Translations under genes and position numbers: made by a program
NCBI GenBank assembly: GCA_963736875.1
Contig: CAVTQH010000002.1
Coordinates: 270,663-334,662 of the forward strand
Length of the DNA stretch: 64,000 bases
Direction: 5' to 3'
Source: Candidatus Amesbacteria bacterium
GTDB taxonomy: Bacteria > Patescibacteriota > Microgenomatia > CAZETR01 > Amesbacteraceae
Notes under the pieces: generated by a model
Database searches by the model: none
Told to the model about the DNA's origin: nothing
The model's input: the letters and a program-made list of their open reading frames with translations, nothing else
Part shown: positions 1 through 64,000 of the stretch, in pieces
Numbering within the stretch: the first letter of the stretch is position 1
Layout of the letters: every line of letters starts with the position of its first letter

Positions 1-531
1 AGAAATACCGATCTTCTCAACGAAACCATGGATGAAGTCGAGATGGTGTTAAGAGATCACCGGCATATCGGCGATGACGAGGAAAACGATTTTATCCTGC
101 AGAGTTTTTCAGCTGCCCTGGATACATTCGAGACTATTACCACCTTACTTACTCTTTTTATCACCGGAATTTCTTCCGTATCGCTTATAGTCGGCGGGGT
201 GGGCGTGATGAACATCATGCTGGTGTCGGTCACCGAAAGGACCAAAGAAATCGGTCTTCTCAAAGCCATCGGAGCCAAACACAGGGACATTCTGAATCAG
301 TTTCTGATCGAGTCGGCGGTGATGACGACAATAGGCGGATTAGCAGGCATTTTATTGGGCCTCACAGGCACATTTCTGATATCCGCTGTTGCCGGCATTC
401 CTTTTATAGTCAGTATTCCCTGGATACTGATAGCGGTTAGCATATCGGTTTCAGTCGGGCTGATTTTCGGCTATTTCCCCGCTAAAAAAGCCGCCCGCCT
501 GCATCCTATAGACGCTCTGCGTTTTGAATAA
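1..531 (+). CDS. ABC transporter permease, FtsX/MacB family, C-terminal fragment (5' end outside window)
   Basis: ORF runs off the window start. Four TM segments. The C-terminal '[17 protein letters not shown]' is typical of MacB/FtsX permeases. Paralogous to the 25648-26871 gene. Confidence 0.8.
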
Positions 532-2188
532 AACTCCGGCAATCGTTTAATTCATCCCTGTGCATTCTTGTCAGCTCATCATATTTTCTCAAATCCTCCG
601 GATTTGTTCTCGCCCCGGTAAACAGGATTACGTTATCGGGAGCTCTGATGGTAAACAATTTTGTCAGGCAGTAATGCTTTATTTCCCTGTCTCCGAATTG
701 CTTGAAACTACCGATTACTATCCTGTCATCGTACACGTCGCGGTTCCAATCCAGGGATTTAACGGTAATTCTTCCCATTTGTCTGATCTGATCAATCGGT
801 CCGCCGTTGTAATAGCCGCCTATATCTTTCATTCCGTTTTCCGCCTGGTATTTGGCCGGATCGTATTTTGTAAAAAACAGCAGTTGGGAATAAATTTCTG
901 CTCGCCAGCTGTCGACCTGAACCTTCCGGTCGCCGAGCATATTAATTTCTTTAACGATCTTTTCAACTCCGTAATCCCAATACAGATAGCGGTAGTAGTC
1001 GTTTAATTTAAAAACCGACAAATAAATTCTGCCCAGTCCCAGAAAGACCAGAACTCCGGTTATCACGGTTCCCCAAAACCTCCATTTACTCAAAAACCGT
1101 TCAATTCCCATGGCGATCAATATCGACAGGGGTATCACCAGGGGCAGCGCCCGGATCATTCCGAAAGGTTCTCTGACAAGTGATGCGGGAAGCGGGGAAA
1201 TTACCAGAAGCAGGATAATCAGATTTTTCCGGTTACCCTTTTTCAATCTGATCAGTTCAGCCGCTCCGATTATTAAAAAAGGCAGCTGCCAAATTAAAAA
1301 CGGTCCGGTACCCGGGTAAATATTCCGTAAATCCGCATTTCCGGATCCGAAGATATATTTCGGTGAAAAATATGTCGCATATAATGACAGCCACTCTCTG
1401 GTAAATAACCATACCCGGTTATTTAATATTCCCGCACCCTCGGTAAATCCCCACAATTCGTTTGTTTTTAAACTCAAAATATTGACATTTTTGGCTCTGG
1501 CAAAAAATGCAGGAGTATTAAATACCGCCAGGGTCGGCATTAATATCAAAAACCCGGCAATCAGCCCGCCGGTCAGCCATTTAAGATTTTCCTTAGAAAA
1601 AATTATCTTTCGGTAATGCCATCCCAAAAATATATACAAAAGCGGCAGGACAACCCTTTCCGAATGATATGCGGTAAAAGAAACCGCTGTGGCTATTGCA
1701 GCCGGTATCAGAAACGCTTTGCTGCCTTTAATAAATTTAATAAATGCCCAAATACCGGCCATCATAAACATCAGCGCGACATTAGACTCGACTGCCGCCC
1801 GGGAAAGCATAATGTGCCAGGGACTGATTGCCAGTACCAGGCTGCTCAACACTGCCAGTCTTTTATTACCGCAAAGAAGTCTAACCAGCGAATACAAAAA
1901 CAAAATTGTGATTACCCCCGCTGCCGCCGATACCGATCTGGTGGTCGTCATATTCATTCCCCAGATCCCGTATACCGGAACCAGCAGATAGGTGTATACC
2001 GGGGTTTTATAATCCCCGAAGGATTTAATCAGAGCCGGAAAGCTTTTTCCGTATTCATCTTTCCCCGTTTTTAAAATCGAATAGGCGTTATAGCCGATCG
2101 ATGCCTCGTCGGCATACAACCCTTCGGGTGTTGTCCCCAAACCAAAAAACCTCAGCGATATGGCAATCAATAATACAAATATCATCAT
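506..2188 (-). CDS. Membrane glycosyltransferase, ArnT/PMT-like (GT39/GT83 family, polyprenyl-phosphate sugar dependent)
   Basis: 560-aa polytopic membrane protein. N-terminal 'GLYADEASIGYNAYSIL' loop matches the DE motif of 4-amino-L-arabinose / dolichyl-P-mannose transferases. Long C-terminal soluble domain. Confidence 0.65.
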   Translation of the reverse strand: MMIFVLLIAISLRFFGLGTTPEGLYADEASIGYNAYSILKTGKDEYGKSFPALIKSFGDYKTPVYTYLLVPVYGIWGMNMTTTRSVSAAAGVITILFLYSLVRLLCGNKRLAVLSSLVLAISPWHIMLSRAAVESNVALMFMMAGIWAFIKFIKGSKAFLIPAAIATAVSFTAYHSERVVLPLLYIFLGWHYRKIIFSKENLKWLTGGLIAGFLILMPTLAVFNTPAFFARAKNVNILSLKTNELWGFTEGAGILNNRVWLFTREWLSLYATYFSPKYIFGSGNADLRNIYPGTGPFLIWQLPFLIIGAAELIRLKKGNRKNLIILLLVISPLPASLVREPFGMIRALPLVIPLSILIAMGIERFLSKWRFWGTVITGVLVFLGLGRIYLSVFKLNDYYRYLYWDYGVEKIVKEINMLGDRKVQVDSWRAEIYSQLLFFTKYDPAKYQAENGMKDIGGYYNGGPIDQIRQMGRITVKSLDWNRDVYDDRIVIGSFKQFGDREIKHYCLTKLFTIRAPDNVILFTGARTNPEDLRKYDELTRMHRDELNDCRSFIQNAERL

Positions 2189-2772
2189 GGCAACAACCTC
2201 GCAACTTCAGTCAGTCCGACAGCGGTTATTAAAAGCAGCAATATCCAGCCGGATTTGTGTTTACTGATTTCTTTCAGTCCTTCAACTGTAATAATCCCCA
2301 ACACCGGATATACAGCCGCATTCCATCCGTCCGGTTTTTTAAAAAGTGATACCAAAAGTACCGCCGCGCATCCGCCTGCCCACACTTTTAAATGTATTTT
2401 CTTCTTTATCGAAACATAAACCCCTGCCAAAAATCCGATTACCGCCGGATAGGGAAACTTCATCCGGTTGTCGGTGTCCGTATAATCGACCTGCGGATGG
2501 TTGCCGAAAAAATAATAATTAATATTCATCATTATCAGCACATTATTAATGTATCTGTCGGCCAGGATCGTGGTTTTATTGTTATAAAAAATCTGTTTTA
2601 CCCGGGTGGCGTCCAGTCCCAATATCTGCAGCAGCGACTTTCTCTCTTCAGAAGCATCATCCAGTTGCCAGATCAATCCGGTTTCTAACTTGGGTGGATT
2701 AACAACAAGTGACAGAGGCCATCCGGACATCACCACTAAAACGGTCAAACCCAGTATTATCTTTCTAATCAT
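2185..2772 (-). CDS. Hypothetical membrane protein (4-bp overlap with downstream glycosyltransferase, likely co-transcribed)
   Basis: 195-aa ORF with signal/TM N-terminus and C-terminal TM helices. ATGA overlap with the GT39-like gene. No family recognised. Confidence 0.4.
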   Translation of the reverse strand: MIRKIILGLTVLVVMSGWPLSLVVNPPKLETGLIWQLDDASEERKSLLQILGLDATRVKQIFYNNKTTILADRYINNVLIMMNINYYFFGNHPQVDYTDTDNRMKFPYPAVIGFLAGVYVSIKKKIHLKVWAGGCAAVLLVSLFKKPDGWNAAVYPVLGIITVEGLKEISKHKSGWILLLLITAVGLTEVARLLP

Positions 2773-2831
2773 CCATCTATTTTATATCACCGTTAGCTTT
2801 TGAATTGATATAATACGGATGAAGGATATAT

Positions 2832-3440
2832 ATGAACGTACTGGTATTAATCCTCTGCATCACGAGTTTAATTTTATACACCCGTACTAAAAATTTTGAC
2901 AGCCTGAAAGGAATATTACTGTTTTTCCTGGCATTTTCAGCGCTTATGCTGAAAATTATTTATATCAAAGAGGTAAATTTTAAGCTTTTTACCCCGGACA
3001 CGATATTTATTTCGGGACTTATCATTTTTGTCTTTTCCGCTATCGGTTCATTATTTATATATACAGTCAGAATAAAAGACAGGGTGATCAAACCCGGATT
3101 CTTATTAAAATTGTTCATTCTTTACATTCCTTTTGCCCTGCTGCAGCAGATATTTTTCCAATATCTGTTTTTAAACGACATATCAACTCTGGTTGCCGGC
3201 AAGCTTCCGATATTAATTCTCGGGGTAATATTTTTCGGTCTGGCCCACTCACCGAGAGAGACGGCAAAACTGACGGTTTTCAGTCTGATAGCCGGATCCG
3301 TCTGGATATGGACTTACATGAGTTTCGGAAATATATTCTGGCCTGTGCTTTCTCATGCATTTCTCGGGTCTTTGTATTATTGCCTTGTTCATCCGAGTAA
3401 CCGGCTCCTGGCCAGGCTGAAGTTTCTTGAAGAGCGTTAA
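2832..3440 (+). CDS. CPBP (CAAX protease/Abi)-like polytopic membrane protein, possibly degenerate
   Basis: Six to seven TM helices. 'FFGLAHS' and 'SHAFLGSL' resemble CPBP motifs 2 and 3. The EExxxR motif 1 is not obvious. Confidence 0.4.
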   Translation: MNVLVLILCITSLILYTRTKNFDSLKGILLFFLAFSALMLKIIYIKEVNFKLFTPDTIFISGLIIFVFSAIGSLFIYTVRIKDRVIKPGFLLKLFILYIPFALLQQIFFQYLFLNDISTLVAGKLPILILGVIFFGLAHSPRETAKLTVFSLIAGSVWIWTYMSFGNIFWPVLSHAFLGSLYYCLVHPSNRLLARLKFLEER

Positions 3441-3507
3441 CCACCACACATTGTATTATTTATTACATTCAAACCCGCCCCGGTATGTAATCATATTAAC
3501 CGGATAT

Positions 3508-3942
3508 ATGAAAAACACAAATGTCGTCTTTATGATTGTTGTTTTTGCAGTAGTCTTTATTACCGGCTTTGCCGTATACCGCGGTTTGGGTCCGGGTAAT
3601 TCCCAATTTTCCGCTGTTTCCGCTTCTCCCGCAGTCAGGGAAGAGACAAATAATCAGGTAACAATTCCTTCCCGGTCAATCGAAGTCGAAGGCGGAATGT
3701 TTTACTATAAACCCAATGAAATAAAAGTAAAAGCCGGTGAAAAAGTGACAATCACTTTCAAAAACGTCGAGGGGGTTCATGACTTTGTCATCGATGAACT
3801 GAATGTTAAAACCCAAAAAATAAAATCGGGAGAGACGGAAACAGTAGAATTTACTCCGGAAAATCCCGGAAGCTATGAATTTTACTGCAGTGTGGGAAAC
3901 CACAGGGCAATGGGCATGAAGGGAACTCTGATTGTAGAATAA
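3508..3942 (+). CDS. Cupredoxin-fold copper-binding protein, membrane-anchored (longer ORF from 3427 possible)
   Basis: N-terminal TM anchor. C-terminal domain carries Cu ligands 'HDFV' and 'YCSVGNHRAMGM' (His, Cys, His, Met) of plastocyanin/azurin-type cupredoxins. Confidence 0.65.
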   Translation: MKNTNVVFMIVVFAVVFITGFAVYRGLGPGNSQFSAVSASPAVREETNNQVTIPSRSIEVEGGMFYYKPNEIKVKAGEKVTITFKNVEGVHDFVIDELNVKTQKIKSGETETVEFTPENPGSYEFYCSVGNHRAMGMKGTLIVE

Positions 3943-3959
3943 CCTTAACGATCGATGGA

Positions 3960-4931
3960 TTAATCACTAATTTTCCCTTTAAACAATCCTATATCGCGAT
4001 TCAGGGCAGTAGACCAATTGGCAGGTATGTCGTGAGTGTCTCCGGGATACACATAGAAATTGAAGGTTTTTTGTTCGGTCTCAAACTTGGCTGCTATAGT
4101 TTGTCCCCATTCAAAAGGTACGGAATCATCAGCTGTTCCGTGATGGATATTTACGGGAATCCGGACCAATTTTATATTGTCCAGTGTCGAAACTTTGGAA
4201 TAGTCGGCAGGAGTAAAAGTCTGTGCAAGTTCATTTTGGAATCTTTCCATCCTTTCCCGGCGCCGGGGGTCTTCGGTATTACGACGGGAAAAATGTAAAA
4301 ATGATTCCGGCCAGTCACGGACTGCCGGTGCCCACAGTGAAGCTGCTTTAACGCAAACGGGGCAGACTTCAATGACCCGCAAGGTCACATCACCCCCCAT
4401 GGAATGACCGTACATATAGATGTTGCCGGCATCGACCAAATCCAACTTTTTGGCACCCGCTATCAGATTTAATACATCCACGGCATAATTAATTCTGGAA
4501 ACCAGGCTTCCCGCATCACCTTCCGATTGATCGTGCCCCCGGTAATCAGGTTTGAGTACCAAAAAACCGGCATTTGCATAATAAGCTGAAGTATTTATGT
4601 ACGAATTTCTGGTGGAATATTCTTCCGGGTCAATATAGCCATGATTGATTATTACCACAGGCCAGCCGTTTTCCGGAGTCTTGCCGACAGGTACATTCAT
4701 CAGGGAATATTGTTTCAATCCGTCGGAATCAAAACTAATTACATATGAGGTGAATCCTTCTGTAACCCTGACTGTCTGATCGATCTTAATCTCACTATCG
4801 TACGATCGGGTACTCAGGCTGTTTATTGTATACGGATTGGCGGCAGGGGTCGGGGTGGGTGTGGGCATGGTAACAGAGACAGGAACCGCTCCGCTCAGCA
4901 AACTCAGTATCAATGACCACATTTTTTGCAT
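3960..4931 (-). CDS. Secreted alpha/beta hydrolase (prolyl oligopeptidase/esterase S9-like)
   Basis: Signal peptide followed by a PTPTPT linker. Nucleophile elbow 'GHSMGG'. Dienelactone hydrolase/S9-like layout. Confidence 0.65.
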   Translation of the reverse strand: MQKMWSLILSLLSGAVPVSVTMPTPTPTPAANPYTINSLSTRSYDSEIKIDQTVRVTEGFTSYVISFDSDGLKQYSLMNVPVGKTPENGWPVVIINHGYIDPEEYSTRNSYINTSAYYANAGFLVLKPDYRGHDQSEGDAGSLVSRINYAVDVLNLIAGAKKLDLVDAGNIYMYGHSMGGDVTLRVIEVCPVCVKAASLWAPAVRDWPESFLHFSRRNTEDPRRRERMERFQNELAQTFTPADYSKVSTLDNIKLVRIPVNIHHGTADDSVPFEWGQTIAAKFETEQKTFNFYVYPGDTHDIPANWSTALNRDIGLFKGKISD

Positions 4932-5066
4932 CCGCCCAGTTTATCAGAAAAATCAAATTCTCAACTATATTAAAACCCACAATCTTAAGATCGTTAGATT
5001 CCTTACAGAAATCACACTTTGACTAAAATATATTTACTTCATGTTAATTGAAGGAGGTGATCATAA

Positions 5067-5261
5067 ATGCAGGATACCATGAATGCAATCGACCATTTAA
5101 AAAATCATCAAAAATACCCGGCAACTTATAACGATCTTATAAAGGAGTGCAATGATTTATCGGATTTTACAGCCGAAGATAAAGAGTGGTTTAAAAAGCA
5201 TCTAGCGAAAATGACATATAAGTCGGCGGATGAAGTTATTAAAACCCTCGGATTAGGTTAA
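5067..5261 (+). CDS. Small conserved protein, DUF2795-like
   Basis: 64 aa. GGAGGTG RBS 7 nt upstream. 'YPATYNDLIKECNDL...KEWFKKHL' resembles the DUF2795 family. Confidence 0.45.
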   Translation: MQDTMNAIDHLKNHQKYPATYNDLIKECNDLSDFTAEDKEWFKKHLAKMTYKSADEVIKTLGLG

Positions 5262-5346
5262 GCAGGTCTTTATAACAGGAGGGGTTGGCAAGTACCCCTC
5301 CGGAATTGACCTCCCCTCGCTTGTCTGAGCGTCTGTATAATAAAGT

Positions 5347-5670
5347 ATGCTGAGGATAAGGGTAAAGGTTTTAAAAAGCCCGGCGGAAAAAACCATCGGC
5401 CTGATTAGCAGCAAAAAGGCGTATCCGGTATTTTTTAAAACCCGTTGGGGTATCCATACTTTCGGAGTTAAATTCCCCATCGACGTCCTGATTCTGGATT
5501 CAAAATACAAAGTTGTAAAAGCTACAGTAAACCTTCCTCCCAACAGAATTTTTTTATGGCCCCCGGTTTACGAGAATGTTGTTGAATTGCCGACCGGAGA
5601 AGTCCGTAGATTGAAAATCAAAACCGGAGACAAAATATTTTTAATTCCGGGTGATAATCGATCGGCTTAG
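5347..5670 (+). CDS. DUF192 domain protein (COG1430)
   Basis: 'RWGIHTFGVKFPIDVLILD' is the hallmark segment of DUF192. An extended -10 element (TGTATAAT) lies upstream. Confidence 0.6.
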   Translation: MLRIRVKVLKSPAEKTIGLISSKKAYPVFFKTRWGIHTFGVKFPIDVLILDSKYKVVKATVNLPPNRIFLWPPVYENVVELPTGEVRRLKIKTGDKIFLIPGDNRSA

Positions 5671-5711
5671 AACCGTTCTCCGCTTCATTCCAAAGGATAT
5701 GAATACACGAT

Positions 5712-5936
5712 TTACTTAGTCTTCATCTGTTCAGGCTGTAAATTACACACTACTTCAATAATGCTGGGAATATTGGGATTGTTAGTAAAAAAAACCATGG
5801 TACGGTTTTGTATAGTATACATTGCTGCCCTGCGAGCTGCACTTTCGGGAGTCTCCAACGACGGCTGCATCATAATTCCCAACTCTGGTCTATTAGGATT
5901 TTCATAACAAAACCACCATTTTAATCTGTCTTTCAT
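5712..5936 (-). CDS. Hypothetical small protein
   Basis: 74-aa ORF filling an intergenic gap. No recognisable motif. Confidence 0.25.
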   Translation of the reverse strand: MKDRLKWWFCYENPNRPELGIMMQPSLETPESAARRAAMYTIQNRTMVFFTNNPNIPSIIEVVCNLQPEQMKTK

Positions 5937-6027
5937 GGTATTTTCGCCATAATACCACTAAAGGCCTACTTTTTCTTTAATTGGCAGATGGATACGGAAA
6001 TGTCCGGTATAGGTATAATAAAAACTA

Positions 6028-7176
6028 ATGGGGTATCCTGAGAAGACAACAGAAAAAATTATTAAAGATAGCGGAATGGTTCAGGAGGTGAGAAGGAATG
6101 AAAACGTCAAAATACCATCGGTAGTGACATTTTGGGGAATCAGAACGGATTGTGCCGACATCAACCGGCAATTAGAAGGAATGCTTCCCGGTCAGCAAAT
6201 TTCCAGCCCGGGATTTGCATGCGTGTACCGGACCGCGCCGTTTTTAAGTCCGGATGAAGCCGTACGGCAGGAAATGGCTGCCGTCAAAACCAATTTAACG
6301 GCAATATTAGAAGTTCTGGATCCCGAAGATGGAAATCCCGAGGTGCTGAGTGTCGGTTGCGGAACCCCGCCGTTTGAACACTACGGTCAGGCAATTGCTG
6401 AAATGATCGGTTTGGGAGGAATCGAAGTATTGGAATCCAATCTGGCCTGCAATAGCGGAACCCGGGCAATGCAGCGGATACTCGAAGAACCCCGGTATGC
6501 GGGAAAGCGGGTAATGGTGATCGGGATAGAGGGAATGACCAGACTGATTGCCGATCCGAAACCGAATTTGGTAAAAGCCGACCCGTTTTCATTACAGGCA
6601 TTCGGAAACGGTATCGGAGCTGTTAGTTTTATCCCGGAAAGGGATATCAGCCTGGTTGGAAGCGTCAGTTTGTCCGAAGAGGATACCGAAAGGAATCTAG
6701 CTGCCAGACCGACTTATCAGGTAGATCCCAAAGGTCCGTTGATCCAAATTTCCGGAAGTATCGAAAAAACCAAACTTCCGATACCGGAAGAGGAAGAAAA
6801 AATAATCCATATTAAACCCACCGGGACAAGCAAAATGTTTATCAGGGCAGCTGAAGCCACGATAGACAGTCTCCTGACCGGTTACCGGGAACAAATTGAA
6901 GCCGGGACGGTACAGGATAAACCTATCAAACTTGTAGCGGCACATCATCCCAGCCGGGGTGTATGGGACATTCTAATAAAAAAACTGGCAAGAAAAGGGA
7001 TTCCGGCCGGATCCTGTCCGTGGATGGTTCCGGAAGGAAACTTAAGCGGAGCAACCTCTACAGTAGCCCTGTGCCGGTTGTTACCGGCTTTGTCACCCGG
7101 GGACAGAATTATCCTCCTGGGATATGGTGCCGGATGGAACTCCTCGGCAATGATCTGCGACATCGGGGGGAAATAG
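6028..7176 (+). CDS. Thiolase-fold condensing enzyme, divergent KAS III (FabH)/type III PKS-like
   Basis: 'LACNSGTRAM' is a candidate nucleophile Cys in an ACxSG context. 'AAHHPS' is a candidate His. 'GNLSGATS' resembles the FabH Asn in 'GNTSAAS'. About 380 aa. Confidence 0.5.
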   Translation: MGYPEKTTEKIIKDSGMVQEVRRNENVKIPSVVTFWGIRTDCADINRQLEGMLPGQQISSPGFACVYRTAPFLSPDEAVRQEMAAVKTNLTAILEVLDPEDGNPEVLSVGCGTPPFEHYGQAIAEMIGLGGIEVLESNLACNSGTRAMQRILEEPRYAGKRVMVIGIEGMTRLIADPKPNLVKADPFSLQAFGNGIGAVSFIPERDISLVGSVSLSEEDTERNLAARPTYQVDPKGPLIQISGSIEKTKLPIPEEEEKIIHIKPTGTSKMFIRAAEATIDSLLTGYREQIEAGTVQDKPIKLVAAHHPSRGVWDILIKKLARKGIPAGSCPWMVPEGNLSGATSTVALCRLLPALSPGDRIILLGYGAGWNSSAMICDIGGK

Positions 7177-7215
7177 ATATGCGAACTTTCTTTAAAGAAA
7201 CTATAATAGTTATAT

Positions 7216-7614
7216 ATGAATAATTCATATAATTGGTACTCTACACTTATTAAACCTTCATGGTCACCGCCAAGTTGGCTTTTTGGACCGGTGTGGACGT
7301 TTCTTTATATTTTGATTGCCATTTCTTTTGGAAAAGTGTTTTTGATGGGTTTGAAAAAAGAAATTGCTTTTATTGTTGTTTTGCCTTTTATTCTTAATCT
7401 TATTTTTAACTTTGCCTTTACTCCTTTACAGTTTGGATTAAAGAATAATTTATTTGCGGCAATTGATATTCTCCTTGTTTTGGGTACTCTTATCTGGTTG
7501 ATGATTGCTATATATCCTCATGCCAAGTGGATTACATATATTCAAATTCCATATTTACTTTGGGTTTCTTTTGCAAGCATTTTGCAGTTAACTATTACCT
7601 ATTTAAATAAATAA
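7216..7614 (+). CDS. tspO: TspO/MBR family tryptophan-rich sensory protein (short form)
   Basis: 'KPSWSPPSWLFGPVWTFLYILIAIS' is the TspO signature. Five TM helices. Confidence 0.7.
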   Translation: MNNSYNWYSTLIKPSWSPPSWLFGPVWTFLYILIAISFGKVFLMGLKKEIAFIVVLPFILNLIFNFAFTPLQFGLKNNLFAAIDILLVLGTLIWLMIAIYPHAKWITYIQIPYLLWVSFASILQLTITYLNK

Positions 7615-7615
7615 T

Positions 7616-8016
7616 ATGTTTCTAAAACTTTATCTTATTGCACTTCCGGTATTTTTAGCCATCGATATGGTTTGGCTTGATCTATGATTGCCAAGAATTT
7701 TTATGCCAAACAAATTGGATATCTGATGGCTAAAAATCCAAATCTTCTTGCGGCTTTGATTTTTTATCTTATTTTTATTGCAGGACTTATTGTTTTTGTA
7801 ATTACTCCGGCACTTGATAAAAAGATGTGGACACAGGCTCTTCTGGCAGGTGCGTTCTTCGGTCTTGTTACCTATGCAACTTATGACCTTACCAACCTTG
7901 CAACCGTAAAAGATTGGCCGCTTATTATTACAATTGTGGATTTGATTTGGGGGATGGTGCTCTCCGCATCCGTTTCTGTAATCACATACTTTATCGCTCT
8001 TAAATTCGGACTATGA
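7616..8016 (+). CDS. DUF2177 membrane protein, apparent frameshift near 7684
   Basis: N-terminal 23 aa ('MFLKLYLIALPVFLAIDMVWLDL') are in one frame. The rest ('IAKNFYAKQIGYLM...') continues in another frame. Together they resemble DUF2177. Scored as one gene. Confidence 0.4.
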
Positions 8017-8806
8017 ACTATTACTTCGTTCTTGCCCTAACACTTCTCGGTTATATGACTTTCTGGTTTATTGTTTCTGTTATCAAAAAGAGAAATGATG
8101 TTGCAGATATTGCCTGGGGATTGGGATTTGTTCTTATGGCCTGGCTATCATTTTTAATTTCCGGTTTTTCTTTCAAAGCACTTTTGGTCAATGGTTTGGT
8201 AACCATTTGGGGATTACGTTTGGCCTGGCATATTTACAAGCGCAATTTAAAATAAGCACGAAGATTACGGTATGCGGCGTGGCGGAAAGAATGGGGTAAG
8301 TGGTTTTTTCCGCGCTCTTATTTTCAGGTTTATTTACTTCAGGGATTATTTCTTATTTCTGATTATCTCAGCCTGTCATTTTATATTCACCATCAGGTAA
8401 CTGGTGATTTGGGTATATTTGATCTTATTGGCTTATTAGTCTGGATTATCGGTTTTTACTTTGAATCGACCGGTGATACACAGCTCAAAAAATTTATTTC
8501 TAACCCAGCAAATAAGGGAAAACTAATGGAAACCGGTTTATGGCGATATTCAGTCGCCATCCAAATTATTTTGGAGAGGTACTGCAGTGGTGGGGAATAT
8601 TTATCATTGCGCTTTCTCTTCCGGGTTCATTTTTTACAATTATTGGACCTTTAACAATTACAATATTAATTCTTTTTGTTTCGGGTGTTCCGCTGCTTGA
8701 AAAAAAATATGCAGGAAGACCTGATTTTGAAGACTATAAAAAGAGAACCAGTGTATTTATTCCTTTACCCCCGAAGCCCAATGGAATCAAGTACAGTAAT
8801 CGTTAA
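8013..8806 (+). CDS. DUF1295 protein (steroid 5-alpha-reductase/ICMT-like membrane fold), disrupted by an in-frame TAA (8253) and two single-base indels (~8268, ~8560)
   Basis: Joining three frames gives '...[35 protein letters not shown]...[22 protein letters not shown]...[19 protein letters not shown]'. This matches DUF1295 end to end. Confidence 0.55.
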
Positions 8807-9287
8807 CGACAAAATGCAGAGTGATTACGCTTACACCCTGACTGAACCGATTGGTAAAAACTTTGATCCCGGATTTACGCCTGAACTCAGTCCTCAGCAG
8901 ATGCTGTCTCTCGGAGTTTTTGGCGGCAAATACTTAACTGATTGCACTAACGAGTTTCCGAAAAGTTGGTTTACTACCGCTAAACTCTCTCCGAAACAAT
9001 CCAATCCGAAGCTTAATTATTTCAGTGTTCCTGCCAGTCAGTCTCTCTCGGAATGGCGTCGAAAGGGTTGGATTCATCCCGATGACCCCCGTGGATGGTT
9101 TCAGTGGTATTGCCGATACTATATGGGCAGACGGCATGAAGATGACAGCAGACAAATTAAACGTTGGCGTGCGATCAGGCGTCATGTGAGTCAAATTATT
9201 AATAACTGTATGCCTTATGACGAAAGCTGTCGCAGGAAACAACGCCAGGCTCTCCTGCATTGGGCATATGACAGCCGGAAAATATAG
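8779..9287 (+). CDS. Hypothetical protein with W/R-rich motif '[23 protein letters not shown]' (ORF could start at 8676)
   Basis: Open frame of 169-203 aa. No family recognised. Confidence 0.4.
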
Positions 9288-9405
9288 AACTTGAATTTTT
9301 TCATCATTTATCAATTATTTTTTGGAACTCTCTTTCATTTGTTTGCTGGGAGTTTGCCTGCCCGCTTTTGCAGGGAAACGATATTAGAACTTTATAACAT
9401 CAATT

Positions 9406-9843
9406 CTAAAATTTCCCTTGTTTGACTAACTTGATTGACGAAGGACCTTTTTGAATTTTAAGGATTAAATTATCACCTTTTAAAGCATCTTTGACTCTTT
9501 CTAATTGTTTTGAAGAAATGTTATGAGGAATATTCATTAATTCAAAGTACTCTATTTTATCAGCCTCTTCGGTTAGAGTAATTTTTCCACCGATCGGTTC
9601 ACAAATAAAACAAAAGACAAGGTCGTCTTTCTCCGGTTTATAATAAATTCCCTGTAATCTGACAATTTTGACATCCAAACATACTTCTTCTTTAACTTCC
9701 CTGATAACCCCTTCCCAAGGTGATTCGCCTTTTTTCACGCCGCCTCCCGGCAAATTCCATAGGTCATAATCTCTCCTATGACACAAAAGCACCCTGCTTT
9801 GCTTATCAAGTATTATTGCGAAGGCCCCAACAGTAAACATCAT
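9406..9843 (-). CDS. NUDIX hydrolase
   Basis: Nudix box 'GGGVKKGESPWEGVIREVKEEVCL'. Confidence 0.8.
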   Translation of the reverse strand: MMFTVGAFAIILDKQSRVLLCHRRDYDLWNLPGGGVKKGESPWEGVIREVKEEVCLDVKIVRLQGIYYKPEKDDLVFCFICEPIGGKITLTEEADKIEYFELMNIPHNISSKQLERVKDALKGDNLILKIQKGPSSIKLVKQGKF

Positions 9844-9862
9844 CCTATTTTAACAAAATCTT

Positions 9863-9895
9863 TATCTGAGCGTACAGGTCTGGAACCATTCTGCC
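9863..9895. repeat. Intergenic repeat copy a (TTGCTGAGC-N-CTGGAACCATTCTATCC family)
   Basis: 'atctgagcgtacaggtctggaaccattctgcc', 20 nt upstream of the NUDIX start. Matches copies b-f. Confidence 0.6.
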
Positions 9896-10018
9896 GTACC
9901 ATTTTAATCCTAAACCTGTCGAAGGACGGAAGTCACTATTTTAGGGATTATTATCAACGGGTTCTCTTTAGCATCTTTTGCTTAGAAGTTCTGCGTTAAT
10001 TGACTTAGACGGAAGAGT

Positions 10019-11137
10019 ATGGTTACAATGGGCTTGGTGGCAAAAAGAAGTGGAAGAGTAATATCTCACGTTAACTTTCTCGTTTTTTCTTTAGTTGTGT
10101 TAGTTGGTGGGCTCGTAGCCAGCACAATCTTGGTAAGTAAAAATCAACAGCTAAATAGTCAGGCACAGGATGTTACAAGGCTTACCAACGCTGTTTGGTG
10201 GCAGTATTTACCAGTCAAATATAATTCAGCGTGTTCTTACCCAGACAAACCTGCCCCCGATAATTATCAGGCTGTTCATCCCTCCGTACTTTACTTTCCC
10301 GGAGGGTGGAAGGGATATAAATTTTGGATGTCTGTATCTCCTTTTCCTAATCTTGACCCAAAGTGTGAACACCCTCATGTATTTGCCTCCAATACAGGAA
10401 GATACAAAGATTGGATTCAGCCGACAGGTAATCCTGTAGTTCCTAGTGTAGATCCCTACGCTTACGAATACAGCGATGCAGATCTGGTGATGGTCGGGGA
10501 TAAAATGTATATGTTCTATCGTAAAAACACCAAAAACGGACCGGGATATGAAGACGATGACACCGAGTTGTATAAAATATCCCTTTGTTCAACATGTAAT
10601 AGTTGGAGCCCCCCCGAGGCTGTTAAACTTACTAATGTACCTGGGGATCCAATTACTACTGATGCTTATAAAGTTAAACCTAGCGGAATATTTGCCTCTC
10701 CTTCCATTTTGTATGAGAATAATGTCTGGAGAATGTATTATGTCGATACGAAAGCCAAGATAGTAAGATATGCGTCTAGTAGCGATGGGAAAGAGTTCAC
10801 GTGGCAGAGGAACATTTCCGTGAATTATTACCCGCAAGATCCTTGGCACGTCGAAGTCTTCAAGTATAAAACCAGGTACTTTATGCTACTAAACCAGAAC
10901 ATAGAAACAACCAACTCGAATTTGTATCTGCTTACAAACGATAATACGGCAAGTTGGACCAATAAGGGGCCGATATTGTCGCCATCGGCGAATGCATGGG
11001 ATAAATCGGATATTTATCGAGCGTCAGCAGTTGTAGTAGATAATCAATTAATGTTGTGGTATTCGGGTTTTATAGGAAATAATGTGCACACTGGCCTCAT
11101 CAACGACTCCACATGGAATAATTGGTGGTACCGCTAA
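10019..11137 (+). CDS. Secreted beta-propeller glycoside-hydrolase-like protein (GH43/GH32/GH130 superfamily-like)
   Basis: N-terminal TM anchor. Repeated blade-like segments such as 'WRMYYVD' and 'DKSDIYRASAVVVDNQLMLWYSG'. Flanked by repeat copies a and b and opposite in strand to the array. Confidence 0.45.
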   Translation: MVTMGLVAKRSGRVISHVNFLVFSLVVLVGGLVASTILVSKNQQLNSQAQDVTRLTNAVWWQYLPVKYNSACSYPDKPAPDNYQAVHPSVLYFPGGWKGYKFWMSVSPFPNLDPKCEHPHVFASNTGRYKDWIQPTGNPVVPSVDPYAYEYSDADLVMVGDKMYMFYRKNTKNGPGYEDDDTELYKISLCSTCNSWSPPEAVKLTNVPGDPITTDAYKVKPSGIFASPSILYENNVWRMYYVDTKAKIVRYASSSDGKEFTWQRNISVNYYPQDPWHVEVFKYKTRYFMLLNQNIETTNSNLYLLTNDNTASWTNKGPILSPSANAWDKSDIYRASAVVVDNQLMLWYSGFIGNNVHTGLINDSTWNNWWYR

Positions 11138-11186
11138 GAATGTAAATTACAGGTCCGCGAAAAACTGAAGGGGTTGCGAATAAAAT

Positions 11187-11220
11187 TTGCTGAGCATACC
11201 GCTCTAGAACCATTCTATCC
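11187..11220. repeat. Intergenic repeat copy b
   Basis: 'ttgctgagcataccgctctagaaccattctatcc', 105 nt 3' of the methyltransferase stop. Confidence 0.65.
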
Positions 11221-11329
11221 TTTAGTCCGCAGGACGTGAATCTAACGATTGTCTCACAACAAGGCCAAACCTACCTACCGGCAGGCAGGTGAGACAAATG
11301 AGATGATACTAGAAGTAAACAGTGTAGAT

Positions 11330-12097
11330 CTACAATTTTCGACATTTAAAAATGAACCTATCTGAAAAATTAATAAAAAAGGGAAGTTTGCTTAAACAGA
11401 ATGAATTCTTATCTCCGTTCCTATTTATTCTAACTCCGTTACCCATGACTTTAATATCACTGTAGCCGGCGTATTTTAGAGTTGTCAGAAGCGAATGAAT
11501 AGAAAAAAAAGAAATATGCCCCGATGCGACATCCGTTAACGGGCGCGTGGTTTGATAAGACTCTCCCATGCCTGTTAAAAGCCCGATAACGTCATGAATT
11601 TGAGCAATATTTGGAACTGACCCCAGAAAATATCCACCATGCTTGATTAAAGGATTTATGACCTTTTTAATAAATACCCCAGGGGTTCTGATATGTTCCA
11701 GAATTTCAGCTGCAACAACAAAATCGGCTTTTGGAAGTTTATCAATTTTATCCAGGTCTTTTTCAACGTCCACTGAGATGACTCTATCAAAACACTGCCT
11801 GTCTAATCCAACCTGCAACACCTCCAAAGAAACATCGATTCCAATTTTATATAAATTCGCCAAAGATTTAACTTGATTTTCCAATTCACCCTCTCCGCAA
11901 CCTAAATTAATCATTATCATTTTTTTGTTTATGCTTTTATCAACAATTTCTCGAATAATTTCAGAAATAAGCGTAAGCCTCTTTTTATGAAGTTTGTTAT
12001 CGAGATAACTATATACTTTATTGTTTTGTTTTTTGAATAATATTGCCTCGAAATGTTTTTCAGGCTGTCCATAAACTTCGGGTTTTATGATTGACAT
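11330..12097 (-). CDS. Class I SAM-dependent methyltransferase
   Basis: Motif I 'MINLGCGEGELE'. Post-I acidic residue. 'AAEILEHI' motif. Confidence 0.75.
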   Translation of the reverse strand: MSIIKPEVYGQPEKHFEAILFKKQNNKVYSYLDNKLHKKRLTLISEIIREIVDKSINKKMIMINLGCGEGELENQVKSLANLYKIGIDVSLEVLQVGLDRQCFDRVISVDVEKDLDKIDKLPKADFVVAAEILEHIRTPGVFIKKVINPLIKHGGYFLGSVPNIAQIHDVIGLLTGMGESYQTTRPLTDVASGHISFFSIHSLLTTLKYAGYSDIKVMGNGVRINRNGDKNSFCLSKLPFFINFSDRFIFKCRKL

Positions 12098-12281
12098 AAA
12101 ATTATTGTTCAGTAGCTCAACTAACCAGTCGTAACCATACCAAAAGGTAGAGATAAATTTGATATCTATTATATATATCTTTCCTATTTTTTCTGGGGGA
12201 CTAGTTGTCTTTCGCTAAGTTTAGGATCACCACGGAACACGACCACATAATGGCATGCAATTCCGAAAGCTTGGCGAAGGA

Positions 12282-12315
12282 TTGCTGAGCAGTACGATCT
12301 GGAACCATTTTATCC
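12282..12315. repeat. Intergenic repeat copy c
   Basis: 'ttgctgagcagtacgatctggaaccattttatcc', directly abutting the ASCH-gene stop codon (TAA on minus). Confidence 0.65.
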
Positions 12316-12657
12316 TTATATTCTTTTCTCAACTTCTATTGCTACTACACCATACTGTTTTTCTTGTTCAGGAGTATAGAATTGTCTATACACTCTAATT
12401 CCTTGATAAATTGAATCTACGTCCGGTAATAACTCTTTAATAGATTCACTGGTTAGCATGTCTTTAATCGATTTATATATTGTTACCCTTTTTACTACGG
12501 TCTCTACACTATCTGTTTCTTTGTTATCATAAACGGTAATTTGATCTCCAGGCTTGATATTGCGATACTTACCTTTTCTTATCCTTGCCTCGACAGTTTT
12601 CTGCCCATTCTTAAGTAAGGTGAAATACGGTTCTGCTCTATGATTGTGGTAATTCAT
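12316..12657 (-). CDS. ASCH (PUA-like) domain protein
   Basis: 'PYFTLLKNGQKTVEARIRKGKY' matches the ASCH N-terminal motif. 113 aa. Confidence 0.6.
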   Translation of the reverse strand: MNYHNHRAEPYFTLLKNGQKTVEARIRKGKYRNIKPGDQITVYDNKETDSVETVVKRVTIYKSIKDMLTSESIKELLPDVDSIYQGIRVYRQFYTPEQEKQYGVVAIEVEKRI

Positions 12658-12662
12658 AAAAG

Positions 12663-12696
12663 TTGCTGAGCGGGCCGGTCTGGGACCCTCCTATCC
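12663..12696. repeat. Intergenic repeat copy d
   Basis: 'ttgctgagcgggccggtctgggaccctcctatcc' occupies the entire 39-nt spacer between the GNAT stop and the ASCH start. Confidence 0.65.
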
Positions 12697-13134
12697 TTAT
12701 AGTTTCTTAATAAAATATGATTTTTCTCCCTCAGTTTTATATTCAGTGAAACCGTTATCTAAAACAAATTTATACATACCTGGGAATTTTACTTTGTAAG
12801 TATTTAGAGTCAGTTGATCAAACATTTTCTCCTTTGCAAATTTTTCTATTTCCTCATACATCATTTTCCAAATTCCAAACTTCCGATATTCTTTTAATAC
12901 CCCAACATTCCAAATATGAAATTTCCCTTCTTTTGGATAACAGATAGAAAATCCCACCATCTTTTTGTCATCCCAGGCATTAACTAACAAACCGCCGCTA
13001 TTTATCTTATTCAACCAATCATTTTTGTCGTGATATTTTTGGAGCTCTTCTGGAGACGGCTCAAATACTTGATTTGACACTTCTAAAGCTTTTTCTAACT
13101 CTTTTAGTTGGTTTATGTGTAATGTGATATTCAT
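12697..13134 (-). CDS. GNAT family N-acetyltransferase (longer ORF to 13161 overlaps the repeat; start at MNITLH preferred)
   Basis: Motif A 'VGVLKEYRKFGIWKMMYEEIEKFAKE'. Confidence 0.7.
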   Translation of the reverse strand: MNITLHINQLKELEKALEVSNQVFEPSPEELQKYHDKNDWLNKINSGGLLVNAWDDKKMVGFSICYPKEGKFHIWNVGVLKEYRKFGIWKMMYEEIEKFAKEKMFDQLTLNTYKVKFPGMYKFVLDNGFTEYKTEGEKSYFIKKL

Positions 13135-13168
13135 CTGCTGAACATGTCGGTCTTGAACCATTCGATCC
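13135..13168. repeat. Intergenic repeat copy e
   Basis: 'ctgctgaacatgtcggtcttgaaccattcgatcc', between the LOG-like stop and the GNAT start. Confidence 0.65.
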
Positions 13169-13176
13169 CATAACCT

Positions 13177-13710
13177 CTACAAATATTTCTCAAGTTCTCT
13201 AATAGAATTAAAAAACTCTATTTTGGATTTTTCCTTGTGTCCTTCTTTTAGAAATTCCTTAATTGTTTTATTAGTAATCCCACCAGATGCTTCTAAAACA
13301 TAAATGTCTTTAGCGATGCCAGCCATAATCGTTATTTCGTACATAGTACCAACTCGTCCACCAATAACAATTGCCATATCGACATCAAAACATAGTTTCA
13401 GAGATCGGAGGTATAGATCAATTTTAGAAAAATTGTTACAGACGTATTTTTCTTGGAAAATTACCTCTGAGTATTTAGATAAATCTGTTTGGTAAAATTT
13501 CTTGTGATCTTCAAGATTTTTACCCGCACAGTAGGCTATAGCTTTGCCGCCTGAAGAAATGGCTGAGACGGCAACTAAGTCCGGGTAACCAGAAACACCC
13601 CCAGTAACGATGATGTGTCCTTTTAAAGCAAGTAATCTACCTAATTCTTGAGATTTTTTAAAAAAATCTCCATTGTCAGGATTACTTGATCCGATGATGG
13701 CTATTTTCAT
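13177..13710 (-). CDS. LOG/TIGR00725-family Rossmann protein (SLOG-like; lysine-decarboxylase-like)
   Basis: 'IAIIGSS' N-terminus and 'IGGRVGTMYEI', corresponding to LOG 'GGxGTxxE'. Confidence 0.6.
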   Translation of the reverse strand: MKIAIIGSSNPDNGDFFKKSQELGRLLALKGHIIVTGGVSGYPDLVAVSAISSGGKAIAYCAGKNLEDHKKFYQTDLSKYSEVIFQEKYVCNNFSKIDLYLRSLKLCFDVDMAIVIGGRVGTMYEITIMAGIAKDIYVLEASGGITNKTIKEFLKEGHKEKSKIEFFNSIRELEKYL

Positions 13711-13730
13711 AAATTTAATTATAGTTTAAT

Positions 13731-13764
13731 TTGCTGAGCACCACAGCCTCGAACCGTTCTAGCC
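13731..13764. repeat. Intergenic repeat copy f
   Basis: 'ttgctgagcaccacagcctcgaaccgttctagcc', 20 nt upstream of the LOG-like start and 50 nt past the MazG-like stop. A degenerate seventh copy may lie at ~14228-14260. Confidence 0.6.
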
Positions 13765-13814
13765 CATAACTAATTTAATATACGGATCAAGGATTTTTCC
13801 ACTTTGACTATTTA

Positions 13815-14168
13815 TTAAACTCCCTTAGTGCGAAGGTATTCGCTGGCGTCTCTTAAGGCTTTGAAGTGGGCGTCTTCCAAATCAATCTCGTACAAATCTG
13901 CAATTCGCATGACCATAAATAAAATATCAGCTAATTCATCCCCAATTTTTTCTTTGTTTGCCTGATATTTAGGATTGTCTTTGTCTCGACATGCAGGGTA
14001 ATAACCCTCTTGCACCATCACCAATGAAGAAAGATCACCAATCTGCTTACTTAGTTCAATCATCGACCCATCCACACCCCATTGCTTACCTTCTATTTTT
14101 TCGAACCTTTTAATTATCGCTCTTGCCTTATTAACCGCTTCCTCAAATGTAGTTTTATTCATATTCAT
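13815..14168 (-). CDS. MazG-like nucleotide pyrophosphohydrolase (all-alpha NTP-PPase)
   Basis: 'EKIGDELADILFMVMRIADLYEIDLE' is the typical EExxE/D metal-binding helix pair of the MazG/HisE family. Confidence 0.7.
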   Translation of the reverse strand: MNMNKTTFEEAVNKARAIIKRFEKIEGKQWGVDGSMIELSKQIGDLSSLVMVQEGYYPACRDKDNPKYQANKEKIGDELADILFMVMRIADLYEIDLEDAHFKALRDASEYLRTKGV

Positions 14169-14305
14169 AGCTTAACATAATCTTGAATTGTATGGCTGGC
14201 GCTTTATCGAAAAATCCGAACGTCAATCTGCTAGCTCACCCGCCGCGCCTCCGTTATTTTTTTGCGCGCGCAAAGTGACGGGACAGCACAAAAAAGCCAA
14301 TGCCA

Positions 14306-14335
14306 TTGTACCAAACTTGATTGTAAATCTATAAT
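14306..14335 (+). promoter_or_regulatory. Sigma70-like promoter for the Tmk-like gene (TTGTAC-18-TATAAT)
   Basis: -35 TTGTAC at 14306-11. -10 TATAAT at 14330-35, 32 nt before the ATG at 14368. Confidence 0.4.
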
Positions 14336-14367
14336 AGTATAGAGCAATACAAAGGCAAAAATGATTT

Positions 14368-15042
14368 ATGTCTAACGTTAATTATGGAAATAGGGGGTTG
14401 CTTATCGCAGTAGAGGGTGTTGATGGTGCCGGTAAATCAACTTTGATCAAAGCTTTAAGCAGTCACTTACAGAGTAAGGGGATATCAAACGCAGTATTTA
14501 AGAATCATGTTGGGTTAGAATCACCATTTTGGGCATCATATAAAAAAAGCAGGGAACAACTTAAAAATAATGGGGTTAAAATTTCAAGCGATGCAGCAAG
14601 AACTATACAAACTGCTGAATTTTTGTCATTTGCCAGAAACGTTTTACCGGGATTGTTGAGCACTCATAGAGTTGTTCTTGCAGATAGATACATGGTAGCT
14701 AAAAGAGTTGATTCCCGGGTAAGCCTAGAAGGTAATGTCGGTTCTGCAGAAATATTACTTAATGTAGCCGACGATATTTATTTACCGGATCAGATTTTTT
14801 ACCTTAGAGTTCCGGCAAAAACAGCCTGGAAAAGAATATCGAATAAAGAAATAAAAGACTGGAAAGAGAATTATGAAATTATTTCAAAAGCAGTGGTTTA
14901 TTATGACCAAATTGTTTCAACAATTCCTGACGTGGAAATTATAAACGCAGATAAAGATGAAAAAAACGTTTTTAATGTAGCTATTACTGTTTTTTGGGAC
15001 AAGTTTTCTCGCCAGTTAGAGATTATGAAAAAGACTCTCTAG
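14368..15042 (+). CDS. Thymidylate-kinase-like (dNMP kinase family) P-loop protein, divergent
   Basis: P-loop 'IAVEGVDGAGKSTL' and 'VLADRYMVA' (Tmk DRY motif). The lid region is atypical. Confidence 0.55.
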   Translation: MSNVNYGNRGLLIAVEGVDGAGKSTLIKALSSHLQSKGISNAVFKNHVGLESPFWASYKKSREQLKNNGVKISSDAARTIQTAEFLSFARNVLPGLLSTHRVVLADRYMVAKRVDSRVSLEGNVGSAEILLNVADDIYLPDQIFYLRVPAKTAWKRISNKEIKDWKENYEIISKAVVYYDQIVSTIPDVEIINADKDEKNVFNVAITVFWDKFSRQLEIMKKTL

Positions 15043-15687
15043 GGTCAGGTTGTCTTTAATACTGATTCGAGACAGCCTCTTACTTTTCGCATAATAACTC
15101 AAAAACAAATCCGAATTTGGGGTGTCTCTTAACTGAAGTGCGGTCAATAGCCGCATCTTTTCCCTAGGCAGAATCGTTTTAAAATTCTCGAGAAAATAGC
15201 TTTTTAGGTATAGTAACGATTGGACTCCGTTAGCATAGTCTTGCTTAAATAATCGAACACTGTAAGTTGCGAGTATATTCTCTAAGCTGAAATATCGTTT
15301 ATAGACTTCTCTTATATCATATTCGAATTGTTGATATATGACATGATCATTTCTGACAAGAAAAGGAAAAATGTCTACGAAATATTCTCCACCCGGTCCT
15401 AAAAAGTTATTCGGATTGGAATCCAATCCGTATTTATCAAACGTTAATGATTTAATTCGGTTTACAATGTGTCCTGAAAATAAGATTGGTTTTTCAGCAA
15501 TTCGTTCCTGATTTATGACAATGTATCCGTCTTGGAAAGTTAGGTCTGTTTGAGGTGTTCGAAAACCTGCAGTTTCTAACCATTTAAAATAATATGGTAA
15601 ATGTACAGATATATATTTAAATAAATATTTTGTGGCCTCAACCTTTTTTACAAATCTATTTTTATTGACTGAAACATCACACCTCAT
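15016..15687 (-). CDS. Hypothetical protein, last gene of the 4-gene overlapping operon
   Basis: 223 aa. Start overlaps the nucleotidyltransferase stop by 4 nt. No motif recognised. Confidence 0.4.
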   Translation of the reverse strand: MRCDVSVNKNRFVKKVEATKYLFKYISVHLPYYFKWLETAGFRTPQTDLTFQDGYIVINQERIAEKPILFSGHIVNRIKSLTFDKYGLDSNPNNFLGPGGEYFVDIFPFLVRNDHVIYQQFEYDIREVYKRYFSLENILATYSVRLFKQDYANGVQSLLYLKSYFLENFKTILPREKMRLLTALQLRDTPNSDLFLSYYAKSKRLSRISIKDNLTLESLFHNL

Positions 15688-16706
15688 AGTAAATCAATAG
15701 GAATTAAGTAATGATCGTTGTTTTGCATAAATAGAAAATCACCATGATTGACTGTTACCTTAGTGCCTCTGAATAAGTATGTATTTCCAAACACGTGGTT
15801 ATCATCACCCATCCCTTGATGCGCCCATGAGAAGCTAATAGCATTCAGGTGCTTATCACCCATAACAAGATCCCATGTTTTTGGGAAATTATAACAATCA
15901 GCTGCCGATAGTACCTGGCATTCACTCACAACTTCTTCAATTTTCCAATCCTGATGCATACCACTAAGGAAGTCTCTTATAGGGGTATCGTTATGGTCGA
16001 TGTTTAAACATTGTAAGCTTGTAGATACACCTTCCGGACTGATCCACCTCATTCTTTTGTTAGCAAGGTACCGGCCGGCTAGAACGGGGATGTTGAACTT
16101 TCTGGAATAATGAACAGCGTATTCAGCGTCTTTACCCGTCTCTTTTGTAGTCACGTACCCGCTACTAATAAAGGTTTCATTTACAAGATCCAAAAAGTCC
16201 GTCTTTTGTGTTGGTTTAACCCAAGCGATCAAATCCAAATCCGAGTCGACCGAATTCAATCCCGCTTGGTGAGAACCATAAACTCCAAGGTTGTAGTCTC
16301 CTGCAAAATCAGCCTTCAATAATTTTTCTTTAATACCGTTGGCTAATCGTTTAGAGGCGGAAGAAATAGCGGTATTGGATTCATAGTAAGTTGAATACCA
16401 TACATATTCCTGATTGTCTTGTAGAAACAAGAGAGGCTTATTGTAAACATCAATAAGTAATTCGCCGATTTCAACAAAACTATTTCGTGACACGTCCTCG
16501 TGAATCAGTCTGTTTCGTCGGTATATTTTACGGTCAATACCCGATACACGATTTCCGTTCTCATCAAGGGAATAACTCCGGTTTACGGGTAGAATTGATC
16601 CTTGTTGTGTATGCAATCTGTAGGCACCTTTAAGATGGTAAATGTTTCCGTTAGGGGATTTTATGGCAGAAAACTCTGGAAAAGGTGAAATCTCATACTC
16701 CGTCAT
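15684..16706 (-). CDS. Pol-beta superfamily nucleotidyltransferase (ANT/KNTase/MenT/CD-NTase-like) with large C-terminal domain
   Basis: 'GVYGSHQAGLNSVDSDLDLIAW' fits the GS-x9-11-DxD minimal nucleotidyltransferase motif. 340 aa. Overlaps both neighbours. Confidence 0.6.
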   Translation of the reverse strand: MTEYEISPFPEFSAIKSPNGNIYHLKGAYRLHTQQGSILPVNRSYSLDENGNRVSGIDRKIYRRNRLIHEDVSRNSFVEIGELLIDVYNKPLLFLQDNQEYVWYSTYYESNTAISSASKRLANGIKEKLLKADFAGDYNLGVYGSHQAGLNSVDSDLDLIAWVKPTQKTDFLDLVNETFISSGYVTTKETGKDAEYAVHYSRKFNIPVLAGRYLANKRMRWISPEGVSTSLQCLNIDHNDTPIRDFLSGMHQDWKIEEVVSECQVLSAADCYNFPKTWDLVMGDKHLNAISFSWAHQGMGDDNHVFGNTYLFRGTKVTVNHGDFLFMQNNDHYLIPIDLL

Positions 16707-17665
16707 ATTACGATTCTTCTCCCCAAATAATGGGGCAGAATCAATTGATATTCTTCGTCTTTAAAAAACAATTTGAAAAGATAGTTACTATCTTCTCCAT
16801 CAACATTTATAGGAGAAATATGTTGCAAAATTACTTGTTTGACTTGAGATTTTTTGAAAATATCTAATATATCCCATCCACTGAGATGATATTTTGAGTG
16901 CTTGTTGTATTCCAGTGCATTAATGTTCACGACGGCTAAATCTGCATTCTTAAAGAAATCTGCAATGTATTGGTGTTTTTCTTCTATTGATATTAAGTTA
17001 CCAATTGTCTCGTTAGAGTTGAAAACTCCTGTGTCGGTTTTGATTTTAATTGCGTATCCCGAATCGGATACATAACCTATAATCTTTTTGTTTACTTCTA
17101 ATTTAAAGCCAAATGTATCAGGACAACTGTGAAATAGTGATAAGAAACTAATCTTGTACTCACTTAGGATTTTATCGTTATAAACCATCTGTGAATCGGA
17201 AAGTAAATTCAATGTAACATGCTTGGCATTAGAAAGAGCTGTTTTATAGTAATCCGGAACTTTAGTATCGAAAGCGTCCTTGGAACTAAATACTGTAATT
17301 TCTTTCGATTTATTTTTTAGAATTTTTTCTAAAAAGATTTGTAGAGAAGCAGTATGGTCAATGTGATTATGAGTTATTATCAGCACCCGGATATCGTTAA
17401 CGGATAAACCTGTTGATGTAAACCTGGAATAGAAATCAACCCCGGGATCGACTACTATAAGTTTTCCTTTTAAATTTATGATGTAACCATTGAAATACCA
17501 TTGATCAATTTGCAGTTCAAGCGAAGTTTCAAATAATAATTTAGGTATTATTATTTCGTGTCCGGATATTTTCTCCGTTATCTTCCCAGACTTAAAAGAT
17601 TCCTTTAAAATCTGCTCTTTCTTATACAAACCCCTTGAAATTATGATTAAATTATTCTTGTCCAT
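16703..17665 (-). CDS. Metallo-beta-lactamase-fold hydrolase
   Basis: 'LIITHNHIDH' (HxHxDH), upstream 'VVDPG' Asp and downstream His/Asp motifs. 320 aa. Confidence 0.65.
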   Translation of the reverse strand: MDKNNLIIISRGLYKKEQILKESFKSGKITEKISGHEIIIPKLLFETSLELQIDQWYFNGYIINLKGKLIVVDPGVDFYSRFTSTGLSVNDIRVLIITHNHIDHTASLQIFLEKILKNKSKEITVFSSKDAFDTKVPDYYKTALSNAKHVTLNLLSDSQMVYNDKILSEYKISFLSLFHSCPDTFGFKLEVNKKIIGYVSDSGYAIKIKTDTGVFNSNETIGNLISIEEKHQYIADFFKNADLAVVNINALEYNKHSKYHLSGWDILDIFKKSQVKQVILQHISPINVDGEDSNYLFKLFFKDEEYQLILPHYLGRRIVI

Positions 17666-18254
17666 TATTCTCCAACTTCTTAGTTAAAAGGTAATCCAAG
17701 TGTAACACAACATTCCTATAAGTATTACTTATTTTAGCCTCATTATTTATTAGTATATATTTTTTATTAGCCTCGTATGTAATGTGTTTCAATTTATTAA
17801 TTGTTAGGACCCGATTAAAGTGGGTTTTTGATTTATTCCCTCTTTTTATAGCCAGAGATGGTTTGATTTCAAGAATTACTCCCCCAAGCACCTTAGGATT
17901 GTTAAACAATCTGTGGGTATTCACCTGGACACCGTCGATTATGATATTAACCCCGGAATTGGTATATGAATTTATAATAATTTCTATTAACCCCATAAAT
18001 ATATCAGACGATTTCTTTCCTTCAAAATTTTCTAATTCTGTTGAGTTAATATCCGGTCGAAAAAAACGCACCATTTTACTTGCCACTCCCAAGTTAATTG
18101 ACTGATAGAAGTTATAATCACGAATTAATTTTCTCGTGATGGTCGTTTTTCCTGAGGAATTATTTCCTGTTACAACGAAGATAGCCGGTTTACCTAGTCT
18201 ATTAAGTTGTTTAATCTTTCCGTTGATATTTATCACCAATGACCATTTTATCAC
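17652..18254 (-). CDS. P-loop kinase, chloramphenicol-phosphotransferase/zeta-toxin/AAA_33-like (GTG start)
   Basis: Walker A 'VVTGNNSSGKTTITRKL'. 'NIIIDGV' Walker-B-like strand. About 200 aa. First gene of the overlapping operon. Confidence 0.55.
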   Translation of the reverse strand: MIKWSLVININGKIKQLNRLGKPAIFVVTGNNSSGKTTITRKLIRDYNFYQSINLGVASKMVRFFRPDINSTELENFEGKKSSDIFMGLIEIIINSYTNSGVNIIIDGVQVNTHRLFNNPKVLGGVILEIKPSLAIKRGNKSKTHFNRVLTINKLKHITYEANKKYILINNEAKISNTYRNVVLHLDYLLTKKLENNGQE

Positions 18255-18496
18255 AAGACCTATAGTTCGTCTAGAGTTTCTATATCCTCACCCACCCGGA
18301 ATTAAATTTGTGGCGACGACCCCATCCTCGTTCGCAGGGTTCCCTAGGGGGACCCTCGCCAAAGTCCGGGACGATCTAGGTTCTTTTTACAATCCCTTCC
18401 GGAGTAATGGGTAGTTTAGTTAGTCAGCTCCCTGCGGCGGGGTGTCCGCTTTCCACCCCCGCCTTCTTTATTCTTGCCCCATCCAGTACCCTACGG
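18255..18496 (-). ncRNA. GC-rich structured non-coding region between tRNA-Gln and the kinase operon (candidate leader/riboswitch/sRNA; identity unknown)
   Basis: About 60 % GC, flanked by ~33 % GC genes. Strong hairpins 'GGCGGGGGTGgaaagcggaCACCCCGCC' and 'AGGGTCCCCCTAGGGAACCCT'. No ORF. Confidence 0.2.
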
Positions 18497-18567
18497 CTGG
18501 GGGACAGGGATTCGAACCCCGATAGTCAGGTCCAGAACCTGAAGTCCTACCGTTAGACGATCCCCCA
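18497..18567 (-). tRNA. tRNA-Gln (anticodon CUG)
   Basis: Minus-strand cloverleaf: acceptor UGGGGGA/UCCCCCA (U1:A72 as in tRNA-Gln), anticodon loop UUCUGGA, T-arm CGGGGUUCGAAUCCCUG. No encoded CCA. Confidence 0.8.
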
Positions 18568-18642
18568 ATATCTTTCTCGCAATACGACCCCAATTTTACC
18601 CTCCCCGGCTACAGCTGTAAATCTATTTATGTTTTTAGCGGT

Positions 18643-19695
18643 TTAACCCGTAAGCTTTGGTATCCAGGGAATTTTATGTACCAGGAAGGCAACAGAAAAC
18701 GAAATAACTGCTGTTAATCCGAAAAACAACGGATCAAACCAAACCTGGGTAACCGTCAGGGCAGGGGAGCCGGAGAACAGATATTTACTAAAAAGTTTCC
18801 ATATGATTTCCAGCACCCACACATGTACAAAAAATACAAAAAATGACCTGCCTGACAATCTTGTCAGAATATTTTCTTTGGTTTTTAAATTGGTAAACCA
18901 ATAATATCCGCCGGCAAACAGAGCCAGCGTGTAGACCGCAATACTCGGCCTCCATTGGGAATAAAAATCGACATAATTCCAGGAAGTCAGATACCGGCTG
19001 CGTCCTTCATAGAATATATAACCGGCCAATACAGCAGTAATTACCGGCCAGATATATTTTAAGCGGCGGACCAAAGTCAAAATCCGGTCTGTCTGGTGGC
19101 AGGCCACCATCCCCAGCACAAAAAATAAATAATTTAATACAGTGATTCTTAACGGATCCGGCATCACAATGGCATGCCGGTAATAATCGGCATACAGAAG
19201 TCCCGCTTCCGCTCCGGCTAAAATTACCAGTACCCACCATTTGGATATCCATCTGTAGAACTTATGCAGCAGGGGAAATATCAGATAAAGAAGCAGAAGC
19301 GGGGGAATAAAATACAGCTGATACGAGGAATTGCCTCCGATTAAAGTCTGCATAAACCCCATATCATGTTGGGTATAGACAAAATGATAATAGATTAAGC
19401 TCCAGAAGACGTACGGTATAAGAATTTTACCGGTGCGTTTTTTCAGATAGGTAAAATATCCGGTTCCGTCCCGGTGGGAAAGTTCCAGCACAAAACCGGA
19501 AATCAGAAAGAACAGCGGGACTGCAAACCGGCAGACCTGATTTAAAAAAAGCGACAGAGGGACTTCCGGCAGGTTCATATATACCGACTCGATGGTTCTG
19601 CTGGTGGTATGGATAAGGATAACCGCGAGGATTGCGGCAGTTCTTAATGCATCCATTGCTATGTCCCTGCCCGGCAATAATATTTCCTTCACCAT
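18643..19695 (-). CDS. Acyltransferase family 3 (OatA-like) membrane protein
   Basis: 'MDALRTAAILAVILIHTTS' N-terminus typical of PF01757. Ten TM helices. Confidence 0.75.
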   Translation of the reverse strand: MVKEILLPGRDIAMDALRTAAILAVILIHTTSRTIESVYMNLPEVPLSLFLNQVCRFAVPLFFLISGFVLELSHRDGTGYFTYLKKRTGKILIPYVFWSLIYYHFVYTQHDMGFMQTLIGGNSSYQLYFIPPLLLLYLIFPLLHKFYRWISKWWVLVILAGAEAGLLYADYYRHAIVMPDPLRITVLNYLFFVLGMVACHQTDRILTLVRRLKYIWPVITAVLAGYIFYEGRSRYLTSWNYVDFYSQWRPSIAVYTLALFAGGYYWFTNLKTKENILTRLSGRSFFVFFVHVWVLEIIWKLFSKYLFSGSPALTVTQVWFDPLFFGLTAVISFSVAFLVHKIPWIPKLTG

Positions 19696-19762
19696 CCGAT
19701 TTTACCTGAAATTTCTGCCATTTGACAAAACCGGGAAATTCGGTAGACTGTATCCACTCTTG

Positions 19763-20380
19763 ATGAATAAAAAACTTGGTTTGATAATCGTCGCAGTCAT
19801 CCTGATAGCTCTGGGTTTGGGCGGATTTCTTTTATTAAGTAAAGGCGGTAAAACCGCTCCCGTTACTTCCGGGACTACCCCGGAGCCTTCATCTTCCGCA
19901 CAAAAAATGTCTTTAAGGTCGCTGCTTTCATTCACCGGCAGTCAAATGTGTAATTTTTCAGACATTGAGTCCACCACCAGTGGTCAAATCTATATGTCCG
20001 CCGGCCGGGTCCGGGGTGATTTTTCCACCATAGTCGAAGGAAATGTAGTCAAATCTCATATGTATACCGACGGTCGGGAAATGTACTTCTGGATGGACGG
20101 AAGCGCCTCCGGTTTTAAAAGCAGCCTGACCGTTACTCCGTCACCGGAAGCCGGAAAACCTGCAAACGAAAATGTCGATCTGGACCGCCAGTCGGATTTT
20201 GATTGCGGTCCCTGGACTGCGGATGACTCCCTGTTTGTTTTACCGGACGGGGTAAAATTCTCGGATCTAAGTACTCTGATGGCAGTCCCTACGGGTGGTC
20301 AGGCATCCCCCTGCCAGACTTGTGACCAATTGACCGGTGATACGGCAGTCCAATGTAAGAAGGCACTCAATTGCCCGTAG
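19763..20380 (+). CDS. Hypothetical secreted/membrane-anchored Cys-containing protein (ORF extends to 19592 but ATG at 19763 gives a signal anchor)
   Basis: 'MNKKLGLIIVAVILIALGLGGFLLL' anchor. Four C-terminal Cys residues. Confidence 0.45.
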   Translation: MNKKLGLIIVAVILIALGLGGFLLLSKGGKTAPVTSGTTPEPSSSAQKMSLRSLLSFTGSQMCNFSDIESTTSGQIYMSAGRVRGDFSTIVEGNVVKSHMYTDGREMYFWMDGSASGFKSSLTVTPSPEAGKPANENVDLDRQSDFDCGPWTADDSLFVLPDGVKFSDLSTLMAVPTGGQASPCQTCDQLTGDTAVQCKKALNCP

Positions 20381-20399
20381 CGGTATACTTAAGATAGTG

Positions 20400-20867
20400 G
20401 TGAAGTGGAAAGAATTAAGTCTAAGTCTTATTCTTTGTCTGGGAGCCGGGATTATCGGCTCGGTATTTACCGCCCCGGCAATTACCTCCTGGTATGCTTT
20501 CCTGAATAAACCGTTTTTTAATCCCCCGAATTGGATTTTTGGGCCGGTTTGGACACTTCTCTATATTCTGATGGGCATTTCCCTTTATTTGGTTCTTATT
20601 TCCAAGTCAAAAACAAATGGCTATCACCAGGCACTGCAGCTTTTTGCTATCCAGCTGGTTTTCAACATTCTCTGGTCGGTGATCTTTTTTGGTCTGAGAA
20701 ATCTTCTGGCTGCATTTTTGGAAATAATTATTCTCTGGATTGCCATTTTACTGACCTGGCAAAAATTCGGAAAAATATCCCGGACCGCTGCCAACCTGCT
20801 TATTCCCTATATTGCCTGGGTCAGCTTTGCCCTCTTGCTCAATCTGGCAATCGTAATTTTAAACTAA
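20400..20867 (+). CDS. tspO: TspO/MBR family protein, second paralogue (GTG start; ORF in track from 20337)
   Basis: 'NKPFFNPPNWIFGPVWTLLYILMGISLY' matches the TspO signature. Confidence 0.65.
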   Translation: MKWKELSLSLILCLGAGIIGSVFTAPAITSWYAFLNKPFFNPPNWIFGPVWTLLYILMGISLYLVLISKSKTNGYHQALQLFAIQLVFNILWSVIFFGLRNLLAAFLEIIILWIAILLTWQKFGKISRTAANLLIPYIAWVSFALLLNLAIVILN

Positions 20868-20908
20868 ATGTTGCATTACAGGGAGAATTTAGTTAAGGTA
20901 GCTTAACT

Positions 20909-22123
20909 ATGGAAGAACAGATCCCGGTAAGTCCCGCTCCGGAAATTACCGAAACTCCTCCGCCCGCCGTCCCCGAAAAGAAATCCCTGAATTGGAAACC
21001 ATTACTGATTGTCGCCACCCTTGTCCTATTTATTTCCGGCGCCGGTGCGGGATTTTATATTCTTTCGGGGAAAAACTCCCAACCCTCACCTTCTCCCGTT
21101 CCGGTTTCAGCCCAGCCTCAGGTTCAGCCGGAATTAATCCTCAGCCTCACCAGTCCGGCCATGGATTCGGTCCTCGAAAGTAATCTTCTCAAAGTCAGCG
21201 GTGTTACTTTGCCGGATACGCCTGTGGTTTTATTGACAGAGGATCATGACAACACAATTCAAAGTAATGACGCCGGGATTTTTGAGGGGGAGATTGAATT
21301 GGAAAACGGAATCAATACTCTGACCGTAATCGCCATGGGTGAAAACGGTGAGGAAAAGGTGATATCTCAGGAAGTGGTCTATGACGGGCAGGTGTTGGGA
21401 GAAAGTACCATTGTTTCAAAATTTGACAAGACAGGGAAAACTTCCGGAAAGAAATTTGTAGCCGATGATATTGAGACTTTAACAAAAATGTATATAGTTG
21501 ATAAGCAGACTAAATACGTCGATGAGAAAAATAAACCCATTTCTGCAACAAAGGTTAAACTGAATAGTAAAGCATTGGCAATTTTGGAGGATGAGGTTTC
21601 CACTCCTGCCGGTTTACTGAAAAAAGCAGTTAAAATACTCGTCCGGTCAGCTACTGATTCCGCTCAATTGAAAATCTCCGGGCGCCGGGCTATCCAGGGC
21701 GTGGTCATAAATATCGAAGGTCAAACCCTGCTTCTTTCCCACCAGATTCAGCGTGACCGGCAATATAAAGTGACCGTTAATGAAAGTACAGTTTTAAAAA
21801 TAAAGGATGTAACAAATCCGACTATGGCCCAAATCCAGGTGGGACAGCGGATAATTGTAACCGGCAATCTTTCGGAAAATGGGGATATTGTTGCCACCGG
21901 AATCTTTGTGATTCCGGGGAAAGCTTCCGGCATATTCAACCGCCAGCCGGTAACCCCCTTTCCCACTCTGACTCCGCTTCCCACTTCAGTCTCCACTCCC
22001 TCGGCAACGCCGACCACATCTCTTTCACCGACCCCTTCGCCCACCCTGACTCCGGCACCGACACTTACACCTACACCGACACCCACGGTAACTCCGGAAC
22101 CATCACCGACCCCTGCGATTTAG
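20909..22123 (+). CDS. Hypothetical membrane-anchored protein with C-terminal Thr/Pro-rich tail
   Basis: N-terminal TM anchor. C-terminal about 60 aa of TPxPTPT repeats. The antisense 'GVGVG' ORF is an artefact of this repeat. Confidence 0.5.
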   Translation: MEEQIPVSPAPEITETPPPAVPEKKSLNWKPLLIVATLVLFISGAGAGFYILSGKNSQPSPSPVPVSAQPQVQPELILSLTSPAMDSVLESNLLKVSGVTLPDTPVVLLTEDHDNTIQSNDAGIFEGEIELENGINTLTVIAMGENGEEKVISQEVVYDGQVLGESTIVSKFDKTGKTSGKKFVADDIETLTKMYIVDKQTKYVDEKNKPISATKVKLNSKALAILEDEVSTPAGLLKKAVKILVRSATDSAQLKISGRRAIQGVVINIEGQTLLLSHQIQRDRQYKVTVNESTVLKIKDVTNPTMAQIQVGQRIIVTGNLSENGDIVATGIFVIPGKASGIFNRQPVTPFPTLTPLPTSVSTPSATPTTSLSPTPSPTLTPAPTLTPTPTPTVTPEPSPTPAI

Positions 22124-22608
22124 ACCGGTATTTTCAGCTTTTCCAATGTCTGTATATCCAGATTTTCGGCCGGATATTCGGTCAGCAGTTTGGTTACCCA
22201 TTTCCTTCTGATAATATCGACCCCCAGATTAACCAGAAATTCAAATTTAATATCGGCTTTGGAATCCGGAAGTACCAGTACCGGCTGGACTTTGAGATCC
22301 AGGGCGGTTTTTCCCCTGATCAGTTTTTTTGTTGCGGCTGACTGTGCCTGCATCTCTTTTAGAAGTTTCTCCCCCGACCGGCCGGAGTATTCCGTTTGAC
22401 GGCAAAGTTTCAAAAGCCAAATACCGGTGGGACCAATAATCAAAGTCTCTGCACTTTTGTAATGCAGAAACTCCGCCGGCAGGGTCTTGAGAATTTTTAT
22501 AAATTCCCCTTCGGCTTTTTTCTCTTCAAAATAATCAACCACGGCTTTAAAGACCAGTCCCAGTGCAAAAATTCCCGCCGACCAGGTAACAACGCCAATC
22601 ACTTCCAT
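22120..22608 (-). CDS. NERD (nuclease-related domain) protein, membrane-anchored
   Basis: 'ETLIIGPTGIWLLKL' resembles the NERD core 'DHLLIGPxGIFVIExK'. N-terminal TM helix. Confidence 0.5.
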   Translation of the reverse strand: MEVIGVVTWSAGIFALGLVFKAVVDYFEEKKAEGEFIKILKTLPAEFLHYKSAETLIIGPTGIWLLKLCRQTEYSGRSGEKLLKEMQAQSAATKKLIRGKTALDLKVQPVLVLPDSKADIKFEFLVNLGVDIIRRKWVTKLLTEYPAENLDIQTLEKLKIPV

Positions 22609-22615
22609 GTGTCTT

Positions 22616-23572
22616 CTAGTCTATCAACTCCATTTCCAATGATCCACCCGTGTGTGTTCTTTTGATGACTTCCGAAAGAAGCGGAGCCACTGAGCACAGA
22701 TGAATCTTCGGGTGAGCCAGTACTTCTTTTGTCGGGGTTACGGTATCGGTGATGATTACCCGTTCGATAGCATCGTTTTTCAGCCTTTCCAAAGCTTCTC
22801 CGGAAAAAATACCATGGGTGGCTACAACCACAATTCTGCCGGCTCCCCGCTTTTTAAACAAAGTAGCCGCGTTTACCATGGTTCCGGCCGTATCCAGGAT
22901 ATCATCCACTATTACCACATCTTTCCCCTTGACATCACCGATCATGTCCAGAGCCTGCGAAGAATTTTTTACCTGAGTATCGCGTTCTTTGTAAACAATA
23001 GCGATATTATCCGCTTCCAGCCTGATGGCATATGCATTGGCCCTGGCAACTCCTCCCTTATCAGGAGAAGCCACCACCAGATGTTTGAGTTTAAGCTTTT
23101 TGATTATCGGAATTAAAGAATAACTGGCGTAGAGATTATCCCAGGGGCATTTGGTAAAACCCTGCTGCTGATCCGAATGAATATCCAGTGTAATAATCCG
23201 GTCCGCTCCGGTGTGTTCAATCAAATCGGAAATTAAAGCTGAACTGATCGGTACCCGGGGATTGTCTTTCCGATCCTGACGGCTATAGGCAAAATGCGGG
23301 ATCAGAGCCGTAATTTCACCTGCAGAGGCGCGCCTGGCAGCATCAATCATTAGAAGCAGTTCCATCAGATGATCATTTACCGGCGGACTGGTTGACTGGA
23401 TAATAATTACATGTTTATTTCTCACGGAAACCGGAATTTTTACCATAATTTCCCCGTTGGCAAACACGCTCACCGGCTCATAAAATTCGTGTTTTAAGAG
23501 TTTTGATATTTTTCCTGCCAATTCCGGAACGGAGGTCCCGGACATAAGTATCATTCCGTCTGTCTTTGACAT
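22616..23572 (-). CDS. prs: Ribose-phosphate pyrophosphokinase (PRPP synthetase)
   Basis: PRPP-binding loop 'VVIVDDILDTAGTM'. Flexible-loop and 'ITLDIHS' motifs. 318 aa. Confidence 0.9.
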   Translation of the reverse strand: MSKTDGMILMSGTSVPELAGKISKLLKHEFYEPVSVFANGEIMVKIPVSVRNKHVIIIQSTSPPVNDHLMELLLMIDAARRASAGEITALIPHFAYSRQDRKDNPRVPISSALISDLIEHTGADRIITLDIHSDQQQGFTKCPWDNLYASYSLIPIIKKLKLKHLVVASPDKGGVARANAYAIRLEADNIAIVYKERDTQVKNSSQALDMIGDVKGKDVVIVDDILDTAGTMVNAATLFKKRGAGRIVVVATHGIFSGEALERLKNDAIERVIITDTVTPTKEVLAHPKIHLCSVAPLLSEVIKRTHTGGSLEMELID

Positions 23573-23626
23573 AATCTCTGGTCGGATAATACCACTGTTA
23601 TGATTATTTGGTAATCACTTTGTGCT

Positions 23627-24106
23627 ATGCTTTCGGGTATGAAAGTCTTCTCCCTGGTTTTGGCGTCGGCTTTCGTAATTATTGCCATGGTCCTTATCCC
23701 CAATGTCTTAATGGGATTGAATCTTGATTTGAATCTGCCCGTATATACTTTCCCTTATGTAAATTATTTCGGAATGTTAGTTGTGTTTTCAGGTGTGCTT
23801 CTGGATCTTTATTGCATATATTTATTTCTGACTTTCGGCCGGGGTACACCTGTCCCGGTTGACCCGCCTCAGATTTTGGTTGCCAAAGGTATATACTCCC
23901 ACAGCCGGAACCCGATGTATATAGGATACCTTTTAATAATTCTCGGGGAATTTATTTTTTTCGGACATCTTCTGCTTTTAGGTTATTTCTTCCTGGCCGT
24001 GATTTTGATTCACCTGTTTATTGTCCTTTATGAAGAACCGATACTCAAAAAAAGATTCGGAGAAACTTATTCGGAATATCTGCAGAAAACTCCGCGCTGG
24101 GTATGA
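23627..24106 (+). CDS. Isoprenylcysteine carboxyl methyltransferase (ICMT)/phospholipid methyltransferase family membrane protein
   Basis: 'GIYSHSRNPMYIGYLL...LYEEPILKKRFGETYSEYLQKTPRW' is the ICMT/PEMT C-terminal signature. Confidence 0.65.
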   Translation: MLSGMKVFSLVLASAFVIIAMVLIPNVLMGLNLDLNLPVYTFPYVNYFGMLVVFSGVLLDLYCIYLFLTFGRGTPVPVDPPQILVAKGIYSHSRNPMYIGYLLIILGEFIFFGHLLLLGYFFLAVILIHLFIVLYEEPILKKRFGETYSEYLQKTPRWV

Positions 24107-24435
24107 CCGTACCTTGCCCGTTTTGTAATCAGCAAATAGATTCCACTGCTTTCTTTTGTCCCGTGTGCGGCAAGAATGTCCGGATCAAACCCCTGTCTAC
24201 CACCGTCGGCACCCAAATTCTTGTTTATCTATTAAGTGTTCTGGTTCCTCCGTTTGGTTTGGGTCTAACTTTCCGCTATTTGAAATCACCTGATCCCAGA
24301 GCCAAAAATATCGGTAGGATATCAGTCATTCTCACTTGTATTGCCTTAATCTTTGTCTGCTGGTTGACCTTTTATTACACCCGAAAAATTACCGACCAGG
24401 TAGATCAGGAAATGCAGAAATATCTGGGATTTTAG
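24103..24435 (+). CDS. Zinc-ribbon domain membrane protein
   Basis: 'CPFCNQQIDSTAFFCPVCG' is a CxxC-x9-CxxC ribbon, followed by two TM helices. Confidence 0.45.
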   Translation: MTVPCPFCNQQIDSTAFFCPVCGKNVRIKPLSTTVGTQILVYLLSVLVPPFGLGLTFRYLKSPDPRAKNIGRISVILTCIALIFVCWLTFYYTRKITDQVDQEMQKYLGF

Positions 24436-24439
24436 ACCT

Positions 24440-24748
24440 TTACCATCTGGGCCTGCGGGGTCCGCGGGCATCTCGGTCACGGTTAAAATCGTCTCTCGGT
24501 GCCTGTGGTCTGGCTTCGGATACCGCAACGGTTCGTCCGTCCAGGTTTTGGCCGTTTAATTTGGTAATAGCGGTTTTAGCTTCTTCTTCAGAACCCATTT
24601 CCACAAAACCAAATCCCTTGGACTTGCCGCTCATGCGATCGATAATTACTGTTGCCGATGTCACTTTTCCCGCCTGAGCAAAAAAAGCAGACAGATTGGC
24701 ATCAGTCGTATCCCACGACAGACCTCCTACGAATAATTTTGTTGCCAT
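24440..24748 (-). CDS. RRM-type RNA-binding protein (RNP-1/RNP-2)
   Basis: RNP-2 'KLFVGGLSW' and RNP-1 'KGFGFVEM'. Arg/Asp-rich tail. Confidence 0.8.
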   Translation of the reverse strand: MATKLFVGGLSWDTTDANLSAFFAQAGKVTSATVIIDRMSGKSKGFGFVEMGSEEEAKTAITKLNGQNLDGRTVAVSEARPQAPRDDFNRDRDARGPRRPRW

Positions 24749-24881
24749 TTTATTTTGTCACCCCCATCCTCGTATTACTCTTTCTCAACAACTGTTTTTT
24801 TAACTTGCTTAAATGAAGCTGCAGCGATCAAAAGAAGTATCTAACGTACCATTATACCAGATTTCAAGTTATAATTAACAA

Positions 24882-25133
24882 ATGGCCCAGGCAAAACAAC
24901 AAAAAAACGAAACCTTTACCGTCAAAGGTGATGAACTGGTTAAAAGGATCAAGGAGCTGATTCACGAGGGAAATGTCCGTAGGATTATTATTAAGGATAA
25001 GAATGGAGTTTCTTTAATCGAATTTCCGCTTACCTTAGGTGTAGTCGGTTCGGTTTTTGCTCCGGTTTTAGCCGCCGTCGGTGCTATGGCTGCCCTGGTA
25101 ACGGAATGTTCCATTACTGTTGAGAGAAAATAA
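24882..25133 (+). CDS. DUF4342 domain protein
   Basis: 83 aa. 'GNVRRIIIKDKNGVSLIEFPLTLGVVG' fits the DUF4342 beta-hairpin region. Confidence 0.45.
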   Translation: MAQAKQQKNETFTVKGDELVKRIKELIHEGNVRRIIIKDKNGVSLIEFPLTLGVVGSVFAPVLAAVGAMAALVTECSITVERK

Positions 25134-25568
25134 TTACTGCCCTGCCGGTGTTGGTGTCTGATTTATATCAAAATCTCTGATTATCGGATTCAACTGGATA
25201 TTGGAAGCCGTGACACTCCCGTCTGAATTGGTCTGTCCGAACACCGCTACCTTTTCTCCGACCTTCAAATCAGCAGAAGTAGCCGTACCGGCTTTATTAA
25301 TAACGGTGTTATCACCAAAAATTACTATTTTGCTGCTTCCGTCCGGCATTTTTACCGTGATGGAATCGGTATCACTTCCTATAATCTCTCCGTTTACCGG
25401 TCTGAAGGTATTGGGATTTCCGCCGGTTCTGTTTCTTAATCCGGAAGCTGTACCGAATTGTCCGAAACTTACAGGTCTTTTATTTTGCTGATATTTAACC
25501 CCGCCGAAAAATCCCGCTCCTGCAGTTAAAAGCGCAACAATAACGGTGATGACAATTGATTTATTCAT
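25134..25568 (-). CDS. Secreted hypothetical protein (DUF5666-like repeats)
   Basis: Signal peptide. Repeated 'G..V.V.G..dGS.TA..IQL' units. Confidence 0.4.
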   Translation of the reverse strand: MNKSIVITVIVALLTAGAGFFGGVKYQQNKRPVSFGQFGTASGLRNRTGGNPNTFRPVNGEIIGSDTDSITVKMPDGSSKIVIFGDNTVINKAGTATSADLKVGEKVAVFGQTNSDGSVTASNIQLNPIIRDFDINQTPTPAGQ

Positions 25569-25647
25569 CTTACTTTTTTAGCCCTCAAGCCGGCGATTAG
25601 TGATGTAAGTAAAATCTAACAAACCAAACTGAAAAAAAGCTGAAGGT

Positions 25648-26871
25648 TTATTCATATCTTAAGGCTTCGATCGGCTGCAGTTTGGCGGCTTTCTGTGCCG
25701 GGTACCAGCCGAATAATACCCCGATTCCGGCCGAAACAGTAAACGCCAGCAGGACCGAACCGGGTGAGACCACAAAGACTGAATTGTTGACTTTCGAATA
25801 CACAAAAAATCCCGCAATTCCCGTCACAATGCCGAAAATTCCGCCCACAAAAGTCAGAATCACCGATTCAGTTAAAAACTGTGAGACTATAACTTTCTTT
25901 TTTGCCCCCAGTGCTTTTCTCAGACCGATTTCTCTGGTTCTTTCAGTCACTGACATCAGCATGATATTCATGATTCCGATCCCGCCGACCAAAAGTGAGA
26001 TTGCTGCCACTCCCGTCAGCATCGAGGTAAAAGTTCCGGCTACCTGAGACGCGGTTTCCAGAATATCGGCCTGAGACATGATGCGGAAGTCGGCATTGGC
26101 TACCTCTGAAATTTTATGCCTTTCCAATAATAGATACCCCACTTGATTCTGCGCCGTCGTCATCACTTTTTCACTTGCAGCTTCCAGCGCGATCGATGTC
26201 AGATGTTTCACTCCGAAGATCTGCTTTTGGGCTGTTGTCAGTGGTACATAAATTCTGTCATCCTGGTTTTGGAAACCCGAGCCACCCTTTGATTTTGTTA
26301 CCCCTATGACCTGGAAAGTTTTTCCTGAAATTCTGATCGATTGACCTACCGGATTTACTCCTCCGCTGAAAAGATCCTCTGCCACAGTCGGTCCTAAAAC
26401 CGCAACTTTGGACATTGCTGTTACATTCTGCAGGGTGATAAATGATCCTGAGGTGACAGCCAGTTTTCTGACTTGGGAATAAACCGGTTCCACGCCTACA
26501 ATGGTGGTATTTGTGTTATTCCTCCCGGCGGTTACCTGGGCCCGGCCGGTATATTCGGGTGAAACGTTTTTCACCGTTGTAATTTTGGCCGAAGTTTTAA
26601 TCGCCTGGGCATCTTCATTTGTTAAAGTTGTCCCTCCGCCCATCGCCCCGCGTACCCCTCCCGACGATTGGAATCCCGGTGAAACCGTCAGCAGGTTTGA
26701 CCCGATCGACTCGATCTGGGATTGAACGGCCAGTTTGCTTGCCTGCCCCATCGACATCAGGGCAATCACGCTTCCGATCCCGATCACAATCCCGAGAATC
26801 GCCAGGCCGGTCCTCATTTTATTTACGGCCAGGTTTCGGATTCCGTTTTTCAGTAGTTTTTTAATATTCAT
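25648..26871 (-). CDS. ABC transporter permease, MacB/FtsX family
   Basis: N-terminal TM helix, large periplasmic MacB_PCD domain, C-terminal FtsX four-helix bundle. C-terminus 'KAAKLQPIEALRYE' is near-identical to the gene 1 fragment. Confidence 0.85.
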   Translation of the reverse strand: MNIKKLLKNGIRNLAVNKMRTGLAILGIVIGIGSVIALMSMGQASKLAVQSQIESIGSNLLTVSPGFQSSGGVRGAMGGGTTLTNEDAQAIKTSAKITTVKNVSPEYTGRAQVTAGRNNTNTTIVGVEPVYSQVRKLAVTSGSFITLQNVTAMSKVAVLGPTVAEDLFSGGVNPVGQSIRISGKTFQVIGVTKSKGGSGFQNQDDRIYVPLTTAQKQIFGVKHLTSIALEAASEKVMTTAQNQVGYLLLERHKISEVANADFRIMSQADILETASQVAGTFTSMLTGVAAISLLVGGIGIMNIMLMSVTERTREIGLRKALGAKKKVIVSQFLTESVILTFVGGIFGIVTGIAGFFVYSKVNNSVFVVSPGSVLLAFTVSAGIGVLFGWYPAQKAAKLQPIEALRYE

Positions 26872-27581
26872 GCTTTTTTTGATTTTCGTTGCTTATGTCC
26901 GTTGCCGTCCTGGACAATCTTTCCGTCCCGGATATGAATGATCCGTTTCGCATATTCCGCGATATCCGATTCATGGGTAATCATCACTATTGTATGTCCT
27001 TGTGCATTCAGCTTCTGGAATATTTCCATGATCTCTTCGGCCTGGGTAGTGGCGATATTTCCGGTCGGTTCGTCAGCCAAAAGTATTGCCGGATCCATCA
27101 CCAGTGCCCTGGCTATGGCGACCCGTTGCTGTTGTCCGCCCGAGAGTTTATTCGGGGGGTAATTCATCCGGTCGGACAGTCCCACCATCTCCAATAATTT
27201 TATTGCCTTCTCGGGTTGTTCTGTTTCAGATATTCCGGCATATTCCATGGGTACAATGACATTATCCAACGCAGATGTCCGGGGCAGAAGGTTGTATGCC
27301 TGAAAAATAAACCCGACTTTTTTATTCCTGATTTCCGCCAATTCATCATCACTCAAGTTTCCCACATTCTGCCCGTCCAGGCGGTAGCTTCCGCTCGTTG
27401 GCAGATCCAGGGCTCCCAGAATATGCATTAATGTGGATTTTCCCGATCCTGACGGTCCCATAATTGCCACAAATTCCCCTCTGTCAATATTTAAAGATAC
27501 ATCCGACAGAACCACCGTTTCCAAATCATCGGTTTTATACACCTTTGACAGATGGTCCACTTGAATGATCGGGGTTGTCAT
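26868..27581 (-). CDS. ABC transporter ATP-binding protein (MacB/LolD type)
   Basis: Walker A 'GPSGSGKST'. Signature 'LSGGQQQRVAIARAL'. Walker B 'ILLADEPTGN'. Confidence 0.9.
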   Translation of the reverse strand: MTTPIIQVDHLSKVYKTDDLETVVLSDVSLNIDRGEFVAIMGPSGSGKSTLMHILGALDLPTSGSYRLDGQNVGNLSDDELAEIRNKKVGFIFQAYNLLPRTSALDNVIVPMEYAGISETEQPEKAIKLLEMVGLSDRMNYPPNKLSGGQQQRVAIARALVMDPAILLADEPTGNIATTQAEEIMEIFQKLNAQGHTIVMITHESDIAEYAKRIIHIRDGKIVQDGNGHKQRKSKKA

Positions 27582-27588
27582 GACAGTT

Positions 27589-28971
27589 CTAGAAGCCTCC
27601 GGGAGGTCCGCCCCCCTCTATTCTTATTGTTCCGCGGTTAAAGGTATTGGATCCTCCCCCGATTCCGCTGAATGGGGAAGTGGTGTCGGTGCCGGTTTGG
27701 CTGCTGCTTTGCGCTGTTATCACCGAGGTCACTACTTCATCACCTTCGCTTATTCCGGAAACAATCTCGGTCTGGGAATCATTTGCGCTTCCGACTTCCA
27801 CCTGCACGGTGGTGTATTTACCGTCTTTTTTCACCTGGATTGTTGATTCCCCGTCAGCTGTTGAAATCGCGGTGCTCGGAACCAACACCACGTCACTTTT
27901 GATGCTGGTAATAATTTCCGCGTTGACGGACATGTTCGGATAAATGTCCACTGTTACCGGATCCAGAAGGATTGTTACCGGATATGACGTTACCCCGGAG
28001 CTGACACTGCCGCCGGTGTTTACCGCCAGTATTTTACCGGTAAATGACATGTCAGGGAAAGCATCCAGCGTCAGGCTGACTTTCTGATTGGCTTTTACAC
28101 TGACAACATCAACCTCTGACAGATTAACCGTGGAGATCAGCTGCCCTTTGTTGCTGATCTTTCCGATGGTCTGGGCAGATACAATAGTGGCTCCGCTGGT
28201 ATTACTGGTGGCGGAACTGGCGTTGACCACCACTCCGGGAGCCAGCATCAAATCACTGATCACCCCGTCGGCCGGGGCAGTAATTGTTGATGAATTTTCC
28301 TGATAATTCCGCAGCGCCGCTGCTACCTGTGCATTGGCATTGGTAATATCCGCCCCGGCATTTAGATATCTGGCTTCAGATACCGTAAAAGCTTTTCGGG
28401 TCTGGTCCAGGGTTTTGGTAATGATCATCCGCTCGCCGTCGGTGTATACCTCATGCGTGGCCGGATTGGTGTCATCATCGTTCATATCATCAACTGCCTC
28501 CTGGGCATCCAATACTGCCTGCCGGTCATTCCACATCTGGATATCGGTAACGGCTTTGGCGTTCACTGCTTCTTTTACCGCAACCGTCGCATCCAGGTAT
28601 GCTACCCAGGCCGCTGTCTGTCTTTCCAGGGCGTAATCATCCAATTTTATTTCTGCGATTTTTTGGCCTTTTTTTACGGCATTCCCGTTTGTTACATATA
28701 CGCTGTCCACCACCCCGGATACTTTTGTGGTGACACTGGTGTTATTTCCCGAAGTAATTGACCCCGAACCGGAAATGGAAGTTATCAATGTTCCTTTTTC
28801 TGCCACCGCTGTCTGATATTGTACGGCTTCTGAATTCCTGTTAATTATTTTATATCCGGCCCAGCCACCGGCCAAAAGAAGTAACAATACCGGGAGAATC
28901 TTCACCTTCATCGGCCTTTTATTAAACCATTTTTTTAAGATTTTCATTGTATTTATTAATTTGAGTTTCAT
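27589..28971 (-). CDS. Efflux periplasmic adaptor (HlyD/MacA-like membrane fusion protein) with Gly-rich C-terminus
   Basis: N-terminal TM helix. Coiled-coil hairpin region. Beta-barrel/lipoyl-like segments. Confidence 0.65.
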   Translation of the reverse strand: MKLKLINTMKILKKWFNKRPMKVKILPVLLLLLAGGWAGYKIINRNSEAVQYQTAVAEKGTLITSISGSGSITSGNNTSVTTKVSGVVDSVYVTNGNAVKKGQKIAEIKLDDYALERQTAAWVAYLDATVAVKEAVNAKAVTDIQMWNDRQAVLDAQEAVDDMNDDDTNPATHEVYTDGERMIITKTLDQTRKAFTVSEARYLNAGADITNANAQVAAALRNYQENSSTITAPADGVISDLMLAPGVVVNASSATSNTSGATIVSAQTIGKISNKGQLISTVNLSEVDVVSVKANQKVSLTLDAFPDMSFTGKILAVNTGGSVSSGVTSYPVTILLDPVTVDIYPNMSVNAEIITSIKSDVVLVPSTAISTADGESTIQVKKDGKYTTVQVEVGSANDSQTEIVSGISEGDEVVTSVITAQSSSQTGTDTTSPFSGIGGGSNTFNRGTIRIEGGGPPGGF

Positions 28972-28989
28972 GCTGTATTAATAACTTAT

Positions 28990-30015
28990 TTATTTAAGCT
29001 GAAATTTTGCCAAAACAGGTAATTTAACTGTAAAAGTGGTACCTTTTTTGGCTTCACTTTCAACTGAAATTGATCCGCGGTGCATCTCAACAATCTGTTT
29101 GGCAATGGAAAGCCCCAGTCCGTACCCGCTGACTTTTTCTTTGGAGCGGGTACTGTCTGCCCGGTAAAACCGGTCAAAGATATGCGGCAAATCTTTCTTG
29201 TCTATTCCCGGACCTTTATCCCTGATCGAAATTAATATATTTCCGTCGGATCTTCCGGCACTTATAGTCACCTTGGCCTTTTCGGGACTGTACTTGATGG
29301 CATTATCCAATAAAATTACCACTAACTCTTCCAGGCTGTATCTGTTTCCTTCAATTTCGCCTTTAGTAATATCGCCGGCAATGACAATATCTTTTTTCCT
29401 GGCCAGGGGGGTGATTTTTTTTACAGCTTCGTTAACTGCTTCTGCCACATCGAGTTTTTCAAATTTTGTCTGATGATTGGATTTTTGATATTGTGCCAGT
29501 TGCAGCAGTGAATCAGATAATACCTGGAGTTTGTCCACTTCAACTATGGAACCGGCAATCAGATTCTTGGCATCTGATAAAGCCAGCTTCTTATCCCGCA
29601 GATGTACTTCCATGGAGCTTTTCAAAGCGGTCAGGGGAGTCCGCAGTTCATGCGAGGCGTCGGAGATAAAACGGTTTTGTTCGTCCACCATTTCCATAAT
29701 CGGTTTAAGTGTCCTTCCTGCCAGGAAATATCCGAAAACCCCGGAAATAACTAAAATTCCTGCGTTAACGACCACCAGCATCAATGCAATCCGCTGTTCC
29801 GTTTCTTTTACCAAATCCGTATCCCTGAAAGAAACCGGCGGCGGCGGTGCTCCCCTGTCTATAAATCTTCTTTCAATCCGGAAACGCTGAGCCATCTCAA
29901 ACCGCTGCACTTCCAGATGCAGCATATTGTAAATGACCAGGCTGAACGAGATACTGACCAGCATGATAATTAAAAGATACCAGGCAGTCAGTTTAAGACG
30001 GGCTGAATGGAACAT
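28990..30015 (-). CDS. Sensor histidine kinase (HisKA + HATPase_c)
   Basis: Two N-terminal TM helices. H-box 'SHELRTPL'. N, G1 and G2 boxes present ('DRFYRADS...GYGLGLSI'). Confidence 0.85.
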   Translation of the reverse strand: MFHSARLKLTAWYLLIIMLVSISFSLVIYNMLHLEVQRFEMAQRFRIERRFIDRGAPPPPVSFRDTDLVKETEQRIALMLVVVNAGILVISGVFGYFLAGRTLKPIMEMVDEQNRFISDASHELRTPLTALKSSMEVHLRDKKLALSDAKNLIAGSIVEVDKLQVLSDSLLQLAQYQKSNHQTKFEKLDVAEAVNEAVKKITPLARKKDIVIAGDITKGEIEGNRYSLEELVVILLDNAIKYSPEKAKVTISAGRSDGNILISIRDKGPGIDKKDLPHIFDRFYRADSTRSKEKVSGYGLGLSIAKQIVEMHRGSISVESEAKKGTTFTVKLPVLAKFQLK

Positions 30016-30035
30016 ATATTTTTATCCGAATTATT

Positions 30036-30710
30036 TTAGTCAGAGATTTTATATCCGAATCCTCTGACGGTTTGAATTAATGGTTTAACTTTTTTAAAAG
30101 GGAGATCGATTTTATTTCTGAGGTTTCTCATATTTACTTCCACCGTATTCGGCAAAACATCGGCTTCATAATCCCATACGTGATTGATAATTTGTTCTTT
30201 GGTCAGAATTTGTCCGGAATGCCGCATTAAATATTCCAAAAGCGAAAATTCCTTGCTCGAAAGCCTGATTGTCTGATTCTGACGCCTCACTTCAAAGGAT
30301 TTGGTGTCCAGATGCAAATCACCGACCGTTAACACCGTATTCAGTGTTTCTTTCGGGCGTCTGGTAAGCGCCCGGATTCTGGCCAGAAGTTCTTCGAAAG
30401 AAAAAGGTTTGGTCAGATAATCATCTGCTCCCGAGTCCAGACCCTCGATTTTATCCCGGATTTGTCCTTTGGCAGTCAGCATCAAAATCGGAGTATGAAT
30501 CTGTTTGGCCCGCAGCTCCCGGCAGACTTTTATTCCGTCCATCCCGGGAAGCAGCAGATCCAGAATTATCAGGTCATAGTCTTCGGAAGATGCCAGATCA
30601 AATCCGTCATTACCGTCAAAAGCCACGTCCACGGCGTATTTTTCCTGCTCCAATCCTTTTTTAATGGAGTTGGCTATCAAATGTTCGTCTTCCACCACCA
30701 GCAGTCTCAT
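30036..30710 (-). CDS. OmpR-family response regulator
   Basis: Receiver domain 'LVVEDE...DLLLPGMDG...LTAK'. Winged-helix C-terminus 'LTKEQII..VWDYE'. Confidence 0.9.
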   Translation of the reverse strand: MRLLVVEDEHLIANSIKKGLEQEKYAVDVAFDGNDGFDLASSEDYDLIILDLLLPGMDGIKVCRELRAKQIHTPILMLTAKGQIRDKIEGLDSGADDYLTKPFSFEELLARIRALTRRPKETLNTVLTVGDLHLDTKSFEVRRQNQTIRLSSKEFSLLEYLMRHSGQILTKEQIINHVWDYEADVLPNTVEVNMRNLRNKIDLPFKKVKPLIQTVRGFGYKISD

Positions 30711-30786
30711 GACACCAGATTATATCCTCAAAGCTGAAAATTAGCTGAAAAACTAATTATTTGGCCATTAGAGTAAAATTATCTTA

Positions 30787-31407
30787 ATGAATCTGAAAAT
30801 TTCCGGTTTGATTCTTTTGTCTTTTCTGGTGGGGATATTCCTTTATCCCTATTTGCCTTCATACATGGCTTCACACTGGGGCATTACCGGCCAAGTCGAT
30901 GGCTATATGACCAAATTCTGGGGTGTTTTTTTCATGCCTTTCTTATCCGTATTTTTGTTCGGACTGTTTCTAATCCTTCCCAAAATCGATCCTAAAAAAG
31001 CCAATATTGCCAAATTCCGCCCCCATTTTGACCGCTATATTTTGGTCATGATGCTGTTCCTTTTTTATCTTTACTTACTGACGCTTATCTGGAACCTGGG
31101 AGCCAGGTTTAATCTGATGCAATTTCTGTCTCCGGCATTTGCGGTTCTTTTTTATTTCACCGGTATTCTTGTAGAAAACGCCCAACCCAACTGGTTTATC
31201 GGTATCCGCACCCCCTGGACTTTATCCAGTCCCCGGGTGTGGCAGAAAACCCATACTCTGGGAGGCAAACTGTTCAGATACTGCGGGATAATCGCGCTTT
31301 TGGGTATATTTTTCCCCGAACTTCTGATTTTATGGATATTTGTCCCTGCGTTTGCTACGACTGTCTGGACTCTTATTTATTCCTATCTCGAATTTTCCCG
31401 CCGATAA
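30787..31407 (+). CDS. SdpI/YhfL-family (DUF1648) membrane protein
   Basis: 'PNWFIGIRTPWTLSSPRVWQKTH' is the SdpI family signature. Confidence 0.6.
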   Translation: MNLKISGLILLSFLVGIFLYPYLPSYMASHWGITGQVDGYMTKFWGVFFMPFLSVFLFGLFLILPKIDPKKANIAKFRPHFDRYILVMMLFLFYLYLLTLIWNLGARFNLMQFLSPAFAVLFYFTGILVENAQPNWFIGIRTPWTLSSPRVWQKTHTLGGKLFRYCGIIALLGIFFPELLILWIFVPAFATTVWTLIYSYLEFSRR

Positions 31408-32146
31408 TATATCCCGCGGTAGCTGCAAGTCCGATCGCCAGTATTCCATTCAAATACTTATTTCTGATGTGAGCTCTGTCAATATCATCCTGGTCTAACC
31501 TGGCGGGATTATTTCCTTTTGAAATCCTGATCCGGTCTGCAGTTGATATCACATTACCCAGAGTCAAGGCGGTATCGATCGGAGGCTGTAATGAGGGCGC
31601 GGCAGCAGCCACAACTTCCAGGATGGTTCTGGGAGCATGAGTTCCCAATACTCCCAGTCCTCTGCCGTTTTCCGGTACGGGTTTGCCTTTAATTTCTGCC
31701 AGTGTTTTTGCCCAGCTTGGCCCGGTTAAAGTTACCGCTTCCGCCAGTGCAGCCGTTTGTCCCCATTTAGTGTTTCGTTGCCCGGCGGTTTCCGCCCGCA
31801 GCAAAGCTCTGGCTATGGCTGAAATTCTGTCCGTTATCACATCTACCAGCTGGCCCCGGTTGGGATCATTACCCTGTTTTCTGGCCAGACTTCCGTCTAA
31901 AAGATCCGTTGATATCCCCAAAACCATCGCTGCCACCGGACCCAGTGGATTTTTAGCTTTCCGGTCCGGTTTGTTTTGTTCATGCGCCCAAACCGCTCCC
32001 GCAACAGTCAATATACCTCCGAATACAGTTAATCCATCTGCTTTTACCCCCAGCTTATCCAAAGCATCCACAGCCGGTCCCAGATTAATTTTTTTTCTCC
32101 ACCCGGAATCACGGGTCAAAGAACCTTCAGTTTTCTCAAAAGACAT
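31373..32146 (-). CDS. CDP-alcohol phosphatidyltransferase family protein
   Basis: 'DLLDGSLARKQGNDPNRGQLVDVITDRI' fits D-x2-DG-x2-AR-x8-G-x3-D-x3-D. Confidence 0.55.
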   Translation of the reverse strand: MSFEKTEGSLTRDSGWRKKINLGPAVDALDKLGVKADGLTVFGGILTVAGAVWAHEQNKPDRKAKNPLGPVAAMVLGISTDLLDGSLARKQGNDPNRGQLVDVITDRISAIARALLRAETAGQRNTKWGQTAALAEAVTLTGPSWAKTLAEIKGKPVPENGRGLGVLGTHAPRTILEVVAAAAPSLQPPIDTALTLGNVISTADRIRISKGNNPARLDQDDIDRAHIRNKYLNGILAIGLAATAGYIIGGKIRDRNK

Positions 32147-32160
32147 CCGGCCATTATACC

Positions 32161-32544
32161 CTAATGTTCATGTTCCTCAGCCGCCATGGCTTCTGCCTTG
32201 GTCTTATGCACCGTTTTATCGGGATGATTCGGAGGGGAATAAATGGTATATAGCTGTAAAGACTCTGTCTTGGAGGTGTTGATAATATTATGGTTTGTTC
32301 CGGCCGGGACAATTGCTGCCCACCCGTCTTTTACCGCTTGCTCCTCACCGTCCATAATTACTTTTCCCTCCCCGCTTTCAAACCTGAAAAACTGATCCAC
32401 ATTGGCATGGACCTCCATTCCGATTTCCTCTCCCGGTTTCAGACTCATTAATACCAGCTGACAATGTTTGCCGGTAAATATCACCTGGCGGAAAAACTTA
32501 TTTTCGGCTGTTTGATCTTCGATATTTCCTGTATAACCTTTCAC
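32161..32544 (-). CDS. Cupin domain protein
   Basis: Cupin motifs 'GMEVHANVDQFFRFESGEG' and 'AIVPAGTNHNIINTS'. Confidence 0.65.
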   Translation of the reverse strand: MKGYTGNIEDQTAENKFFRQVIFTGKHCQLVLMSLKPGEEIGMEVHANVDQFFRFESGEGKVIMDGEEQAVKDGWAAIVPAGTNHNIINTSKTESLQLYTIYSPPNHPDKTVHKTKAEAMAAEEHEH

Positions 32545-32576
32545 TTTTTTATTTCACCTCCTTCATTAATTATTTT

Positions 32577-33203
32577 TTAATACTGTATAACCAGTTCATT
32601 GGAGTATACTCCACAGGCTTCTTTCTCAAAGCTGCAAACCCGGAAGTAATAAATTTTACCTGCTGCCAGAGGGCTGATCTGATACTCACTGGCTACAGGA
32701 TTGCTTAGATAATAATGATAATCCCCTTCACGGGGAGGATATGTCGGACCGGGGTTGGCAGACCAAATTACTTCAAATCCCCGGGGGGAATAACCTTTCA
32801 CCTGCCAGCCAAGAAGCATTGTCCCGTCTCCTTTTTGACCGGTTAAAGTAATTGACCTGACAGTGTAACTTCCGCTCGGAGATCCGCTGCCGGTCGGTGT
32901 GGCGGGGATGTTGGTCGGGATTACTTCAACTGCCTTAACGGGTTCGGTTGTGGGTTTGGGTGTCGGCAGGGGAGACACCTGAGGGCTGATAATTTTCTTT
33001 TGCGGCTTTTCCATGGTTAATCCCAGATAACCGGCTCCGGACACAGTCATAATCAAAAGTCCCAGAGCGACAATTATTCCCCATCTTTTTCCGCCGCCGC
33101 CGCTGACCGGTTTGTTTTCAAATGCGGGTTTAAGAACACTGGTCTGGGGGTTTTCCGTTTGAGTTTCCGTACCTATTACGGGAGGCTGATTAACAGGTTC
33201 CAT
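32577..33203 (-). CDS. Hypothetical membrane-anchored protein with C-terminal Fn3-like beta-sandwich
   Basis: TM anchor. Pro/Thr linker. C-terminal 'YYFRVCSFEKEACGVYSNELVIQY'. Confidence 0.4.
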   Translation of the reverse strand: MEPVNQPPVIGTETQTENPQTSVLKPAFENKPVSGGGGKRWGIIVALGLLIMTVSGAGYLGLTMEKPQKKIISPQVSPLPTPKPTTEPVKAVEVIPTNIPATPTGSGSPSGSYTVRSITLTGQKGDGTMLLGWQVKGYSPRGFEVIWSANPGPTYPPREGDYHYYLSNPVASEYQISPLAAGKIYYFRVCSFEKEACGVYSNELVIQY

Positions 33204-33305
33204 AGTCTCAAAAACTATGTCTTACCGGTATGAAATTGTCAAGCTTTAAGGTTGCTTATTATCATCCGTTTCGAATATACTTGCGAAGTCTTTATCACAA
33301 AAAAT

Positions 33306-34539
33306 ATGAGTAAAATTAATTTTTACAGGCTTTTAAAAAGCGAACTGTCCCGGTTGGATACCCTGAAGGTGACCAAACGCCGCGAAAAAGTTATCACCGG
33401 TTTTACGAAAAGGTAAAGCCCTGATTGATAATCGCTCATTTCTGGTTTTCAACTCAAACGATTATTTAGGTTTTCGTTTTCGTCCGAAACTGCTGGACGC
33501 CGAGCATCGGGCGGCTGAAAAATACGGTACCGGGCCGGGGGCCGTGCGTTTTATTTCCGGGACATTAAAAATATATCAGGAGCTGGAGGAAGCTTTAGCA
33601 TCTTTTCATCAGCGTGAAGCGGCGATGTTATTCGGAAGCGCTTTTTCAGCCAATCTGGCGGCAATATCATGTTTGATTAAAGGTCAAAATAAAGATTCAT
33701 TGGTCAATTCAGACACCTTGGTAATTTCCGATGAATTAAACCACAGAAGTATTGTTGAAGGCATTCGGGTAGCCAATCTTCCTGATACCCAAAAAATAAT
33801 CTTCCCGCACTTTAATTTATCAAAGTTAGACGAAATATTATCTGAAAATGCGGGTAAATATTCACGGGTATTAATAATTACAGACGGAGTATTCAGCATG
33901 CTTGGTGAATTTCAAAATTTGAAAATAATGCGGGAGATTACTGATAAACATAATAATAAATATTCTCAGGGGGTTTTGCTTATAGTTGACGATTGCCATG
34001 GAATAGGAGTTTTGGGAAAAAGCGGCAGGGGAGTGGAAGAAACATCGGGGGTTAAAAGTGATGTTTTAGTGGGTACTTTGGGGAAAGCTTTCGGTGCTGA
34101 CGGCGGGTATGTGACAGGAGACCGGATATTAATTGATTACCTTCGGGAGTCAGCGGCAACATATATTTATTCCAATCCGGTTTCACCCGGAACGGCCGGA
34201 GCGGCTTTGGCGGCTGTTCGTCTGATCAGGTCCCCCGCCGGTAAAAAAATCATAGCTGGTCTTCAAAAAAACATTTATGAGTTTAAACGCCTTTTATCCG
34301 GTTCCGGAGTTATTTTTGCTGTCGATTCATCCCACGCCATTCAGCCCCTGCTCTTAGGCGATACCGCCAAAGCCAAAGCTCTGGAATCATATCTTTTCCG
34401 ACACGGAATATTAACCACCAGCATTACTTATCCGGTAGTCCCCAAAGGGCGTGACGAAATCCGGGTTCAGCTGTCAGCCGCCCATACCCGGGAAGATCTC
34501 AAATATTTTGCCAAGATCGTAAATAACTTCTACAATTAA
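33306..34539 (+). CDS. PLP-dependent alpha-oxoamine synthase (KBL/BioF/serine-palmitoyltransferase family), frameshift in an A-run at ~33408
   Basis: N-terminal 'MSKINFYRLLKSELSRLDTLKV...EKVITGF' is in one frame. The rest is in another frame: 'GKALIDNRSFLVFNSNDYLG...', PLP-Lys in 'GTLGKAFGADGGYV'. Together they match the 2-amino-3-ketobutyrate CoA ligase family. Confidence 0.7.
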
Positions 34540-34542
34540 TAT

Positions 34543-35508
34543 ATGCGTCACGGTTCAATTATATTTGTTCCCCTGGCATTTGCTTTGGTAATCACTCTGG
34601 CCGGATTGGGTTACTTTTTCAGCACCAAAAGCAATTCTTCTTATACCGACCAGCTGCCCGTGTTTTCCGCTCCGACTCTGATCCCGACACCCACTTCCAC
34701 CCCCACACCGACCCCCACCCCCACACCAATCCCCACTCCCACAGCCGTTCCTTCACCCAAACCTACTGTCAAACCGACCTTGCCCCCGATCTCCGGACCG
34801 CCGGGAACAGGTTTGACCAGAGCCACGGTGGCCACTCCCAAAGGCAATTTCCTAGCCACAGTCATGACTTTTGACATGAGTTCCACCCGGATGATTACCG
34901 ATACGGGAAATGATAACAACTGTGCTACGGGTTGCGTGACTATGCCTCTGGCAAATTATATCGCCCGCTCCGGGGGATTTGCTGGTGTTAACGGGACATA
35001 TTTCTGTCCGGCTACTTATCCGGACTGTGCTTCAAAAACCGACAGTTTTGATTTTCCCGTCTACAATTCCCGGCTGAATAAATGGATCAACGGCGATAAG
35101 TTGGGATGGGCGGAGCGCAGGGCAATTTTTTATACCGACGGTTCCGGAGCTCACTTCCAAAATAACTCGGCCGGTTTCGGCGGGGGATTAAACGCCGGTA
35201 TCATTAATTACCCCGGTTTGGTTGACGGGGGAAATATTCAAATTGACGACAATCAGTCCGGTTTGTCGGAAAAACAGCGGGCCAAAGGCACCAAGGTGGG
35301 GATTGGTCTTAGAAACTCCAGCACCGTTATGGTGGTGATTGCCTCAAACGTTAATATGCTTGAATTTGCCCATGTTTTTAAAAGCTTAGGGGCAACCGGC
35401 GCACTCAATCTGGATACTGGCGGATCCACCGCGGCTGTATATAATGGGGGATATATTTACGGCCCGGGCAGGGCTTTACCCAATGCGGTGGTCTTTGCCA
35501 GGAAATAA
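34543..35508 (+). CDS. Phosphodiester glycosidase family protein (DUF2233/NAGPA-like), secreted with TP-rich linker
   Basis: C-terminal 'LGATGALNLDTGGSTAAVYNGGYIYGPGRALPNAVVF' matches PF09992. Confidence 0.6.
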   Translation: MRHGSIIFVPLAFALVITLAGLGYFFSTKSNSSYTDQLPVFSAPTLIPTPTSTPTPTPTPTPIPTPTAVPSPKPTVKPTLPPISGPPGTGLTRATVATPKGNFLATVMTFDMSSTRMITDTGNDNNCATGCVTMPLANYIARSGGFAGVNGTYFCPATYPDCASKTDSFDFPVYNSRLNKWINGDKLGWAERRAIFYTDGSGAHFQNNSAGFGGGLNAGIINYPGLVDGGNIQIDDNQSGLSEKQRAKGTKVGIGLRNSSTVMVVIASNVNMLEFAHVFKSLGATGALNLDTGGSTAAVYNGGYIYGPGRALPNAVVFARK

Positions 35509-35513
35509 TTATT

Positions 35514-35915
35514 ATGACCGGTCCCAATTTGATTTCCGAAAAAGTCGATCTGACGGCTCTGATTAATTCCCACATAGATCTGATTGACCGTCTGAAAAAA
35601 GAACGGAGCCAGCTTAAAGAGATGTTGGATGATTTTTTCCGAAATGACTCCACCTTCCAGACCCATGACGCCGCGGCCAAAGAAGCTTCAAAGATCCGGA
35701 CCCAGACAAAAAAACAGATATTAAAACAGCCTCAGGCTGCGGATCTGGCCGGCCGCATCCAGTCTCTGGCCTCGCAGATCAAAGAGCACAACGGGGAATT
35801 GTCGGGGTATCTCCAGGATTACAGTAGGACTTCCGGAACCAATTCGTTCGAAACTCCGGACGGCGAAGTTCGCCAGATAATCTACGTGGCCAGGCTGACA
35901 AAAATCGGCAAATAG
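35514..35915 (+). CDS. Hypothetical coiled-coil protein upstream of pilB
   Basis: 133-aa ORF with 1-nt spacing context. No motif recognised. Confidence 0.4.
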   Translation: MTGPNLISEKVDLTALINSHIDLIDRLKKERSQLKEMLDDFFRNDSTFQTHDAAAKEASKIRTQTKKQILKQPQAADLAGRIQSLASQIKEHNGELSGYLQDYSRTSGTNSFETPDGEVRQIIYVARLTKIGK

Positions 35916-35961
35916 GTTACGGGTTGTGAGTTGTAAGTTGTGAGTAGTATTATATTAATGT

Positions 35962-37647
35962 ATGTCCCTGCCCGACGAACATCTTAAGACTCTGGTACTT
36001 AATGCCAAACTGGTGGACGAAACCAAACTCGCGGAAATCGAACGCTTTGCCGTAAATACCGAACTGACGCTGGACCGGGCACTTATTCAGAAAGGTGTGG
36101 TAACCGAAGAAAAAATGGCTTCGACTGTCGCCGAGTTCTATAAAGTCCCTGCGATTAATTTGACCAAAATGACAATCCCGCCGGAAGTATACAATCTCAT
36201 TCCCGAGCGGTTTGCCAGAAAACATAAAATCATCCCTTTCGAGCGTAACCCCGAAGGTATAAAAGTGGCCATGGCCAGTCCGGACCGCACCGATTTGCTG
36301 ACTTCCGTTGCCAAGAAGACCGGTTCCAAAATCTTTGTTTATTATGCCTCCTCTTCGGATATTACCGGCGCCCTGAGATCCTACGAAAAGGATTTGCAGA
36401 AAACCGTGGAGGATCTTTTAAAGGAAGACATCTGGAGCAAGACCAGCGTCACGGAAGACCCCCCGGTAGCCAAAATTGTCGACCTGTTAATTGATACCGC
36501 GTATCAGGAACGGGCTTCTGATATTCATATTGAGCCTCAGGAAAATTCCACTCTCACCCGTTTTAGAATTGACGGCATGCTGGTTGATGTCATGAGCGCC
36601 CCCAAATATCTGCATGACAGGATTATGACCAGATTAAAAGTTTTATCCAGTTTGCGGACTGACGAACATTTGACTGCCCAGGACGGTAAAATGCGCATGG
36701 ATCTGGAGGAAGAAAATCTGGACATCCGGGTTTCGATAATTCCCGTTGTTCAGGGCGAAAAGGCGGTTTTGAGGCTACTGTCTTCCCGCTCCCGCCAATA
36801 CAATTTTCAAACCCTGGGCATGAATGAGACCGACCTGAAAAAAGTTGAAGCTTCATACAGCAAATCTTTCGGTATGTTGCTGTCCACGGGTCCGACCGGC
36901 AGCGGCAAGACAACTTCCATTTATTCCATTTTGAAAATTCTTAATACCCGGGACAGGAATATCACTACCGTTGAAGATCCGGTGGAATACCGGATCAAAG
37001 GAGCCAATCAGATTCAGGTTAATGTCAAGACCGGTCTGACTTTTGCCAATGGATTACGTTCCATCTTAAGGCAGGATCCCAATATTATTTTCGTCGGGGA
37101 AATCCGTGACAGTGAAACGGCCGGAATTGCGGTAAATGCCGCGTTGACGGGTCATTTGGTTTTGTCCACCCTGCACACCAATGATGCCGCGACTGCCATC
37201 CCCCGGCTGTCGGATATGGGTGTGGAACCTTTTCTGGTTGCTTCCACGGTTAATATTATTATTGCCCAGCGTCTGGTGCGTCAGGTTTGCAGCCAGTGCA
37301 AAGCGGAAACCCAGCTTACTCATGCCGAACTGGCCAAAAATTTCCCTGCCGATATTATCAAAAAAGTTTTCGGCAATTCCAAAGATCCCCAGGTGTCCAC
37401 GGGTCAGGGTTGCCGGATTTGCAGAAATACCGGTTACCTGGGCCGGGTGGGTCTGTTTGAAGTCTTGGAAATCACCCCTGAAATCCGGAGACTGATTATC
37501 GAAAAAAGCGACTCCGATATTATCGCCAAAAAAGCCATGGAAGAGGGCATGACCAGTATGATGGAAGACGGTCTGATCAAGGTCAAAAACGGTACCACCA
37601 CTATCGAGGAAGTCCTGCGTGTTGCCAAATCGGAGTTTATTTCCTGA
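35962..37647 (+). CDS. pilB: Type IV pilus assembly ATPase PilB (GspE family)
   Basis: N-terminal T2SSE_N domain. Walker A 'GPTGSGKTT'. Asp and His boxes. Tetracysteine 'CSQCK...CRIC'. Confidence 0.9.
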   Translation: MSLPDEHLKTLVLNAKLVDETKLAEIERFAVNTELTLDRALIQKGVVTEEKMASTVAEFYKVPAINLTKMTIPPEVYNLIPERFARKHKIIPFERNPEGIKVAMASPDRTDLLTSVAKKTGSKIFVYYASSSDITGALRSYEKDLQKTVEDLLKEDIWSKTSVTEDPPVAKIVDLLIDTAYQERASDIHIEPQENSTLTRFRIDGMLVDVMSAPKYLHDRIMTRLKVLSSLRTDEHLTAQDGKMRMDLEEENLDIRVSIIPVVQGEKAVLRLLSSRSRQYNFQTLGMNETDLKKVEASYSKSFGMLLSTGPTGSGKTTSIYSILKILNTRDRNITTVEDPVEYRIKGANQIQVNVKTGLTFANGLRSILRQDPNIIFVGEIRDSETAGIAVNAALTGHLVLSTLHTNDAATAIPRLSDMGVEPFLVASTVNIIIAQRLVRQVCSQCKAETQLTHAELAKNFPADIIKKVFGNSKDPQVSTGQGCRICRNTGYLGRVGLFEVLEITPEIRRLIIEKSDSDIIAKKAMEEGMTSMMEDGLIKVKNGTTTIEEVLRVAKSEFIS

Positions 37648-37658
37648 AATAGATTTTT

Positions 37659-38717
37659 ATGGCCAAGCCCCTCAAAAGCCTTTCTTTAAGCGGCAGCGAA
37701 AAAATAAGTCTTATCACCAATCTCTCTACCATGTTAAGTGCCGGTATTCCGATCGTGGAAGCGGTCAACTCCATGCTTGAGGATACCAAGGGCAGCCAGA
37801 AAATTATTCTGGAAACTTTGCGTACGGATCTGATGCAGGGTAACCGGATTTACTCCTCATTTTCCAAATTCCCGGGTTGTTTTGATGCCGTGACGGTCAG
37901 TCTGATCAAAGCTTCAGAGGAAGCCGGTACTCTGGAAACCACTTTAAAAGACCTGCGGGCTCATATTCAGAAGGAAATGGAATTTATCGACAAAATCAAA
38001 GCCTCACTCATCTACCCCGTGGTAATCATGATAGTTTTTATTGCCATGATGGCTTTGATTTTGATTTTCGTTGTTCCTAAATTGGCCAAAGTATTTAAAA
38101 CTCTGAAAATCTCCCTGCCCCTGCCGACCAGAATTATGATCACCGTTTCGGATATTATGACTCAGAACACTGTCCCTTTTGTTATCGGGCTGATAGCTCT
38201 CATTGGATTTATTATTTATATATTCAAGGCCAAAAAACCGTTTTTAATTAAGGTCTTGACCTCCCTGCCTCTGATTTCACAATTGGCCAAGGAAATTGAT
38301 CTTACGCGTTTTACCCGGAATTTATATCTGCTGCTTTCTGCCGGGCTACCGATTGCCACGGCGCTGGAGTTGTCACAGAACGTGGTTATCCGCGAAAAAA
38401 CCGCCCAGCTTATCAAAACCAGCCGGGAAATGGTGTACGGCGGAAAAAGGTTTTCCGACGGATTGCGCACGGGCAAAGGTTATTTGCCTTCGATTATGAT
38501 CAAGCTGGTGGAAGCCGGGGAAAGAAGCGGTTCTTTGGACAAATCCCTGCAGGATATTTCGGAATTTTTGGATTATCAGGTCAGCAACTCTCTGAGAAAC
38601 CTGACCGCGCTGATGGAACCGGTGATGCTGGTGATGGTCGGGCTCTCCGTCGGGGCCATGATGATGTCAATTATTTCCCCCATCTACGGCCTTATTGGCC
38701 AAATCGGAGGCAGATAA
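37659..38717 (+). CDS. pilC: Type IV pilus platform protein PilC (GspF family)
   Basis: Two T2SSF repeats. Three TM helices. 352 aa. Confidence 0.85.
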   Translation: MAKPLKSLSLSGSEKISLITNLSTMLSAGIPIVEAVNSMLEDTKGSQKIILETLRTDLMQGNRIYSSFSKFPGCFDAVTVSLIKASEEAGTLETTLKDLRAHIQKEMEFIDKIKASLIYPVVIMIVFIAMMALILIFVVPKLAKVFKTLKISLPLPTRIMITVSDIMTQNTVPFVIGLIALIGFIIYIFKAKKPFLIKVLTSLPLISQLAKEIDLTRFTRNLYLLLSAGLPIATALELSQNVVIREKTAQLIKTSREMVYGGKRFSDGLRTGKGYLPSIMIKLVEAGERSGSLDKSLQDISEFLDYQVSNSLRNLTALMEPVMLVMVGLSVGAMMMSIISPIYGLIGQIGGR

Positions 38718-39192
38718 TATGCGCAGGGCTTTCACCCTGATTGAATTGATCGTGGCTATAGGTGTGATCAGTATTTTTCTGCTCACTGTTTTACCGAATA
38801 TGTTGGCTCCGGTCACCCGTTCCTCTTTTGCCGAAAGCCTGGCGCTACTCTCTTCGGATATGCGGACCCAGCAGTTAAAGGCCATGTTGGGATCTGCCGA
38901 AAACTCCGTCGGTCCGACCGTATACGGTATCCACTTAAACGTTGATAATTATGTGATGTTTTCCGGTCCGGGATATCAGGCGGCAAACCCCTTAAACTTT
39001 ACGGTAAATCTGGACCCCGGGCTGATTTTTTCTTTCATTGATTTGCCGGGTGCTGATGCGGTTTTTAGCACCGGCAGCGGTCAGATATTAAATTTCAATG
39101 ATACCCGTACATTCACCCTTTTGGATTCCCGCTCCGGTCAGTCTCTGATTATTTCGGTTAATAAGTTTGGAGTGGTAGATGAAATTCAGTAA
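38718..39192 (+). CDS. Prepilin-type minor pilin/pseudopilin
   Basis: GGAGG RBS. Class III signal 'MRRAFTLIELIVAIGVISIFL' with Glu at +5. Confidence 0.7.
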
Positions 39193-41164
39193 ATCCGGTC
39201 AGTCATTGGTGGAGATTATTATTGCTATGGGTCTGTCCGCTCTTATCCTTCCTACCGTTTATCTGGGCCTGGTTACAGTCAGGGAAAACAAAGCCCAGAC
39301 AGTCCAAAGGGCCGAAGCTGCAGCCCATATACGCGAACTCACGGAAGCAACCAGGCAGGTCCAGATCCGGGAGCATGGCTGGCTGGATTATTTTGCGGTA
39401 GCGGACAGCACGGTTTTTCATCCCGAAATTGACACTGACAATTCCTGGATTTTGGCATCGGGGACCCAGGTTATAAACGGTTATACCCGCTCTGTCACTT
39501 TTTTTAATGTTAATCGGGATTTCACTCTGCCTGACAAGCCGATTGTAGAAACCGGCGGCACTCCGGACCCCTCCACCAAAAGAATAGTCTATCGGGTGGC
39601 CTGGGATACTCCCCTGCCGTCATTTATAACTTCCACCCAGTATCTGACCCGCTATATGGATAATCTTTCCCAGACTTATACTACCTATACCGAGTTTGAT
39701 GCCGGAACCAAAAACGGGATATCTGTAAACCACACTTTACCGCCTGTTGTACCAGATGACGGGGATATTACTCTGGGTGGCGGAGGCAGCGGGGACTGGT
39801 GCCAGCCGGATCTGACCCTGGCCCAGGTTGATCTGCCCAAAAGCGGGGTTGCCAACGCTCTGACGGTCATCCCTGCAGCCGGGGCCTCCCCTGGATACGC
39901 TTTTGCCGGAACAGGCGAAAACGCATCAGGTGTTTCTTTTGCCAAAGTTATCATCACCGATACCGATCCGCCGGTAGCCTCAATTCCCACCCCCGGGACA
40001 TTTAACGGATATAAAACCAACGGTGTTTTCGGTGAAGAAAATTATGCCTATCTGGCCACTGATAACAACTCCAAGGAGATCGTGATTATCGATCTCCAGA
40101 CCGATCCTTATTCCGAAGCCGGCTGGTTTAATGCCCCCGGAAACGGGAATGGTGACGGCATCTGGGTTGAAGGTAATACAGGTTATATGACCAGCGGCGA
40201 CAAGTTTTATACTTTTAATCTGACCGGCAAATCCGGCGACCGGGGTCTGCCTGTTAATAATGACCATATAATTACTATGGCCGGAACCGGCCGCCGTATC
40301 CGGGTTAAGGAAAATACAGCTGACGGGAAAATTTACGCTTATATTGCCGTCGACAGTTCGTCTACTCAAATGGAAATTATTGATGTCACCGATCCTGTAA
40401 TTCCTGTGAGAGTCGGCTGGGCAAACAGTGTCAATAACGAGGGAGCTACGGATATTTTTATCAATGAAACTTCCACCCGGTCATATCTGGTTACCACGGT
40501 CTCCGCCGCCGATCCGGAATTTTTTATCTTTGATGTTTCGGATAAAACCGGTAATCATACATCCATTGCCAGCCAGGATTTGGGCGGAATGAGCCCCAAG
40601 GGAGTGGTTGCGGTCACCAACAATAAAGTTATTACGGTAGGCACGGGAGGCACTGAATACCAGGTATTTAATTATGATGATGCCGTGAGACTAATTTCCT
40701 CCTGCGGCAGTTTAAACATTGACGCCGGGGTCAACGGTATCGACACCGTGATTCAGCCCAGCGGGAATGCTTTTTCCTATATTATTACCGGCGACGCCAG
40801 CACCGAATTCAAGGTTATCCGCGGAGGCCCCAGCGGGGTGATGGGGGAATCCGGCGATTATGAAAGTCCTGTTTATGATATCGGTTCATCCACTGCTTTT
40901 AATCGTCTGTCCTACAACGCTTCAATCGTACCCGGAGTTACCGGCATTTCCTTCCAGTTTTCCGCAGCCGATCCGGTAGGGGATTGTGCAGGCGCAAGCT
41001 TTGTTTACAGGGACATTGATACCACCGGGGTAATTCCCCTGGATGACGATAATGTGGGTTTCGAAAATCCGGCTCAATGCTACCGCTATCGGATTCATTT
41101 ATCCACAATTGACCGTAACCAATCACCGATATTATTTGATGTGACTTTTAATTATTCTCCTTAA
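39179..41164 (+). CDS. Large (661 aa) prepilin-type protein, putative pilus-tip adhesin (PilY1/minor-pilin-like)
   Basis: N-terminus 'KSGQSLVEIIIAMGLSALIL' is prepilin-like. Long Gly/Thr/Asp-rich beta-rich body. Confidence 0.55.
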   Translation: MKFSKSGQSLVEIIIAMGLSALILPTVYLGLVTVRENKAQTVQRAEAAAHIRELTEATRQVQIREHGWLDYFAVADSTVFHPEIDTDNSWILASGTQVINGYTRSVTFFNVNRDFTLPDKPIVETGGTPDPSTKRIVYRVAWDTPLPSFITSTQYLTRYMDNLSQTYTTYTEFDAGTKNGISVNHTLPPVVPDDGDITLGGGGSGDWCQPDLTLAQVDLPKSGVANALTVIPAAGASPGYAFAGTGENASGVSFAKVIITDTDPPVASIPTPGTFNGYKTNGVFGEENYAYLATDNNSKEIVIIDLQTDPYSEAGWFNAPGNGNGDGIWVEGNTGYMTSGDKFYTFNLTGKSGDRGLPVNNDHIITMAGTGRRIRVKENTADGKIYAYIAVDSSSTQMEIIDVTDPVIPVRVGWANSVNNEGATDIFINETSTRSYLVTTVSAADPEFFIFDVSDKTGNHTSIASQDLGGMSPKGVVAVTNNKVITVGTGGTEYQVFNYDDAVRLISSCGSLNIDAGVNGIDTVIQPSGNAFSYIITGDASTEFKVIRGGPSGVMGESGDYESPVYDIGSSTAFNRLSYNASIVPGVTGISFQFSAADPVGDCAGASFVYRDIDTTGVIPLDDDNVGFENPAQCYRYRIHLSTIDRNQSPILFDVTFNYSP

Positions 41165-41167
41165 ATT

Positions 41168-41650
41168 ATGAAAAAAGCTTTCACTTTTATCGAAATTCTC
41201 ATATATATGGGCCTGGTTTCGGTTTTTCTGGTCGTTCTGGTAAACATGTTTATCACTCTTCTGGAAACCCAGCTGGAAACCACCGGCAGTTCCGCGGTCG
41301 ATCAGGACGGCCAGTATATTCTGGCCCGTTTAAATTACGACCTGCACCGGGCCGGAAACATTCTCACTCCGGGGGCGGCGGGTGAAACAACCGATACTTT
41401 GAGTTTGGATATCGGCGGTAATACCTATACTTATTCTGTTTCCGGCCGGAAACTTCAGCTGTCGGTATCCGGGGTCACCTATCTTCTCAATTCCTATGCT
41501 GCCGATACCACCGTTTTCTCCGTCACCCGTCTGGGTTTTGATTCCGGTACTCCCAGTGCCCAAATTTCCCTGTCTTTGGAAAGCGAAGATATTTCCGGTG
41601 CCGGCAATGCCCAAATCCGCAGTTATCAAACCACGGTATCTCTAAGATGA
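41168..41650 (+). CDS. Prepilin-type pseudopilin
   Basis: 'MKKAFTFIEILIYMGLVSVFL'. Confidence 0.65.
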   Translation: MKKAFTFIEILIYMGLVSVFLVVLVNMFITLLETQLETTGSSAVDQDGQYILARLNYDLHRAGNILTPGAAGETTDTLSLDIGGNTYTYSVSGRKLQLSVSGVTYLLNSYAADTTVFSVTRLGFDSGTPSAQISLSLESEDISGAGNAQIRSYQTTVSLR

Positions 41651-42030
41651 AACGCGGACAGACACTGGTTGTTCTATTAGTATTTATGATGGTGGCAATT
41701 ACTGTGATTACCGTCTCTGTTCTGTTGGCAATTTCCGCCTCCCAGTCCTCCGGACGTGCGGTGTTCACCTGGCAGGCATATGACATTGCCGAAAGCGGAT
41801 TAAATGACGCTTTAATGAATTTACTCAGAAATCCCTACTACACCACTCCGCCCGGGGGCAGCACATTGACAGTAGGGGACGGAATTGCCACAATAATGGT
41901 AACCGGTACGGGGGGAAACAACGTTATCATCTCCTCCGGTCAGGTAGGAAGTTACGTCAGGGTTGTCCGGGCGGATACTTCCTATAACGGAAGTCTGGTT
42001 GTTACATCATGGCGGGAATCATACCCGTAA
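41647..42030 (+). CDS. Pilin-like minor pilin (PilX-like), atypical N-terminus
   Basis: 'MKRGQTLVVLLVFMMVAITVI'. Lacks Glu+5. Confidence 0.45.
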   Translation: MKRGQTLVVLLVFMMVAITVITVSVLLAISASQSSGRAVFTWQAYDIAESGLNDALMNLLRNPYYTTPPGGSTLTVGDGIATIMVTGTGGNNVIISSGQVGSYVRVVRADTSYNGSLVVTSWRESYP

Positions 42031-42034
42031 ATAT

Positions 42035-43081
42035 ATGAAAAAAACTGCCCCTACAGTCGTTAATGTCAACCGCGATCGTTTAAGTCTTTGTAGTTTTACC
42101 CACCTGGCACCGGTGGTTTTTAAATTTACTTCGGCTATGGTTTCGGATTTGGATATTGTCAGTGGTCCGGAATTATCAGCCGGAATAAGAGGTTTTATTG
42201 AAACCAATAAAGTCAGACCCACGCCTCTGGTTCTGATTCTTTCCCAAAATGTCTACTTTGAAAAAAACTATCCCGGATCTAACCCCCCTTCTTCCGAGGA
42301 AATGGATGAGTTTATCAATACGGTACCGTTTTTTACCACCAGCTCCAAGCTTTTCCGGGTTATCAGCGGTTACAAGCAGGTGGTCATCAACCGGGATTTT
42401 TATGAATGTCTTAAAAGTGCTTTTGAGGAATTGGGTTTTCAGGTAATGGCTGTGGTTCCCGGTTTTGCTCTGGGTCAGGGGGCGGCAGCCGAGTTTACCG
42501 CCGAGACCTGCAGGTTAATTTACCGGAAAATGGACCAGATTATTGTCGACAGTTTAATCGGTGCCGGGGAAGAGACATTTCACCGGAAGGAACAGGTTTA
42601 TCTGGAAAAAAATAAAATTTTGATAATTATTGTCTTCTTTCTTCTTCTGGGGGTTTTAGCCGGCACCGCGTATTTAACTCTGAGAAAATTACCGGCACCG
42701 CGCCGTACCGTTCCTTCCCGGGCCGTAGTGGTGCATACCCCGGTTCCGCTTTTACCCACACCTTCCCGATCCGAAAGTGCTACTCCCTCGGCGATTTATC
42801 TCCAGACTTTGACAGTCCAGATTCTCAACGCCTCCGGAGTACCCGGACAGGCCGCGTCAGTTTCCTCACTCCTTAAATCTCTGGGTTTTACCAAAATCGA
42901 GACCGGAAACACTTCCCGAGCGGCAGATAAAACATCAGTAATTATGTCTCCTCAGGCCGCCACTTCCGCCGGCACTTTCGTTACCGATTTTCTCAAAACC
43001 CTGTATCCAGATTTAACATTTGAGCAAAATTCTCAGGCCAAATTTGACCTGACGGTGATTATTTCCGAAACTACCCCTTGA
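42035..43081 (+). CDS. Putative pilus assembly protein (PilM/N-like) with TM helix and C-terminal LytR_C domain
   Basis: C-terminal 'TVQILNASGVPGQAASVSSLLKSLGFTKIETGN' matches LytR_C. ATG at 42035. The track ORF starts upstream at 41963. Confidence 0.4.
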   Translation: MKKTAPTVVNVNRDRLSLCSFTHLAPVVFKFTSAMVSDLDIVSGPELSAGIRGFIETNKVRPTPLVLILSQNVYFEKNYPGSNPPSSEEMDEFINTVPFFTTSSKLFRVISGYKQVVINRDFYECLKSAFEELGFQVMAVVPGFALGQGAAAEFTAETCRLIYRKMDQIIVDSLIGAGEETFHRKEQVYLEKNKILIIIVFFLLLGVLAGTAYLTLRKLPAPRRTVPSRAVVVHTPVPLLPTPSRSESATPSAIYLQTLTVQILNASGVPGQAASVSSLLKSLGFTKIETGNTSRAADKTSVIMSPQAATSAGTFVTDFLKTLYPDLTFEQNSQAKFDLTVIISETTP

Positions 43082-43109
43082 CAAAGTATTTTCCCAAGCC
43101 CTACAGTAT

Positions 43110-43615
43110 ATGTACATGCAAAAGAGACTGCCCCGCAAAGGATTTACCCTGATTGAACTTTTGGTAGTTATCGGAATTCTCGCCATTTTACTGACCATTG
43201 TTTTAATTGCCATTAACCCCGCCCGCCAGTTTGGTCTTAGTCCAACGATACCAAGAGGAGAAGTGAAGTTCTTTCGGTTCTTAATGCCGTTCATCAGTTT
43301 CAGGCCGACCCCGCAAATCGTGGTGTATTACCGACAGCCATTACTGTAGCTAATCTTCCAATCTGCAGAGTTGATCCGCCCGATCCTGCCGTCTGTGCTG
43401 ATTTGTGTGCCGATTTGGTTCCCACTTATATTTCCGCCTTACCGGTAGATCCTGAGACGGTTCCGTCAGATCCGATTACGGATTGTGACCCCATTACTAA
43501 TCCCGCTTATACTACCGGTTACGAAATAGTCCGGGACGCTACAGGCAGAGTCACGGTTACCGCTCCCGCAACCAGTACTTATACCAATCCGGCGCCCATT
43601 ACCATTACCCGTTAA
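43110..43615 (+). CDS. Type IV major pilin, single-base frameshift at ~43239
   Basis: 'KGFTLIELLVVIGILAILLTIVLIAINPARQFGL' is in one frame. A second frame continues with 'SNDTKRRSEVLSVLNAVHQFQADP...CADLCADLVPTY...TITR'. Together they form a typical 168-aa pilin with Cys pairs. Confidence 0.65.
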
Positions 43616-43637
43616 AAACAGGTAGACTCGGGATATA

Positions 43638-43660
43638 CCCCGCAAAGCGGGGTTTTTTTA
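43638..43660 (+). terminator. Rho-independent terminator after the pilin gene
   Basis: 'CCCCGCaaaGCGGGG' followed by TTTTTTT. Confidence 0.7.
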
Positions 43661-43710
43661 TGGTTTTAGCTCTTGTAAAGAACTTAAATTAGCTTTACAT
43701 TAGTATTTAC

Positions 43711-44376
43711 ATGCCCCGTCTTTACCGCCCACTGATTCTGCTTCTGGGAGTGGGATTGGTTGTCATTGTCGGTTTTCATTTTGGTCTGTCCGCTTTAACC
43801 GATCCCGTTCGTTTTGCCGGATGTTCCTCCCTGTCCGATACCGGTGAAATTGATCCCACTCAAACCGTTGCCATCTGGCAAAACCGCAGTCTCAATGCTC
43901 CGCTGGCATTGGCCGGTTCACTGACTGATAAAGAAAAGCTGGTTTTAGGAGCCGCTTCCGGGGAAAAATGGATAGAAGTGGATCTGGGAAAACAAATGCT
44001 CGTCGCCCATCAGGGCGATACCATTTTTTTGCAAAGCTCCATCTCCAGTGGTCTCTGGAACAAAACCCCGGTGGGGGAATACCGCATCTGGTACAAAATC
44101 CGCGCCACCAAGATGGAGGGCGGAAGCCGTCTGAATAATACTTACTATTATCTGCCCAATGTCCCGTATGCCATGTTTTTTAAGGGCAGCTACGGAATTC
44201 ATGGTACTTACTGGCACAGCAATTTCGGCACCCGTATGAGCCACGGATGTGTCAATACTCCCACCCCGGTTGCGGAAAAATTATTTTACTGGACCGATCC
44301 CCAGCTTCCAGAAGGCAAAGGTATTATCCGGTCCGATGACAGCCATCCCGGAACCATAGTGATTGTTCATGACTGA
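43711..44376 (+). CDS. L,D-transpeptidase (YkuD family)
   Basis: Catalytic 'GIHGTYWHSNFGTRMSHGCVNT'. Confidence 0.8.
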   Translation: MPRLYRPLILLLGVGLVVIVGFHFGLSALTDPVRFAGCSSLSDTGEIDPTQTVAIWQNRSLNAPLALAGSLTDKEKLVLGAASGEKWIEVDLGKQMLVAHQGDTIFLQSSISSGLWNKTPVGEYRIWYKIRATKMEGGSRLNNTYYYLPNVPYAMFFKGSYGIHGTYWHSNFGTRMSHGCVNTPTPVAEKLFYWTDPQLPEGKGIIRSDDSHPGTIVIVHD

Positions 44377-44803
44377 TTTCGTAATCATTTTCCTGGCTGA
44401 CTGGCTGATATATTTTTTAGCTTTCGGGGTGCTTTTTTACGGCGTGGTTACCCGCAGCAAAATATTACTGAGGCAGTGTCTGACAACCGTATCCGTTACC
44501 TGGTTTATCGGCTGGATCATAAAAAACCTGTTCTATTTTCCCCGCCCCTTTATTCTTACCGGCCAAATTCCGCTGGCAGGTCTCCCTCTCGACGGGACTT
44601 TTCCCAGCAACCACACCGTGATTGCTTTTTCCCTGGCTTTTCCCTTTCTCCTTGCGCGTCACAAGGGGGGATTGGTGATTCTGACAGTGGCTTTTCTGGT
44701 AGCTCTCGGCCGGATTTTGGGTGGTGTCCACACCACAGTTGATATAGCGGCAGGAATTCTAATTTCTGCTTTGATTTCCCGGATAATTCATCGCTGGGGT
44801 TGA
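44363..44803 (+). CDS. PAP2 family phosphatase (undecaprenyl-PP phosphatase-like)
   Basis: PAP2 motifs 'PSNH' and 'GGVHTTVD'. Confidence 0.7.
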   Translation: MFMTDFVIIFLADWLIYFLAFGVLFYGVVTRSKILLRQCLTTVSVTWFIGWIIKNLFYFPRPFILTGQIPLAGLPLDGTFPSNHTVIAFSLAFPFLLARHKGGLVILTVAFLVALGRILGGVHTTVDIAAGILISALISRIIHRWG

Positions 44804-44840
44804 CTCCTGTCACTCACAATGCTAGACTGCTAAAAAGTAT

Positions 44841-47294
44841 ATGGCATTCCCGATTATCAGGTCTTCACCCAAATCTTTACAAGCCGATCAATCAGAAACT
44901 TTACCGGTAGTGGCTTTGCGCGAAGGGGTGGTTTTCCCGCACACCGAAGCTCACTTAACTTTCGGCCGTCCCAAAAGTAATGCCGCCATCGAAGCTGCTT
45001 TAAAAACCGACAAAAGGGTCATTCTGGTAGCCCAAAGGCAGCCTACGGCCAATCCTTCACCGGATGATCTTTATCCCGTCGGCACTCTTTGCAGCATCGA
45101 ACAGGTCGCCCCCTACGGAAACGAGCTTCTGGCTCTTGTCAGAGGGATCGGCCGGGCAAAAATCGACAGATTTGTGTCCACAGACCCTCACTTTATCGCC
45201 GAAGTCCGGGAAATTCCCGACGAGCTTTCCGAAAATGATCAGTTGGTGGCTTTGGGCAGACAACTGGTCGCCGAATTCAAAAATGCGTTCAATTTAGGTA
45301 AATCCGTGGAATTTCCGGTCTTTATGCGCCTGATGGCCGGGGTTTCCGCCCCCGAACTGGCAGACCAGGCTGCCAATTCTTTAGAGGTCAGTACGCCCGT
45401 AAAGCAGGATATTCTGGAAACTTACAATGTCCAGACCAGACTGGAGAAGGTCCTGCAGAATCTGGTTCATGAAATCAAAGTTTTGGAGCTGGAAAAAACC
45501 ATTTCTTCCAAAACTCATGCCAAATTCGAAAGGGGTATGAAGGAGCAGGTCCTCAGAGAGCGGAAAAAAACCATTCAGGAAGAGCTGGAAAAGTTGGGAG
45601 CGGAGGAGGAAGGTGAGGATGATGAAATGTTTCAGCTGAAAAAGTTAATCAAAAAAGCCGGTATGCCGGCGGAAGTTCGCAAAAAAGCCGAAAAGGAATT
45701 ATCCCGCCTGGCCCAGATGAGTATTCACAACCCGGAATCAAGCTATATCCGAAGTTATCTGGACTGGCTGGTGGAAATGCCGTGGGCGGCAACAACCGGC
45801 AGCCACGTATCTTTATCCAAAGCCGCCAAAGTTCTGGATGAGGATCATTACGGTCTGAAAAAAGTTAAGGAAAGGATTCTGGAGCACCTGGCCGTTATGA
45901 AGCTTAAAAATCTTCAGGACGATAAACCGGCCGCCGGTCAACCCACCATTTTATGTTTTGTCGGACCTCCGGGTGTGGGTAAGACTTCGATCGGTAAATC
46001 CATTGCCCGGGCTTTGGGCCGCAAGTTTGTCAGAGTGTCTCTGGGCGGAATCCGGGACGAAGCCGAAATCCGCGGCCACCGCCGGACTTATGTCGGCAGT
46101 CTCCCGGGCAGGATTATCCAGGGGATCAAAAACGCCGGTACCCAAAATCCGGTATTTATGCTGGATGAAATTGATAAACTGGCCAGTGATTACCGCGGAG
46201 ATCCTTCATCGGCTCTGTTGGAAGCTCTGGACCCCGAGCAAAACCGGGAATTTTCCGATCATTATCTGGAAGTTCCCTTTGATCTTTCCCGGGTGATGTT
46301 TATCACTACAGCCAATCTTCTGGATACCATTCCCCCGGCACTTCGGGACCGCCTGGAAATTATTCCCTTTGCCGGTTACACTCTGGAGGAAAAAACCCAT
46401 ATTGCTGAAGATTTTCTCTGGAAAAAACAAATGACCTCCTCCGCGCTGAACCGGACTTTTTCTCTGGAAAAACCGGCTTTAAAGGAAGTTATTCAGCGTT
46501 ATACCCGGGAAGCCGGTGTCCGCGATCTGGAGAGACAGCTGGCCAAAGTTACCCGTAAAATTGCCCGCCTGCTGGCAGACAAAAAGAAAGTCCCCGGCTC
46601 TATTGATAAAAACGACATTCACAAATATCTGGGTCCCCCGCGTTTTCCCGAAACCCTGGCTGAAAAGAAAAACGATATCGGTATGAGTACCGGTCTGGCC
46701 TGGACCGAGGCCGGAGGAGACATTATGTTTATCGAAGTCGCTCTCATGCCGGGTAAGGGTGAACTGCAGCTGACCGGCCAGCTGGGTGATGTGATGAAGG
46801 AATCAGCCAAAGCGGCTTATTCCTACATCAGAAGTCATTGGCAAAAACTGGGGTTAAGACCCGATTTTTACAGAAGAATTGATATTCACATTCACGTTCC
46901 GGAAGGCGCGGTTCCCAAAGACGGTCCTTCAGCCGGCCTGGCCATAGCCACAGCCATTGTTTCGGCTCTTACAAACATTCCCACCCACAAAGACACTGCC
47001 ATGACCGGGGAGATCACTCTGCGGGGACGGGCACTGGAAATCGGCGGGGTCAAAGAAAAAGTGATTGCCGCTCACCGGGCGGGTATCAAACGGATTATTA
47101 TGCCCAAAGACAACAGAAAAGATCTGGAAGACATTCCGGCCAGCGTCAGACGCGACCTCAAATTTCATTTTGTTGCCGATCTGGATGAAGTGCTCAAACT
47201 GGCTCTGACCAAATCCTTTATTCCCAAAAATGCGGCTTCCGCCCGTCCCGCCTCTGCCGGGATCATTCGCCCTCTCGGGGTAATCCGCGCTTAA
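44841..47294 (+). CDS. lon: ATP-dependent Lon protease
   Basis: LON N-domain. AAA+ 'GPPGVGKTS'. Protease '[17 protein letters not shown]' and catalytic Lys. Confidence 0.9.
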
Positions 47295-48109
47295 TATCCC
47301 GGATTTTGGTTCTTCAGATACGCCAGAGCCCCGTATAATCCGCTTTTTTCTTCCAGCTGCCCGGGTACTATTTCCGGCAATTTGGGAAACATCTCCATCT
47401 CCAAAGCTACATATTCAGAAAGCTTTCGGATATTGATTTTTTTCATCACTCCGCCTCCCAATATCAGTATTTCCGGAGACCATAAAAGTATTACATTATG
47501 GATTCCGACAGCCAGAAGCCTGGTTTCCTGGTCCCAGACTGCCGTATCCGTAATATCTTCGGGCTTTTTCCCGAATATTTTTTCCATAGCTTTCCCGCCG
47601 GCAAACTCTTCCCAGTATCCGACTTTTCCGTTCACGTCAATAATCTGATGTCCCGGTTCAAATCCCCAAACATTTGGGCAAATCTTTCCGTCAACCACTT
47701 TCACCCCTCCGATTCCCGTTCCCACTGAGAGATACGCTACTATCTGGCTTCTTCTGCCCGCTCCCATGGTAGCTTCTCCCAAGCCTCCCATCGCCACATC
47801 ATTATTTATATATACGGATGCCCCGGTGATTTCCTGAAGGTTTTTTATTAAAGGCTTGCCTTCCCAGTTTGATAAATTCGGCGACCGGAGAAGACCGGAT
47901 TTGCTTTTGTCCAAAACACCGGCAATACCCCCGCCCGCCAGACTGATCTTGTTTTTCCCGGTTAATTTCTTAATTATTTTTTCAATATTTCTCATGGCAA
48001 CCTCATAATTTTGATCCGTCGGAATTGTCAGACTTTCACCCAAACTCACTCCGTCAGGGGAAATTGCCACTCTGGTTTTTGTCCCGCCGATGTCAAAAAC
48101 TACTTTCAT
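47291..48109 (-). CDS. ROK-family sugar kinase (glucokinase-like)
   Basis: '[16 protein letters not shown]', '[10 protein letters not shown]' and '[13 protein letters not shown]'. Confidence 0.7.
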
Positions 48110-48147
48110 ACTTGAATACCTTCCTGATTAGTATAGTATATTATTAA

Positions 48148-49350
48148 ATGCCCCTAAAGGTGCTGATGTTTGGTTGGGAACTCCCACCATTCAACAGCGG
48201 AGGACTGGGCACGGCTTGTTATGGGCTGACCCAGGCTCTGTCTCAACAAAACATCGATATCACGTTCGTTTTACCGCAAAGAGTCGGCGTCAAAGCCGAT
48301 TTCATGAAACTGGTTTTCGCCGATCTGGAAGGTTTTGAATGGCCTCCGGAAATTACTCCCTATGATACTTTAAAAATGCTTCCCCCCGGGATTCCGCCGG
48401 ATATGGTCAGAGATCTGTTATCCGCGGTAAATATGTATGCACGGCGGGCGGCTGCCATTGCCAAAAAACACAAATTTGACCTGGTGCATTCTCATGACTG
48501 GCTGTGTTTCCCCGCAGGCGTCGTGGCATCACACGTTTCCCATCAGCCGCTGGTGACCCATGTCCATGCCACGGAGTTAGACAGAAGCGGCGGAAACGGG
48601 GTTAATCCCACAGTATTCGGAATAGAAAAGAACGGGATGCATCACTCCGGGGCGGTAATTGCCGTCAGCAGCTTCACCAAAAATTTGCTCAAAACTTATT
48701 ATCAGGTCAAATCGGATAAGATTGATGTGGTCCACAACGGTATTAATGCCGATGAGTTTGACATCCCCTTGGATGAGCAGAATCCTCTGGACACGTTAAA
48801 ACAGGCCGGATTTAAAATTGTGCTGTTTCTCGGCCGCCTGACTCTGCAGAAAGGACCGGACTATTTTCTCAAAGCCGCTAAAAGGACTTTGGAGTATTAT
48901 CCCAAAGCCGTTTTTCTCATAGTCGGTTCCGGCGACATGGAGGGGCAGCTGGTAAATGAGGCTGTCAATCTGGGTATTTCCGACAAAGTCCTGTTTGCCG
49001 GTTTTCTTAGGGGGAAAATGCTGACCCAGGCATTCAAAGCCGCCGATTTGTTTGTCATGCCCTCGGTTTCCGAGCCTTTCGGACTTACTGCTCTGGAATC
49101 GGTTGCCGCCGGTACACCGGCAATAATTTCCAAGCAATCGGGTGTATCGGAAACCATGTCCCATGTTCTCAAGGTCGATTTCTGGGACGTGGAGGAAATG
49201 GCAAATCAGATAATTTCGGTTCTTAATTTTTCTTCACTGCACGTTGCCCTTAAAGATAATGGTAAACATGAGGTCAAAAAGGTCTCCTGGCAGGCGGCCG
49301 CCGCCAAGACTATCGAAATCTATAAAAAAGTTCTGGCAAAAATAGGATAA
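48148..49350 (+). CDS. GT4/GT5-like glycosyltransferase, probable alpha-glucan (glycogen) synthase
   Basis: N-terminal 'PPFNSGGLGTAC', corresponding to K/NxGGL. C-terminal 'SEPFGLTALESVAAGTPAI'. Confidence 0.7.
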   Translation: MPLKVLMFGWELPPFNSGGLGTACYGLTQALSQQNIDITFVLPQRVGVKADFMKLVFADLEGFEWPPEITPYDTLKMLPPGIPPDMVRDLLSAVNMYARRAAAIAKKHKFDLVHSHDWLCFPAGVVASHVSHQPLVTHVHATELDRSGGNGVNPTVFGIEKNGMHHSGAVIAVSSFTKNLLKTYYQVKSDKIDVVHNGINADEFDIPLDEQNPLDTLKQAGFKIVLFLGRLTLQKGPDYFLKAAKRTLEYYPKAVFLIVGSGDMEGQLVNEAVNLGISDKVLFAGFLRGKMLTQAFKAADLFVMPSVSEPFGLTALESVAAGTPAIISKQSGVSETMSHVLKVDFWDVEEMANQIISVLNFSSLHVALKDNGKHEVKKVSWQAAAAKTIEIYKKVLAKIG

Positions 49351-49393
49351 AATAAGAACTGGTGCCCGGCGTTAAGCTCAGAGTACTTTCTTT

Positions 49394-50617
49394 ATGCCTG
49401 CAATCTGTTTGTATTTCCAGGTCCACCAGCCGTACCGGATAAAAAAATACCGGGTTTTTGATGTCGGTCATGACCCATGACTATTTCGAAAGCCCTCCGG
49501 GTGACCGGTTGAATAACCGGGATGTTCTGACCAAAGTTGCCCGCAAATCATACCTTCCCACCAATGCGCTGTTTCTTGGAATTATTAAATAAATATCCCC
49601 AGCTAAAAATTTCGTACTCTTTCTCCGGGGTTTTACTTGATCAATTAGCCGAGTATTCTCCTGAAGCCCTGGAAAGTTTTCAGAAATTATCGGAAACCGG
49701 CCGGGTGGAAATCTTAAGTGAAACTTATTATCACTCCCTGGCCTTTATTTTTTCCAAAGATGAATTTGACCGCCAGGTGAAACTTCATACCCAAAAAATA
49801 AAAACTCTTTTTCATCAGGTTCCCAAAGTATTTCGAAATACCGAACTGATTTACAGAAACGATCTGGCCGCGGAAATTGAAAAACTGGGTTACACCGGGA
49901 TTTTAGCCGAAGGAGCGGATCATGTTCTGGGCTGGCGCAGTCCCAACTTCCTGTATCGTCCGGTAGGCTGTCAAAAAATTAAGTTAATGCTTAAAAATTA
50001 CCGCCTTTCCGACGATATCGCTTTCCGGTTTTCCACCGTGGGATGGAGTGAATATCCTTTGACAGCGCCCAAATTTGCCCAATGGGTTTCAGCGATAAAC
50101 GGATCCGGGGATATAGTTAATTTGTTTATGGATTACGAAACCTTCGGCGAGCATCAATGGGAGGACACCGGAATTTTCAACTTTCTCCGCCATCTGCCGG
50201 GAGAACTTCTCAACCATCCCGATAATTATTTTGTTACCCCGTCACAGGCTATTAAAAATTTGCCGGCGGTAGCCGAGCTGGATTTCCCTCACTTTGTTTC
50301 CTGGGCTGATGTTGAACGGGATATTTCCGCCTGGCTGGGTAATCCCATGCAAAACGATGCTTCCGCAAAAACTGTATGAGCTGGAATCTGCCGTCCTCAA
50401 AACCCACGACGCATCACTAATTTCTGACTGGCGCCGCCTGCAAACATCGGATCATTTTTATTACATGTGTACCAAATGGTTTGCCGATGGGGATGTCCAC
50501 AAATATTTCAATCCCTACAATTCGCCTTACGAAGCCTTTATTTCTTTTATGAACGTTATTCAGGACTTAAAACTCCGTCTGGAATCGTTAACCCCGAAAT
50601 CCAAATCCAAAAAATAA
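49394..50617 (+). CDS. GH57 family alpha-glucan-active enzyme (amylase/branching/4-alpha-glucanotransferase type), three apparent frameshifts (~49460, ~49580, ~50385)
   Basis: Joined frames give 'LYFQVHQPYR...SYLPTNALFLELLNKYPQLKISYSFSGVLLDQL...FGEHQWE...WLGNPMQNDASAKLYELESAV'. The shifts at ~49580 and ~50385 sit in homopolymers. Confidence 0.55.
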
Positions 50618-50620
50618 CCT

Positions 50621-51895
50621 ATGCCTGATGCCCGGTGGTGGACCAAAGCGGTAATTTATGAATTGTATGTCGATAAATTTGCCGGAAATTTTCCGGGACT
50701 GACTGAAAAACTGGATTACTTCACGTATTTGGGAGTAAATACTTTATGGCTTCTGCCCCACTACCCTTCGCCGGGTATCGACGGCGGTTATGACATCTCC
50801 GATTACCAAAACATCAGGGGTGACCTGGGAACACTGGATGATTTTGACCGGTTTTTACAAACAGCTCACCAGCGGGGTCTGAAAGTCATCATTGATCTGG
50901 TTTTAAATCATACTTCAGATGATCACTCCTGGTTTAAAGAAGCCAGAGTCCTCAAAAGACAACCCTAAACGGGATTGGTACATGTGGAGTGACAATCAGG
51001 ATAAATTTTCTCAAGCCTTTGTACATTTTTCCGATATTAAAAACAACAGCAATTGGATTTTCAATGAATCTACCGGCGATTATTACTACGCTACATTTTA
51101 TCGGGAGCAGCCGGATTTGAATTGGGATAATCCCGAAGTGATGGCAGCGATGCTTAAGGTGATTGATTTTTGGCTGGGCAAGGGAGTGGATGGATTTCGT
51201 CTGGATGCTGTATCGCGTTTGGTCAAACGCGACGGTACCAATTGCTTTGCTCTTCCCGAAACCCACGACGTTCTCAAAAAAATCAGAGCCCACATCGATT
51301 CAAAATTTCCCGGTATTGTTTTGATTGCCGAAACCGGCGGCTGGCCGGATGAGGCCAGAACTTTTTTCGGAAGCGGTGATGAATGCCAGATGGTCATCAA
51401 TTTTCCCCTGGCGGTTAAATTATTAAGCGGTATCAAAAACCGCGATTTGGAAGGTGTGGAAAAGTTTGGCAATGGTGCGGGGATATTCCGGGTGCCTGCC
51501 GCTGGGCGGTATTTCTCACCAATCACGATTCCGTGGATGTGTTTTTTTTAGGCAGCGATGAAGAAAAACAGGAACTGGTAAAAAGAGCCGATCCGGCCGG
51601 ACATTTTACCCAACCCGGGGGTTTGAGCATCGGCGCCCGTCTGGCCGAAGTCTGTCAGGGAAATCCGGATGATATTATCTGGGCGACCCGGCAGCTTCTG
51701 TCCCAGCCGGCAGTTCCGGTAATTTATTACGGCAATGAAATCGGCATGAGAAACCAGAGTTTTCCGGAAAAACCGCCGGATACCAGAGTCTGTGTTCGCG
51801 GTCAGTTTGATTGGGCGGAAGCTGAACGTCAAAAATCCGACCCATCTTCAATTCTCAATCAAGTCCGGGAAGCTATCCGAAATCGGAAAAACTAG
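50621..51895 (+). CDS. treS: GH13 trehalose synthase/maltose alpha-D-glucosyltransferase-like (TreS), two apparent frameshifts (~50960 A-run, ~51480 G-run)
   Basis: '[31 protein letters not shown]', '[21 protein letters not shown]', 'GFRLDAV', 'IAETGG' and '[14 protein letters not shown]' run across three frames. Confidence 0.6.
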
Positions 51896-53253
51896 CTTCT
51901 GATCAGCGCCAATACTTCGTCCCTCTTTTGCTCCATTAACTCTTTGATTTTAGCTTCCAGGTTTAATCTCAAAAGGGGTTCTGTATTTGATGGTCTGACA
52001 TTAAACCACCATTCAGGATATTCCACGGAAATCCCGTCCAGGAATGACTGCTGTCCGTCACTGTATTTACTTTTTATTTCTTCAATTTTAGTATTAACGT
52101 CTTTAACTTTTGTATTAATTTCCCCCGAGTGAAAATATATCGCATAAGGTTTCCACAATTGCGACAACTTTTTCCCCGACCTGCTTATATAATCAAGCAG
52201 CAGACCTACCAGAATAGTTGGAGCTTCAAAAGTTCCGTATTCCTGTTTGAAAAAATAATGACCTGATATTTCACCGGAAAATACAATATTCTCTCTCAGC
52301 ATCTGCTCTTTTATCAGTGAATGTCCCACCCGGTTCACCACTGGGACTCCTCCGGCGGCTGTAATCAGATCCACAGTCGCTCTTCCCGGCCTGATATCGT
52401 AACCCATTTTTTCCCCCGGATATTTAGCTAACATTATTTGGGCGACTATTCCTCTTAATACATCTTGTTGCACGGTATCACCGTTTTCATCAATAAAAAA
52501 ATACCTGTCAGCGTCCCCGTCTGTGGCAATCCCCAAATCAGCATTTTGTTCCAGTACAGCCTTTTTCACCCAGGCAAGATTTTCCTCTTTCAGCGGATCT
52601 GCCTGATGAATCGGAAAAGTTCCGTCCAGTTCAAAATTCAGTTTAATAATCTTACAATTGCTTTTATTAAACATCGCTTCTGCATCCAACCCCCCCATGC
52701 CGTTAGCAGTATCAATGGCAATTTTAAATGGTTTAATATTGGACCAATCTACCCACTTTTTTTGCACATCAACCATTTCGTCCAAAACACCGGATTGGTT
52801 TCCTGTTTGACCGGGTTGCTCATCAATCCAATTATTTTCCACTACCCAATCTCTCATCTGCTTTATTCCGCTTGCCTCCGAAACAGGAATTCCCCCGGAC
52901 CTGACCATCTTAAATCCGTTATACTCCGGCGGATTATGAGATGCTGAAACCTGAATTCCGGCATCGAATCCGTAATAAGCCACTCCGAAATAAAATGTCG
53001 GAGTTGAAGCCAAACCGATATTAACTACATTCACCCCTGATTTCACCAATCCCTCAATTATCTTTTCGGACAGGTTTGGTGAAGATAATCGCATATCCCG
53101 GGCAACCGCAATTTTTATTTGTTTTCCTGCATTCTCAGACTTTATCAGCCTGGCAAAAGCTCGTCCGATTTTGTAAGCTACCTCCTCGTCAATTTGACCG
53201 GGAAATATCCCTCGGATATCGTATGCCTTAAAAATTGAGGGGTCTACCTTCAT
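51892..53253 (-). CDS. Phosphoglucomutase/phosphomannomutase
   Basis: Active-site 'VSASHNPPEYNGFK'. Mg loop 'DGDADR'. Sugar-binding 'GEISGH'. Confidence 0.85.
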   Translation of the reverse strand: MKVDPSIFKAYDIRGIFPGQIDEEVAYKIGRAFARLIKSENAGKQIKIAVARDMRLSSPNLSEKIIEGLVKSGVNVVNIGLASTPTFYFGVAYYGFDAGIQVSASHNPPEYNGFKMVRSGGIPVSEASGIKQMRDWVVENNWIDEQPGQTGNQSGVLDEMVDVQKKWVDWSNIKPFKIAIDTANGMGGLDAEAMFNKSNCKIIKLNFELDGTFPIHQADPLKEENLAWVKKAVLEQNADLGIATDGDADRYFFIDENGDTVQQDVLRGIVAQIMLAKYPGEKMGYDIRPGRATVDLITAAGGVPVVNRVGHSLIKEQMLRENIVFSGEISGHYFFKQEYGTFEAPTILVGLLLDYISRSGKKLSQLWKPYAIYFHSGEINTKVKDVNTKIEEIKSKYSDGQQSFLDGISVEYPEWWFNVRPSNTEPLLRLNLEAKIKELMEQKRDEVLALIRS

Positions 53254-53292
53254 TGATACAGATACTATACAATATACAGATAAAGCTGCCCA

Positions 53293-55003
53293 ATGACTGA
53301 AACCAAACCCCCGATCGATCTGGCTTACTTCTCCATGGAGATCATGCTGGAGTCGGATATCCCGACTTATGCCGGCGGCCTGGGTGTTTTGGCCGGAGAT
53401 CTTTTACGCTCCTGTGCTGACCAAAAAGTCCCGGCGGTGGGAATAAGCCTCGTCTACAGCGGCAAATTTATCAAGCAGATTGTTCTTCCCGACGGCCGCC
53501 AGCAGTTTGAGGAAAGGGATTGGCAGAAATCCGACCAGCTGCAGCTTCTGCCGAACGAAATCAAGATCGTCATCGACAATACCGAAATTACGGTCGGCTG
53601 CTGGCGCTATGACATTGTCGGCCTCGACGAATTTGTCGTCCCCGTATTCTTATTGGATCTGGATGTCATCGAAAATCCGCAGTGGATTCGGGAAATCGGC
53701 CAGAATCTTTATGATGTTTCCAAAAGCCACTTCCGTATTTGCCAGGAGTTGGTTTTGGGTATCGGGGGGATAAAAATGCTCAGGTCACTGGGTTACGAAA
53801 GATGTCAAAACCTATCATATCAATGAAGGTCATGGCGCGTTTGCCACTCTGGAACTTTTAGCTGAAAATAACTACAAAGACGACGAGGTCAAAAAAAAGT
53901 GTGTTTTTACCACTCACACCCCCATGCCGGAAGGTCATGATAAATTCGGCTACGATTTTGCCTATAAATATGCCGCAAAATATCTTCCCCTGCATATCAA
54001 AAAATTAGCCGGGGATGATTGCCTGAACATGACTCTTCTGGGTATGAATTTAAGCAGGGAAAGCCTGGCTGTTTCCCAAAAACACCAAAAGGTTTCCGAG
54101 CATTTATTTCCGGGTTTTAAATTCGGGTTTGTGACCAACGGGATTCATCACCGGACCTGGGTGGGTTCCTACTTCCAGGATTTATTTGAGCATTATATTC
54201 CCGGGTGGCTCGAAGATCCCTCACTTTTAAAACAGGCAGTTAATAAATTACCCGACGAGGCCCTCTGGCAGGTGCATAAGGAAAGTAAAAATGAGCTCAT
54301 CCAGTACGTTAACAAACACATGCCCAACTGTCTGCCGTACATAGGTTACGAGATGAAATCATGGGATTTCTTTGACACCCGCACTTTGACCATTTCTTTG
54401 GCCCGCCGGCCGGTAGGTTACAAACGGCCCCTTTTAATTTACAAGGATATCGAAAGGCTGGCGCGGATCGGTGCCGGTAAAATCCAGATTATCCAGTGCG
54501 GCCGCTCTCATCCCCACGATCCCATATCCCAGGACTTTATTCACCAGATTATCGAAATTTCAAACCGCTTAAAGGGAGTCATGAAAATTGCTTTCCTGGA
54601 AAATTATTCTCCCAAAATTACCCGTCAGCTGGTAGCCGGGACTGATGTCTGGTTAAACACCCCCAAAAGGCCCCTTGAGGCTTCAGGAACCAGCGGCATG
54701 AAAGCCGCCGCCAACGGTGTTCTCAATTTTTCCGTTCTCGACGGCTGGTGGATTGAAGGATTTACCCAGGATCCCCTGGCAGGCTTTGCCATCGGTGCTA
54801 ACGATGACAGTGTCGAACCCAAAAATGATGACGATGCTGACGCCATGGATTTATATAACAAATTGGAGACTGAAGTTGTACCTTTATATTATGATCACCG
54901 GCCTGAGTGGATTTTACGCATGAAACATGCCATTTCCCTGGCTGCCTACTTTAATACCCACCGCTGTCTGGATGAATATCAGTCCAAAGCCTGGAATAAA
55001 TAG
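53293..55003 (+). CDS. glgP: Alpha-glucan phosphorylase (GT35, short archaeal/bacterial type), frameshift in an A-run at ~53800
   Basis: 'YFSMEIMLESDIPTYAGGLGVLAGD' in the N-terminal frame. The second frame continues with 'YHINEGHGAF...TTHTP...SGTSGMKAAANGVLN'. PLP-Lys in 'SGMK'. Confidence 0.7.
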
Positions 55004-55095
55004 AAAAGATTACCGCCTGGAATAACTTCGTGATTAAACTATGTTTTTGTTTAAATAAGTATCTTGTAGTATAATACGGCCGATAGTAGTGAAAT

Positions 55096-55365
55096 ATGAG
55101 TACCAATTCTTTGCCGGCTGATATCCGAAAACAACTTCGCCAGGAGATTGAGCGAAAAAATCTGACGGAAATGCTTCTAACTGCGGTTGACGAGGAATAT
55201 TCCAGGTTTGATCAGAATCTTAAACTGCTCAGGATGAATGCGGCTTCTTCTGAAGATGTTCAGAAAAAAGCTCAGTCTATGCAGGATGCACACCGTTCAT
55301 ATCAAGAGTATCAGGGTCATTTAGCGGAGATTCTTAAGCAGGCAGAAACAATTAATCATGAATAA
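55096..55365 (+). CDS. Hypothetical coiled-coil protein
   Basis: 89-aa ORF. TATAAT -10 upstream at ~55066. Confidence 0.4.
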   Translation: MSTNSLPADIRKQLRQEIERKNLTEMLLTAVDEEYSRFDQNLKLLRMNAASSEDVQKKAQSMQDAHRSYQEYQGHLAEILKQAETINHE

Positions 55366-56038
55366 GGAAACTGTTAACAAATTACCTGCCTCGGATATTG
55401 TAAACAGGGTTAATAGTATTCCAGGCCTTCATTTGGAGCGCCTGTATCAGGCCCGGCCGGAATATCTGACTCAGGCAGCGTTCGTGGAAATGTTATCCCG
55501 TGATCCCGGTGTGGCGGAAAGATGGTTTGATTTTCTTGAAAATAAAGCTCAGCTTGATGCTCAAAATTCCAGGGCCGAGCTTATCAAACATGTGGCAGTT
55601 CAGGATTACAGAATCAGCAGTTTTTCCTATCACCTGACTATGGGTGAAAGGGACGAACTGGATACATTAGCCCGATCCATGAATCAAGCCCGGAAACGGT
55701 CAACAAACGGCCTTATCGGCGCCCTGATGCGCCATCATCTTATTACCCGGGACATGATCGGCAGTGATGGGAGAATAAATATTCCCGAAGACAAACGGAT
55801 CGGTTTATTAACTTACGCCCACGGATTTAAATTATCTGAAAGATCGGTTAAAAACTTTTATAAGCGGGAACCGGTACCGGATGTGGTTTCTATGCCTGAA
55901 ATTCCTGCGGTAGAAACTGCGTCTTCGGAAGCCTCCTCCCAAAATCCGAAACCACCTTGGAAATCCAAAGGCAGATTGATTTTAAGCCGTATATTTCGTT
56001 CATCCGGATTACCCTCAGAAGAAGCAGTTTACCCCTAA
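55358..56038 (+). CDS. Hypothetical protein
   Basis: 226-aa ORF overlapping the previous stop by 8 nt. Confidence 0.4.
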   Translation: MNKETVNKLPASDIVNRVNSIPGLHLERLYQARPEYLTQAAFVEMLSRDPGVAERWFDFLENKAQLDAQNSRAELIKHVAVQDYRISSFSYHLTMGERDELDTLARSMNQARKRSTNGLIGALMRHHLITRDMIGSDGRINIPEDKRIGLLTYAHGFKLSERSVKNFYKREPVPDVVSMPEIPAVETASSEASSQNPKPPWKSKGRLILSRIFRSSGLPSEEAVYP

Positions 56039-56064
56039 CCTGACAAAATTATATTTTGAATATG

Positions 56065-56138
56065 TGACCCCGGTGGGATTCGAACCCACAATTCCCAGGA
56101 TGAGAACCTGGTGTCCTGAGCCGTTAGACGACGGGGCC
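56065..56138 (-). tRNA. tRNA-Glu (anticodon CUC)
   Basis: Minus-strand 'GGCCCCGUCGUCUAACGGCUCAGGACACCAGGUUCUCAUCCUGGGAAUUGUGGGUUCGAAUCCCACCGGGGUCA'. Closely parallels E. coli tRNA-Glu architecture. G2:U71 wobble. Confidence 0.8.
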
Positions 56139-56170
56139 GGTTGAAGCAATTTTAACTTCCCCGAGGGCAA

Positions 56171-56244
56171 TTGACAAACAATTTTTCTTAAGCTAATATT
56201 CTAGAGCGCTTTCAGAACACCCCGTTAGAACGGGGCTCTTTTTT
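56171..56244 (+). promoter_or_regulatory. greA promoter (TTGACA-17-TAATAT) followed by an intrinsic terminator/attenuator in the leader; the -35 overlaps a divergent tRNA-Glu promoter
   Basis: -35 at 56171-76. -10 at 56194-99. Hairpin 'CCCCGTTagAACGGGG' at 56220-35 followed by CTCTTTTTT, 20 nt before the greA ATG. On the other strand 'TTGTCA-17-TAAAAT' faces tRNA-Glu. Confidence 0.5.
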
Positions 56245-56264
56245 AAACGGCAAACCCAAAGTTT

Positions 56265-56726
56265 ATGAATAATCACAAGATATTGGTTACCGAAGCAGGC
56301 CTGACCGAACTCAAGGCCGAGTTGGCGGATTTAAAGGATGTCAAACGTCCGGCATTGGTAGAACGACTGAGCATTGCCCGCAGTATGGGGGATTTAGCCG
56401 AAAACAGCGATTATATCAGTGCCAAGGAAGAACTTTCGTTTTTGGACAGCCGGATAGACGAGCTGGACGAACTGATGAAAAATACCAAAGTTGCCGTCCC
56501 TACCGGTAACCACCAGGTGGATTTCGGCCATACCGTCAAAGTTAAAATCAATTCCGGTGAAACTTCATTTCAGATTGTAGGTGAACCAGAAGCCGATCCG
56601 GCTAAAAGGAAAATTTCCCATTCTTCACCGTTAGGTTTAGCCTTGATGGGTAAAAAAGTCGGCGACCGGGTGGAAGTTGAAGCCCCGGTAGGCAAGATAC
56701 TTTATACCATTCTTTCTATAGAGTAA
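56265..56726 (+). CDS. greA: Transcription elongation factor GreA
   Basis: N-terminal coiled coil with acidic tip 'LAENSDY'. C-terminal FKBP-like domain. Confidence 0.9.
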   Translation: MNNHKILVTEAGLTELKAELADLKDVKRPALVERLSIARSMGDLAENSDYISAKEELSFLDSRIDELDELMKNTKVAVPTGNHQVDFGHTVKVKINSGETSFQIVGEPEADPAKRKISHSSPLGLALMGKKVGDRVEVEAPVGKILYTILSIE

Positions 56727-56735
56727 GATTGTTTC

Positions 56736-58118
56736 ATGAGTAATTCCCGATTGGAGGAGATTCGGCAAGCCCGCCTTGCCAAGCTGCAGAAATTTATCAG
56801 TCTGGGTATAAACCCCTATCCGGCAAAATTCTCCCGCCCTCATATTCCGATTTCACAAGCCCGGGATAAAAAAAATGAAGTGTCCGTAGCCGGCCGGCTG
56901 TGGCGTCTGCGGGAGCACGGAAATGTGATTTTTGCAGACCTCAAAGACGCCTCCGGTCAGATTCAGCTCCTTTTCCAAAAAAAGAATTTGCAGGATAGAT
57001 TCAGTCTGCTGAAACTTCTTGATGTCGGTGACTTTTTAGGAGTGACCGGTAATGTAATTTCCACCCAGGCCGGTGAAATTACCGTCGACGTTTCGTATTT
57101 TGAAATACTGTCCAAGTCCCTAAGACCGATTCCCGATGATTGGTATGGATTAAAAGATGAAGAGGAGCGTTACCGTCACCGCTATGTAGATCTGATGTTG
57201 GACGGCAAATTGCAGGATTTGTTTGCGAAAAAGTCTGTTTTCTGGGACAGTATGCGTCGTTTCTTACAGAAAAAAGGTTTCATGGAAGTAGAAACTCCGG
57301 TACTTGAAAATGTTTTCGGCGGGGCGGATGCAAATCCTTTTGTTACCCATCACAACGCCTTGGATCTGGACCTGTATTTGCGCATCTCCATGGGAGAACT
57401 GTGGCAGAAAAGGCTGATGGTGGCAGGTTTTGAAAAAACTTTTGAAATCGGCCGTCAGTTTCGCAACGAAGGCATAAGCAGGGAGCATTTACAGGATTAC
57501 ACCCAGATGGAATTTTACTGGGCATATGCCAATTTTGAGGATTCAATGAATTTGGTAGAGGAAATGTACCGGTATGTGGCCAAAGAGACGTTTGGCAGAC
57601 TGGATTTTGACATCTATGGCCACCATGTGGATTTATCCAAACCCTGGGCCAGAATTGACTATACCAAAACCATTTTAGATAAAACCGGAAAAGATATTAC
57701 CAAGTTGAAAAACGGCCGGGAAATGGATGAACTGTGGAAACAAGCCAGAAAAACCATTACCGGACCGGCATTCTTAACAGGCCATCCGGTTGAGGTTTCA
57801 CCTTTGGCTAAAAGGCAGGCGGAAAAACCCGATTTTGTTGAAAGATACCAGGTAATAATTGCCGGGAGTGAATTGGGTAACGGATATTCTGAATTAAACG
57901 ATCCGGTTGATCAGGCCCAGAGATTCCAGAAACAGCAGGATTTAAGAGATCAGGGTGACCAGGAAGCACAGATGTATGATCGGGATTTTGTGGAAGCTCT
58001 GGAATACGGCATGCCCCCGGTTACCGGTTTCGGAGTCTCCGAACGCCTGTTTTCCTTTTTAGCGGATAAAACCAGCCGGGAATGCGTTTTATTCCCCCTT
58101 CTCCGCCCTGAAAAGTGA
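56736..58118 (+). CDS. lysS: Lysyl-tRNA synthetase, class II
   Basis: OB-fold anticodon-binding N-terminus. Motif 2 'FRNEG'. Motif 3 'GSELGNGYSELNDP'. Confidence 0.9.
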   Translation: MSNSRLEEIRQARLAKLQKFISLGINPYPAKFSRPHIPISQARDKKNEVSVAGRLWRLREHGNVIFADLKDASGQIQLLFQKKNLQDRFSLLKLLDVGDFLGVTGNVISTQAGEITVDVSYFEILSKSLRPIPDDWYGLKDEEERYRHRYVDLMLDGKLQDLFAKKSVFWDSMRRFLQKKGFMEVETPVLENVFGGADANPFVTHHNALDLDLYLRISMGELWQKRLMVAGFEKTFEIGRQFRNEGISREHLQDYTQMEFYWAYANFEDSMNLVEEMYRYVAKETFGRLDFDIYGHHVDLSKPWARIDYTKTILDKTGKDITKLKNGREMDELWKQARKTITGPAFLTGHPVEVSPLAKRQAEKPDFVERYQVIIAGSELGNGYSELNDPVDQAQRFQKQQDLRDQGDQEAQMYDRDFVEALEYGMPPVTGFGVSERLFSFLADKTSRECVLFPLLRPEK

Positions 58119-58160
58119 TATCTTCCAATATCTTCTAATATATACTAATATTATCCAATT

Positions 58161-59114
58161 ATGGATATTAATCAGTATAAGTGGAATGAGACACCCCGAA
58201 TCCGGCAGTTACAGATTGAATTGGAGGCGGTCAAGTTGGTTTTGGAAACCACCCGGATATTCCCTCAATTGGAAGTCAACCTTCGTCAAAATGCATTATT
58301 AAAAAGTGCTGTTTATTCCGCCCGGATCGAGGGATTTCCCGATACCGAGCAGATTCCCCGTAAAGAAAGCCAAAACCTGATTTCCGCTTACAGATACATT
58401 TCTTCTCCCCAAGTTCCGTCCAAACTGACAATCCCCTTAATCAAAAAATTTCATTATTTAAGCTTAAGAAATCTTTCAACCGGGGCCGGAAAATTCCGTC
58501 AGGAAGCCTGGGCGGTATATGCTCCCGACGGCTCCGTTATTCATCTGGCTCCGCCATTTTACAAATTACCGGAACTTATGTCCCGGTATGTCGATTATAT
58601 TAATCACAGTACCGCTCCGGCAGGTATCAAAGCTGCTTCAGCCCAATTTATCTTTGAAAAAATCCACCCCTTTGCTGACGGCAATGGCCGTGCGGGCCGG
58701 CTCATTTCCTCATTCATTCTGGCTTCTTCCGGATACAGCTTCAAAGGGCTGGTCCCGCTGGAGGAATATGTGGATTTGCACCGGGATGAATACCACGCCG
58801 CCCTGGAGCCCAGTCATAATATGACTGATTTTATCGTGTTTTTTCTGACTGCCGTCACCGGTCAGGTCAGAAAGTTTCTGACAGACTCTGATTTATCGGC
58901 ACCATTCAGGCCGGAAACAGGATTACCTCTTCGCCGTCAGGAAATTATCTCGATAGTCAGGGAACATCCGTACAGTTCTTTTGATTTTATCTGCCGCAGG
59001 TTCGCTGCAGTCAATCCCAAAACTCTGCATTACGATATCCAAAAACTTATTATCGGAGGGTTTATTAAAAAAATCGGTACCACCAGGGGAGTGGTGTATA
59101 TCATCAATTCATAA
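58161..59114 (+). CDS. Fic family protein (AMPylase/phosphocholine transferase fold) with C-terminal winged helix
   Basis: Fic motif 'HPFADGNGRAGR'. Confidence 0.8.
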   Translation: MDINQYKWNETPRIRQLQIELEAVKLVLETTRIFPQLEVNLRQNALLKSAVYSARIEGFPDTEQIPRKESQNLISAYRYISSPQVPSKLTIPLIKKFHYLSLRNLSTGAGKFRQEAWAVYAPDGSVIHLAPPFYKLPELMSRYVDYINHSTAPAGIKAASAQFIFEKIHPFADGNGRAGRLISSFILASSGYSFKGLVPLEEYVDLHRDEYHAALEPSHNMTDFIVFFLTAVTGQVRKFLTDSDLSAPFRPETGLPLRRQEIISIVREHPYSSFDFICRRFAAVNPKTLHYDIQKLIIGGFIKKIGTTRGVVYIINS

Positions 59115-59127
59115 TAAAATCAGTCCC

Positions 59128-59703
59128 ATGATTACCCATGATCAGGCTTTGTCTTTAATCCGTACCCATGTCAAAAATGAGAATATTGTCAGGCACATGC
59201 TGGCTTTAGAAGCCGTTATGGGAGCCCTTTTTGATCACCTCAAACCTGCCGATAGCAGCACCAAAGAACAGTGGATGTTAGCCGGTCTCCTGCACGACGG
59301 GGATTATTGTGATGAGGTTCCCCATAATTTGCAGGGTATAAAAATTGTTGAATGGGTAAAAACTTCCGGGTATGAAATTCCGGACAATGTGGCTCATGCT
59401 ATGGCTGCCCACAACTGGACCAACACCGGAGTAGAACCAAAAAACCGGATGGATTGGGCTATTTTTTGCGCCGATTCTTTAACCGGCCTGATTGTCGCCT
59501 CGGCACTGGTAATACCTTCCAAAAAATTGGCTGATGTAATAATCAGTTCCGTTCTCAAGCGTTTCAGGGAGTCGGGTTTTGCCCGCGGTACCCGCCGTGA
59601 AGACATTGCCCTTTGTCAGGACAAGTTGGGATTATCTCTTGAAGAATTTGTATCCATATCTCTCACAGCTATGCAAAATATTGCCGGTGATATAGGTTTA
59701 TAA
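59128..59703 (+). CDS. HD-domain phosphohydrolase
   Basis: 'RHMLALEAV' His and 'AGLLHDGDY' HD dyad. ATG at 59128 chosen over the track ORF from 58981, which overlaps the Fic gene. Confidence 0.6.
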   Translation: MITHDQALSLIRTHVKNENIVRHMLALEAVMGALFDHLKPADSSTKEQWMLAGLLHDGDYCDEVPHNLQGIKIVEWVKTSGYEIPDNVAHAMAAHNWTNTGVEPKNRMDWAIFCADSLTGLIVASALVIPSKKLADVIISSVLKRFRESGFARGTRREDIALCQDKLGLSLEEFVSISLTAMQNIAGDIGL

Positions 59704-59707
59704 GTAT

Positions 59708-59920
59708 ATGAGCAAACAAATGGAATATAAGCAGGGATACATGGCGGAGACATTGGGGAAAGTCATAGTGATTACTGATTTTGTCTCCATGATTATTGCC
59801 ACTGCGGCCAAAGTGGAAGTTCCGGATTTTGTTTACATCTGTCCCGTGGCAATAGGACTCATCGGTTTAAACATGATATTTAAAGGCCGGGAGATGATGA
59901 TGCGGAACAAATTCCGGTAA
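59708..59920 (+). CDS. Small hypothetical membrane protein
   Basis: 70 aa with two TM helices. Confidence 0.3.
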   Translation: MSKQMEYKQGYMAETLGKVIVITDFVSMIIATAAKVEVPDFVYICPVAIGLIGLNMIFKGREMMMRNKFR

Positions 59921-59959
59921 CTCCGTACCAATTGATGTAAAATATTCTCAGAAACCTGT

Positions 59960-61277
59960 ATGCTCGATATTAAATTTATCCGCGAACATCCTGACGAAGT
60001 TCAGAAAAACATTGATTTCAGAGGCGGTAAAGTAACAGCCTCTGAGGTTTTGGAAATTGATAAAAAAAGGCGGGATCTGATCGTAGAAATTGAGACTATT
60101 CGGGCCAAGCGAAACCGTCGGCCGGGTGAAAAGCCGGACGCCGGTGAGATGGACGAGCTTAAAATACAGCGCCGGAAATTGAAGGATCTGGAAGGGGAGT
60201 TGGCGGTCACAGAAAAGACTTTTGAGGATAAACTCTCCCGTTTGCCCAACATGTCTTCTCCGGATATGCCCAAAGGCAGGGGAGATGCGGATCATGTTGA
60301 GCTTTGTGCCTGGATTCCCAAAACAGGTTATCTTTCAAAGGACCAAGCTCGGGACCGGTTTTCATTCGGCTCAGTATATGCCCCAAAAATCCGGCAAACA
60401 CCATGTAGATTTGGGAAAAGAATTGGATGTTATCGATATCGAACAGAGCGCCTTGGTCTCCGGTTCCCGCTTCGCTTATATCAAGGGAGATCTGGTGTTA
60501 TTGCAGTATGCGCTGTTTGATTTGTTAAAGAAAAAACTGTTGACCGAGGGCTTCATTCCCATGTCTGTCCCGATACTGGTCAAAGAACGGGCATTATTTG
60601 GTACCAGTCATTTTCCTGAAGGCCGGGATCAGGTTTACCAAATCAATACGGAATTTGTTGAAGACAAACAACCTCTTTACCTGGTCGGTTCTTCCGAACC
60701 GCCGCTTTTTGCATATTATATGGATAAAGTACTGGAGGAAAAGAATTTACCGGTAAAAATGTTTGCCATTAGTTCGTGTTTTCGAAGCGAAGTCGGCTCC
60801 TGGGGTAAAGATGTCAGGGGAATAAAAAGAGTACATCAATTTGACAAATTGGAGATGGATACTATTACGGTTCCTGAAAAATCCCGGGAGATGATGGAAT
60901 ATTTAAGGGGTATTAATGAATGGCTGATGCAGCAGTTGCAGCTGCCGTACCGGGTAATAAACAAGTGTTCTGGTGACTGCGGTTATAATGCGACCTATCT
61001 TCAGTATGATTGGGAAGGCTGGTTGTCTACCCAAAAAGAATTTATTGAGTTGGGTACGGATACCGACGCCTCCGATTATCAGGCCAGACGTTTAAATATT
61101 TGGTACAAAACATCCGATGGCCAAAAAAGATTGGTCCATACAATCAATGACACCGGTTGCTCCACCCGGATGCTGATTGCTATCCTGGATAACTGCCAGA
61201 ATGCTGACGGATCAGTTACCATCCCCGAAGTTCTCCGGCCTTACATGGGTAAAGACAAAATTCTTCCCGGGATCTAA
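59960..61277 (+). CDS. serS: Seryl-tRNA synthetase, frameshift in a 5-A run at ~60385
   Basis: N-terminal coiled-coil arm in one frame. The catalytic core is in the next frame: 'VSGSRFAYIKGD', motif 2 'FRSEVGSWGKDVRGIKRVHQFDKLE', motif 3 'GCSTRMLIAILDN'. Confidence 0.8.
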
Positions 61278-61286
61278 AATAAAATT

Positions 61287-63110
61287 GTGACAAAAAGTCA
61301 GAAAAAACGGATCGGTTTCTCCCCTACGGCAAATAATTTTTATTATAGGATTTGCCGGCCGCTTTCTATGGAAAAGCAATCCCGGATTATTTCTTGCAGT
61401 AATATTTCTCAATTCGGTTTCCAGCCTGATTATCGTCCCTAACCTGCTTTTGGATAAATACTTTATTGATATTCTGGTAACCAATATCGGCAAACCCAAT
61501 CCGGAAAAGACTCTGAAACTTATTATGTTGATTGTCGCTGCCAGGCTGGGGTTGGCTCTTTTTCGCACCATTTCCAACCGTCTTTCCGGTTTTTATTCCC
61601 GGTCTTTCTTTTGGCACAATAACCAAAGGCTGGAAGTAATGGTGGGGGAGAAATATGCCACTATCAGTGTCCCGGTTTTAGAAGATCCGAAGTTTAAAGA
61701 CCGGTACAACCGGCTGGAACGCGAAGGTTTGAACCGTGTCCAGCGTGTCGGTGAAAATTTTGTCCGGATTCCCCAGCATATCACCGGAATTATTTCTTCA
61801 TTATCGTTCTTTTTTACTACCGAGCCGCTGGTGGTGATAGTCTCCCTTTTGTCACTTTTGCCTTCGGTAATCGTGGATCGGATTTACATCAAAAAGGATT
61901 ATCAGCTCGACCAGCAGGTCACTCTTCTTCATCGTAAACGGGGAATGTATTACTACTATCTTGGCCGCAGCCGGTCCTATCTTGAATCCCGTCTTTTAAA
62001 TATCCATAAATATTTAAGCCGTAAAGTGTACGATCTGTGGGAAGAAATTATCACCCGCCGCCTGCGCCTTCTGCGATCCTGGCGGACTCTGGGGTTTCTG
62101 GCAGGGATCATTGACAATACGGTCTCCTATTCATTTGATGCCATTTTCGGTTTTCAGGCCATCATCAGCAAAATTACCATCGGTACCGCCCAGGCTTATA
62201 TCAGGGCAATTTCCACATTCAAGTCCAGCGTTACCGATTTAACCACCAATCTTATGGAGTTGTATGAAAATTATTTCTATCTTAATGATCTGCATTGGTT
62301 TCTGAACCTGGATACCCCTTATTACAGTAATTCGGGACCGGGATTACCGCCGTCGGATAGGATAAAAATCAGTTTTGACCATGTCTGGTTTAAATATCCG
62401 GGTTCAAATAATTGGATATTAAAAGGAGTGACTTTCGGCATTAACCCCGGGGAAAATATTGCTCTGGTGGGTAAAAACGGTGCCGGTAAAACCACTCTGG
62501 TGAAGCTTCTGTGCGGCTATTACACGCCCCAGAAAGGCCGGGTAACAATTTCCGGAATTAGTATTAATGACATAAATAAAGTCGATTACTGGTCCAAACT
62601 TTCAGTCCTTTTTCAGGACTCTGATGCTTTCGGAATTACAGTCAGAGAAATTATTGCCGCCGGAAATATTTCAAAGATATCGGACCAAAAATCCTTATCG
62701 ACCACGCCAAATTGGCCCAAATTGACGATTGGATTCAAAGTCTGCCCTTAAAATACGATAATCCCATCGGCCGCGATTTCGAAAAAGGGGTTACCCCGTC
62801 TTCCGGTCAATGGCAGAGACTGGCCATCGCCCGGACTTTATTCAAAAATCCCGAAATCATGGTTCTGGACGAACCGACCAGCAATGTCGATCCCCAGGCT
62901 GAAGAAAACATATTTAATCAGATTTTGGCGACCGGATTGGACAAAATCATTTTGTTTATCTCTCACCGTTTTTCAACCGTCCGCAGGGCTAATAAAATTC
63001 TGGTTTTGGAGGATGGAAAAATATCCGAACAGGGGACTCATGACGATCTTTTAAATGCCAATGGCACTTATGCCCGCCTTTTCCGCCTCCAGGCAAAAAG
63101 TTATCAGTAA
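61287..63110 (+). CDS. ABC exporter, fused TMD-NBD (MsbA/type I exporter-like); GTG start; frameshifts at ~61320 (C-run) and ~62700
   Basis: Six TM helices. Walker A 'GKNGAGKTT'. Signature 'SSGQWQRLAIAR'. Walker B 'ILVLDEPTS'. H-loop 'SHR'. Confidence 0.65.
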
Positions 63111-63129
63111 TTTTGAATGCTAAAATACT

Positions 63130-63603
63130 ATGATGGATAACTCTCTGATTACATCCAGCCGGATTACCGATGATTTGGCCCGGCAATTAAATCAGCAAAA
63201 TGAAAAGCAGGTTAAAGATGAAGAAGTTCTGGAAGGCGAAGTTGTCGGGGACACACCCGGTTATGCAGAAACTTCTTCCGGCTCGGCTCCGCACTTGCCG
63301 GGGGATTCCAGTCCCGAAAAAGAGCTCAGGTCCCGCATAGAATCCGGCGAGTGGGACAATCTGGATGATCTGGAAGCTTTCCGGGCGCGGACTCCTGAAG
63401 GTCAGTTAATGGCCAGGACGGAAAGCTTGGATTTCCGTATCCGTCAGCTGGAACAGCGCCTGCCGCTTCTACTGAATCAGCATCTTCAGGATGCTTATAT
63501 CCAGGTCCTTAAAAAAGTCCATGCTTTAAGAAAAACCAAAGGGGCGATTTTTTACTTTTTCTATAAAAACTCGGGTCAGCGGGATTTAGACAGCGGTCGG
63601 TAA
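63130..63603 (+). CDS. Hypothetical acidic/coiled-coil protein
   Basis: 157-aa ORF. No motif recognised. Confidence 0.4.
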   Translation: MMDNSLITSSRITDDLARQLNQQNEKQVKDEEVLEGEVVGDTPGYAETSSGSAPHLPGDSSPEKELRSRIESGEWDNLDDLEAFRARTPEGQLMARTESLDFRIRQLEQRLPLLLNQHLQDAYIQVLKKVHALRKTKGAIFYFFYKNSGQRDLDSGR

Positions 63604-63606
63604 GTT

Positions 63607-63983
63607 ATGTTTGACTTTTTTAAGCCGAAGACTCTGGAAGAGGTAGATTCCGAATACAGCGGCCGGATTCGGGTGGTTTCAAACTCTCGGCAGCCGTCAT
63701 CTGGCTACCGGACCCTTAACCCAAAGCGGAGGGTTGGTCAAAGAAGTTTGGGATCCGGTATTAAAAAAATTCGGCCGCAAAAATAAATCCTGGTTGATTT
63801 TGGGATTGGCCGGCGGAACCATCGCCAAAATTATTTCCGACAGACTTGTCACCATCCGTGATTACCGGTATTGAAATTGATCCTCTGATGATCAAATTGG
63901 GTAAGAAATATCTTGAATTGGGAAAAATTCCCCGTCTGAAAATTGTAATTGCCGATGCCGAAGACTATTTTGCTGAAGACTAA
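63607..63983 (+). CDS. Short spermidine-synthase (PABS)-like fragment with at least two frameshifts
   Basis: 'GRIRVVSNSRQ', 'WLILGLAGGTIAKII' and 'TGIEIDPLMIKLGKKYL...IVIADAEDYFAED' sit in three frames. Only about 125 aa in total. Confidence 0.3.
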
Positions 63984-64000
63984 CGACCACTATGATTACA

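Follow-up and report, generated by a model that had tools for sequence, protein, structure and literature searches.

The window analysed here, 64,000 nt of the genome of a Candidatus Amesbacteria bacterium (GCA_963736875.1, CAVTQH010000002.1:270,663-334,662, forward strand), contains an AT-rich block of about 11 kb that ends at a tRNA-Gln gene. The locus raises the question of whether this block was acquired horizontally and, if so, how it was assembled.

Two-changepoint maximum-likelihood segmentation of G+C placed the low-GC block at 7180-18280 (log-likelihood gain 168.7), with a GC content of 0.365 inside and 0.460 in the remainder of the same window. A drop between ~7.2 and 18.25 kb had been claimed in an earlier note on this DNA, and proved to be real and almost exactly located. 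The contrast given there, low-to-mid 30s against 45-50 % GC, was somewhat overstated, because 1-kb windows ranged from 0.317 to 0.421 over 7001-18500 and mostly from 0.42 to 0.51 elsewhere. Mononucleotide-normalised tetranucleotide usage in 3-kb windows correlated with the core at r 0.87-0.95 outside the island and at r 0.59-0.75 wholly within ~8-19 kb, and every island sub-segment scored below all core segments of equal size. The sliding-window GC and tetranucleotide checks that the note had proposed therefore both set the island apart from the core, and the difference goes beyond base composition alone. The GC3 of island genes was 0.27-0.41 versus 0.42-0.54 for flank genes, with the exception of a putative island ORF at 8676-9287 (0.46).

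The edges of the island were located by comparison with the nearest relative, whose contigs share 84-88% DNA identity with the window flanks (comparison loci carry L numbers throughout). On the left, L006, from the same ENA sample, encodes a KAS III-like protein with 87% identity (88% at the DNA level) and is colinear with the window up to 7182, 6 nt past the KAS III stop codon. Beyond this point L006 carries AT-rich DNA encoding DUF1801, polysaccharide deacetylase and methyltransferase proteins and small ORFs, together with degenerate copies resembling the repeat R described below. Because homology to L006 ends at 7182, the left boundary, previously undefined, can be set at 7182/7183. On the right, the suggested synteny comparison showed that L002/L003 retain the tRNA-Gln gene adjoining the acyltransferase gene (90% protein identity) and stay colinear with the window as far as 18496, the final tRNA-Gln base, after which they continue into unrelated AT-rich DNA. 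The gene set at this locus is thus variable, as the note had supposed. Since the two flanks of the relative lie on separate contigs, we can only infer their linkage in its genome. The loss of homology at 7182 and 18496, with other AT-rich genes beyond the left break, supports the accessory-island reading, and we conclude that the AT-rich stretch is indeed an island, acquired horizontally and lying next to tRNA-Gln, in a candidate-phyla-radiation bacterium. Its features are listed in Table 1.

Table 1. Features of the island and its flanks (positions in the window)
Feature	Position	Strand	Basis or remark
KAS III-like gene	6028-7176	+	Pfam ACP_syn_III_C; conserved left flank, outside island
Island	7183-18494	.	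11.3 kb AT-rich accessory DNA, KAS III-like gene to tRNA-Gln 3' end
TspO + DUF2177 cassette	7216-7614 + 7684-8016 (7216-8016)	+	Pfam; two-gene unit
DUF1295 pseudogene	8013-8806	+	Three ORFs = PF06966 profile positions 1-63, 118-164, 163-235
NUDIX hydrolase gene	9406-9843	-	Pfam NUDIX E = 5.6e-19; distal to last R copy
R copy 1 (weakest)	9863-9902	-	Pattern search; PWM 25.6
372-aa GH43/GH130-like beta-propeller gene	10019-11137	+	PDB 6n1a (2.4e-11), 7fip (1e-4)
R copy 2	11187-11226	-	Pattern search + PWM
SAM-dependent methyltransferase cassette	11330-12097	-	Pfam Methyltransf_23 E = 2.6e-11
R copy 3	12282-12321	-	Exact pattern match; PWM 43.2
ASCH-domain cassette	12316-12657	-	Pfam ASCH E = 6.2e-14
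R copy 4	12663-12702	-	Pattern search + PWM
GNAT acetyltransferase cassette	12697-13161	-	Pfam Acetyltransf_1
R copy 5	13135-13174	-	Pattern search + PWM
SLOG/LOG-like (LDcluster4) cassette	13177-13710	-	Pfam PF18306 E = 5.1e-16
R copy 6 (nearest tRNA)	13731-13770	-	Pattern search + PWM
Weakly MazG-like gene	13815-14168	-	Pfam MazG E = 0.002, under curated cut-off
dTMP-kinase-like gene	14368-15042	+	Pfam Thymidylate_kin E = 9.9e-15; convergent with operon
Four-gene module	15016-18254	-	Pfam matches
223-aa protein	15016-15687	-	Module gene
OB-flanked nucleotidyltransferase	15684-16706	-	Pfam; invariant GS...DxD motif
MBL-fold hydrolase	16703-17665	-	Pfam; module gene
P-loop kinase-like	17652-18254	-	Pfam; module gene
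GC-rich spacer	about 18255-18494	-	53% GC (234 nt, 18261-18494); between module and tRNA
tRNA-Gln(CTG)	18495-18567	-	ARAGORN + Rfam; 3' end toward island; island's anchor
Acyl_transf_3 gene	18643-19695	-	Pfam; conserved right flank, outside island

A search for a direct repeat of the tRNA-Gln 3' half, also proposed in the note, found no literal or close copy in the window; there are instead six diverged repeats that resemble a tRNA 3' end. This repeat, R, is a motif of ~40 nt (TTGCTGAGC-N7-TCTGGAACC...) whose six direct copies lie on one strand, all inside the island and between mostly single-gene cassettes, where the pattern search would be expected to yield 0.03 by chance. The copies scored 25.6-48.3 against a position weight matrix (PWM), versus a maximum of 13.9 for shuffled sequence, and delimit an array at 9863-13770 with units of 381-1324 bp; no copy lies at the left boundary or directly beside the tRNA in the window. 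Copy 1 reads TATCTGAGC-GTACAGG-TCTGGAACC on the plus strand and, taken in the tRNA direction, is colinear with a tRNA T-arm and 3' end. Copy 2, together with the GTCCTGCGGAC hairpin that flanks it, shares 88% identity with the R nearest the tRNA in L058, L093 and L107; copy 5 matches an R of L053 at 88% identity over 43 nt. The 372-aa beta-propeller-like gene, which has no Pfam match, is the only cassette gene of the array to oppose the tRNA direction. About a third of R copies have a start or stop codon at a distance of 10-30 nt, and some of the less conserved positions of R show a three-base spacing.

An exact scan for R in metagenome contigs returned 105 stretches, ~44 of which carry the extended consensus or several copies on the same strand; the GC content of these ~44 is 0.33-0.42, except at one two-copy locus (0.48). 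Fifteen metagenome loci have a tRNA near R, and in every one of them the closest tRNA is tRNA-Gln, represented by 10 distinct sequences. R lies on the 3' side of tRNA-Gln and is colinear with it in these 15 loci and likewise in the window, L011 (Ca. Woesebacteria) and L012.

Closely related contigs diverge at R. L054 matches L021 at 100% over 742 nt and then, within TTGCTGAG, skips ahead to the R copy that lies 1762 bp away, so that three L021 cassettes, TspO-DUF2177 among them, are missing. The left flank is common to L024, L048 and L050 through TTGCTGAGC and is followed by three different cassettes, whilst in 12 pairs R and the right flank are identical and the left flanks unrelated. The natural variants differ by whole cassettes, with the junction always within TTGCTGAGC, and R functions as a recombination junction. 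The N7 segment and the second block of R are invariably linked to one particular flank, never to the opposite one, which argues for a fixed crossover point and against general homologous recombination.

The resemblance of R to the tRNA itself differs between loci. Some tRNA-Gln genes can be aligned with R over their T-arm and acceptor end, and the tRNA 3' halves of the L036/L011 type score 28 and 24 against R. The 3' half of the window tRNA-Gln resembles R weakly, with a score of 14 (shuffles: mean 11.9, 95th percentile 16), and tRNAs of other specificity reach equally high scores, since the T-loop is common to all tRNAs; the case for a tRNA origin of R therefore rests mainly on the L036/L011-type genes. 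Homologues of a 237-aa cassette gene follow the tRNA-Gln 3' end in L036 and an R in L067, and the sequences upstream of the two align through GGTTC...CAGCAAAT.

We consider it probable that 7183-18494 is a tRNA-Gln-seeded, additive island of integrase-less cassettes in a Patescibacteria (CPR) genome. Such an island would grow by repeated site-specific insertion of small, mostly one-gene units at the 3' end of tRNA-Gln, the units having no integrase of their own and the recombinase acting in trans. In the tRNA direction each unit would terminate in the ~40-bp R (...ATGGGATCGAAAGGTTCTAGACC-N7-GCTCAGCAA), by its appearance a degenerate tRNA-Gln T-arm and acceptor end. The strands would be exchanged in the terminal block GCTCAGCAA, and new units would therefore enter beside the tRNA and push older ones outward, leaving direct R copies between the genes. 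The geometry would be integron-like, but with a double-stranded site lacking an attC hairpin. The unit nearest the tRNA carries the P-loop/MBL/nucleotidyltransferase module, presumably mobile among tRNA-flanking islands of other Patescibacteria, and the farthest units (NUDIX, DUF1295, TspO-DUF2177) may have lost their R sites and be partly decaying. Several observations count against the model. Neither the island nor ~40 other ORFs of the window encode a recombinase, and none recurs across R-bearing loci, apart from a large serine recombinase that is split and confined to one lineage. R is missing from the left boundary and from the immediate vicinity of the window tRNA, and its lack of dyad symmetry and of a hairpin is unusual for known tyrosine or serine recombinase sites. 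Neither excised circles nor empty sites were observed directly.

The same growth model has been proposed for the tRNA-seeded islands of Prochlorococcus, in which incoming units integrate beside the tRNA and older, decaying material moves outward (Hackl et al., bioRxiv 10.1101/2020.12.28.424599). Like those islands and their tycheposons, the island described here lies directly against the 3' end of one particular tRNA, has direct repeats resembling a partial tRNA between its units and varies in content between close relatives. Tycheposons, however, encode a tyrosine or serine recombinase of their own and in most cases a replication module, and span several kb (bioRxiv 10.1101/2020.12.28.424599), whereas the units in the window are mostly single genes with neither a recombinase nor a replication gene. 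Furthermore, R does not copy the tRNA of its host but is a conserved motif that distant hosts have in common; the hosts belong to the Patescibacteria, and tRNA-Gln is outside the seven Prochlorococcus targets.

An unlikely alternative is that the block was exchanged by homologous recombination in the conserved flanks after DNA uptake, with R playing no mechanical role. The flanks are 84-88% identical to those of the relative whilst everything between them differs, the window encodes type IV pilus/competence-like proteins (T2SSE, T2SSF), and a recombinase is lacking. Such an exchange leaves unexplained why R stands at every cassette boundary, why variants differ by whole cassettes with junctions in one 9-bp block, and why, in unrelated genomes, R arrays are always placed on the 3' side of tRNA-Gln. 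Exchange in the flanks and R-mediated insertion could well operate together.

It is distinctly unlikely that R is instead a regulatory element (operator, UTR or processing site) of co-regulated accessory genes, in a native, dispensable region whose low GC reflects relaxed selection. The proximity of about a third of copies to a start or stop codon, the three-base spacing and the fixed polarity of R relative to most cassette genes would fit such a role. However, R has neither dyad symmetry nor a hairpin, folds no better than shuffles on either strand (L006 variants included) and shows no base-pair covariation among 100 copies, so that an RNA structure is lacking. A regulatory role also fails to account for R being the exact point at which otherwise identical contigs diverge, and for cassette genes in both orientations (the 372-aa gene, TspO-DUF2177, and the module in L011 versus the window). 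Against a native origin, the tetranucleotide signature is foreign, and a near-identical cassette occurs in another genomic context: window positions 7215-8047 match L021 883-1713 at 86.7% DNA identity, where the TspO-DUF2177 pair sits between R copies at 735 and 1737.

A single integration into tRNA-Gln by a classical integrase-borne island, prophage or satellite that later lost its integrase is very unlikely. The locus does share a deviant GC content, an adjoining tRNA, accessory content and variability among relatives with classical tRNA-associated islands (PMC2704930), and contains one pseudogene. The 64-kb window nevertheless encodes no integrase, transposase or phage gene; excisionase, replication and phage structural genes are likewise missing, and matches to PHROGs are to generic enzymes only. 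No pair of direct repeats flanks the whole island, and its far end has no tRNA repeat. Unlike the classical islands, it is a mosaic of units that occur independently elsewhere, as the four-gene module illustrates. Its gene order is the same in L007-L015, where it adjoins tRNA-Gln (L011 and L012), tRNA-Asn (L008/L009) or tRNA-Gly (L007/L010), and it is AT-rich relative to hosts of 45-50% GC, though not relative to low-GC hosts. A homologue of the dTMP-kinase-like gene (57% identity) adjoins the same module in L007/L010. The AlphaFold2 model of the nucleotidyltransferase (pLDDT 94.8) has a core matching terminal nucleotidyltransferases, and the family is absent from IMG/VR, which also speaks against a phage remnant.

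It is extremely unlikely that the array is a canonical integron cassette array without an integrase (CALIN), with R as attC. The two share short cassettes of diverse function in mostly one orientation with a repeat between them, a repeat body that stays with the upstream gene, a crossover at the far end of the repeat and, apparently, insertion at one fixed anchor. In contrast to attC, R forms no hairpin, has no R''/R' inverted core and does not covary; no intI is present in the 64 kb, and cassettes with more than one gene or in inverted orientation also occur. Integrons, which to our knowledge have no tie to tRNA-Gln, are anchored at attI, and the island at the end of a tRNA gene. The pdif modules of Acinetobacter plasmids and IMEX are likewise small, integrase-less and bounded by a short conserved site, presumably recombined by a host enzyme, and in these respects the window units resemble such Xer-dependent modules. 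However, dif-like sites are 11-6-11 imperfect palindromes whose orientation alternates in pdif arrays, whereas all R copies are direct and without dyad symmetry.

That the block is foreign to the genome through a chimera of assembly or binning is barely credible: the window comes from a metagenome-assembled contig and one Logan contig breaks within the tRNA and at an R copy, but the block is internal to a 441-kb contig, a Logan assembly of run ERR12040022 (possibly built from the same reads as the MAG) contains 12246-18524 at 99.97% identity, with 30 nt of the tRNA, and many unrelated assemblies show the same succession of tRNA-Gln, cassettes and R.

The gene list of the earlier note (TspO paralogue, DUF2177, DUF1295, NUDIX, cassette array and P-loop/MBL/NTase operon) was borne out. 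The spacer beside tRNA-Gln is GC-rich, as described there, but the label 'structured' is unsupported, since its folding is on a par with that of shuffled sequence (z = +0.27 and -0.29) and Rfam gave no match; it is absent from L002 and the other module loci and is specific to the island of the window. DUF2177 and DUF1295 had both been called decayed-looking, which holds for DUF1295, now split into three ORFs. Decay of DUF2177 and the 132-aa TspO was rejected, as the same short forms are intact in another contig (88% and 95% amino-acid identity, respectively); DUF1295 is the only broken gene of the three. The island TspO is just 37% identical to the core TspO (20337-20867). Finally, the listed start of the GNAT gene at 13161 falls in R copy 5, and its true start is probably the in-frame ATG at 13134.

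The base composition of the window changes abruptly at the island. A two-changepoint likelihood segmentation delimited a low-GC block at 7180-18280 (log-likelihood gain of 168.7) and the 1-kb GC profile agreed with it, confirming that the drop in G+C content described in the earlier note is real and lies where the note had placed it. The contrast had been put at the low-to-mid 30s against 45-50 %; the direction was right, but the true difference is smaller, with a GC fraction of 0.365 inside the block versus 0.460 outside (36.5 and 46.0 %). Tetranucleotide usage differs too. Normalized for mononucleotide content, it correlated with the core (the window outside the island) at 0.87-0.95 in all non-island 3-kb windows, and at 0.59-0.75 in those lying wholly inside ~8-19 kb. 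The island sub-segments 7183-8810, 9401-14300 and 14301-18260 each fell below all equal-sized core segments in this measure. Uniform composition, which would have spoken against an island, was thus not seen. The GC3 of island genes is 0.27-0.41 versus 0.42-0.54 for the flanking genes, the exception being an ORF at 8676-9287 (0.46) that has no identification and is not a confirmed gene.

Both ends of the island were located by comparison with the nearest relative, which is represented by short contigs. Its acyltransferase, the conserved right flank (contigs L002 and L003), is 90 % identical in protein to that of the window, and its KAS III-like protein (L006, which shares one ENA sample with L003) is 87 % identical. 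Colinearity with the relative, at 84-88 % DNA identity (BLASTN), stops at the final tRNA base, 18496, and at 7182, six bases past the KAS III stop codon. The left boundary, which had seemed ill-defined from the sequence alone, is now fixed at 7182/7183 by the comparison with L006, and the possibility that one gene set is conserved here in all relatives does not hold for L002, L003 and L006. Past the tRNA, the relative carries AT-rich DNA unrelated to the window, and past the KAS III-like gene 5.5 kb of 30-42 % GC with other genes; it should be noted that these two flanks sit on separate contigs, so that the locus is compared flank by flank. A scan of GTDB genomes with the acyltransferase for synteny found no close relative. 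Homologues of the flanking proteins, which include Saccharimonadales, Roizmanbacteria, Amesbacteria and Woesebacteria among their source names, point to Patescibacteria. The proteins of the window are encoded on an NCBI/ENA contig of 441,639 bp.

The flanks themselves also vary. The relative has a 141-aa DsbB gene (L002 1188-1613) between the acyltransferase and the next gene, where the window has ~16 nt (19674-19690); this one-gene indel is clean and falls outside the island. In the left flank, the gene order has been rearranged (window 3427-7176, L006 230-2266): it reads DUF192, cupredoxin, KAS III in the relative and cupredoxin, alpha/beta hydrolase (minus strand, 3960-4931), DUF192, KAS III in the window. 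GC falls to 0.39 at window 2500-3500 and 5000-6000.

The coordinates and contents of the island are collected in the table below. All the listed genes were recovered there: the cassette array, the kinase/MBL/NTase operon, NUDIX, a TspO paralogue, DUF2177 and a broken DUF1295. The island TspO shares only 37 % identity with the core TspO (20337-20867) and is therefore not a recent duplicate.

Features of the island and of compared contigs (window positions unless a contig is named)
Feature	Position	Strand	Description
Left part of island			DUF2177; DUF1295 gene split into three ORFs; unidentified ORF; NUDIX
Middle part of island			GH43/GH130-like beta-propeller, methyltransferase, ASCH, GNAT, SLOG, weakly MazG-like gene, dTMP-kinase-like gene
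R copies (six, direct)	9863, 11187, 12282, 12663, 13135, 13731		
Operon (four-gene module)	15016-18254	minus	P-loop kinase-like, MBL hydrolase, 340-aa protein, 223-aa protein
GC-rich spacer	18255-18494		240 nt, 53 % GC; surrounded by AT-rich DNA
tRNA-Gln(CTG)	18495-18567	minus	3' end faces island; 18495 is the exact right boundary
Split large serine recombinase	L107 1914-3185; also L058, L093		ORF with Resolvase N-terminal domain and ORF with Recombinase and zinc-ribbon domains
House-cleaning neighbours of the module	L013 4025-6036; L007 14993-18247; window 9406-14168		

As is typical of a genomic island, the region deviates from the core in composition and oligonucleotide usage, adjoins a tRNA gene and is replaced by different DNA in the close relatives L002, L003 and L006. 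Mobility genes (integrase, transposase), also typical of such islands, gave no Pfam match in the island ORFs of at least 70 aa or in ~40 other ORFs of the window. Phage structural, packaging and replication genes were likewise not found; PHROGs matches were limited to generic kinase, hydrolase, NUDIX and ASCH families, the island nucleotidyltransferase family had no match in IMG/VR, and on these negative searches we rejected an origin as a phage, prophage or satellite. In a search for known defence systems, PADLOC yielded weak generic matches only.

The spacer beside the tRNA gene is GC-rich, as had been observed, but the description of it as structured found no support: its folding showed no excess over shuffles (z-score), Rfam gave no match, and a structured RNA was rejected on both counts. 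The spacer is missing from every related locus and might be the remnant of an earlier junction. The intergenic region at 14169-14367, with the MazG-like gene on one side and the divergent dTMP-kinase-like gene on the other, holds a second GC-rich patch (...CCGCCGCGCCTCCGTTATTTTTTTGCGCGCGCAAAGTGACGGG...).

Copies of a ~40-nt direct repeat, R, occupy the short intergenic gaps of the minus-strand cassettes; on the plus strand R reads TTGCTGAGC-N7-TCTGGAACC-ATTCTATCC, with block 1 before a variable N7 and block 2 after it. All six copies in the window fall inside the island, against a chance expectation of 0.03, and a weight matrix trained on copies from elsewhere scored them at 25.6-48.3 (shuffle maximum 13.9). 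The same scan of the window found no seventh copy, and none at the left boundary. Copies are spaced 381-1324 bp apart in the window and 226-6076 bp elsewhere, and degenerate versions lie between the small genes of L006. A contig of the Logan assembly of run ERR12040022 (L001), possibly built from the same reads as the MAG, matches window 12246-18524 at 99.97 % identity and ends inside the tRNA and at an R copy.

Several functions were considered for R. Folding of single-stranded DNA revealed no hairpin on either strand (six window copies and seven L006 segments, with folds that did not surpass shuffles), and 100 unique copies gave no sign of base-pair covariation; an attC site was rejected for want of both. 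A mini-ORF or leader peptide was rejected because the ATG present in some copies is absent, or at once followed by a stop, in others. A sigma-70 promoter was rejected because the shortest gaps leave no room for one, R ending 5 nt before the next ATG.

Comparison of R-bearing loci shows R to be a recombination junction. Contigs L054 and L021 are 100 % identical over 742 nt up to TTGCTGAG, after which L054 continues as L021 does 1762 bp on, past another R copy, and therefore lacks three whole cassettes. In L024, L048 and L050, which come from one groundwater sample, a common left flank extends through TTGCTGAGC and is followed by three different versions of N7, block 2 and cassettes. Twelve locus pairs have R and the right flank identical and the left flanks unrelated, the identity ending at the edge of block 1, and the window copies show the same junction pattern when compared with L053, L058, L085 and L116. 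N7 and block 2 always accompany the upstream gene and never the other side, the breakpoint falling in TTGCTGAGC. Were exchange driven by homology alone, the 11-bp block 2 should serve as often as the 9-bp block 1; we infer a fixed crossover in block 1. With such a crossover, a cassette read in gene orientation would comprise the gene and then the body of R, with GCTCAGCAA as its end. Neither excised circles nor empty sites were seen. The TspO-DUF2177 segment of the window (7215-8047) shares 86.7 % DNA identity with an L021 segment between two R copies.

A search for a recombinase near R arrays covered 117 ORFs in bulk and 20 singly, and its sole find was a large serine recombinase that is split in two ORFs and present in a single lineage; it sits inside an R array ~3.3 kb from tRNA-Gln. 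Ten further candidate ORFs in R loci proved to be ordinary enzymes.

An exact scan of a metagenome collection with a degenerate R motif returned 105 stretches, ~44 of which carry conserved bases outside the search pattern (...CCCATAAC) or two to four same-strand copies. Roughly 15 matches are estimated to be due to chance, and the case for R is built on the features outside the search pattern. The ~44 stretches have a GC of 0.33-0.42, except for the two-copy locus L091 (0.48), and the single matches in high-GC contigs look like chance matches. The consensus, TTGCTGAGCAGGTCGGTCTAGAACCTTTCGAKCCCATAAC, has two strongly conserved blocks around the variable N7. It belongs to no Rfam family, the only Rfam matches in R-bearing loci being tRNAs, and a literature search with the motif gave unrelated primer sequences and no matching paper.

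Wherever a tRNA lies near R, the closest one is tRNA-Gln (15/15 loci; anticodon CTG in eleven and TTG in four, 10 distinct sequences). In these 15 loci, R is always on the 3' side of the tRNA and, as written, on the opposite strand, making it colinear when read in the direction of the tRNA. The rule also holds in the window and in two contigs obtained for another reason than the R search, L011 (Ca. Woesebacteria) and L012. The bases right after the ...CAGC of tRNA-Gln are AA in ~6 of 14 distinct R-bearing lineages, so that CAGCAA, with which R block 1 ends, is formed anew; in this small sample, the tRNA-Gln end would fit the role of a recombination partner.

The direct repeat of the tRNA-Gln 3' half that the earlier note proposed to look for was not found in the window, either by exact k-mers of at least 14 nt or by 20-40-mers with up to six mismatches. 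Some tRNA-Gln genes do, however, match the six internal R copies in their T-arm and acceptor end. One 237-aa cassette gene has homologous versions in L036, where it comes after the tRNA-Gln 3' end, and in L067, where R precedes it; the sequences upstream of the two can be aligned (ATGAGATCG--GGGTTCGAATCCCTGCTGGGCAGCAAAT and ATGGGCTCGAAAGGTTCTAGACCGACCTGCTCAGCAAAT). In this alignment, the T-loop region is matched by block 2, the tRNA-variable portion of the T-stem and acceptor stem by N7, and ...CAGC plus AA by block 1. The consensus scored 28 and 24 against tRNA-Gln of the L036 and L011 types (shuffles: mean 11.9, maximum 24), only 14 against the tRNA-Gln of the window, and 10-22 against other tRNAs because the T-loop is common to all tRNAs. 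The likeness thus appears convincing for tRNA-Gln of the L036 and L011 types and weak for that of the window, and a tRNA origin of R is suggestive. An origin from the anticodon arm, in which GGTTCTGGACC of the window tRNA resembles GGTTCCAGACC of R, was rejected because the anticodon arms of other R-adjacent tRNA-Gln genes differ greatly.

In the reading that fits best, the island is additive: tRNA-Gln seeded it, and R-bounded units make it up. Block replacement via the conserved flanks may also contribute. Beyond this, we tentatively suggest, with confidence a little short of even, that the island belongs to a new, integron-analogous gene-capture platform of Patescibacteria, in which integrase-less, mostly one-gene cassettes carry a ~40-bp unstructured site that mimics tRNA-Gln in its T-arm and acceptor end. 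Insertion of cassettes, at the tRNA-Gln 3' end or at an existing R site, and their later excision would be the work of a recombinase whose gene lies elsewhere in the genome, and the outcome would be tRNA-anchored arrays exchanged across distant CPR lineages.

An accretion model has been proposed for Prochlorococcus islands (bioRxiv 10.1101/2020.12.28.424599). The additive reading matches that model, but the units here are integrase-less and mostly single-gene, and the repeat is a conserved site common to several lineages. Tycheposon-type units carry their own recombinase, and often a replication module, none of which occurs in the window. Islands of this type also have a specific full-length tRNA proximally and partial-tRNA copies between units; here R is tied to tRNA-Gln throughout, and its likeness to a tRNA is convincing for tRNA-Gln of the L036 and L011 types and weak for that of the window. 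[quoted passage not shown] An integron attC, in contrast, consists of imperfect inverted repeats that form a hairpin with R'' and R' cores, which R does not. An adjacent intI is needed for a complete integron and not for a CALIN; no Phage_integrase match was found in the window. A canonical integron is contradicted by these results. In a classical island, direct repeats derived from the tRNA 3' end lie at the flanks; here the six R copies, which match part of some tRNA-Gln genes, lie inside the island, with none at its left boundary. A Xer/dif site is 28 bp long, a 6-bp centre separating two inverted 11-bp arms, but inspection of the consensus showed that the R blocks TTGCTGAGC and GGTCTAGAACC are not mutual reverse complements. 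A single classical island or prophage remnant, a purely regulatory R and an assembly chimera are likewise contradicted by specific results.

CPR bacteria (Patescibacteria) are host-dependent organisms with tiny genomes, and little is known of how they gain and lose accessory genes. The locus described here is a defined hotspot at a tRNA-Gln 3' end. Its cassettes, bounded by a conserved 40-bp site, are subject to turnover among close relatives, and numerous unrelated metagenomic genomes have this site as well and obey the rule. Should R be the substrate of a dedicated recombinase, the system would be a second route to integron-like gene capture; it would seem to be independent of integrons and would rely on a double-stranded site that mimics a tRNA. 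Horizontal transfer could then be tested directly in an uncultivated radiation, with R as a sequence tag to search for, count and follow in populations. The cassettes indicate the functions traded, among them nucleotide-sanitizing enzymes, small modification enzymes and the P-loop/MBL/nucleotidyltransferase module.

The 340-aa protein of the four-gene module is predicted to be a Pol-beta superfamily nucleotidyltransferase. Members of this superfamily carry a G[GS]-x(9-13)-D-x-[DE] catalytic motif on an NTase fold; the island protein has the motif as GS...DxD, with G144, S145, D156 and D158 invariant in 28 homologues, and its AlphaFold2 model (pLDDT 94.8) places a central NTase domain between beta-rich, OB-like domains. 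The NTase core aligns with the terminal nucleotidyltransferases CutA, Tailor, Cid1 and poly(A) polymerase, and also with CdnB, at a probability of 0.96-1.0 with E-values of only 5e-3 to 5e-2 and TM-scores of ~0.2, which are low because of the extra beta-rich domains. The family of the 223-aa protein is tiny, with 32 representatives among 1.84 billion proteins.

An alignment scan of GTDB genomes with the nucleotidyltransferase family for synteny found three loci only. In L011, the module lies in inverted orientation between tRNA-Gln and an R copy; L012 has a shorter version there, consisting of the P-loop and nucleotidyltransferase genes, in which homologues of the MBL and 223-aa proteins were not detected. 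The module also occurs beside tRNA-Gly with a dTMP-kinase-like gene (L007 and L010, Ca. Amesbacteria) and directly 3' of tRNA-Asn, followed by IS3 fragments (L008 and L009). Its GC is 33-40 % in hosts of 45-50 % GC and equals host GC in low-GC genomes, a pattern that would fit transfer from low-GC donors. From folds and gene neighbours, its candidate roles are RNA 3'-end processing or repair, or nucleotide salvage.

The stretch 12060-15779 of L008 carries, directly after the module, IS3-family transposase fragments (HTH_Tnp_1, rve, rve_2) and, further on, an HTH_17 gene and a 548-aa ORF without a Pfam match. 'House-cleaning' genes (NUDIX, Ham1/ITPase, MazG-like, dTMP-kinase-like) recur beside the P-loop/MBL/NTase module in several genomes, which hints at a common theme of nucleotide or RNA metabolism. 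For the MBL protein (16703-17665) and its homologues, hmmscan of the protein at E ≤0.01 gave Lactamase_B families only, precomputed Pfam annotation gives PF23023 (Anti-Pycsar Apyc1), and NCBIfam showed weak matches to RNase Z and to a cyclic-nucleotide phosphodiesterase. Fic/DOC-domain proteins are encoded both in the window core (58161-59114) and by an R-array cassette of L058 (548-1621).

Follow-up and report, generated by a model that had tools for sequence, protein, structure and literature searches.

What are the repeats that follow small, unrelated enzyme genes, one after another, in a 64-kb stretch of DNA (hereafter, the window)? A preliminary description, made from sequence alone, had taken them for the joints of a cassette array, recombined at sites other than attC by an enzyme encoded elsewhere. 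We asked how far this idea holds in the window, in other genomes, and against rival explanations.

The repeated element and its genes

The window contains six same-strand copies of the element, all within 9862-13771, and none in the remaining 60 kb. On the plus strand, their CTGAGC core starts at 9865, 11190, 12285, 12666, 13138, and 13734. No chance match is expected for the strict consensus. A relaxed 14-base core gives 8 matches against 3.2 expected; six are the copies, and the other two are chance matches with 3 mismatches, away from the array. Likewise, a profile made from >100 copies and scanned over the 64 kb found no additional copy at E<0.4. The conserved unit is 41 nt long, is not palindromic, and reads GnTTATGGGATnGAAAGGTTCTAGACCGnCCTGCTCAGCAA on the gene (minus) strand. 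Copy b is a long form of ~120 nt. The stop codons upstream of copies c and d directly adjoin them and fall inside the 41-nt definition; copy d occupies its entire 39-nt spacer. The coordinates are given in Table 1.

These results bear on several claims of the preliminary description. Its six copies held, and so did its spacing claims (copies abutting stops, one of them filling a 39-nt spacer). The repeat length of ~34 nt was too short. A seventh copy suspected at ~14228 failed, as the sequence there does not align to the element. Pfam confirmed the gene calls for NUDIX, methyltransferase, ASCH, GNAT, and SLOG/LOG-like proteins, and MazG only weakly. The inverted gene, described as a beta-propeller hydrolase, received weak support: its 372-aa product has a weak resemblance to GH130-type beta-propeller enzymes.

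The tRNA-Gln gene of the window lies on the same strand as the array, 4.7 kb upstream of copy f. Between them (13.8 to 18.5 kb), the profile search recognized no element. The MazG-like gene may belong to the array; its membership is uncertain because there is no element upstream of it. The window also encodes a T2SS protein F family member. It is a pilus/secretion platform protein of the kind used by type IV pili and competence.

Table 1. Coordinates of the array, its elements, and the proposed anchor in the window.
Feature	Position	Strand	Evidence and remarks
Possible degenerate terminal element after the NUDIX stop	9341-9398	-	GTTATAAAGTTCTAATATCG ... CCCAGCAAAC; inspection only; undetected by profile search
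NUDIX gene	9406-9843 (region 9341..9861)	-	Pfam
Inverted-gene cassette	9862..11186	-	3' element a 9862-9902; gene 10019-11137 on +
Element b	core 11187-11227; to ~11305	-	Sequence; long-form boxes TCTCATTTGTCTCA, GTGAGACAATCG reach ~11305
SAM-methyltransferase cassette	11187..12281	-	Gene 11330-12097 + long-form element b; Pfam
ASCH cassette	12282..12662	-	Gene 12316-12657 + 3' element c 12282-12322; stop codon within element; Pfam
GNAT cassette	12663..13134	-	Gene 12697-13134 + 3' element d 12663-12703; stop codon within element; Pfam
SLOG/LOG-like cassette	13135..13730	-	Gene 13177-13710 + 3' element e 13135-13175; Pfam LDcluster4
Element f	13731..13771	-	41 nt; sequence alignment + profile search
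MazG-like gene	13815..14168	-	Weak Pfam MazG match; directly upstream of copy f
tRNA-Gln(CTG) gene	18495..18567	-	ARAGORN, Rfam, sequence; proposed array anchor

Distribution of the element and anchoring at tRNA-Gln

The motif search in relatives, which the preliminary description had proposed, recovers the element, often in arrays. We counted ~130 copies in 82 low-GC CPR contigs (loci). Within an array all copies point the same way; their median spacing is 809 bp, and the largest count is 12 copies in 12.6 kb. At least 120 metagenome contigs carry the element. Element-bearing contigs come from groundwater, soil, and sediment samples and belong to several candidate orders. All 20 element loci that contain a tRNA-Gln gene have it upstream on the element's strand, as does the window. 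Apart from it, the tRNAs of element loci are limited to Glu and Lys, and there are none in the 313 kb of control loci. The arrays of L153 and L157, found independently by protein search, also sit behind tRNA-Gln. The array structure and its anchoring on the 3' side of tRNA-Gln are shown.

The element is strongly conserved across genera, and its short 41-nt form has ~70% pairwise identity. About one fifth of the copies are lengthened to ~140 nt. This long form is 90-97% identical across ~100 nt between unrelated cassettes. Decayed copies occur near the tRNA in L153. By inspection, the long form contains a plausible promoter, TTGTCT-N15-TGA-TACACT.

Over its last 25 nt, the element is arranged like the T-loop and acceptor 3' end of tRNA-Gln. 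More precisely, GGTTCnAGACC-N7-CTCAGCAA in the element corresponds to GGTTCGAATCC-N7-CGCAGCAA in the tRNA, and both share a terminal CAGC(A)A. About 15 of the 25 positions are identical to tRNA-Gln, against ~13 of 25 for other tRNAs. The element is not a copy of the resident tRNA; a genuine partial tRNA-Gln copy (20 nt) was observed in one case, L030.

Cassette exchange and boundaries

A cassette comprises the 41-nt element and, before it, usually a single gene but occasionally two or three, of either orientation. The same cargo can follow either a tRNA end or an element. It stands after the tRNA-Gln 3' end in L038, L054, and L157, and after the 20-nt partial tRNA-Gln in L030; counterpart cargo in L113, L098, L054b/L140, and L097 is preceded by the element instead. 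In these cases the homology begins 0-3 nt past CAGC, and the joint maps to ...GCTCAGC|(A/C)A. Conservation of the site does not extend past +8, and the sequence right of the joint is not conserved. A site conserved on only one side of its joint is unusual for tyrosine and serine recombinases.

For cassettes in differing contexts, homology ends at the element 3' end. Elements downstream of the cargo travel with it, sharing 32.0 of 41 positions (n=12). Those upstream of it do not: they share 27.7 of 41 (n=7), against 28.9 +/- 3.4 for random pairs. The SLOG cassette of the window recurs at 82-87% identity in two further tRNA-Gln arrays, with protein identities of 87% and 84%, and has different neighbours in each of the three. 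Its DNA homology runs from window position 13780 to 13134, where it stops at the element 3' end. The comparison of cassette order suggested in the preliminary description gave homologous cargo in differing gene orders, with homology ending at the element. Reshuffling at the level of cassettes, with precise homology boundaries, is shown. Neither circular cassette contigs nor presence/absence variants inside one population were found.

Cargo of the arrays

The 140 flanking proteins represent 135 Pfam families, chiefly methyltransferases, NUDIX, GNAT, and hydrolases. The first three had been named as typical cassette cargo. The diversity of this repertoire is comparable to that of integron cassettes. 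About 76% of the flanking genes are co-directional with the element. Of 75 cases, 28 have the cargo stop codon within the first 12 nt of the element. The window, L023, and L090 each hold inverted cargo flanked by elements of one orientation, and elements also precede the 3' ends of antisense genes.

Structure and expression signals

Folding found no conserved secondary structure of the element on either strand, and no attC-like hairpin. RNAalifold gave only a 4-bp hairpin, without covariation. The MFE z-scores of 103 copies with their flanks were ~-0.4 (sense) and ~-0.1 (antisense), like shuffled sequence, and the long form had z = -0.7. No Rfam family matched the element, tRNA-like elements included. 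Between 9300 and 14450, a scan for sigma-70 promoters and intrinsic terminators returned 17 promoter-like sites (16 expected) and no terminator. With folding, Rfam, and signal scans null, we rejected the readings of the element as a structured RNA, promoter, or terminator; these results favour a site in DNA over one in RNA. The RNA-processing alternative raised earlier is likewise unsupported, since there is no conserved structure on either strand.

Search for a recombinase

No integrase was found by Pfam among 40 window ORFs, so the earlier statement that the window lacks one held for the ORFs tested. A motif scan (tyrosine box II and serine motifs) of ~460 kb detected no recombinase, and there was no recombinase gene among the 140 flanking proteins or in any of the 82 chromosomal loci. 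The preliminary description had advised looking for one within ~20 kb; none is linked to any chromosomal array.

Phage-like contigs provided candidates. One phage-like IMG/VR contig carries an exact tandem repeat of 9,117 bp, and each unit has a single complete long form with its core; on phage-like contigs the long form sits in divergent intergenic regions. All four viral contigs with the exact long-form motif (4/4) also encode a serine recombinase family. Its members are ~430 aa, have the Resolvase-Recombinase-Zn-ribbon composition, are carried on phage-like elements, and occur CPR-wide. Three other viral contigs with this family, whose DNA was examined, have motif-like sites with 2-3 mismatches. 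Of 18 tRNAs close to a recombinase gene of this family, 17 converge with it, three of them being tRNA-Gln. L157/L158, and perhaps L033, have recombinase fragments close to tRNA-Gln. The named members of the family are mostly from other CPR classes. In L162/L163, contigs that also have the long-form motif, the recombinase gene is broken into two ORFs in all contig reads examined.

A probable cassette array on the tRNA-Gln 3' side

On balance, we favour reading the repeats as the joints of a gene-cassette array that forms 3' of tRNA-Gln in Microgenomatia (CPR) through site-specific recombination by an enzyme acting in trans. The main idea of the preliminary description is supported; the recombination reaction itself is inferred, not shown. 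In this model, a recombinase encoded elsewhere would use the element and the genuine tRNA-Gln 3' end interchangeably as left half-sites. Circular cassettes would insert at either of them and be joined exactly past the shared CAGC, and arrays would grow, shuffle, and be exchanged between genomes. The tRNA end would correspond to an integron attI and the element to attC. In phage terms, the element would be an attP/attR-type joint, that is, a P arm plus core. The candidate enzyme would be the CPR-wide ~430-aa serine recombinase family, and this is the weakest step. Several points weigh against the model: no chromosomal array has a linked recombinase, the site is one-sided, its match to tRNA-Gln is only slightly better than to other tRNAs, neither circular cassettes nor variants within a population were found, 4.7 kb separate array and tRNA in the window, and the candidate family is named mostly from other CPR classes, with a split gene in L162/L163. 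Circular intermediates, the reaction, and the identity of the enzyme are all inferred, and none is shown.

A bolder reading is tempting, although we hold it with less than even confidence. Microgenomatia would possess an undescribed gene-capture system that fills the role of an integron but is made of unrelated components. Its docking site would be the tRNA-Gln 3' end, its cassette site a linear 41-nt mimic of this end without a hairpin, and its recombinase would act in trans, possibly as a phage-borne serine integrase directed at tRNA ends.

Alternative explanations

One rival remains possible. The element could be an expression signal or a phage-derived regulatory block (e.g., a promoter/operator plus leader for the next gene), with cassettes shuffled by homologous recombination after DNA uptake, the elements serving as homology patches, and no dedicated recombinase. 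It is favoured by the lack of an array-linked recombinase, the ~76% of flanking genes in the element's direction, and the position of the long form in divergent intergenic regions, with a plausible promoter by inspection. The long form, 90-97% identical over ~100 nt, would also suffice for RecA, and the T2SS protein F family member of the window is a type IV pili/competence-type component. However, boundaries are fixed past CAGC and not spread across the element, which travels with the upstream and not the downstream gene. The tRNA-Gln end can substitute for the element, and arrays occur only behind tRNA-Gln. Moreover, the ~70% identical 41-nt short form is poor homology for RecA, sigma-70-like sites are not in excess, and 3' ends of antisense genes also follow elements. 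Less convincing is a history of scars. Many larger integrase-bearing elements (prophages, satellites, tycheposon-like islands) would have integrated independently at tRNA-Gln and lost all but the att-adjacent gene, leaving the repeats as inactive att sites. The tRNA anchoring, the classical 20-nt partial tRNA copy of L030, the decayed copies in L153, the long form plus core on the 9.1-kb phage-like unit, and the recombinase fragments in L157/L158 and possibly L033 speak for it, and tycheposons are known for successive integrations separated by partial tRNAs. Nevertheless, we consider it unlikely. The cassettes are uniformly tiny (median spacing 809 bp), 28 of 75 cargo stop codons lie inside the first 12 nt of the element, and one single-gene cassette is intact in different arrays. 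Neutral scars should decay, whereas the element is strongly conserved across genera, and it is not a copy of the resident tRNA.

The two remaining rivals have little support. An RNA-level signal (processing, stability, or tRNA-like punctuation) dividing one long transcript into mRNAs for single genes would fit the sense orientation to most flanking genes, the tRNA-end-like layout, and the tight fit between stop and start codons. It is very improbable given the 4-bp hairpin without covariation, the shuffled-like energies, and the absence of an Rfam match, and it leaves tRNA-Gln anchoring, inverted cargo, and reshuffling unexplained. Finally, a true integron array (CALIN-type attC cluster) or a genome-wide REP/MITE repeat can be practically discarded. 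The layout and cargo types are cassette-like, but there is no attC hairpin, no R'/R'' box at the joint, and no IntI gene. The ordinary-repeat alternative (REP or terminator) of the preliminary description finds no support within the window either: the copies are clustered, all 6 lying within 4 kb and none in the remaining 60 kb, and are not palindromic.

Possible implications for gene flux in CPR bacteria

CPR/Patescibacteria have tiny genomes, and their gene gain and exchange are poorly understood. If the cassette-array reading is true, a widespread tRNA-Gln cassette system would be a concrete mechanism of CPR gene flux. It would be a second, independent answer to the integron problem, and so a convergent architecture. 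On the bolder reading, bacteria with reduced genomes and apparently few plasmids would have a common pool of single-gene cassettes. The short primary-sequence site, possibly with a matching recombinase, is directly testable and maybe useful as a tool. The 41-nt consensus is a simple probe to harvest the cassette gene pool of uncultivated bacteria from metagenomes.

Comparison with known systems

Integron cassette arrays, including integrase-less attC clusters (CALIN), have been surveyed with IntegronFinder (PMC4889954), and attC structure is described in PMC2727003. As in the arrays reported here, their cassettes are compact, mainly single-gene, and mainly in one orientation, with occasional inverted cargo. 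Their recombination site is at the cassette 3' end and may overlap the stop codon. They also share diverse small-enzyme cargo, the same cassette in differing orders across genomes, and one favoured insertion point at the array head. However, attC is an imperfect hairpin conserved in structure, whereas the element is linear, 41 nt, and conserved in primary sequence. The integron joint is G|TTRRRY (R', with the complementary R'' RYYYAAC) and not ...CAGC|AA. The integron head is attI beside intI and Pc, in contrast to a tRNA-Gln 3' end, and its tyrosine integrase is linked, unlike here.

Tycheposons of Prochlorococcus are tRNA-anchored additive islands formed by successive integrations (bioRxiv 10.1101/2020.12.28.424599), and tDNA islands in general are treated in Islander (PMC4383910). 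They resemble our arrays in having flexible genes directly 3' of one specific tRNA, tRNA-end-like repeats between successive insertions, and the involvement of phage-satellite-related elements. Conversely, the units here are single genes of 0.3-1.5 kb without integrase or replication module; an integrase per element, typical of tycheposons, is absent by the 140 flanking proteins and the motif scan. The separator is a family-wide consensus differing from the resident tRNA and not a copy of it, insertion occurs after the tRNA 3' end and not inside the gene, and the suspected enzyme is a serine and not a tyrosine recombinase.

The pdif (Xer) modules of Acinetobacter plasmids are bounded by 28-bp XerC/XerD sites in alternating orientation, and CIMEs are kilobase-scale ICE remnants formed by att-site accretion. 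Both share with our arrays small recombinase-less gene modules, short bounding recombination sites, and an enzyme elsewhere. Nevertheless, they are not known to have a tRNA-Gln anchor or a tRNA-end-like site.

Known sites of serine integrases show approximate symmetry about a central dinucleotide, and integration destroys them. The element has no two inverted half-sites around such a dinucleotide, and it is one-sided and reusable, unlike the att sites of those enzymes; no activity is shown. The likeness to attP/attB systems lies in the Resolvase-Recombinase-Zn-ribbon family on the long-form phage-like contigs, with genes against tRNA 3' ends. In L191, 114 nt separate the end of the recombinase gene from the 3' end of tRNA-Gln.

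Element copies and genes in the window

The preliminary description reported six copies of the repeat (here called the element, copies a to f) at the ends of consecutive small genes. All six were found at those joints, and the strict consensus then proposed has 0 expected chance matches. The conserved unit on the gene (minus) strand is 41 nt long: GnTTATGGGATnGAAAGGTTCTAGACCGnCCTGCTCAGCAA. A profile built from more than 100 element copies was run over the whole 64 kb and gave no copy beyond the six. The degenerate seventh copy, suggested as possible near 14228, does not align to the element and was rejected. This place is a GC-rich stretch in the spacer from which the MazG-like gene and tmk diverge, and it is unrelated to the element.

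Pfam backs the NUDIX, SAM-MTase, ASCH, GNAT and SLOG/LOG-like gene calls of that description. The MazG call has weak support, and the inverted 372-aa gene, called a beta-propeller hydrolase, weakly resembles GH130-type propeller enzymes. The stop codon of the upstream gene falls within copies c and d. Copy d occupies the entire intergenic spacer, as had been claimed. A single other assembly of this array was found, identical to the window.

Coordinates of the element copies and related features (L-numbers denote loci gathered from other genomes, metagenomes or IMG/VR)
Feature	Sequence	Position	Strand	Remark
Array, copies a-f	window	9862-13771	+	
Copy a, CTGAGC core start	window	9865	+	
Copy b, CTGAGC core start	window	11190	+	long form
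Copy c, CTGAGC core start	window	12285	+	
Copy d, CTGAGC core start	window	12666	+	
Copy e, CTGAGC core start	window	13138	+	
Copy f, CTGAGC core start	window	13734	+	
SLOG cassette homology with L153	window	13780 to 13134		ends at the element's 3' end
GC-rich stretch	window	14228-14280		rejected as seventh copy
Four overlapping genes	window	15016-18254	minus	between tRNA-Gln and array
tRNA-Gln(CTG)	window	18495-18567	minus	4.7 kb upstream of copy f
Region with exact 20-nt copy of tRNA-Gln 3' end	L030	432-545		95 nt downstream of tRNA
Decayed element copies	L153	6380-6420, 8955-8990		between tRNA-Gln and first intact element
GIY-YIG cassette gene	L001	1894-2205		
GIY-YIG cassette gene	L157	2596-2868		
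GIY-YIG cassette gene	L097	6794-7072		
High-GC gene family	L045	2585-2634		chance match to search pattern

Distribution and layout of the arrays

The profile search of all fetched sequence gave 130 copies in 82 low-GC loci (median GC 37%). In a scan of representative genomes, true copies occur in MAGs named Daviesbacteria, Gottesmanbacteria, Woesebacteria, Microgenomatus and 'Patescibacteria group'. Five low-GC records titled 'uncultured Gammaproteobacteria' (L003, L023, L025, L026 and L031) also carry copies. They combine the CPR element with CPR-like gene content, and their titles are probably wrong. A metagenome scan matched at least 120 contigs. Three high-GC loci were excluded from the counts, as chance pattern matches within a protein-coding gene. 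This gene family, seen in L045 and related soil contigs, ends in ...ERFETSKLSNLR and the stop, and its DNA fits the search pattern by chance.

Arrays are common, and the orientation of their copies is always uniform. Up to 12 copies lie within 12.6 kb in L090, and 4 within 4.5 kb in L098; the overall median spacing between copies is 809 bp. About 76% of the flanking genes share the direction of the element. The stop codon of the upstream gene lies within the first 12 nt of the element in 28 of 75 cases, and antisense genes can also abut its 3' end.

Cassettes as units of exchange

A local all-against-all comparison showed homologous cargo in different loci. The homologous DNA stretches from one element to the next and breaks off at the element's 3' end. 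Where cargo is homologous, the downstream elements are alike at 32.0 of 41 positions (n=12), the upstream ones at 27.7 of 41 (n=7), and random element pairs at 28.9 +/- 3.4 of 41. The downstream elements are more alike than the upstream ones; therefore, the cassette consists of the cargo plus its own 3' element.

Cargo that stands behind the 3' end of a genuine tRNA-Gln (or behind an exact 20-nt piece of it) in one genome can stand behind an element in another. We found four independent cases: L038 with L113, L054 with L098, L030 with L054b/L140, and L157 with L097 (tRNA-end context first). In these pairs, the homology starts 0-3 nt after CAGC.

Homologues of the window SLOG protein, 87% and 84% identical to it, are encoded in two other arrays that follow a tRNA-Gln (L153 and L157). 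The neighbours of SLOG are MazG and GNAT in the window, a 247-aa and a 593-aa protein in L153, and an IS and an NMN-transporter fragment in L157. The preliminary description proposed comparing cassette order across relatives, and took identical gene order without repeats as a refutation. The opposite was observed: the cassettes are reshuffled, and SLOG has different neighbours.

The cargo is highly varied: Pfam finds 135 families among the 140 flanking proteins. The commonest are methyltransferases, NUDIX, GNAT, alpha/beta hydrolases and GIY-YIG. Genes for GIY-YIG nucleases of about 90 aa recur as cassettes (L001, L157, L097, L093 and L103), and in two loci they directly adjoin tRNA-Gln.

Anchoring at tRNA-Gln

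The arrays are anchored at tRNA-Gln. This tRNA is present in 20 of 84 element-bearing loci. In each of these, its gene is upstream of the elements and on their strand, and the distance to the first copy is usually 24-1,400 nt. Besides Gln, element loci contain only tRNAs for Glu and Lys, which cluster with it. Control loci (313 kb) contained no tRNA of any kind. The tRNA-Gln of the window fits the pattern, and the profile search found no further element copies between it and the array. In L033 and L060, the gene directly upstream of tRNA-Gln encodes a 231-aa HTH protein that could not be assigned to a family.

The last 25 nt of the element are in register with the T-loop, T-stem and acceptor 3' strand of tRNA-Gln, and CAGC(A)A terminates both. 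The resemblance in sequence is modest: this 3' end matches tRNA-Gln at about 15 of 25 positions, and other tRNAs at about 13 of 25. Only L030 was found to repeat part of its own tRNA-Gln exactly, downstream of the tRNA gene. There, the copied 3' end (GAATCCAAGTCCCGCAGCAT) is directly followed by a cassette ORF, whose ATG overlaps the last two bases of the copy. We consider it a classical att duplication at the array site. In L153, one decayed copy is without GCTCAGCAA, and the other retains the long-form box only. It is likely that arrays erode near the tRNA in this genome.

Nature of the element and comparison with known systems

Folding tests of either strand ruled out an attC-type hairpin, in the short form as well as in the long form. 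The 41-nt unit has a single 4-bp stem without covariation (RNAalifold). The folding energy of the element with its flanks equals that of shuffled sequence (z -0.4 and -0.1 for the two strands, 103 copies), and the long form has no conserved fold. Rfam matched no family in the window, in 16 related loci, or permissively, even at E = 10. In the array region, no terminator-like sites were found, and sigma-70 promoter-like sites occur in chance number only, without enrichment. The element is therefore neither an attC nor a structured RNA, and it is no ordinary promoter or terminator. Another candidate was an antisense protein-coding fragment. In the window and in all related copies, the antisense strand reads [FLIV]AE[HQR]xGLEPFxP[IY][TNS]. 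The copies vary mainly at every third base, in some positions four-fold and in others between purines. However, this frame is never inside a long ORF (median 10 aa upstream and 21 aa downstream, 128 copies), and the wobble positions are compatible with a sense frame too. We dropped this explanation; the 3-nt periodicity is left unexplained.

Of the readings considered, a tRNA-Gln-anchored cassette array has the best support, and the balance of evidence tips modestly towards it. The structure of the array, its anchoring and the reshuffling rest on what was observed; the reaction and the enzyme are inferred. A trans-acting recombinase would make no distinction between the element and the tRNA-Gln 3' end as sites, and would join DNA just after CAGC. 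The element is conserved on one side of the joint only, and no circular cassette contigs were found.

Integrons have a similar way of working. Nevertheless, the array fails integron membership because it has no attC hairpin, no G|TTRRRY joint and no IntI (attC features from PMC2727003 and PMC4889954). The first proposal, an integron-like array whose repeat does not match attC, is supported. Tycheposons and other tRNA-anchored additive islands are also anchored at a tRNA, and tycheposons have partial tRNAs between successive insertions. In contrast, each unit here is one gene and brings no integrase, and what separates the units follows a consensus shared by the whole family instead of copying the resident tRNA. 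A search of the full-text literature gave no description of such arrays in CPR.

Search for a recombinase

Pfam showed no recombinase in 40 window ORFs, which agrees, for the ORFs tested, with the earlier remark that the window has no integrase. Neither did it show one in 140 flanking proteins, 10 large flanking proteins, or 10 proteins upstream of tRNA-Gln. A recombinase motif scan of about 460 kb gave none.

In L162 and L163, a Resolvase-Recombinase-Zn-ribbon serine recombinase lies 1.8 kb from the long-form motif, split into two ORFs in the contigs examined. All four viral contigs with the long-form motif encode relatives of it. Three further viral contigs with this family have motif-like sites (2-3 mismatches), with 0.02 expected by estimate. 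The family is large, and its named members are mostly from CPR lineages. The Woesebacteria locus L157 has, 2 kb upstream of tRNA-Gln, a fragment that shares 45% identity with the family.

The 60 scanned viral loci of the family contain 18 tRNA genes, of which 17 converge on the recombinase gene. The tRNAs facing it (IMG/VR loci L166-L226) are Ser, Gln (three times), Glu, Asp, Trp and Arg. In L191, 114 nt separate the end of the gene for a 428-aa recombinase from the tRNA-Gln 3' end. The way these genes face tRNA genes suggests that the family consists of serine integrases targeting tRNA ends. The link between the serine recombinase and the element is circumstantial and remains a possibility.

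The long form and phage-like contigs

About a fifth of the copies, window copy b included, have a conserved upstream extension of about 100 nt. Its boxes are TATATCAAACTATATCA .. TTGAGACA .. CCCTTTTTATACTGTCTCATTTGTCTCATTTAGCCTCA .. GTGATACACT, and it holds an inverted TGAGACA/TGTCTCA pair and a direct TATATCA pair. Because it has no conserved fold, the long form resembles a set of protein-binding boxes.

The element core pattern gave a single chance match on IMG/VR viral contigs, in a high-GC phage. The long-form core motif occurs in four IMG/VR contigs. One of them, L165 (UViG_3300020195_001307), consists of a 9,117-bp unit repeated exactly in tandem. The genes of the unit include those of terminase-like, ParB-methylase, DNA methylase, ribonucleotide reductase, PfkB and NUDIX type. 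Each unit contains one complete long form and a core variant. By its appearance, L165 is probably a small phage-like or satellite element that formed a concatemer or integrated in tandem.

Genes between tRNA-Gln and the window array

The four genes in this interval have overlapping stops and starts. They encode a CPT-like kinase, an MBL-fold protein with an Anti-Pycsar Apyc1 Pfam match, and two unknowns. They might form an insert, anti-defence or related to defence, that shares its hotspot with the array. An Apyc1-like gene is also found downstream of tRNA-Gln in L153.

Follow-up and report, generated by a model that had tools for sequence, protein, structure and literature searches.

What do four tightly overlapping genes beside a tRNA gene do in a member of the Patescibacteria? 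The question is raised by a 64,000-nt stretch of a Candidatus Amesbacteria contig (CAVTQH010000002.1; hereafter the window), in which minus-strand ORFs that we call K, M, N and O occupy positions 15016-18254 (Table 1) and overlap by 14, 4 and 4 nt. An earlier note on this DNA described a translationally coupled operon encoding a P-loop kinase, a metallo-beta-lactamase (MBL)-fold hydrolase, a Pol-beta nucleotidyltransferase and an unknown protein, and proposed an undescribed modification or defence module. The coordinates and the overlaps proved to be exactly as described, translational coupling is supported, the motifs quoted (VVTGNNSSGKTT, THNHIDH and GS-x10-DLD, the last being G144 S145 ... 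D156 L D158 of N) are all present in the ORF translations, and the three enzyme assignments hold at the superfamily level. The start of K is ambiguous: in a public assembly a 194-aa product is called, starting at an in-frame GTG six codons downstream. We conclude that the cassette is self-contained and comprises four enzymes of phosphoryl and nucleotidyl transfer.

Table 1 Features of the cassette and its surroundings, in window coordinates
Feature	Position	Strand	Remarks
Divergent thymidylate-kinase-like gene	14368..15042	+	Pfam Thymidylate_kin E 9.9e-15; PADLOC VakA E 7e-12
O	15016..15687	-	223 aa; the 'orphan' of the earlier note; ORF list
N	15684..16706	-	340 aa; ORF list
M	16703..17665	-	320 aa; ORF list
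K	17652..18254	-	first gene of the cassette; 200 aa from GTG start; ORF list
Spacer, tRNA-Gln to K	18255..18494	-	contains promoter-like site
tRNA-Gln(CUG)	18495..18567	-	ARAGORN and Rfam; 240 nt upstream of K

The cassette is present in at least 15 loci. Among the 15 independent loci compared, all metagenomic and every named one patescibacterial, K and N occur together without exception, M is present in 13 and O in 10; in the remaining five, O gives way to a sulfotransferase-like gene (S) that is transcribed divergently, such that every locus has either O or S. Gene order is kept, as are the 4-14 nt overlaps in most cases, in flanks that differ and at N identities down to ~31%. Since the same genes, order and overlaps recur in independent loci with different flanks, the arrangement is not due to chance, and we conclude that these genes form a genuine unit that recurs, but a rare one. 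The earlier note had staked its proposal on co-occurrence of the kinase, MBL and nucleotidyltransferase genes elsewhere; this triad does recur, so the proposal was not overturned. In the two loci lacking M, which are related to each other, the neighbours are a 2H/LigT-like phosphoesterase (a weak match, E 3e-4) and an HD-like DUF4202 protein. Both 2H/LigT-like and HD-like folds are classic in the healing of RNA 3' ends. Across the 15 loci, no gene for an effector or sensor is conserved alongside the cassette, and none of the 15 contains an RNA ligase, RtcB, Hen1 or archease.

The surroundings of the cassette only partly fit the earlier description of an island inserted at a tRNA gene. GC content is 34.7% in the cassette and 44.9% in the rest of the window, and is below that of the flanks in 12 of the 15 loci; a tRNA gene lies within 250 nt in three (the window, L002, also with Gln-CUG, and L023, with Asn), and IS fragments adjoin the cassette in L023. 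However, the ORFs scanned from 7 to 20 kb yielded no integrase-like domain, and no direct repeat of the tRNA-Gln 3' end was found, so that we do not class the locus as a tRNA-associated integrative genomic island. We regard the tRNA gene as context: it may mark a point of insertion or be transcribed together with the cassette. The spacer that separates it from K contains a promoter-like site with an extended -10 element (18273-18245), matches no Rfam family and folds no better than shuffled sequence (z = 0.27). As the earlier note stated, a thymidylate-kinase-like gene lies beside the operon; it is convergent with O, with a 27-nt overlap of their 3' ends, and the promoter of its own that had been attributed to it was not confirmed, no promoter-like site being found upstream on its strand. 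This gene is conserved as a neighbour only in the closest relative (L001/L006), and is probably outside the core of the cassette.

K is a P-loop phosphotransferase with the NMP-kinase fold. It has the Walker A sequence GNNSSGKT, invariant Q51, N54, K60, D68 and E75, a DGVQ motif, R138 and a THFxR lid, and the family is basic (median pI 9.1). All Pfam matches are below threshold, namely CPT (PF07931; 20.2 bits, cut-off 22), Zeta_toxin and AAA_18, the last matched by seven of eight family members; matches to PDB sequences are weak and mainly to adenylate and thymidylate kinases. K does not qualify as a Zeta/PezT toxin kinase, as it scores 15.8 bits against PF06414 (cut-off 22.3) and, judged by eye, has N-L-G-x-x-S-K where a catalytic Asp is expected ~21 residues past the Walker Lys.

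M is an MBL-fold hydrolase that, judging by its sequence, is probably of the phosphodiesterase type. It passes the Pfam model Lactamase_B_2 (PF12706; 47.9 bits, cut-off 27) and has the full set of metal-binding motifs, HxHxDH followed by His, Asp and His ligands, with H99, H101, D103, H104, H179, D201, H256, H260 and H282 invariant. The nearest curated NCBIfam models are RNase Z (TIGR02651, E 1.7e-15) and PhnP. M shares the HxHxDH motif and the downstream ligands with the phosphodiesterase branch of RNase Z/ElaC, PhnP and Apyc1, which give its best HMM matches, and also further conserved histidines that lie between motifs IV and V. However, it differs from them in a 55-aa N-terminal extension with conserved residues of its own, no RNase Z exosite was identified in it, and it scores far below the curated cut-offs for RNase Z (56.9 bits against 292.95 for TIGR02651; 48.1 against 252 for NF000801) and for the anti-Pycsar protein Apyc1 (PF23023, 15.1 bits against a gathering score of 50). 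Alignment to PDB Apyc1 (E 0.002-0.005) is confined to the HxHxDH region.

The earlier note described N as a minimal nucleotidyltransferase with a 250-aa C-terminal extension. This is incorrect: in the AF2 model (pLDDT 95), a beta-rich N-terminal domain (~110 aa) precedes a central Pol-beta core (~116-250), and a beta-barrel C-terminal domain (~90 aa) follows it, placing OB-like barrels on both sides of the core. Membership of the Pol-beta superfamily is indicated by the fold and by hG[GS]-x9-13-Dh[DE]h on a helix-strand-strand core. By three methods the core is nearest to RNA 3'-tailing enzymes (CutA, Cid1, PAP, TUT), although every one of these likenesses is weak (E 0.005 at best, TM ~0.2) and structures of Pol X and CD-NTases score almost as high. 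The best sequence and structure matches come from the TENT family (CutA, Cid1, Tailor, GLD-2, TUT1/4/7, Trf4), with which N shares a helix, G-S, ten residues and D-x-D (GS...GL...SD.DL), over only ~120-135 alignable residues. Unlike TENTs, N is bacterial (CPR) and acidic, has OB-like barrels flanking the core in place of the helical PAP-associated domain, and has no conserved third Asp that we could find: after the DxD motif there is no invariant Asp or Glu, and by alignment and secondary structure the expected strands hold R218, R220, S230 and Q232. The invariant E82 of the N-terminal domain might replace the third catalytic carboxylate. The barrels match the OB folds of SSB, RPA, HIN and the anticodon-binding domains of LysRS/AspRS. 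The family is nevertheless strongly acidic (median pI 5.5, net charge ~ -11), with both barrel domains net negative, which is unusual in a polynucleotide-binding enzyme. As modelled, the TENT-like core set between a beta-rich N-terminal domain and a C-terminal OB-like barrel appears to be a new architecture in the Pol-beta superfamily.

O, regarded previously as an orphan, has a recognisable fold. Its AF2 model (pLDDT 95) is a minimal protein-kinase-like (PKL) structure with Bud32 as the top structural neighbour and choline kinase and APH also among the closest, and it combines a bilobal fold with an invariant N-lobe Lys, a D-x4-N loop and a DFG-like metal-binding Asp. On this model, O is a minimal PKL phosphotransferase. 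The closest known enzymes are the atypical small kinases of the PKL superfamily, Bud32 (KEOPS), RIO, choline kinase LicA, APH and WaaP, but by sequence O lies outside every Pfam kinase family; only a weak match to DUF6206 is found, in 13 of 31 members. It is very small, lacks a glycine-rich loop, with an invariant N-terminal M-R instead, and is not accompanied by a Kae1 or KEOPS partner. Bud32 is the tRNA-dependent kinase/ATPase of KEOPS. The exchange of this kinase for the sulfotransferase-like S, which is seen in one sister clade, limits what the chemistry of the cassette can be.

The earlier statement that the combination matches no named system holds by PADLOC, which gave nothing significant on the cassette, by PHROGs, which gave generic matches only, and by NCBIfam, no curated cut-off of which was reached. 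Assignment to CBASS is not tenable, as no PADLOC Cdn or CBASS model matched, no effector-like neighbour is conserved and the likeness to DncV/Cdn is that of the shared core. The RNA-repair nucleotidyltransferase RlaP (PF10127) was not matched at E <= 0.1; for Pnkp/Hen1 repair the P-loop kinase is the sole counterpart, ligase and Hen1 domains being absent from Pfam and NCBIfam scans of the cassette; and besides the sub-threshold CPT score of K, no APH or ANT Pfam family and no NCBIfam resistance model matched. The suggestion of a defence role found no direct support, given the lack of PADLOC matches, of relatives on viral contigs and of an effector gene.

Of the two hypotheses put forward in the earlier note, nucleic-acid end processing is modestly favoured over small-molecule inactivation, because the closest matches are RNA 3'-terminal transferases for the core of N and RNase Z/PhnP for M. 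We tentatively propose that the cassette is a module for healing and re-extending or tailing RNA ends, plausibly those of tRNA, the best of the readings considered, though at clearly less than an even chance. Whereas the four genes, with their folds, catalytic motifs, close coupling and repeated inheritance together, are established, we infer the substrate, order of steps and biological purpose, as follows. M, as a binuclear-metal phosphodiesterase of RNase Z/PhnP type, would trim a damaged 3' end, or open or remove a 2',3'-cyclic or 3'-phosphate. K would phosphorylate a 5'-OH end, or else supply or charge the nucleotide. The OB-like barrels of N would grip the end while its TENT-like core extended the 3'-OH by one nucleotide or a few, and O would place another phosphate on the substrate or on a partner protein; in the sister clade, S would add an anionic mark instead. 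Candidate purposes are repair after ribotoxin damage and RNA-end quality control.

Several observations argue for the RNA-end reading: the ordered, recurrent co-occurrence with conserved overlapping stops and starts in varied flanks, the OB folds matched by the N barrels, the invariance of all metal ligands in M, the 2H-like and DUF4202 neighbours where M is missing, the basic character of K, the resemblance of O to Bud32 and the tRNA genes near three of the loci. There is also a precedent in RlaP, a Pol-beta nucleotidyltransferase of RNA-repair operons that extends the 3' ends of damaged RNA by 1-2 nucleotides (PMC12776372). However, the acidity of N and the lack of a ligase argue against RNA repair, and the weak and nearly tied likenesses of the N core, the apparent lack of a third conserved carboxylate at the expected strand and the weak 2H assignment, from two related loci, argue against the reading more generally. 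In addition, the best Pfam matches of K are to small-molecule kinases (CPT, zeta toxin), and replacement of O, with a sulfotransferase-like protein in its stead, is more suggestive of the tailoring of small molecules or glycans; to our knowledge, such a replacement has no precedent in nucleic-acid systems.

Under the small-molecule hypothesis of the earlier note, a cationic small molecule or envelope component, such as an antibiotic or metabolite, would be modified for resistance or tailoring. O or S would phosphorylate or sulfate a hydroxyl, N would nucleotidylylate, K would phosphorylate in the manner of CPT, and M would remove a nucleotidyl or phosphodiester group; the acidity of N and the O/S exchange in one clade keep this alternative alive. 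However, three parallel group-transfer enzymes would be redundant for one drug, and the fixed gene order and the coupling point instead to a pathway or complex. Moreover, no curated APH, ANT, CPT or bla model is reached, M is closest to phosphodiesterases rather than drug hydrolases, and N is nearer to TENTs than to ANT/Lnu enzymes by three methods and lacks their helical C-terminal domain. We consider this reading unlikely, and judge similarly a scheme in which the cassette makes, modifies and turns over a signalling or modified nucleotide. Here N would condense NTPs, as do CD-NTases and OAS, M or the 2H enzyme would hydrolyse the phosphodiester, and K, with its NMP-kinase fold, and O or S would phosphorylate or sulfate a ribose hydroxyl, with a chemical logic like that of PAPS. 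Against this are the lack of a conserved effector or sensor gene and of PADLOC matches to CD-NTase, CBASS or Pycsar models, the low Apyc1 score of M, the absence from CD-NTases of any counterpart to the OB-like barrels, and the lack of conservation of the nucleotide-enzyme neighbours beyond the closest relative.

A toxin-antitoxin or abortive-infection system is improbable. On this reading N, as a toxin like MenT or AbiEii, would nucleotidylylate the acceptor ends of tRNA and would be restrained by covalent modification (by K, O or S) and by M trimming the added nucleotides. The invariant, tightly coupled K+N pair, the rare and patchy occurrence, low GC, IS fragments and nearby tRNA genes are consistent with this, and nucleotidyltransferase toxins neutralised by kinase antitoxins are known, as in MenT3/TglT with TakA. 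However, AbiE, MenT and other nucleotidyltransferase defence families in PADLOC matched at noise level only (PDC-S09, E 0.004-0.05, over ~40 residues of the GS...DxD region), N has two domains more than MenT/AbiEii, neither viral relatives nor an anti-defence context was found, and all four proteins are conserved like enzymes rather than fast-evolving antitoxins. O in particular is not likely to be an essential antitoxin, because its gene carries a frameshift in L001, where K, M and N are intact.

To return to RNA ends, a more specific version of that proposal, which we regard as very improbable, is that an end healed by M and rebuilt by N is then protected or tagged through phosphorylation by O, or sulfation by S in the sister clade, in place of Hen1-type 2'-O-methylation. 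If true, it would provide the first case of an RNA protected by an enzymatic sulfate or by a mark that a kinase installs, with a new nucleotidyltransferase family of OB-TENT-OB layout, restricted to Patescibacteria, as its carrier. An RNA substrate as such would imply a ligase-independent bacterial pathway of RNA end repair or tailing with a eukaryote-like terminal transferase core; with a small molecule or nucleotide as substrate, the pathway would be a new one for modification or signalling in a phylum that is uncultured. The genomes of Patescibacteria (CPR) are small and rich in unannotated genes; the cassette, named in no existing annotation resource, turns four "hypothetical proteins" into a testable unit, and adds two new families with confident structure models. 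One is the TENT-like nucleotidyltransferase with its OB flanks; the other, a kinase-like protein whose catalytic set is intact, is among the smallest of its kind.

Among known systems, sets of antibiotic-modifying enzymes (APH, ANT and CPT) draw on the same three enzyme superfamilies, and the acidity of N is a further likeness; unlike them, the cassette includes a phosphodiesterase, has a fixed, coupled order, encodes an N unlike ANT/Lnu and reaches no curated resistance model. RNA-repair operons (Pnkp/Hen1; RtcB-RtcA with RlaP) differ from it in having a ligase or adenylyltransferase domain, RtcB or the Hen1 methyltransferase, which no locus has, and in a calcineurin-like rather than MBL-fold phosphoesterase. 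Nevertheless, a P-loop kinase, a metal phosphoesterase and a nucleotidyl-transfer enzyme share one operon in both cases, and RlaP shows that a Pol-beta nucleotidyltransferase can rebuild the lost 3' nucleotides of damaged RNA (PMC12776372). Both also have a fourth, 'marking' enzyme, which is a methyltransferase, Hen1, in the repair operons and a kinase or sulfotransferase, O or S, in the cassette.

The cassette consists of four minus-strand genes encoding a P-loop kinase (K), an MBL-fold hydrolase (M), a Pol-beta nucleotidyltransferase (NTase; N) and the protein that the earlier note had called an orphan (O). The description of this operon as four overlapping genes was borne out by the ORF coordinates, by the presence of the motifs attributed to the proteins, and by stop/start overlaps of 14, 4 and 4 nt at the K/M, M/N and N/O junctions, respectively. 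Its placement in low-GC DNA beside tRNA-Gln was likewise correct: GC content is 34.7% in the cassette and 44.9% in the remainder of the window, and a tRNA-Gln(CUG) gene lies 240 nt upstream of K on the same strand. The cassette forms the edge of a ~11-kb lower-GC block, roughly 7.2–18.3 kb of the window. An extended −10 marks a promoter-like site that is located just upstream of, and overlaps, the annotated K start; note that a public assembly of identical DNA gives K six fewer codons. We rejected a riboswitch or leader in the 240-nt spacer between the tRNA and K, since the spacer had no match in an Rfam run on the whole window and folded no better than shuffled sequence (z = 0.27). At the other end of the cassette, the 3′ ends of O and a thymidylate-kinase-like (Tmk-like) gene overlap by 27 nt. 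The Tmk-like gene had been credited with its own promoter, but a promoter-site search found no promoter-like site in front of it.

Features of the window and of homologous cassette loci (L-numbers, on other contigs; slashed handles are collapsed duplicates; S, sulfotransferase-like gene)
Feature	Location	Strand	Remarks
K	17652–18254	−	200 aa, GTG start
M	16703–17665	−	320 aa
N	15684–16706	−	340 aa
O	15016–15687	−	223 aa
Tmk-like gene	14368–15042	+	convergent with O
TspO/MBR paralogue 1	7216–7614	+	132 aa, ~30% GC, without N-terminal part of domain
TspO/MBR paralogue 2	20337–20867	+	176 aa, full length, normal GC, beyond tRNA
Acyl_transf_3 membrane acyltransferase	18643–19695	−	just upstream of tRNA-Gln, same strand, normal GC
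Intergenic repeat, five copies	9863–9908, 11187–11232, 12282–12327, 12663–12708, 13731–13776		one orientation
Accessory gene run	9406–14168		adjoins cassette
K-M-N-O arrangement	window/L018, L001/6, L002/3/7, L009/10, L011, L012, L022, L023, L024, L026		10 loci
S then K-M-N arrangement	L004, L019/20, L025		3 loci
S then K-N arrangement	L005/8, L021		2 loci
Frameshifted O	L001/6 9020–9690		Amesbacteria locus
Split S	L004 5470–6323
Insertion between N and O	L012 5899–7108		1.2 kb
IS3-type transposase fragments	L023 9060–12779		immediately 3′ of cassette
Convergent operon	L005 9049–12304; L021 5081–8261; partly L004 9237–10267	−	abuts N 3′ end in L005/8 and L021
S operon	L019 224–2310; L025 89–2245	−

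Homologues of N are rare, forming only 28 clusters among 5.8 billion, every one of them metagenomic or MAG-derived; hosts with a name are Candidatus Amesbacteria, Candidatus Woesebacteria and "Patescibacteria group". We gathered loci via the encoding contigs and by pattern scans, and then searched six-frame ORFs with per-family HMMs; collapsing duplicates left 15 independent loci in three arrangements. Cassette gene order was fixed across these loci and the 4–14 nt overlaps were mostly kept, with N identity to the window protein reaching down to ~31%. The flanking genes vary by locus, and include DnaG-RpoD-tRNA-Asn with IS3 fragments, AlaRS with MnmA, and alpha-amylases with RarA. The earlier note had made the module depend on recurrent co-occurrence of its genes. 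Such co-occurrence is clear from the 15 loci, and the module stands because of it. The fourth gene shows signs of decay or rearrangement in three loci in which K, M and N are intact: O is frameshifted in L001/6, S is split in L004, and O lies 1.2 kb downstream of N in L012 owing to an insertion.

Cassette GC content was lower than that of the flanks in 12 of the 15 loci, by 7–11 points in five of these, and a tRNA gene was found ≤250 nt away in three of the 15, two of them being tRNA-Gln(CUG). The suggestion of a tRNA-side island is upheld as far as low GC and tRNA adjacency go; a classic tRNA-integrated island is not, as no integrase-like domain turned up among the ORFs scanned from 7 to 20 kb and no direct repeat derived from the tRNA end, as expected of an att site, was detected. 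A phage origin is similarly unsupported: neither the N nor the O profile retrieved any relatives from viral contigs. In one locus (L023), fragments of an IS3-type transposase (HTH_Tnp_1, rve, rve_2) follow the cassette, and a tRNA-Asn gene precedes K by 154 nt.

The AF2 model of N is very confident (pLDDT 94.8, pTM 0.91) and comprises a beta-rich N-terminal domain (~1–105), a Pol-beta core (~116–250) and a C-terminal beta-barrel (~255–336). Its best Foldseek matches were mostly RNA 3′-tailing enzymes (CutA, PAP, Tailor, Cid1, GLD-2, TUT1, TUT7), together with one CD-NTase and the OB-fold proteins LEF-3, HIN and LysRS. When PDB sequences were searched with the N profile, Cid1, PAP, TUT, GLD-2 and Trf4 ranked on top (best E 0.014); no PDB entry matched the whole architecture. 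Invariant residues of the family include G-S...S-D-x-D, and both flanking domains hold strongly conserved motifs (PVNRSY, YNFPxxW, HQGMG). The family alignment contains no conserved third carboxylate at the expected place, the residues on those strands being R218, R220, S230 and Q232. The family is also markedly acidic, with a median pI of 5.5, a net charge of ~−11 and both barrels net negative.

K has the layout of an NMP kinase, with a Walker A motif (GxNxxGKT), a DGVQ strand and an R...THFxR lid. Its Pfam matches (CPT, Zeta_toxin, AAA_18) were all sub-threshold, and its profile gave weak generic matches to PDB sequences, mainly adenylate and thymidylate kinases; the family is basic (median pI 9.1). 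M is a genuine enzyme of the MBL fold: its PF12706 score exceeds the cut-off and every ligand of the binuclear site is invariant, as are H256 and H260. Its PDB profile matches were generic only, and its similarity to Apyc1 is weak. Among curated families it comes closest to RNase Z and PhnP, with scores far short of either cut-off; hence, we read M as a putative phosphodiesterase.

Window O matched none of the HMM libraries searched (Pfam, PADLOC, NCBIfam, PHROGs), and an exhaustive HMMER search returned only ~35 representatives, nearly all of ~220 aa. Its top structural neighbour is Bud32, and its invariant residues sit exactly where catalysis by the protein-kinase-like (PKL) superfamily requires: K14 in the second N-lobe strand, D89-x4-N94 in the catalytic loop preceding a short strand, and D105 in the F-V-D-F motif that follows the next strand. 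Because these positions are occupied, the modelled O very probably has phosphotransferase activity, or ATPase activity of the Bud32 type. The PKL assignment comes from structure and motifs, since the O profile had no match among PDB sequences and hhalign gave none to APH(3′)-IIa. Pfam DUF6206, for which we found no description in the literature, was weakly matched by 13 of 31 O-family members, and a homologue search with the 31-sequence profile reached no wider family. A match to P0062 (1156 aa), a repeat protein, was spurious.

Clustering of neighbouring ORFs across all loci to find conserved partners showed that all five O-less loci carry a conserved ~285-aa protein, S, transcribed divergently from directly upstream of K; O and S are mutually exclusive among the 15 loci. 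S from L005 scored 24.4 bits with Sulfotransfer_5, above the cut-off of 23.2, and S from L019 scored 21.7 with Sulfotransfer_1, against a cut-off of 22. The invariant motifs of S, PRSxSTxLGR and R-D-P-x-x-Q-x-x-S, presumably resemble the loops that bind the 5′-phosphosulfate and 3′-phosphate of PAPS. Because the S loci form one clade on the N tree, the exclusion probably reflects a single replacement event and is not strong statistics. In the two M-less loci, N is met at its 3′ end by a conserved convergent operon whose products are a weak 2H/LigT-like phosphoesterase (E 3e-4), a 470-aa protein, an Fe/2OG dioxygenase of the TauD family (closest to TmpA, TMLD and BBOX) and an HD-like DUF4202 protein. 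In L019 and L025, S is co-operonic with a small adenylate-kinase-like P-loop protein (176–179 aa) and with a His_Phos_1 histidine phosphatase that most resembles CobC, the alpha-ribazole phosphatase. We set aside the idea that K and N feed S as an APS-kinase/ATP-sulfurylase analogue, because 10 of the 15 loci have K and N without S. The O-for-S swap constrains the chemistry of the cassette, and the predicted logic common to all variants is an invariant K and N pair, a phosphodiesterase, and an enzyme adding an anionic group (phosphate or sulfate) to an acceptor.

Beside the cassette, the low-GC block holds several consecutive small accessory genes with nucleotide or RNA themes (NUDIX, SAM methyltransferase, ASCH, GNAT, SLOG/LOG (LDcluster4) and MazG-like pyrophosphatase), followed by the Tmk-like gene. 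The latter matches PADLOC VakA (E 7e-12) and is the only one of these accessory neighbours to adjoin the cassette in the closest relative too. A 36–46 nt intergenic repeat, reading AAGGATAGAATGGTTCCAGACCGGnnTGCTCAGCAA on the minus strand, occurs in this block and nowhere inside the cassette. Four copies are at or just past the stop codon of one minus-strand gene apiece (MTase, ASCH, GNAT, MazG-like) and the fifth is upstream of the NUDIX gene. No hairpin is conserved among the copies, which leaves an attC-like structure unsupported; the repeat might bind a regulator, accompany terminators or mark cassette boundaries. A TspO/MBR paralogue stands on either side of the block, the first one opening it, and for this reason 7.2–18.3 kb may be a foreign segment with its own TspO/MBR copy. 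An Acyl_transf_3 gene marks the apparent end of the block.

We tentatively favour, at rather less than an even chance, a role for the cassette in healing and re-extending RNA (probably tRNA) ends. M would trim or open the 3′ end, K would phosphorylate a 5′-OH or service the nucleotide, N would add nucleotides to the 3′-OH with its OB-like barrels holding the end, and O (or S) would add a further mark or regulate a partner. RlaP is a precedent for such a role (PMC12776372). Support comes from three independent methods that place the N core nearest RNA tailing enzymes, from the OB-like domains on N, from the RNase Z/PhnP affinity of M and the 2H and HD folds where M is absent, from the basic K, and from Bud32 as the nearest structure to O. 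The strong acidity of N and the lack of an identified third catalytic carboxylate weaken this reading, and the absence of a ligase from all 15 loci counts against it. The best family matches of K are small-molecule kinases, which also weakens the RNA-end reading, as does the kinase-to-sulfotransferase swap, for which we know of no case in nucleic-acid systems. A less probable alternative is that the cassette synthesises, modifies and turns over a product consisting of nucleotides only. About as doubtful is a role in modifying a small cationic molecule or a component of the envelope, antibiotic resistance included. That N serves as the toxin in an Abi or toxin-antitoxin module is improbable. 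Housekeeping nucleotide salvage seems unlikely for so rare and patchy a family.

The four proteins belong to the Pol-beta NTase, MBL, PKL and P-loop kinase superfamilies, and scans of all four against PADLOC, PHROGs and NCBIfam gave no system-level or equivalog match. The earlier note had proposed an undescribed modification/defence module: our literature search turned up no account of these genes in combination, and an undescribed, conserved module it remains, whereas "defence" has no direct evidence, there being no PADLOC system match. The cassette lacks the defining features of RlaP/PF10127, Pnkp/Hen1, CD-NTase/CBASS, AbiE/MenT and APH/ANT/CPT; M differs in this respect from RNase Z and Apyc1, and K from zeta toxin. 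If the substrate is not RNA, the cassette would be further still from anything described. We conclude that it is a new combination, from two new protein families, of the multi-enzyme end-processing or group-transfer kind.
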